18,950 nt of DNA from Candidatus Hermodarchaeum yapensis (GTDB lineage: Archaea; Asgardarchaeota; Hermodarchaeia; Hermodarchaeales; Hermodarchaeaceae): positions 1-18,950 of the forward strand of contig JAEOSK010000043.1 of NCBI GenBank assembly GCA_016840405.1, given 5' to 3'. Positions within the stretch are counted from its first letter, which is position 1. Each line of letters begins with the position of its first letter. Position numbers and translations under genes: made by a program. The notes beneath the pieces are model-generated. The model had not been told where the DNA came from. It made no database searches and saw only the letters and a program-made list of their open reading frames with translations. Below, piece by piece: positions 1-18,950 of this stretch.

Positions 1-1
1 C

Positions 2-424
2 ACTAGGTGTGATGTACAACAAAGCCTCACGTGGACAAAATTGAGCGCACATAGCATAGCCTTCGCACAAATCACATTTGACGGTACGACCGTCTGCGGG
101 ATCAATGTGAATTCCACCAAAGGGGCAGGCCACCAGACATTGATGGCACCCAATGCAATTATCTTGATTGATACACACGGCATTGGTTTCGGCGTCACGA
201 TAGATGGCTTCAGACGGACAACTTTCCATACATAATGGAGTGTCGCAATGCTGACAAATTACTGGAATGTTAATGCCCTGTTTTTCATCCCGAATTATTG
301 AAAGCAAAGCTCTGGCGGGGTTGTATTCGTTGTTATGCCGAAACGAACAGACGAGAGTACAAATCCCGCAACCAGTGCATTTCTCTGGATCAACGACGAG
401 AACTTTATTGCCTGATTTAGTCAT
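2..424 (-). CDS. 4x[4Fe-4S] electron-transfer protein (DmsB/CooF/HydN-like, AOR small-subunit type); 3' end runs off the window
   Basis: Not in the ORF track; translated by hand from ATG at 424: MTKSGNKVLVVDPEKCTGCGICTLVCSF...PVICQHCDTPLCMESCP...NQDNCIGCHQCLVACPFG...KCDLCEGYAMCAQFCPREALLY. Four Cys clusters in the DmsB-family arrangement, open to the window edge. Confidence 0.93.
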   Translation of the reverse strand, partial: MTKSGNKVLVVDPEKCTGCGICTLVCSFRHNNEYNPARALLSIIRDEKQGINIPVICQHCDTPLCMESCPSEAIYRDAETNAVCINQDNCIGCHQCLVACPFGGIHIDPADGRTVKCDLCEGYAMCAQFCPREALLYITPS

Positions 425-520
425 GAGAACCACACGTCCTGAAAAAAAGGGTTATGGAAGGCTTAAAGGGTTACTCGATTACCATAAATCATCAATTTGG
501 AAATCTTGGAGTGCAGAATA
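425..520. promoter_or_regulatory. Divergent promoter region between the Fe-S gene and the ssnA-like gene
   Basis: 96-bp gap between divergent starts, with A-runs and a CTTAAA TATA-like hexamer near 463-468. Exact elements are not resolved. Confidence 0.4.
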
Positions 521-1852
521 ATGCGGACTTTGATTCAAAACGCTATAATCATCACAATGGACCCACAACGCCGCGTACTAACCAATACCGATCTTCTGAT
601 CGAAGATTCAGTCATTGCATCATTTGGTAAGGGGCTCAAGGAAAAAGCTGATCGGGTGATTGACGGAACTGGTCGTATGGTATTGCCGGGTTTCATTTGT
701 GGTCATACGCATCTCTATGGAATCATGCTTCGCGGAGCTCCAATGGATATCAAACCAACAACGGATTTTCTTCAAATTCTTGACCGCATTTGGTGGAAAG
801 TGGATTCAGCCTTTGTAAATGAAGATGCGTACGCGAGTGCGCTCGCATCCTGCTACGAGTTTGTAAAGAGTGGAACAACCTGTTTTGCTGACACCTATTC
901 AGGCCCTGGGTCCGTTGAAGGCGTATTAGATGAAATAGCGAAGGGTGTCACCGAGGTTGGAATTAGAGGTATCCTAGCGTTTGAAGCCACTGAAAGAAAC
1001 TCCAAAGAGGAAGGTGAACGGGGTCTCAAAGAGAACGTCCGATTCCTCAAAAAGCTCCAGAAAAGCCCCCATGACCTTCTTTATGGTATGTATAGCCTTC
1101 ACGCTTCGTTCACCCTCAGTGATGAACTTATCCAAAAGACCCGGGACCAAGCAGATCAACTGCCCGCACCACTCACTATCCACACCAGTGAAGGTCTCAT
1201 CGATGTTTACCACAATATCGAACGATATGACAAACGAACCGTCGAGCGGTTATTTGATCTCGGAATACTGGGTTCTGATGTCGTCCTTGCTCATTGTGTT
1301 CATGTAAACCATGATGAACTTGAACTCATTCGAGGAAGCGGCGCGACTGTTGCCCATAACCCGATGAGTAATATGAACAATGCAGTGGGAGTTGCCCCCA
1401 TCAAAGAAATGTATGAGCACGGAATTTCTGTCTGTTTAGGAAACGATGGATTCATCTTCGACGCCATTGAAAATATCCGTACAGCATATCTCATTCACAA
1501 AGTGCACCACCTTGACACAAGAGTTACAACACCTCAACAAGTCATCGAGATGGCAACAATAAACGGAGCTCAAGCCTATGGCTTGGCAGATAAACTGGGC
1601 TCCATTGAAGCCGGAAAACAGGCCGATCTAGTGATGTTGCATCCTAATCCACGCGTTACCCCGATTCTTCCCGGTGGAGTATATGGATACATTATCTACG
1701 GTTGTACTGCACATGATGTTGAACATGTATTTGTAAACGGGAACCAGGTTGTTGAAGATCACCAGGTAACCTCTGTCAAACAGGAAGACGTTGAAAAAGC
1801 TCTAGACCGTGTTGTTCCAGCTCTATGGAAAAAGCTTGGAATCGATGTTTAA
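521..1852 (+). CDS. ssnA: SsnA-like metal-dependent amidohydrolase
   Basis: PGFICGHTHLYG (HxH), DFLQILDRIWWKVD, EATERN...ENVRF, HASFT, HTSE, HNPMSNMNNAVG and GNDG parallel the E. coli SsnA motifs as recalled (DFISTLKNLWWRLD, ETTDRN..ENIRF, HAPFT, HNARSNMNNHVG). ATG 521 is preferred over the track start 497 because GGAGTG lies at 508-513. The SsnA DHHAS motif reads DTYSG here. Confidence 0.8.
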   Translation: MRTLIQNAIIITMDPQRRVLTNTDLLIEDSVIASFGKGLKEKADRVIDGTGRMVLPGFICGHTHLYGIMLRGAPMDIKPTTDFLQILDRIWWKVDSAFVNEDAYASALASCYEFVKSGTTCFADTYSGPGSVEGVLDEIAKGVTEVGIRGILAFEATERNSKEEGERGLKENVRFLKKLQKSPHDLLYGMYSLHASFTLSDELIQKTRDQADQLPAPLTIHTSEGLIDVYHNIERYDKRTVERLFDLGILGSDVVLAHCVHVNHDELELIRGSGATVAHNPMSNMNNAVGVAPIKEMYEHGISVCLGNDGFIFDAIENIRTAYLIHKVHHLDTRVTTPQQVIEMATINGAQAYGLADKLGSIEAGKQADLVMLHPNPRVTPILPGGVYGYIIYGCTAHDVEHVFVNGNQVVEDHQVTSVKQEDVEKALDRVVPALWKKLGIDV

Positions 1853-1855
1853 TAG

Positions 1856-2149
1856 TCAGAATGAGAAGGTGCCACCAGCTACAGGTGGAAAAATCGCAAT
1901 CACATCTCCATCCGATAGAGGAGTATCAAGTCCCTGTAATACATGAAGCCCGCGACCATTCACAAGGAGCTTGATGTATCGGCGTAGATTTCCTTCTTCA
2001 TCGAATACGGTGTTACAGAAACCCTTTCCGCGTTCTTCGCAGAGTTGAGTTAGTAAGTCCGAAACGGTGCGTCCTTTGAGTGTAATTGTGAGTTGGTGGA
2101 ACCCCAGCGTTTCTGTAAATGGTCCAATGGTTCGGACTACAACATGCAT
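1856..2149 (-). CDS. MoaD/ThiS/SAMP family ubiquitin-like sulfur-carrier or modifier protein with a C-terminal extension
   Basis: About 97 aa beta-grasp pattern: MHVVVRTIG...IKLLVNGR...LDTPLSDGDVIAIFPPVAGG-TFSF*. Start ATG 2149 is chosen because GGAG lies upstream and the length fits the family. Confidence 0.92.
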   Translation of the reverse strand: MHVVVRTIGPFTETLGFHQLTITLKGRTVSDLLTQLCEERGKGFCNTVFDEEGNLRRYIKLLVNGRGLHVLQGLDTPLSDGDVIAIFPPVAGGTFSF

Positions 2150-2268
2150 TATTGATGTGCTCCACACACGTGGATTGCTCATATATTCAAAAAAGTGCTG
2201 GTTTGGCAAAACTTCTCAGAAACCGAATCCTTAAGAGGAAAAGCAGAACAAGCCCTTTGCTGATTCCT

Positions 2269-3660
2269 ATGGCAGACTTGATTATTGACGGAGCCACGGT
2301 CATCACCGTCGACCCGCAGCGTCGTGTTATTGCTGATGGTGCTGTTGTTGTGGAGAACCAACGGATTATTGCCGTTGGAAAATCAAATGAAATCAAGCAG
2401 AAATACAGTGCTGATACGCGTATTCATGCGGAAACTAAGATTCTCATGCCTGGTCTAATTGATTGTCACGTTCACTTGGCTCAGGCGCTTATTCGGGGAA
2501 CGGCTGATGATGTTGATCTCATTCCCTGGCTTCGGGATTATGTCTGGGTTTTGCAGGGAAATTTCACTCCTGATGACGGAAAAGCGAGTGCGGAGCTCTG
2601 TATTGCTGAGATGCTCAAATCGGGCACAACGAGTTTCCTTGAAAGTATGATCCATAAACGGTATGGCATGGACGGTATTGCACAAGTTGTTGAACGAACT
2701 GGAATTCGTGGCTGCCTTTCCAAACTTTTCATGGATTGGACTGGATACGCTGGAGAAGACGCCATAATGTATGAGGGAATGATTGAGGATGGCGAGGAAT
2801 GTATCTCTGAAACTCTAGCAATGCACAAGAAATGGCAAGGAGCCGCAGATGGACGCGTCTACATATGGTGGGGCGCTCGAACACCTGGAGCTGTAAGCCC
2901 GGAGTTGTATCGACGAGTCGCAGACCTTGCTAGAAAACGTCATATGCGGATTACAATGCATCTGGGAGAAGTGAAAGAAGATGTTGAATATACCACTTCC
3001 CAGTTCAACCAGTTACCAGCAGAATTCGCTCGTGATGTTGGAATGATGGGAGAGAACGTGGTGCTTGTTCACGGAGTTTGGATTAGCCCCAAGGAATACC
3101 CTATTTTCACAGATACCGGAACTCACATGTGCCATTGTCCAGCTAGCAACTCGAAACTAGCCTCAGGCATTGCAAAGATTCCCGAAATGCTACAAGCCGG
3201 AATTAACGTGTGTCTTGGCTGTGATGGAGGTCCAAGTAACAACGCCTATGACATGTTTCGTGAGATGTATCTTGCTGCTATTATCCACAAAGCACGTACT
3301 CTTGACCCCCTCATAATGCCTGCAGAAACCGTGTTAGAGATGGCGACAATCAACGGGGCTAAAGCCTTAGGTCTGGAGCGAGAGATAGGGAGTATAGAGG
3401 CTGGTAAAAAGGCTGACTTAATTCTTGTCGACACACGACAACTAAACTTAGCCCCGACCTATAATCCGGTGAGTAATATCATCTATACTGCAAATGGTTT
3501 CAACGTCTACACAACGATTGTCAATGGCCAAATCCTTGTCCATGAGGGGAAGTTGTTAACATTAGATGAAGACCAAGTCATTGAGAATGCCCATAAACGG
3601 GGTGAAAAGCTGCTCGATCGAACAGGTGTCAATATTCAGAGTAGATGGCAAAGAAATTAA
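2269..3660 (+). CDS. Amidohydrolase of the TRZ/ATZ/MtaD family, probable purine/heterocycle deaminase
   Basis: MPGLIDCHVHLAQ (HxH..Q), EMLKSGTT, MHLGE (catalytic Glu), VHGV, HCPASNSKLASG, LGCDGGPSNN, GSIEAGKKAD. Family similarity begins at ATG 2269; the track start 2119 would overlap the MoaD gene. Confidence 0.9.
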   Translation: MADLIIDGATVITVDPQRRVIADGAVVVENQRIIAVGKSNEIKQKYSADTRIHAETKILMPGLIDCHVHLAQALIRGTADDVDLIPWLRDYVWVLQGNFTPDDGKASAELCIAEMLKSGTTSFLESMIHKRYGMDGIAQVVERTGIRGCLSKLFMDWTGYAGEDAIMYEGMIEDGEECISETLAMHKKWQGAADGRVYIWWGARTPGAVSPELYRRVADLARKRHMRITMHLGEVKEDVEYTTSQFNQLPAEFARDVGMMGENVVLVHGVWISPKEYPIFTDTGTHMCHCPASNSKLASGIAKIPEMLQAGINVCLGCDGGPSNNAYDMFREMYLAAIIHKARTLDPLIMPAETVLEMATINGAKALGLEREIGSIEAGKKADLILVDTRQLNLAPTYNPVSNIIYTANGFNVYTTIVNGQILVHEGKLLTLDEDQVIENAHKRGEKLLDRTGVNIQSRWQRN

Positions 3661-3690
3661 AAGCGCCATAAGCTCTTAACGCAAATAATT

Positions 3691-3696
3691 GAGGTG
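3691..3696 (+). promoter_or_regulatory. Shine-Dalgarno GAGGTG of the first carbamoyltransferase
   Basis: GAGGTG lies 9 nt upstream of ATG 3706. Confidence 0.6.
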
Positions 3697-3705
3697 TCTC
3701 TAGAT

Positions 3706-4767
3706 ATGAGTGCAAATATTGTTGGAAAATATCGTGGTCGCGACTGGTTGACAATCCAAGATTGGTCACAAGAAGAGCTGCAAACGCTCATCGATGCGGC
3801 AATGAAAATTAAGAAATTACAAAAAGAGCGAAAACCTCACGATTATCTTCTACGACAAACATTGTTCATGATTTTTTTCAATCGGTCCCTTAGAACTCGA
3901 AATTCCTTCGAGGCAGGAATGACCCAGATGGGAGGACATGCCCACTTCCTATCGCCTCAAGACGTTTACCGACCAGCATTACCCGACGATGAAGAGGCAT
4001 ACACCAGTGAAAGAATTTCCGATGTTGCTCGTGTACTAGCCCGTATGGGTGATGCAGTTGCGATTCGAATCTACGGATCACATGCCAGGTGGATTTATGG
4101 ACGAGGTCACAGAGTTCTTCGCGAATTTGCCAAATGGTCCGATATCCCTATCATCAACATGGAAGATGACGTATATCATCCGTGTCAAGCGATGGCAGAT
4201 ATGCAAGCGATTCAAGAGGTTTCACCTAAAGTACAGGGGAAAAAGTTCGTAATGAGCTGGGCGTATAGTCCGAGCATGAAAAAACCCCTTGCAGTCCCAC
4301 AGAGTGGTGTTCTAATGGGTACGAAGTGGGGTATGGATACAGTGTTAGCGCATCCGAAGGGCTTTGAGCTTGATCCCAAGATAATTGAAATGTGTGAGAA
4401 GAATGTAGCAGATTATGGGGGATCCTTTGAAGTCACTAATGATATGGAGGAAGCGTTTTCTGGTGCGCATTATGTGTATCCTAAGTGTTGGACGAGTAAA
4501 CATCATATCCCACCCATCGCGCCCACTGAGGACTGGGAGGGCTGTCAAAAATTATTTGACGCAAATAAGGACTGGATTGCTGACGAAAAAAAGATGGACT
4601 TAGGCGCTAAAGATGTCAAGTATATGCACTGTCTACCCGCAGACAGAGGGTTTGAAGTAACAGATGAAGTGCTAGATGGGAAGTGGAGCATTGCATTCGA
4701 CGAGGCCGAAAACAGACTTCACACCCAGAAGGCCATCATGGCGGCTGTAATGGGATACCCGGAGTAG
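3706..4767 (+). CDS. Carbamoyltransferase of the N-acetylornithine (AOTC)/YgeW knotted type; substrate uncertain
   Basis: FFNRSLRTRNSF, HPCQAMAD, HCLP and AENRLH motifs. SWAYSPSMKKPLAVPQS resembles the YgeW loop TWAYSPSYGKPLSVPQG, and there is an extended 80s loop like AOTC. SD GAGGTG at 3691-3696 precedes ATG 3706. Confidence 0.9.
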   Translation: MSANIVGKYRGRDWLTIQDWSQEELQTLIDAAMKIKKLQKERKPHDYLLRQTLFMIFFNRSLRTRNSFEAGMTQMGGHAHFLSPQDVYRPALPDDEEAYTSERISDVARVLARMGDAVAIRIYGSHARWIYGRGHRVLREFAKWSDIPIINMEDDVYHPCQAMADMQAIQEVSPKVQGKKFVMSWAYSPSMKKPLAVPQSGVLMGTKWGMDTVLAHPKGFELDPKIIEMCEKNVADYGGSFEVTNDMEEAFSGAHYVYPKCWTSKHHIPPIAPTEDWEGCQKLFDANKDWIADEKKMDLGAKDVKYMHCLPADRGFEVTDEVLDGKWSIAFDEAENRLHTQKAIMAAVMGYPE

Positions 4768-4768
4768 T

Positions 4769-5788
4769 TCAAAGTAGATTCCCATCGCTCATTACCAGCG
4801 AGAGAAGACCTTTCTGAAGATGTAAGCGGTTTTCAGCCTGATCGAAGATAACACTTTGGGGACTATCCACAACTTCGTCTGTGGCTTCCTCCCCACGAAA
4901 GACAGGGAGACAATGCATGTAAATTGCATCTTTACTTGCTAAATCCATTAGCTCAGAGTTACAGATCCAGTTTTGATATTGTTCATGCAGTTGTGCTTCC
5001 CTGTCTTCACCCCATTTATCGATGCCCATTGCAGAACATTCAGCGCTCATCCATGAACGGGGATAGACGACATGGGCTCCTGAGTACCCTTCTTTGATGT
5101 CGTTCGTAATGGAAAACGCACCCCCAGATTCATTGGCGTTTTGGCTGCACCAGCCCATGATTTCAGGGTCAAGTTCGAATCCAGGAGGATGCGCAAGGGT
5201 CACATCCATACCAAAACGTGTTGCAGTAAGAATAGCGCTTTGTACACTGCACCAAGACCTTGAATGGCGACTGTAAGCCCATGAAAATAGGAATTTCTTT
5301 CCTTGGATTTTCGGGAAGTTTTCTTGAACGGTCATGAGATCCGTTAGTGATTGACAAGGATGGAATTTGTCATCAGCCATGTTGATGATGGGAATATTCG
5401 CCCACTTGGCATACTCACGAAGAACCTGGTTTCCACGTCCATAAACATAACCAACCGCTTTTTCGAGGATACGGATTCCGATGCCATGCCCGTACCGGGC
5501 TAGCGTATTGGCAGTGTCTTTAACACTCTCTCCTTCCCCAAGACGCATGGCACCGGGTTCAAGAAATTGAGCGTGCCCCCCTAACTCAGTTAGAGCTGTT
5601 TCAAAACTGGCACGAGTACGTGTGCTTGTATTGTAAAATAACATGAAAAAGGTCTTATCGGGCAATAGATGAGAGGTTTTGCCGGCTTTTGTCTTTTTCT
5701 TCAGATCCTTTGAGAATTTGAGGATTGCTTCGAGTTCTTCTCGGGTCCACTCTTGAGTTGTAATCATGTCTTTGCCACGAAGATCCAT
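4769..5788 (-). CDS. Second carbamoyltransferase (ornithine carbamoyltransferase superfamily, YgeW/AOTC-related); substrate uncertain
   Basis: FYNTSTRTRASF, HPCQSLTD, FSWAYSRH, TRFGMDVTLAHP, YPRSW, HCLP, AENRLH. It lacks the GDGNN and DxxxSMG motifs of canonical ArgF. Confidence 0.9.
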   Translation of the reverse strand: MDLRGKDMITTQEWTREELEAILKFSKDLKKKTKAGKTSHLLPDKTFFMLFYNTSTRTRASFETALTELGGHAQFLEPGAMRLGEGESVKDTANTLARYGHGIGIRILEKAVGYVYGRGNQVLREYAKWANIPIINMADDKFHPCQSLTDLMTVQENFPKIQGKKFLFSWAYSRHSRSWCSVQSAILTATRFGMDVTLAHPPGFELDPEIMGWCSQNANESGGAFSITNDIKEGYSGAHVVYPRSWMSAECSAMGIDKWGEDREAQLHEQYQNWICNSELMDLASKDAIYMHCLPVFRGEEATDEVVDSPQSVIFDQAENRLHLQKGLLSLVMSDGNLL

Positions 5789-5880
5789 TTTAATCAGCTA
5801 CAGATTCTTGTTGTGTGGATGCGGTAGAGCTAAAACCTTTTGAAGCTTTCGAGAGGACGCTATCGCGAAGGGATTCCACT

Positions 5881-6651
5881 GTGAGGTTTTTCGATACCCA
5901 TTCACACTTGGAGATGTCTCGACTTTACCCAAAGGCTGAAGCCATCGTTCGTCGCGCTCGCGAGGCAGGAGTTATTGGAGTCGTAGTGAGTGCTGTTGAG
6001 CCAAAGTATTACCCTAAGGCATTGGATTTACAGAAACGATTTTCAGGATTTATTTGGCCCACCTTTGGTTTACATCCTCCAAGAGCGACACCTCAGATGG
6101 TCAAACGGGCTATTGGTGCCATCTACGATTATGCAGAGGATATTGTCGCAATTGGTGAAGTTGGTTTGGATTACTATTGGGTGAAAGGCGCCAAGGAGCG
6201 AGAATATCAAAAGAGCGTGTTTATTGAATTCATTCACCTTGCTGATGAATTGAATTTACCGTTAGTTGTGCACTCGCGAGAGGCAGAGGCTGATGCGATG
6301 CAGATTTTACGGGAAGAGAAGATGTTTGATGTCCAGCTGCATTGTTTTAATGATCCTGAACATGTTCAGCAGGCGGCAGAAGAACGGTTCTTCATGAGCG
6401 TTCCCACTAGTGTTGTTTCGCGTCAACGAATGCAACGTATAGCCAAGGCGATGCCTTTGGAAAACATGCTTCTGGAAACTGATGCGCCATATTTATCTCC
6501 TGTTCCTGGACAGACAAATGAGCCGTCAAATCTTCCACTTGCTGCGGCTAAAATTGCTGAACTCAAGGGTTCAACAACTGAAGTGATTGCTAGTACTACA
6601 ACTACAAATGCTCTGAATTTCTTACATCTACAACATGCGTACCAGGAATAA
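5881..6651 (+). CDS. tatD: TatD family deoxyribonuclease/hydrolase
   Basis: DTHSH, GLHP, AIGEVGLDYY, LPLVVHSREA, LHCF, LLETDAPYL, NEP. Family similarity starts at GTG 5881, so the track start 5815 is probably too long. Confidence 0.93.
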   Translation: MRFFDTHSHLEMSRLYPKAEAIVRRAREAGVIGVVVSAVEPKYYPKALDLQKRFSGFIWPTFGLHPPRATPQMVKRAIGAIYDYAEDIVAIGEVGLDYYWVKGAKEREYQKSVFIEFIHLADELNLPLVVHSREAEADAMQILREEKMFDVQLHCFNDPEHVQQAAEERFFMSVPTSVVSRQRMQRIAKAMPLENMLLETDAPYLSPVPGQTNEPSNLPLAAAKIAELKGSTTEVIASTTTTNALNFLHLQHAYQE

Positions 6652-6670
6652 GGGAGAAAGATAAATCACT

Positions 6671-8497
6671 TCATCGAACTGTTAGGGTTTTACTGATATT
6701 CCGGGGATAATCTGGGTCAATGTTCTTGTATGTTGCAAGGTGGTAGGCGATGAGTTGGAGTGGGATTACCTGGAGTATTGGGCTTAGGTATTGACTTGAC
6801 TTGGGTACTACAAGGAAGTCTTCTTCTCTCACATATCGTCTTAGTAATGGATGGTCATCGCCAGTAGCAATGATGCGAGCACCACGGCACTCAACTTCGG
6901 CTAAGTGGTTAACGATATGTTCAGCATCATCAGGTGCTATTGTGAAAATGATGGGATATCCGTTTTCGACGATACTTAATGGACCATGTTTGAATTCGCT
7001 AGAATACATGCCATCAGCAACGATATAGCAGACTTCTTTGATTTTCAACGCGCCTTCTAAGGCTACACCATGGGTTAATCCATGCCCAAGGACGTAAAAG
7101 TGAGAGAATTTGGAGAGATAGGGAGCGAGGGTTCGTGCTTTTAGGGTCGTGGTGGAGATGGTTTCCTCAATTAGTGCTGGGAGGCGTGTTTGTAGGTCAT
7201 TGATTAGAGCATCTGCTGCCTTTGGTTTAATGGCCTCTGATTTTTGCCCAGCCAATGTCGCAAGAAAAGCGAAAAGTGTAACTTGGCTTGTGTAGGTTTT
7301 TGTTGCTGGGACGCTAATTTCAAAACCGGAACCCATGGGGAGGTAAAGGTCACTTAGATGCGTGAGCGTCGATCCGAGAACATTTACTATACTTAATATT
7401 TTGACATTTTTCTTTTTACAGAGGTGGACAACATCGATGACATCTTTGGTTTCGCCACTTTGACTTACACAAATCACCACATCGCCATTCCCCACAGAGT
7501 CTCCGTAAAGAGAATTAAATTGTCCACCGATGACCGGGATTGCTGCAATATTAGCCAAGTCGTTGAAATAATAACTCCCAACTACTGTTGCATGATAGCT
7601 GGAACCACAGGCAACGAAAAAGACACGTTTTGCATCGATTAGGGCGTCAATGAATTGAGTGATATATGGTTCCCGGATGGCGCTGAAGAGTGTTCGCGTG
7701 GTACTGACTTGTTCATGAATTTCTTTAAGCATGAAATGAGGATATCCACCTTTTTGGGCTACTCGGATATCTGCATCTGATGTGTAAGGGTTCCGTTCAA
7801 TAGGATGACCATCACTTATTCGCCTTATTTCGACTTTTTCGGGTGAGAGGATTACCAGTTCTCCGTCGTGTATATTTAGAATCTGACGGGTTACGGGTAA
7901 TATACTGGGAAGGTCACTGCTAACACACGTCTCACCTTCACCAATTCCCACAAACAGGCTGGAGCCCATTTTGACAGCATACACTTTGTTGTCATCTTTG
8001 TGCATTGCAGCAAAGGCGTAATCGCCCTTAAGGTCACCACAGCCCTTCCGGATGGCTTCCACCATGTCGCCAAGTTGATCATAATATTTCTCGACGGCAT
8101 GGACGCAGATTTCACCATCATTCATACTTCGAACGGTATGTCCTTCCTTGGTGTATTGTTCTCGTAGGGGAAGAAAATTCACGATATTGCCATTATGGGC
8201 CGCACACAGATCCTCATCGCAATCGAGATGGGGTTGGGCATTCAGTTTGCTTGGAGCTCCAAAAGTTGCCCAACGAAGTTGTGCTATGCCTTTGGATCCT
8301 CGCATTTCATTTAGGCGAAGTTTGACAGCGACTTCATCAAATTTACCCTTGTCTTTTCGAAGGTGAATTCGGTCTTGGGAGACTGTGGCAACACCCACAG
8401 TGTCGTAGCCACGGTAGGTGAGTTTTTCGGCACATTCGACGAGTATTTTGCCGATGTCATTTCGTCGATTGCTTGTGATTGCGAAGATGCCGCACAC
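6671..8497 (-). CDS. glmS: Glutamine:fructose-6-phosphate amidotransferase (GlmS) family, divergent
   Basis: N-terminal MCGI (Ntn Cys), YRGYD, RWAT, HNGNIVN, HFMLKEIHEQ, ACGSS, SQSGET, EGALKIKE, EFKHGP, PRNISKTLTV; 608 aa GATase + 2xSIS architecture; GTG start. Confidence 0.9.
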   Translation of the reverse strand: MCGIFAITSNRRNDIGKILVECAEKLTYRGYDTVGVATVSQDRIHLRKDKGKFDEVAVKLRLNEMRGSKGIAQLRWATFGAPSKLNAQPHLDCDEDLCAAHNGNIVNFLPLREQYTKEGHTVRSMNDGEICVHAVEKYYDQLGDMVEAIRKGCGDLKGDYAFAAMHKDDNKVYAVKMGSSLFVGIGEGETCVSSDLPSILPVTRQILNIHDGELVILSPEKVEIRRISDGHPIERNPYTSDADIRVAQKGGYPHFMLKEIHEQVSTTRTLFSAIREPYITQFIDALIDAKRVFFVACGSSYHATVVGSYYFNDLANIAAIPVIGGQFNSLYGDSVGNGDVVICVSQSGETKDVIDVVHLCKKKNVKILSIVNVLGSTLTHLSDLYLPMGSGFEISVPATKTYTSQVTLFAFLATLAGQKSEAIKPKAADALINDLQTRLPALIEETISTTTLKARTLAPYLSKFSHFYVLGHGLTHGVALEGALKIKEVCYIVADGMYSSEFKHGPLSIVENGYPIIFTIAPDDAEHIVNHLAEVECRGARIIATGDDHPLLRRYVREEDFLVVPKSSQYLSPILQVIPLQLIAYHLATYKNIDPDYPRNISKTLTVR

Positions 8498-8569
8498 AGG
8501 TAGTCGCTCCTTTTAGCAGGTTTCACACGGTGGAGGCTTTTAACTGTGTTTCTGTATTTCAGCACATAG

Positions 8570-9832
8570 TCATTTTTGGAGGTCAAGTGCTGCCTGCAGT
8601 TGGGCTAAATCAGGATCAATTACGGGTGGTGCCGATATCCGTTCAATAACGATGTCTTGGTCCTTCAATCCGCCGCCAGTCGCCTCAATGAGAATAGTTT
8701 CTGACGGGTCTTGAGCTCCAGATTCTAGTTGATCGATTAAGCCTGCAAGACCGGTAACTCCGGTGGGTTCCGCGAAGATACCCTCGTATTTAGCGAGTAG
8801 GTCCTGAGCTTTGAGAATTGACTCATCGGACACAGCTATTGCTGTGCCTTTTGATTCGCGAACAGCAGTTAGGGCAAGGTCTCCGTCCCATGGAAAAGGG
8901 TCGCAGAGTCCTTCTGCAACGCTTTTTGGAGATTCGCAGGGTGTAATCTTGAAGGGATCTTGATTGGTTTCAAAGGCTCTGACAAGTGGTGGACAACCTG
9001 TAGCTTGAACAGCAAGCATGCGGGGGCGCTGTTTCACTAGGTCGAGAGTCAAGAAATCTGTAAAACCACGCCATTGTCCACCTAGCAGGCCTCCTGCGCC
9101 AACTTGGACGTAAGCAACATCGGGAACGGTCCAATCTAGCTGCTGGATAATTTCATAAGCGAGGGTCTTTGGTCCTTCGGCTTGATAGGGATTAAAGGGT
9201 CCAAAACTGGGACAGGGTGTCCAACCGTATGTGGCACACGCTTCTCGGAGAAGTTTAACAGTAGGATCATCTCCTTTATGCAGACCACGTAACCGTACTA
9301 CTTTGGCGCCATATAGAATGAGTTGGGCGATTTTGCCCATTGGGGCGATATCTGGGACAAAACAAAAACAGGTAAACCCAGCGCGTGCACAATAAGCTGC
9401 TAATGCAGCGGCGGCATTACCACTGCTTGCAGAGGCTAATGTATCTGTACCTTGTTCTTTTGCTTTTGAAACGCCAACTGTCATTGGTCGGTCTTTAAAC
9501 GACCAAGTTGGATTCCGCGTTTCGTCTTTAATATACAGTTCGCGAACGCCCAAGACTTTTGCTAGCCTTTCACTTCGAAGAAGAGGCGTCCCTCCTTCTC
9601 CCAAACTGACAATGTTTTTGCGATTGGAAACGGGAAGTAATTCGAAATAGCTCCATACACTCAATGGTCGTTTTGATAGTATCTTTTTAGAGAGAACTTC
9701 TTGGAGGTTAGAATAGTTGTAAAACACATCAATTCGGGCATTACAGTTGGGAGTTGTGCAAAGTAGCGGATATTTGGATAAATCATATTCTGTATTACAC
9801 TTTGAGCATTTGAGATGAGAGACATAAGCCAT
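8570..9832 (-). CDS. thrC: Threonine synthase-like PLP enzyme (fold type II) with N-terminal Zn-ribbon
   Basis: CxxC...CxxxxC N-terminus, SLGEGGTPL, KDETRNPTWSFKDR (PLP lysine), ASSGN, EGIFAEP, TGGGLKD. The family call is firm; true ThrC activity is doubtful (see findings). Confidence 0.8.
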   Translation of the reverse strand: MAYVSHLKCSKCNTEYDLSKYPLLCTTPNCNARIDVFYNYSNLQEVLSKKILSKRPLSVWSYFELLPVSNRKNIVSLGEGGTPLLRSERLAKVLGVRELYIKDETRNPTWSFKDRPMTVGVSKAKEQGTDTLASASSGNAAAALAAYCARAGFTCFCFVPDIAPMGKIAQLILYGAKVVRLRGLHKGDDPTVKLLREACATYGWTPCPSFGPFNPYQAEGPKTLAYEIIQQLDWTVPDVAYVQVGAGGLLGGQWRGFTDFLTLDLVKQRPRMLAVQATGCPPLVRAFETNQDPFKITPCESPKSVAEGLCDPFPWDGDLALTAVRESKGTAIAVSDESILKAQDLLAKYEGIFAEPTGVTGLAGLIDQLESGAQDPSETILIEATGGGLKDQDIVIERISAPPVIDPDLAQLQAALDLQK

Positions 9833-10548
9833 TATTGAGGAGCCTCCTGTTGGATATGATGTTGTAAAGTGGCAAGCCCCTTGTCAATTATTGTATACCG
9901 TTTGGCTTGTCCCATTAAGTATTCGTACAGGGTTATGTAATCGGAATGGCTGCGAAGGGTTGTTTTGGTATCCAAATCGTCAATTGGTGATAAAGCCTGT
10001 TGTTTAACTGCTTTCCGAAGGGCTAGAGCCACTCGGTAGCCATCTTCACGGCGAATTTGAGATTGTTGTTTCGCCGAAAGCGTTTGACGTAACTCGCTAA
10101 GTCGAGAACTAATAGAAGAAGAATCTTCTATGAGGGCAAGAGAGGCTGTGAAAAGAAAAATACTACCAAAGAGTTCCTTTTCCCACCAATGCAAGGGCGT
10201 TTGTGTTGCGATAAGTTCTAAGGCAGTATTTAGACTGCCCTGGCTCGCCTCAAGCTTTTGCAACATAAAGAAGAGATCACTCGCTTCTAAGAGAAGGCCC
10301 GCAGCCCGGGTTGGTTGGTGTTTACGCCAAAAAAATTCACCTGCGACAAGCACAACAATCAGGGCGTTTTGAAATTTATTTTGTGCTCTGAGCTCATCGG
10401 CTTCTTGTAGATACTGACCTAATTTGACCTTGGCTATTTCAGGACTAGGTGATGTCATTAATCCTGTAAGACGGAGTTCTGATTCAGAGAACACCTTCTC
10501 TTGTTGAGCATTAATCGCTTGATACAGATCACGCCACTGGCTTTTCAG
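9832..10548 (-). CDS. Hypothetical all-alpha-helical protein, possibly TPR-like
   Basis: 220 aa ORF from GTG 10494, extendable in frame to CTG 10548 behind a GAGGTG SD. Its TAA overlaps the thrC-like ATG (TAATG), implying translational coupling. Ala/Leu-rich amphipathic helices. Confidence 0.7.
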   Translation of the reverse strand: MKSQWRDLYQAINAQQEKVFSESELRLTGLMTSPSPEIAKVKLGQYLQEADELRAQNKFQNALIVVLVAGEFFWRKHQPTRAAGLLLEASDLFFMLQKLEASQGSLNTALELIATQTPLHWWEKELFGSIFLFTASLALIEDSSSISSRLSELRQTLSAKQQSQIRREDGYRVALALRKAVKQQALSPIDDLDTKTTLRSHSDYITLYEYLMGQAKRYTIIDKGLATLQHHIQQEAPQ

Positions 10549-10553
10549 ACTAG

Positions 10554-10559
10554 CACCTC
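10554..10559 (-). promoter_or_regulatory. Shine-Dalgarno-like GAGGTG upstream of a candidate CTG start
   Basis: The minus strand reads TGAGGTGctagtCTG; the same hexamer precedes the 3706 gene. Confidence 0.5.
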
Positions 10560-10710
10560 ATCATGGTTATCGCATTTGTTGCCTGAAGGTTTGTGCTTAA
10601 AAAGGTAAAAACATTCGGTGACCTCTAATTCTGCAAGATTTTTGATATTTGGTGGGTCTAGTTAGCAAAGTTTTTGTTCGTCAAATCTTTGTGTCAGTTG
10701 GTGGCACTAG

Positions 10711-13700
10711 GTGGTTTCCAAGCGGTCTGTATTTGCAGCCATATCCCTAGTCATCATTTTATTGCTGATTCTTAGTTTTTTTTGGCCACTCCTTTTCCAG
10801 CCACTTATCCCTCGTCAAGAACCCTATGACGACATCCGTGACTGGGGAACCGGAGTTATAGTCGAAGGAGGAGATGACACCTTCTTGGATAACATCACAA
10901 TGGATGACGTCACTTTGGATTTAAACTGGACCCTCGATCCCTCCTTGACTGTCGCCGTTGTTTCACCTGGTGATCCACCCCGATATTGGCGAACCACGGC
11001 ATATGATCGATACATCGGAACAGATTGGGAGAAAAGTAATAGCACAACTGAGTTGCTCCCAACGGTTGATCCTGGTATTGAAACCGTTTACCACATTACC
11101 CAGAACATTTCTGTTCAGGGAGTCGCTGGATCCTTTCCTTTGTTGGCTCTTTGGCCAGATCCGATGATTATTACTGACTCTATTCTGTGTCCTACTCTTC
11201 CCTACCCGACTTCGTATGATATTGCCACAGATGAATATGGCACTGCCATTTTGAATGGTCGATTCAGTGCGACTGGTTCAACCACTCTGGAGTACGATGT
11301 TACCTTTACTCCGCTCAATTGGTCTACTGATATTCGACCCGACGCTCGGTCAGCCAGTTTTACTCCAGCTGACATAAGAGCAGATTATCAGCAACAAGGT
11401 CTTAGTTATCTTAGCCCACCCACGATTAGCGATGTTCAAACACGACTAAGTACAATTCTAGCTGGAGTCCCTGACAACGCCTTTGAAGAAGCATTTGCCA
11501 TCCTCAACTATTTCAAGACAACATTTGCCTTTGACTTCTTAACACCCCGACCTGGACTCAGTGATGAGCATGTAGAATGGTTTCTGAGTCAAGGTTCAGG
11601 TATTGGCGTTGACTTTGCCACAGCTTACACCATGTTTCTTCGTCAAAGTGGAATTGCGGCGCGACCTGTCTTTGGAGCAGTGCTGGGTGAAGACCAGGGA
11701 TTTCAGAGAGTGTTGCATCTGATGCATCTTCACTTTTGGGTTGAAGTGTACATTCCCGTTGTGGGTGGAGGAGGCTATTGGGTGCAATTTGATCCAACGC
11801 CTCTACCTGATTTTATCACTGATGGAAGCCCACCTACGACTCCAGGTGTCAACAAAGCACCTCCTCCTGTTATTCCGGATGGGGATCCTTATGTTATCAG
11901 CACCTCATATGACCTCTCAGTGGTCGTTACACCACCTGTAGTTGACCGATTTGTGACAGTTCAAATCTCTGCAACGCTAACTCAAGATGGAAACCCAGCA
12001 CCGGGGGAAACTCTTGACTTCTATGATGAAACGGAGCTATTCTTTCTAGGAAGTAACGTGACCACCGCAACAGGTGAAGCGAGTATTAGCTTTCAGTATA
12101 GTAATGGTGCAATCATTGGATTTCACATTCTACGCGTTTCATTTCAATCTCTAAGCGAGTATGGAGGAGTAGGTCTTCATGGGGCTGCAAACCTGAATCT
12201 TACCGTGACTCCTCTGGAAGTGAATCGCACGATGATTGTACGTTTCAATGGTACCCTAAGTGATGCTGTAAATGGTCGTGGGATATCTTCCTCTGAAACT
12301 GTACTGACAGGGGTCAATATATTTCTAGGATCTACGATAGTGTCACAGCCTCTCACCGATGCGTCTGGGTACTATTCTGTTGATTATGCTATCCCCATGT
12401 CTCAGGCACCACTTGGTGTCACAAGCGTTCATGCAGAATTTGAAATCGTCGGCGTTATTAATTTTGTAATTAGTAATTGGGAGAATCTGAATATCACTGC
12501 TACCTCACAACTTTCGGTTCAGGCTCTACCCAACTCAATCCGTTTGAATAGTTCCACGATTTTACGTGGGAGATTACAGTTTGAAAACGGAACAGGAATT
12601 CCAGGGCAAACTATCCAACTCTATTGGAATGGTACACCTATTGGTTCGAATATTACGGATAGCACAGGGTATTACTATTTTAACTATACACCTCCTGCTG
12701 TCGGTCCTGTTGTAATTAGAGCGCAATTCAGTGGAGCGCCGTTGATTTATAGTTCCAGCGGGTTAAACACGGCTCGTGTGCATCAGGAAGGCACGATAAT
12801 TGTTTATGTGGACGACGATGATGGTGATGGTGTCACCCAAAGAGAAAACTGGGTGTATTTCTCAGGTTGGGTAGAATATCAAAATGGTACACGTGTAGAA
12901 GCGGGAGTACCGGTGATCATTTTTCTTAATCAAACTGCCATTGTTGGTCCGTCCACAAACGCGAGTGGCGGTTTTTCGTGGAGCTATCAGCTGATAGATA
13001 CATTACCAGTTGGCATAATTGAGGTGTCAGCTAACATCACTCATCCGACACTACGCGTTGTGAGTAGTCTTGATTACTTTATAATTAATTCGACAACCCA
13101 GCTCCAAAATCTCCAGTTTGATTTTGACCCTGTGATGCTGGGTGAAACGGTAACTCTTACTGGTCAGATTATTGATGATCAAGGGACTGGACTTTCAGGT
13201 CAAAGTCTAGATATTAGCCTTTCATACCTGTCGACGACTATACCCATTGGATCAGCACTTACTCAGCCAGGTGGAACTTTTTCTGTAATCTATCAGATTC
13301 CGCTTACCGTTCCAACTAGTGTTTCAACCGTAACTTTTGATGTGACCTACTCCGGAACCATGTACTATGGAGCTAGTATCGATTCAGAGCTCTTGGATGT
13401 GTTTTCAAATGCTTCCCTTCTGATTGAGGTTCCCGTGGGTCCTTTTGCTTGGAATGAGAGTATTTCGTTGAATGGAACGCTCGTTGACAACTTTGGGCGG
13501 GCGCTTCCTAACCGAGATGCACAGGTGTTTGTGAATGGAACCAGTACTTTTGCAAGCAGTACAAATCAATTAGGACAGGTCGCGTTCGTGCTTCGCTTCA
13601 CCCCATCGGGAGAAAATGATGTTTTTTATGCTCTCCAGCTTCGACACGAAACGATAATTACCCTCAATTCGTCTGTTAGAATAATAACCGTGGAGGCCCA

Positions 13701-14229
13701 AGATATCATGCAACCCCCACCACCCTTACTAATTCCACCAGAGTGGATTGCAGCTATAATCGTAGTTGTTGTCATCATCGTAATAGTGATTCTCGTCTAC
13801 CGATACTGGAAACGCCGTCCTCGACAACCTGCGGCACCATCTATTGATGCTTCAGCGATGTTGACAGCACTTCGCCAACTACTTTCTCAACAAAAATATC
13901 GTGAAGCCATAATCTATGCCTTTCGAATGTATGAGACAATAATTCAAGCCAAGCTTGGAATTTTCCGAGATCCAAGTATTACTGTCCGGGAGTTTGCTAA
14001 CCTAACAGTTGCGCATGGACGCCTGGATACACGAACGATGGAAGTCTTCATTCGGGGTGTAGAAGAGGCGCGATACAGTGACCACCCCATAAGTTACAAT
14101 ACAGCCCTTTCATCACTGAACGCTTTTGCTAGTTTGTATAATTCCTTAACCGGAGGCAATTTGCGGTTTGTCACGCAGGAACAACAACAGCCAGAATCAG
14201 CAGAGCCCGAGCGGACCGAAACCGGCTGA
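10711..14229 (+). CDS. Large membrane-anchored transglutaminase-like (TgpA-type) protein with Ig-like repeats and C-terminal DUF4129-like domain
   Basis: N-terminal hydrophobic segment; RYWRTTAYDRY.G.DW; TGase core (DFATAYTMFLRQSGIAARPVFG, HFWVEVY, WVQFDPTP); about 6 beta-rich repeats; TM WIAAIIVVVVIIVIVILVY followed by RYWKRR; REAIIYAF...SITVREF...EEARYS (DUF4129-like). Confidence 0.88.
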   Translation: MVSKRSVFAAISLVIILLLILSFFWPLLFQPLIPRQEPYDDIRDWGTGVIVEGGDDTFLDNITMDDVTLDLNWTLDPSLTVAVVSPGDPPRYWRTTAYDRYIGTDWEKSNSTTELLPTVDPGIETVYHITQNISVQGVAGSFPLLALWPDPMIITDSILCPTLPYPTSYDIATDEYGTAILNGRFSATGSTTLEYDVTFTPLNWSTDIRPDARSASFTPADIRADYQQQGLSYLSPPTISDVQTRLSTILAGVPDNAFEEAFAILNYFKTTFAFDFLTPRPGLSDEHVEWFLSQGSGIGVDFATAYTMFLRQSGIAARPVFGAVLGEDQGFQRVLHLMHLHFWVEVYIPVVGGGGYWVQFDPTPLPDFITDGSPPTTPGVNKAPPPVIPDGDPYVISTSYDLSVVVTPPVVDRFVTVQISATLTQDGNPAPGETLDFYDETELFFLGSNVTTATGEASISFQYSNGAIIGFHILRVSFQSLSEYGGVGLHGAANLNLTVTPLEVNRTMIVRFNGTLSDAVNGRGISSSETVLTGVNIFLGSTIVSQPLTDASGYYSVDYAIPMSQAPLGVTSVHAEFEIVGVINFVISNWENLNITATSQLSVQALPNSIRLNSSTILRGRLQFENGTGIPGQTIQLYWNGTPIGSNITDSTGYYYFNYTPPAVGPVVIRAQFSGAPLIYSSSGLNTARVHQEGTIIVYVDDDDGDGVTQRENWVYFSGWVEYQNGTRVEAGVPVIIFLNQTAIVGPSTNASGGFSWSYQLIDTLPVGIIEVSANITHPTLRVVSSLDYFIINSTTQLQNLQFDFDPVMLGETVTLTGQIIDDQGTGLSGQSLDISLSYLSTTIPIGSALTQPGGTFSVIYQIPLTVPTSVSTVTFDVTYSGTMYYGASIDSELLDVFSNASLLIEVPVGPFAWNESISLNGTLVDNFGRALPNRDAQVFVNGTSTFASSTNQLGQVAFVLRFTPSGENDVFYALQLRHETIITLNSSVRIITVEAQDIMQPPPPLLIPPEWIAAIIVVVVIIVIVILVYRYWKRRPRQPAAPSIDASAMLTALRQLLSQQKYREAIIYAFRMYETIIQAKLGIFRDPSITVREFANLTVAHGRLDTRTMEVFIRGVEEARYSDHPISYNTALSSLNAFASLYNSLTGGNLRFVTQEQQQPESAEPERTETG
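11908..13698 (+). repeat. About six degenerate Ig-like (Big-type) protein repeats of roughly 95-105 aa
   Basis: Recurring pattern (G/A)xLxD..GxG(I/L)xGxx(I/V)x(I/L)...T(D/N)xxGxF/Y, e.g. TTATGEAS, TDASGYYS, TDSTGYYY, TNASGGFS, TQPGGTFS, TNQLGQVA. Visible at protein level only. Confidence 0.7.
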
Positions 14230-15634
14230 GGCGAAAAAACGAAGTAAATTCATCACGCTCTTTATATTTTGCTTCGTGTTCGCCATAGCCTGGCTACCAA
14301 TTATTCTGAGTGTTATGCGGGTAGGTGAAATCGATACACTTCCATTCTCGATTTATAACACAAGTAGTAATCCAGGAGATGGATGTTCTGAACTAGCAGC
14401 CACACTCAACACTGCGGGATACAACGTTAGTCCGTTGATCAGTTCGTTAAGTGTAATCAATGGTATCCCACAAAATTCCGTGCTGTGCCTTATTGGTTCT
14501 ACACATCTCTTCTCATTTGTTGATAGTTCTGCCTTACTGGGCTTCTTCTTAGAAGGCGGAAGTATGTTAATTGCGGATGATTTTGGCTCTGGCAATTCAA
14601 TCCTTGATAGTTTAGCACTCATACTCCAAGGATCTGGATGGCCTACAGAAATGTTTGGGCCCATGCCGATTTCTGCCATTCGTTTTGATAACGGACTTCT
14701 TCTTGACGCAGATAACAACGAGAATGGTAAACCCTTAATGCCAGTCATCACCACGCTCAATGATGGTGGAGCCATATTTTCTTCATCACATCGGGTGGTG
14801 ATGAATTTCGCCACTGGGCTAAAAGGGATTAATCAAAGTCAAGCAATTGCGGTTTCATCGGCTAACTCATGGATTGTCGCTGAAGATGTGTACAGCCTTA
14901 TTCAGCAGGGTTTAGACCCAAGTATCATTGCGTATAATGCATCACGTGGAGACCAACCCGGACCATTCCCACTTTTGGCCGAAATTCAAATAGGTAACCC
15001 AGGCGGTCGACTAATGCTCCTTAGCGATCCCAGCATATTCATCAATGACATGATTGATCGTGGAACAAACCGAGCATTTGCTCGAGAACTATTCGCATAT
15101 CTAGCCCAACAAGCAAATGCTGACACGATTGTCATTGATCATAATCATCTTGGATGGTCTCCAATGGCCCCAGTTTTATACGTTGGTCTGATGTTGGGCC
15201 AAATTACCTATGTTTCCTCAAACTGGTTGTTAGCACCCTTAGCACCCCTTCTAGCGATTTGGATGGTGAGGCGATATCTGCCCTATTCTCGACCTGAAAA
15301 ACGAAAACCCATGGAGATTTACCGGCTACGAGGGCAAACCCAGTTTACTAAGACGTTACATGATTACATAAACAATCAACGCTACGACGAAGCCTTACAA
15401 GTAATCTATGGGCGGCTCAAACGCGATTTACGTCGGCGGTATGGGTTGCGCATTTTTGATGTCTCAAGGCTTTTGGTGAGCGTTTCACGAACTCGTCAAC
15501 CTGGGGATATCGCACAGTTGACGGAAGATTTTGAAGCTATCGAAAAAGCAGTCCATGAAGCTCGTCGAATTAATCGCGAGCAATTTCTAGACCTCTTTTT
15601 TAAAATTGAACGAATTCGAGAAAATATTGGGTGA
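14168..15634 (+). CDS. DUF4350-like membrane protein of MoxR operons
   Basis: N-terminal TM, FSIYN...[42 protein letters not shown], a second TM and a helical cytoplasmic tail. TTG start has GGAGG at 14152-14156 and overlaps the upstream gene by 62 nt; start is uncertain. Confidence 0.8.
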
Positions 15635-15641
15635 TTTAATA

Positions 15642-16613
15642 ATGAGCAGAAGAAGAAGACGTGGAGATGGAATGTCCATCGCAGAAGTGCGAACCCATGC
15701 CTCAGCAATTTTGGATGAGGTGGGTAAGCTTATCGTTGGCAAAAGGATTACTCTCCAGAATATACTGATTGGACTACTCGCGGAAGGACATATTCTCTTG
15801 GAGGGTGTGCCGGGTATAGCGAAGACCTACATGGCAAATGCCTTTGCGGCATCGATTGGTTGTGAATTTAAACGAATACAATTCACACCCGATATGCTTC
15901 CTGCGGATATTATTGGAACGAATATCTATGATCCAAATACTGGTGAATTTCGATTACGAAAAGGTCCGGTGTTTTCCAATCTCGTGTTAGCAGACGAAGT
16001 GAATCGATCTCCACCAAAGACGCAATCAGCACTTCTTGAAGCCATGCAAGAAAAGCAGGTTACTATTGAGGGATCAACCCTGCCCCTACCAGCGCCATTC
16101 ATGGTGCTGGCTACACAAAATCCCATTGAACTTGAAGGAACCTATCCCCTTCCCGAAGCTCAAGTGGATCGATTTCTATTCAAACTTCATGTTGATTATC
16201 CCTCTGAAGCAGAAGAAGTGGAAATTCTTCGTCGAAAACACCAACCAGAAGAAGCAGAAATCGGAGCTGTTGTCGACCCACCAACGCTACTTCAAATGCA
16301 GGCGACTACAAAACGTGTTTTCATCGAGCCATATATCATGTCCTATATTCGGGATATTGTTGTCCGCACTCGAAATGACCCCCAAATCTTGGTGGGTGGC
16401 TCCCCGCGGGCATCGATTGTATTACTAGAAACGGCAAAGGTTCATGCAGCCTTTAGTGGACGGGACTATGTTACACCTGATGATGTGAAAGCTCTTGCCA
16501 ACCATGCTTTGAACCACCGGTTAATTCTCAAACCTGAAGCGGAACTGGAAGGCACTTCGGTTAATGCGGTAATTGATCGGATTCTTAAACAGATAAGCGC
16601 ACCTGGAGCGTAA
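15642..16613 (+). CDS. moxR: MoxR family AAA+ ATPase
   Basis: [14 protein letters not shown] (Walker A), [69 protein letters not shown]. Start is ATG 15642 or ATG 15672. Confidence 0.96.
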
Positions 16614-16619
16614 TTATTC

Positions 16620-17942
16620 GTGTTTTCCGAACGTGGTCGAGCAATTGTCCTAATTGGCATTTTCGTCCTCGTTGCAGGCTTCGCTTTCACAAATTACGTT
16701 CTCACACTGGTAGGGATTTTCCTTATCATTGGTTCGGTAGCTAGTTCACCATTTTTTCAACTTACTATGCCCGTTGAAACCCTCGAAGTAACCCGTGAAA
16801 TTGACAAGCGAAACATCTTCCAAGACGATTTCATTCACGTAAAATTGACTGTAAAAAACACAGGCTCCCACCGGATTGATTCAGTGGATATTTTTGATGT
16901 TTACCCGGAGATTTTCCGTCTAGTACTTGGTAAGAATAGTATTCGCACTCGCATAGATCCCAAACAGGAAATCAAGTTTTCCTATATCGTTCAAGCTCCA
17001 TTACGAGGTAAATTTACCTTTGGACCTACAAAATTTCACATCTTCGACCGATTGGAATATCGTTTTGAAGAAATGTCGGGAGAGAACTATGAAGAACTTC
17101 TCATCTATCCGAATGTTCAAGAAGTGCGCATCATGGAAAGCCTGGCTAAAAAACGCCGGCTTGGCCATATGTTTGGAGTCCATAAAACACGCCAAATGAG
17201 CCTTGGAACAGATTTCACCGGTATTCGGAGATATGAGGCCGGTGATGAGTACCGTCGAATTGATTGGAAATCATCAGCACGAACGCAAAAACTAATGATG
17301 CGACAATACGAAACCGAACGAAATATTCGGATTTTTGTCATTCTCGACACAAGCCAATCTATGGGTGCAGGTCGACCGGAAAATAGCAAACTCGAATATG
17401 CAATTCGTGCCGCGTTGATGCTTTCTAAGACAGCTATGGAAAGAAAAGACCACGTAGGCATTCTTTCTTGGTCCTCAAAACAACATGCTTTCTTAAAGCC
17501 TGGACTAGGCGAAGCACACTATCATCGCTTGTTAGACCAGTTAGCAGAAATCGAAGCTGGTGGAAGCTTCGACTTAACTGCGGCAGTGAAATATCTCGCT
17601 CCGAGAGTGACGCAACAAAGCTTCTTCATAATACTCTCCGATTGCGAAGCAAATCGGAAGCAGCTTGAGAAAGGAATCAAGCTAATTCGCGGGTACAAGC
17701 ATAACGCCATTATCATTGCTCCTTTTGGTCCATGGTTTGAAATCGAAGAAATCTACTTGTCTCCCGTTGAACGCGCCATAGGAGAAGCCATCGTTCATCG
17801 ACTTCTCGAAGAGCACTCAGTTTTAGCGAAGAGCTTTCAGCGGGTGGGAGTGTCACTCATTCAAGTGGGACCTGGTGATTTTCTACCAACAGTTCTTAGT
17901 GAGTATCTCAAAGCAAAGAAGCGGAGTATTGCAGTCATTTAA
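16620..17942 (+). CDS. DUF58 / von Willebrand factor A domain protein (MoxR partner)
   Basis: Two N-terminal TM helices, an Ig-like segment, GTDFTGIRRYEAGDEYRRIDWKSSAR, MIDAS motif ILDTSQSM, IILSD. Confidence 0.92.
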   Translation: MFSERGRAIVLIGIFVLVAGFAFTNYVLTLVGIFLIIGSVASSPFFQLTMPVETLEVTREIDKRNIFQDDFIHVKLTVKNTGSHRIDSVDIFDVYPEIFRLVLGKNSIRTRIDPKQEIKFSYIVQAPLRGKFTFGPTKFHIFDRLEYRFEEMSGENYEELLIYPNVQEVRIMESLAKKRRLGHMFGVHKTRQMSLGTDFTGIRRYEAGDEYRRIDWKSSARTQKLMMRQYETERNIRIFVILDTSQSMGAGRPENSKLEYAIRAALMLSKTAMERKDHVGILSWSSKQHAFLKPGLGEAHYHRLLDQLAEIEAGGSFDLTAAVKYLAPRVTQQSFFIILSDCEANRKQLEKGIKLIRGYKHNAIIIAPFGPWFEIEEIYLSPVERAIGEAIVHRLLEEHSVLAKSFQRVGVSLIQVGPGDFLPTVLSEYLKAKKRSIAVI

Positions 17943-17970
17943 ATGAAGGTGATGAGGAGATGAATTCCAG

Positions 17971-18950
17971 GTGACGCGAAACATTCTGTGGCTGCTAAGG
18001 GGGATCGCAGTCGCCGCCTTCATCGCCTTCGCTGCAATCATTCTTTTGAGCATAAATCCGGTGGTTTGGCGTTTAGATGGATTTGCCGGTCCCTTAACAG
18101 CCCTCGTAGAATTTGCTGGTGCCCTTCGAGATGGGCTCAGTTTATTAGTTGCCTTCTTTGTTTTTGTTGCAGCATCCTTTGGAGCCCTAATTGATAATAT
18201 TGTTAGCCAACAATCTTTCGGAGTCCTTTTTGAACAATACTATGATGCCATAGCCGCATATTTTCAGGCACTTGGATTTACTTTACCTCCGCTTCCCATA
18301 GATCTAGTAATCGTAGAAGCAGTAGTTACAAGCCTTCTGCAAAGTGTATATTTTCTTGGTTTCCAGATCCTTCTCATAATCGGTTTAATAGCTGGTGTTT
18401 TGTCGTTCCTCCGAGTGAGTGGTCGTTTAGCTCTCCTTTGTTTTCTTTCTATGACAGGAATTGCAATCCTTGCCGCGGCAGGAATTCTGTTAAATCTCCC
18501 CGGTGGTGAATATGGCTATCTGCTCGCCCCTGTCAGCACGTTTCCTATGCCTTTGAATCCCACTTTATGGTTATTTTCATCAGTTTTCATTGTAGCAATT
18601 GTTAGCTTCCTTTACTTGGAAGTGTCCTATCAAGTTGTATATTTCAATTCATTACTGGAACCGCCCTCAATTCGAGAAGAGCAACTCCAACAACAACTTC
18701 AACACTTACAGACTGATGCACAACGAGAAATTCCTGTTCAAAGTCAAGATATTCCCATCCCCAAAGCGCTTCAACGAATGTTGGGCTCAGATGCCTTCCG
18801 TTTAATGCGACAGGTAATCGAACGTAAACTTTTGCGCCGTGAATGGTTGGTTGAATTAAAGGATTCACATGAAATCCGACGCCTCAACACATTTGTTTCG
18901 CGCGTATTCCGTGAAGATCCTGAAGCGGAAGCAGCGTTAACAGCTCGTGC
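17971..18950 (+). CDS. Multi-pass membrane protein of unknown function, 3' partial
   Basis: Not in the ORF track because no stop occurs in the window. The frame from GTG 17971 (GAGGAG at 17954-17959) is open to the end: MTRNILWLLRGIAVAAFIAFAAIILLSINP... with several hydrophobic helices, then a charged helical region ...YLEVSYQVVYFNSLLEPPSIREEQL...HEIRRLNTFVSRVFREDPEAEAALTAR. Confidence 0.85.
   Translation, partial: MTRNILWLLRGIAVAAFIAFAAIILLSINPVVWRLDGFAGPLTALVEFAGALRDGLSLLVAFFVFVAASFGALIDNIVSQQSFGVLFEQYYDAIAAYFQALGFTLPPLPIDLVIVEAVVTSLLQSVYFLGFQILLIIGLIAGVLSFLRVSGRLALLCFLSMTGIAILAAAGILLNLPGGEYGYLLAPVSTFPMPLNPTLWLFSSVFIVAIVSFLYLEVSYQVVYFNSLLEPPSIREEQLQQQLQHLQTDAQREIPVQSQDIPIPKALQRMLGSDAFRLMRQVIERKLLRREWLVELKDSHEIRRLNTFVSRVFREDPEAEAALTAR

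Follow-up and report, generated by a model that had tools for sequence, protein, structure and literature searches.

Oxygen-free purine breakdown in gut bacteria was solved in 2025 (bioRxiv 10.1101/2025.04.24.650524; PMC12507026; PMC12990295). In E. coli and C. sporogenes, the route employs XdhD-YgfM or XdhAC, YgfK, SsnA, HyuA, YgeW together with YqeA, YgeY and YgeX (bioRxiv 10.1101/2025.04.24.650524; PMC12507026; PMC12990295), with YgeW and the hydrolase YgeY acting at the ureido step. In C. difficile, the 2,8-dioxopurine reductase is UacX, a PF01180 flavoprotein, and the ureido group is hydrolysed by UacY with no gain of ATP (PMC12507026). Liu et al. set the cut-off for SsnA at 33% identity to the C. 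sporogenes protein. We found no published description of an archaeal variant in the literature.

The window analysed here (18,950 nucleotides) is the entire contig C50 of a 2.7-Mb MAG of Candidatus Hermodarchaeum yapensis, 86% complete with 4% contamination. A preliminary description had read this DNA as a candidate re-wired archaeal form of the anaerobic purine/ureide pathway with replacement enzymes. Every gene that it named was recovered in place by HMM scans (Table 1), and comparative genomics supports the reading: judged from sequence comparisons, window positions 2-5788, perhaps joined by 8570-9832, together with the end of contig C18, probably constitute the central part of an archaeal form of reductive (2,8-dioxopurine-type) purine degradation. 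We infer both the substrate and the role of the AOR in the cluster. The strands of the window genes alternate, and carbamate kinase, hydantoinase and transporter lie on other contigs, which counts against this reading, as do the incompleteness and contamination of the MAG. TatD and GlmS are bystanders.

Table 1 Features of the window, with strand where assigned.
Feature	Position	Strand	Remarks
4x[4Fe-4S] polyferredoxin, N-terminal 144 aa	2..433	-	Pfam Fer4 families; runs off contig
SsnA-like amidohydrolase	521..1852	+	ORF from 497, probable start ATG 521; best family SsnA
MoaD/SAMP1/ThiS-type beta-grasp protein	1856..2149	-	ORF extends to 2209, likely start ATG 2149
DadD-like TRZ/ATZ amidohydrolase, 463 aa	2269..3660	+	Start ATG 2269; listed ORF start 2119 probably too early
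CTaseA, carbamoyltransferase of clade A	3694..4767	+	OTCace_N and OTCace domains
CTaseB, carbamoyltransferase of clade B	4769..5788	-	Convergent with CTaseA; HMM scans, tree
TatD	5815-6651		Between carbamoyltransferases and PLP gene; absent from preliminary description
GlmS	6671-8497		Between carbamoyltransferases and PLP gene; absent from preliminary description
ThrC-like fold-type-II PLP enzyme	8570..9832	-	Threonine-synthase family

On the evidence of HMM scores and phylogeny, CTaseA and CTaseB are neither YgeW nor canonical ornithine carbamoyltransferase (OTC) and fall into two ancient sister clades, A and B. Clade A (support 100/99) includes bacterial operon members, clade B (97/97) unites the window protein with its bacterial operon partners, and both stand apart in the tree from canonical OTC, the proxies for N-acetylornithine carbamoyltransferase (AOTC) and YgeW. 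CTaseA carries the motifs SLRTR, HPCQ, SWAYSPSxxKPLAVPQ (common to YgeW) and HCLPAD; the ornithine-binding SMG loop (DxxxSMG) is absent from both proteins in a sequence alignment. Orthology to YgeW was rejected, given scores of 144-165 bits with TIGR03316/NF005538 (CTaseA 148 and CTaseB 165 against 453) that fall far below the cut-offs of 453-500, an identity of 31% and the position of YgeW on its own long branch outside A and B. Of the "two YgeW/AOTC-type carbamoyltransferases" first proposed, two carbamoyltransferases are thus present, but scores and tree show them not to be YgeW orthologues. OTC identity was rejected on the missing SMG loop and on scores of 242 and 272 with TIGR00658 (cut-off 281); with the OTC model, CTaseB reached 280 against 306. 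The canonical OTC of the genome (424 bits) lies at C20:7989-8933, so the window pair is extra. With the AOTC model NF003384 (cut-off 288), CTaseA is marginal at 290 and CTaseB falls below at 278. AOTC identity was also rejected, since Asgard proteins that pass the AOTC model, at 383 and 320 bits, form a clade of their own (support 100/97), the member from genome G024 adjoining LysX-LysZ-LysK. The preliminary description had asked whether these enzymes would group with those of arginine synthesis; with an OTC on C20, clades apart from the AOTC proxies and catabolic bacterial operon partners, they do not.

Homologues of CTaseA with 57-66% identity are found across many anaerobic phyla. Clades A and B co-occur, in most cases alongside carbamate kinase, in Asgard, in Nitrososphaeria/Bathyarchaeia and in numerous anaerobic bacteria. 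A purine gives rise to two ureido groups (a pyrimidine to one), and the presence of two carbamoyltransferases fits this number, which counts for the purine reading.

The SsnA-like protein scores best with SsnA (IPR017700), which leads the next family by 86 bits, and remains below both curated cut-offs (NF005540, 379 against 444; TIGR03314, 356 against 455). Its identity to E. coli SsnA over the full length is 30% (22% for the DadD-like paralogue), a value under the threshold of Liu et al.; this and the scores below the cut-offs count against the purine reading. Nevertheless, it is closer to SsnA than to other characterised TRZ/ATZ enzymes, and the PreA-like gene and both carbamoyltransferase genes lie within 5 kb. 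Its orthologues adjoin AOR/PreA-like genes in two Asgard genomes (G043 and G399) and in one Nitrososphaeria MAG; conversely, the Thorarchaeota SsnA-like gene sits in an unrelated-looking operon of unknown proteins, >10 kb from the other genes, which argues against the purine reading. For the DadD-like protein, the best family is 5'-deoxyadenosine deaminase. Membership of the 5'-deoxyadenosine/MTA-SAH deaminases was rejected because the equivalog cut-offs were not reached (NF005557, 423 against 522; NF012037, 255 against 779). In Chloroflexi, orthologues (52-59% identity) have adenine deaminase, CTaseA, CTaseB and carbamate kinase as neighbours; in Nitrososphaeria and at 8 of 10 Thorarchaeota loci they adjoin the AOR/PreA unit.

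The contig end truncates the 4x[4Fe-4S] gene, whose full product of ~168 aa is AorA-like. The end of contig C18 is 94% identical to window positions 2-113 and runs on into a 645-aa AOR. The Fe-S gene is the first of an operon Fe-S / AOR / PreA-like / ThiS-like that continues on C18, and the gene order AOR, Fe-S, SsnA-like is seen in five genomes of the genus. The MoaD-like protein of the window exceeds the cut-offs of TIGR01687 (MoaD_arch; 64.4 against 49.5) and NF041918 (SAMP1; 62.1 against 60). C18 has another MoaD/ThiS-like copy after its PreA-like gene, and AOR units come with ThiS-like genes in the genomes G043 and G399, in Thorarchaeota and in Nitrososphaeria; the window Fe-S and MoaD genes belong to the AOR unit. 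The PreA-like protein, encoded three genes left of the SsnA-like gene, combines a PF01180 DHO_dh domain with 2x[4Fe-4S]; it has the DHOD/DPD fold (NF006183, 195 bits) and only 29% identity to the PreA of a bacterial operon described below (L099). In four Asgard families and one Nitrososphaeria MAG, the AOR unit is again found next to SsnA-like and DadD-like amidohydrolases, and the cluster AORs constitute three orthologous subclades within one clade (95% SH-aLRT), apart from six other AORs of the genome. The nearest matches of AOR-1 are ordinary aldehyde:ferredoxin oxidoreductases (9mqx, 457 bits; 1aor, 411), so that it may simply oxidise aldehydes, a point against the purine reading.

The fold-type-II assignment of the PLP gene was confirmed, although the protein is ThrC-like rather than YgeX-like: it reaches the threonine-synthase cut-offs (NF006050, 337 against 303; TIGR00260, 201 against 167), as does a ThrC paralogue at C14:54764-56248 for its threonine-synthase cut-off. 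In most genomes of the genus it is the sole ThrC seen, which counts against a pathway role. Orthologues (42-56% identity) adjoin the SsnA-like gene in Asgard family f19, CTaseB in G043, CTaseA in G399 and carbamate kinase/CTaseB in L099. Possibly, then, it catalyses the last step of the pathway, or it is just the threonine synthase of the cell; on these comparisons its membership is uncertain.

The preliminary description had noted partners absent from the window, several of which were located elsewhere. Carbamate kinase is encoded on C12 (TIGR00746, 381 against 358; 47-48% identical to YqeA). A dihydropyrimidinase/hydantoinase-family amidohydrolase lies on C45 (TIGR02033, 495 against 393) inside a complete-looking reductive pyrimidine cluster of PreT/PreA, dihydropyrimidinase and CN-hydrolase. 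Just left of the window are AOR and the PreA/UacX-like gene, and adenine deaminase and a Bmp-type nucleoside ABC importer reside on C34 and C27, respectively. XDH, YgfK, YgeY, YgeX and YgeW were not found in the genome (a MAG 86% complete), where the best scores were 291 against 835 for YgfK, 111 against 321 for YgeY and 42 against 532 for YgeX. PF02738, diagnostic here for the Mo XDH-family (de)hydroxylase, was not matched anywhere in the genome (86% complete); AOR and Fe-S genes occupy its position. For dehydroxylation at C6 there is at best a putative XDH analogue, which weighs against the purine reading. The second carbamoyltransferase seems to stand in for YgeY; this enzyme and the ThrC-like protein are candidate replacements for YgeY and YgeX.

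Related clusters occur in both domains. The co-directional bacterial operon L099 encodes HyuA-like, XDH Mo subunit, PreT, PreA, SsnA, CysK-like, CTaseA, CTaseB, carbamate kinase, ThrC-like, Fer2, Xan_ur_permease (xanthine/uracil), MocA and XDH FAD subunit proteins, and its SsnA is bona fide (566 against 444, and 540 against 455). An Eisenbacteria-type operon joins XdhC/FAD subunit, A, B, carbamate kinase, adenine deaminase and a Bmp ABC importer, and a Chloroflexi operon holds DadD-like, adenine deaminase (514 against 472), A, B and carbamate kinase. In a Nitrososphaeria MAG, SsnA-like, DadD-like, Bmp ABC importer and CTaseA genes adjoin Fe-S/AOR/AOR/ThiS/Fe-S/PreA-like/AOR.

Conservation of the neighbourhood, on which the preliminary description had staked its reading, was borne out. 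The complete gene order is kept in 14/14 genomes of the genus; more telling is the re-association of gene subsets in distant Asgard families, one Nitrososphaeria MAG and bacteria. The A/B pair is retained in those 14/14 genomes and in 13/20 Thorarchaeota loci. CTaseB orthologues directly adjoin carbamate kinase in f19 and in bacteria, and in f19 the SsnA-like gene lies 1-11 kb from CTaseA. AOR, Fe-S, SsnA-like, DadD-like and PreA-like genes cluster in G043 and G399, as do DadD-like, Fe-S, AOR, PreA-like, SAMP, cyclic amidohydrolase, Fe-S and AOR genes in 8/10 Thorarchaeota loci. In a phyletic profile of 400 Asgard genomes, the SsnA-like gene is present in all families and genera with CTaseA, and the PreA-like gene in all CTaseA-holding families except f19 (0/22). 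In f14, f17, f30 and certain genera of Thorarchaeota, SsnA-like genes occur without CTaseA. The sister genus (0/4) has none of the three genes, nor do f4 (0/31), f13 (0/12), f21 (0/12) and f27 (0/14), and f9 gave only a weak carbamoyltransferase match (44% identity; 1/135).

In the proposed route, purine nucleosides or bases would enter via the Bmp-type importer and be deaminated by adenine deaminase, the DadD-like enzyme or both. The ring could then be reduced by the PreA/UacX-like FMN/Fe-S flavoprotein of C18, with electrons supplied via the polyferredoxin from a specialised AOR-family tungsten enzyme, or by flavoprotein and AOR acting jointly. The SsnA-like amidohydrolase would open the six-membered ring of the reduced purine, and a cyclic amidohydrolase the hydantoin; candidates for the latter are the C45 enzyme and the DadD-like protein, which may be either an aminopurine deaminase or a second ring hydrolase. 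The two ureido groups would be phosphorolysed to carbamoyl phosphate, one by CTaseA and the other by CTaseB, and from this carbamate kinase would generate ATP. Finally, the diamino acid would be removed by a fold-type-II PLP enzyme, either the ThrC-like protein or the product of a dehydratase-like gene beside carbamate kinase. If true, the two carbamoyltransferases could let the cell gain ATP from each of the urea-like groups, and enzymes of the tungsten type would take the place of the bacterial molybdenum enzyme.

A genuine module could instead act on another N-heterocycle or ureide, be it a pyrimidine (uracil, orotate), hydantoin or an allantoin-type compound, with AOR oxidising a downstream aldehyde and returning electrons to the PreA-like protein. 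The DHOD/DPD fold of the latter and the resemblance of AOR-1 to an ordinary aldehyde oxidoreductase would suit such a role; CTaseA lies beside pyrBI/pyrC/pyrD in Asgard genomes G091 and G097, and in the former also next to a reductive pyrimidine cluster, and Bmp importers and Xan_ur permeases carry pyrimidines too. We nonetheless consider this unlikely, since a separate reductive pyrimidine cluster already exists on C45, a pyrimidine would provide one ureido group whereas the carbamoyltransferases are conserved as a pair, and orthologous bacterial operons hold XDH, adenine deaminase and bona fide SsnA.

Less plausible still is that the genes share no pathway and are housekeeping neighbours, the DadD-like protein being an MTA/SAH/5'-deoxyadenosine salvage deaminase, the carbamoyltransferases AOTC-type arginine enzymes, ThrC a threonine synthase and AOR an oxidant of amino-acid-derived aldehydes. 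The best HMM (5'-deoxyadenosine deaminase) and PDB (MTA/SAH deaminase) matches of the DadD-like protein, a CTaseA score barely over the AOTC model, the naming of homologues as AOTC by PGAP, a ThrC above its cut-off, the alternating strands and the interspersed TatD and GlmS are all consistent with this. Conversely, the canonical OTC is located elsewhere, the true AOTC-type proteins of other Asgard, adjoining LysX-LysZ-LysK, are a separate clade, and the whole set is missing from the sister genus. Furthermore, the gene families re-associate in varied orders across two domains with carbamate kinase, XDH, adenine deaminase and purine/nucleoside transporters. A route akin to the arginine or agmatine deiminase pathways, in which the two TRZ/ATZ amidohydrolases deiminate guanidino to ureido compounds and catabolic carbamoyltransferases with carbamate kinase make ATP, would borrow the logic of the ADI and AgDI pathways, an acyclic formimino deiminase in the family (HutF matches) and the HCLP motif of CTaseA typical of ornithine/putrescine enzymes, but is highly improbable, as we know of no guanidino deiminase in the TRZ/ATZ family and the PreA-like reductase, AORs, XDH, hydantoinase, adenine deaminase and nucleoside transporters of orthologous clusters would go unexplained.

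The purine route proposed here would share with that of E. coli and C. sporogenes a common logic of ring reduction, SsnA-type opening, a cyclic amidohydrolase, OTCace-family ureido phosphorolysis with carbamate kinase and a final fold-type-II PLP enzyme, SsnA being the nearest characterised relative of the SsnA-like protein (30% identity). It would differ in having two AOTC/YgeW-related carbamoyltransferases of new clades in place of YgeW and YgeY, and AOR, polyferredoxin and PreA-like protein in place of XdhD/YgfM/YgfK. The C. difficile variant places a dearomatising reductase of the DHO_dh family, UacX, beside SsnA, comparable to the DHO_dh plus 2x[4Fe-4S] gene left of the window; unlike the UacX/UacY variant, two carbamoyltransferases are retained here.

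Among the individual enzymes, AOTC of Xanthomonas campestris (PDB 3kzc) is the best PDB match of both CTaseA and CTaseB, at about 230 bits. With the knotted proteins AOTC, SOTC and YgeW (3q98), they have in common the 120s insertion and the missing OTC SMG loop, and they keep STRTR-type and HPxQ motifs. In contrast to AOTC, CTaseA has Ser aligned to Glu92 and an 80s loop 9 residues longer, the 80s loop of CTaseB is of OTC length, and neither has an arginine-gene context, the genome possessing a canonical OTC besides. The DadD-like protein keeps the HxH and HxxE motifs and finds its best HMM and PDB (4f0r) matches among DadD/MTA-SAH deaminases, yet its orthologues lie within operons of purine catabolism and not in salvage contexts. 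Archaeal and AorABC-type AORs (P. furiosus 1aor, 411 bits; Aromatoleum 8c0z, 383 bits) align with the whole length of AOR_C18; further common traits are a 4x[4Fe-4S] subunit encoded ahead of it and a MoaD-like gene nearby. The position of the third subunit, however, is taken by the PreA-like FMN/Fe-S protein and not by an FAD/NAD subunit, and the cluster AORs differ from known AORs in forming three dedicated subclades tied to amidohydrolases and carbamoyltransferases. Lastly, the host is an archaeon, whereas published commentary holds the pathway to be restricted to bacteria.

The source genome (G000), a metagenome-assembled genome (MAG) of 2.7 Mb in 77 contigs with 86% completeness and 4.4% contamination, contains the window as its entire contig C50. 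MAGs deposited as Candidatus Hermodarchaeota/Promethearchaeota (Asgard) contain close relatives of the window's genes, and the archaeal housekeeping genes found on other contigs are consistent with this placement. ORF listing together with Pfam and NCBIfam HMM scans bore out the gene inventory of the preliminary description, which had suggested an archaeal variant of the anaerobic purine/ureide (SsnA-YgeW-type) degradation pathway for positions 2-9832. G000 has no TRZ/ATZ members besides the SsnA-like and DadD-like amidohydrolases. The 220-aa ORF overlaps the start of the threonine-synthase-family (ThrC-like) gene by 1 base and keeps its position across the genus at 55-60% identity. The right part of the window, encoding a 1172-aa transglutaminase-like/Ig-domain protein, DUF4350, a MoxR AAA+ ATPase, DUF58/VWA and a 326-aa open ORF, is a Bat/MoxR-type module bearing no relation to the purine finding.

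Features of the window, with HMM scores set against model cut-offs
Feature	Position	Strand	Remark
4x[4Fe-4S] protein, first 144 aa	2-433	-	gene runs past contig end
SsnA-like amidohydrolase	521-1852	+	NF005540 379 < 444 cut-off
MoaD/SAMP1-type protein	1856-2149	-	score exceeds cut-off
DadD-like TRZ/ATZ amidohydrolase	2269-3660	+	NF005557 423 < 522
Carbamoyltransferase CTaseA	3694-4767	+	AOTC model 290 vs 288; YgeW 148 vs 453
Carbamoyltransferase CTaseB	4769-5788	-	under cut-off for every model
TatD	5815-6651	+	
GlmS	6671-8497	-	
Threonine-synthase-family PLP enzyme (ThrC-like)	8570-9832	-	337 > 303
220-aa ORF	9832-10494	-	without Pfam or NCBIfam match
Transglutaminase / DUF4350 / MoxR / DUF58 cluster	10711-18948	+	co-directional

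The final 112 nt of contig C18 (28835-28946) match window positions 2-113 at 94% identity, inside the polyferredoxin gene, and five genomes of the same genus carry, on single contigs, the order AOR, Fe-S, SsnA-like, SAMP, DadD-like, CTaseA, CTaseB, TatD, GlmS, ThrC, unknown, transglutaminase. It follows that C18 adjoins the window on its left, the assembly break between the two contigs being probably a consequence of strain variation. On C18 the Fe-S gene is completed and is followed by a 645-aa AOR (AFOR_N and AFOR_C domains), a 395-aa DHO_dh + 2x[4Fe-4S] protein for which the best model is PreA (195 bits; hereafter PreA-like) and a 106-aa ThiS/MoaD-like gene. Of the genes previously counted with the amidohydrolases, those for the 4x[4Fe-4S] protein and the MoaD-type carrier are indeed present, but the C18 join and the genus order assign them to an AOR unit divergent from the SsnA-like gene. 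Partial NCBIfam hits had hinted that the truncated Fe-S protein was AegA/YgfT- or PadI-like; this was dropped, its relatives being polyferredoxins of 165-168 aa followed by an AOR. Just left of the AOR unit (C18:21912-24476) lies an Asgard-typical run of small GTPase (Arf/Ras-like) and Roadblock/LC7 genes, with SMC and ScpA further left.

A maximum-likelihood tree of 28 carbamoyltransferases placed the window enzymes in two sister clades, A (support 100/99) and B (97/97), each of which includes bacterial operon partners. AOTC-model-positive Asgard proteins, E. coli YgeW and a protein of the Asgard genome G021 fall outside both clades, and canonical OTC is split from all of these at 99/97. G000 itself encodes a canonical OTC on C20 (TIGR00658, 424 bits) and PyrB on C28. 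In both window enzymes SxRTR and HPCQ are preserved, an insertion resembling that of AOTC follows the RI(R/L) strand, and the OTC DxxxSMG loop is missing. Clade A is distinguished by SLRTR, an 80s loop 9 residues longer, a YgeW-like SWAYSPSxxKPLAVPQ and HCLP(A/C)D, and clade B by W(A/G)xxxxRSW(C/S)SVQ and Y(P/S)RxWMS; HCLP is intact in window CTaseB and degenerate in many other clade-B members. An AOTC-model-positive gene of the Asgard genome G024, 50% identical to CTaseB and adjoining LysX-LysZ-LysK, had raised the possibility that CTaseB is a LysW-ornithine/AOTC-type arginine enzyme. This was rejected, as the G024 protein belongs to the AOTC clade and not to B.

The preliminary description had pointed beyond the window for the remaining pathway genes. 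Carbamate kinase (C12), a dihydropyrimidinase/hydantoinase (C45) and the C18 AOR were found in the rest of the genome, but searches of the 86%-complete G000 returned nothing over cut-offs for XDH (PF02738), YgfK, YgeY, YgeX/DpaL or Xan_ur_permease. Within the limits of an 86%-complete MAG, this excludes a direct copy of the bacterial cluster. The kinase (C12:5708-6733; 381 against a cut-off of 358) is divergent from a Ser/Thr-dehydratase-like PLP gene (C12:5708-7748 for the pair) whose best model, threo-3-hydroxy-L-aspartate ammonia-lyase, scores 419 against 452; the pairing is kept in the genus and not in the sister genus, and this PLP enzyme is a possible stand-in for YgeX. An adenine-deaminase homologue is encoded on C34, and C27 carries a Bmp-type nucleoside ABC importer. 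The C45 dihydropyrimidinase/hydantoinase (TIGR02033, 495 > 393) belongs to a separate reductive pyrimidine cluster (C45:26353-35422) of M20 peptidase, dihydropyrimidinase, CN-hydrolase, PreT-like and PreA-like genes.

We profiled 400 Asgard genomes, taking at least 53% identity to define CTaseA orthologues. These occur in all 14 genomes of the window's genus, in family f5, in about 59 of 89 Thorarchaeota, in 16 of the 22 genomes of f19 and in f33. SsnA-like orthologues follow closely (genus 13/14, f5 1/1, Thorarchaeota ~70/89, f19 17/22, f33 1/1), with further occurrences in single genomes of three other families, and PreA-like orthologues occupy the CTaseA-holding groups minus f19. None of the three was present in the sister genus (0/4), f4 (0/31), f13, f21 or f27; f9, the largest family, gave as its sole trace one carbamoyltransferase match of 44% identity in 135 genomes. 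Owing to kinship among the genomes, this co-distribution amounts to about five lineages rather than hundreds.

Gene order is kept within the genus, and the same genes are regrouped in other Asgard families and outside Asgard. In f19, carbamate kinase directly adjoins the clade-B carbamoyltransferase with CTaseA a few kb off, while the SsnA-like gene lies 1-11 kb from CTaseA and, in two loci, directly adjoins the ThrC-like gene. The Asgard genome G043 has AOR, Fe-S / SsnA-like, DadD-like, PreA-like, Fe-S, SAMP, AOR, Fe-S, AOR and, elsewhere, CTaseB followed by the ThrC-like gene; another, G399, has PreA-like / SsnA-like ... DadD-like ... SAMP, Fe-S, AOR and, on another contig, Fe-S, AOR ... ThrC-like, x, CTaseA. 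Eight of ten Thorarchaeota loci read DadD-like, a 600-aa product / Fe-S, AOR, PreA-like / ... SAMP, cyclic amidohydrolase, Fe-S, AOR. The Thorarchaeota SsnA-like gene had no tie to other pathway genes in 20 loci (L048-L067), belonging instead to an operon of ~331 aa (no family), ~475 aa (weak HEAT), SsnA-like and Amidohydro_2 products; a DUF362 Fe-S protein is encoded close by. This separate placement and the SsnA-like scores under the curated SsnA cut-offs are weak points of the purine reading. In 15 of the 20 Thorarchaeota CTaseA loci (L068-L087), the divergent neighbour of CTaseA encodes a penicillin-amidase-family (Ntn hydrolase) protein of ~860 aa, with an SBP_bac_5 ABC transporter nearby. 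A bacterial-type urate cluster occurs in another Asgard family (L027, G021:C27:135000-154999): MocA/YgfJ, a selenium-dependent XDH (TIGR03311, 890 > 830), carbamate kinase, an ORF for an XDH C-terminal fragment, YgeY (631 > 321) and an OTC-like carbamoyltransferase of 321 aa that falls in neither clade A nor clade B. A hydantoinase-like gene lies 7 kb further, with a TnpB/Cas12f-like gene and a BREX/MADS-type methyltransferase in between.

Beyond Asgard, CTaseA homologues of 54-66% identity were found in Bathyarchaeia, Caldarchaeum, Nitrososphaeria, Caldisericota, Eisenbacteria, Chloroflexi, Thermotogae, Bipolaricaulota and others. On one Nitrososphaeria contig, genes for a DHOase-like amidohydrolase, SsnA-like (51%), DadD-like (59%), a phosphoribosyltransferase, a Bmp ABC importer and CTaseA precede a run of Fe-S, AOR, AOR, ThiS, Fe-S, PreA-like and AOR. 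In Chloroflexi, DadD-like (54%) and a bona fide adenine deaminase accompany CTaseA, CTaseB and carbamate kinase. Eisenbacteria-type contigs combine XdhC and the XDH FAD subunit with A, B, carbamate kinase and adenine deaminase, besides an MFS transporter and a Bmp ABC importer. On a 945-kb bacterial contig (L099), one co-directional operon runs from a HyuA-like hydantoinase through the XDH Mo subunit, PreT, PreA, a bona fide SsnA (566 > 444), a CysK-like PLP enzyme, CTaseA (57%), CTaseB (47%), carbamate kinase (57% to the G000 kinase) and a ThrC-like gene (42% to that of the window) to the XDH Fe-S subunit, Xan_ur_permease, MocA and the XDH FAD subunit. These data demonstrate homology, orthology of the A/B pair with bacterial purine-operon members and recurrent co-localisation. 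Taken with the carbamoyltransferase tree and the phyletic profile, the Asgard regrouping and the non-Asgard loci establish that the gene association exceeds genus-level synteny.

The PLP partner is not one orthologous family, since the 489-aa PLP protein of a Caldisericia operon is distantly CysK-like and not ThrC-like. The window's ThrC-like enzyme may merely be a threonine synthase, given that no other ThrC was seen in most genomes of the genus. In G000, a CysK-like PLP gene 69% identical to that of L099 sits at C65:87453-92588 among URO-D/MtaA-like, corrinoid-protein-like and MttB-like methyltransferase genes, the last three names being read from N-terminal sequence and not from HMMs.

In a tree of the nine AORs of G000 and the cluster-linked AORs, the latter form three orthologous subclades (each 100% SH-aLRT) inside one clade (95%). 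G000 contributes one member to each (C18:26817, C14:91162 and C8:6698), its six other paralogues falling outside. It is conceivable, if rather doubtful, that the cluster AORs are ferredoxin-linked purine-ring (de)hydroxylases rather than aldehyde oxidoreductases, wired to the PreA-like protein in a tungsten-based purine fermentation yielding two ATP per purine. They would take over the chemistry of the molybdenum xanthine-dehydrogenase-family enzymes (XdhA/XdhD) and be wired directly, via polyferredoxins, to the PreA-like ring reductase, and Asgard and other sediment archaea would gain two ATP per purine via the twin carbamoyltransferases. Alternatively, the AORs may serve only in electron supply or aldehyde oxidation; the C18 enzyme is closest to ordinary aldehyde:ferredoxin oxidoreductases. 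As to the substrate, the presence of two carbamoyltransferases suits a purine skeleton with its two ureido groups, which favours purine over pyrimidine. A guanidino-deiminase (ADI-like) route is a weak account of this gene set.

Only in 2025 was the oxygen-free purine pathway worked out, and published commentary regards it as restricted to bacteria. The published SsnA-neighbourhood analyses covered bacteria only and coloured any PF00185 neighbour "YgeW"; the text of PMC12507026 does not contain the word "archaea". We found no paper tying AOR or tungsten to purine degradation, nor one joining Asgard to carbamate kinase plus carbamoyltransferase. If the purine reading is true, fermentation of purines from dead sediment biomass could be open to Asgard archaea, Hermodarchaeota and Thorarchaeota among them, to Bathyarchaeia/Nitrososphaeria and to many uncultured anaerobic bacteria, and recovery of both ureido groups as carbamoyl phosphate would raise the ATP yield. 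There would be a function for two large carbamoyltransferase families that automatic annotation currently names "N-acetylornithine carbamoyltransferase", a testable candidate for a new reaction class in the tungsten AOR family and, in purines, a suggested substrate for Asgard enrichments.

The published route turns urate into pyruvate by way of 2,8-dioxopurine and 2,3-diureidopropionate, by the successive action of XdhD/XdhAC, YgfK (in C. difficile the PF01180 protein UacX; PMC12507026), SsnA, HyuA, YgeW with YqeA, YgeY and YgeX. The gene set described here matches this logic with replacements, from which we infer the individual steps: AOR and polyferredoxin would stand at the XDH/YgfM place, the PreA-like protein in place of YgfK/UacX, the SsnA-like enzyme in place of SsnA, the cyclic amidohydrolase or DadD-like enzyme for HyuA, the C12 kinase for YqeA, CTaseA and CTaseB for YgeW and YgeY, and the ThrC-like or dehydratase-like PLP enzyme for YgeX.
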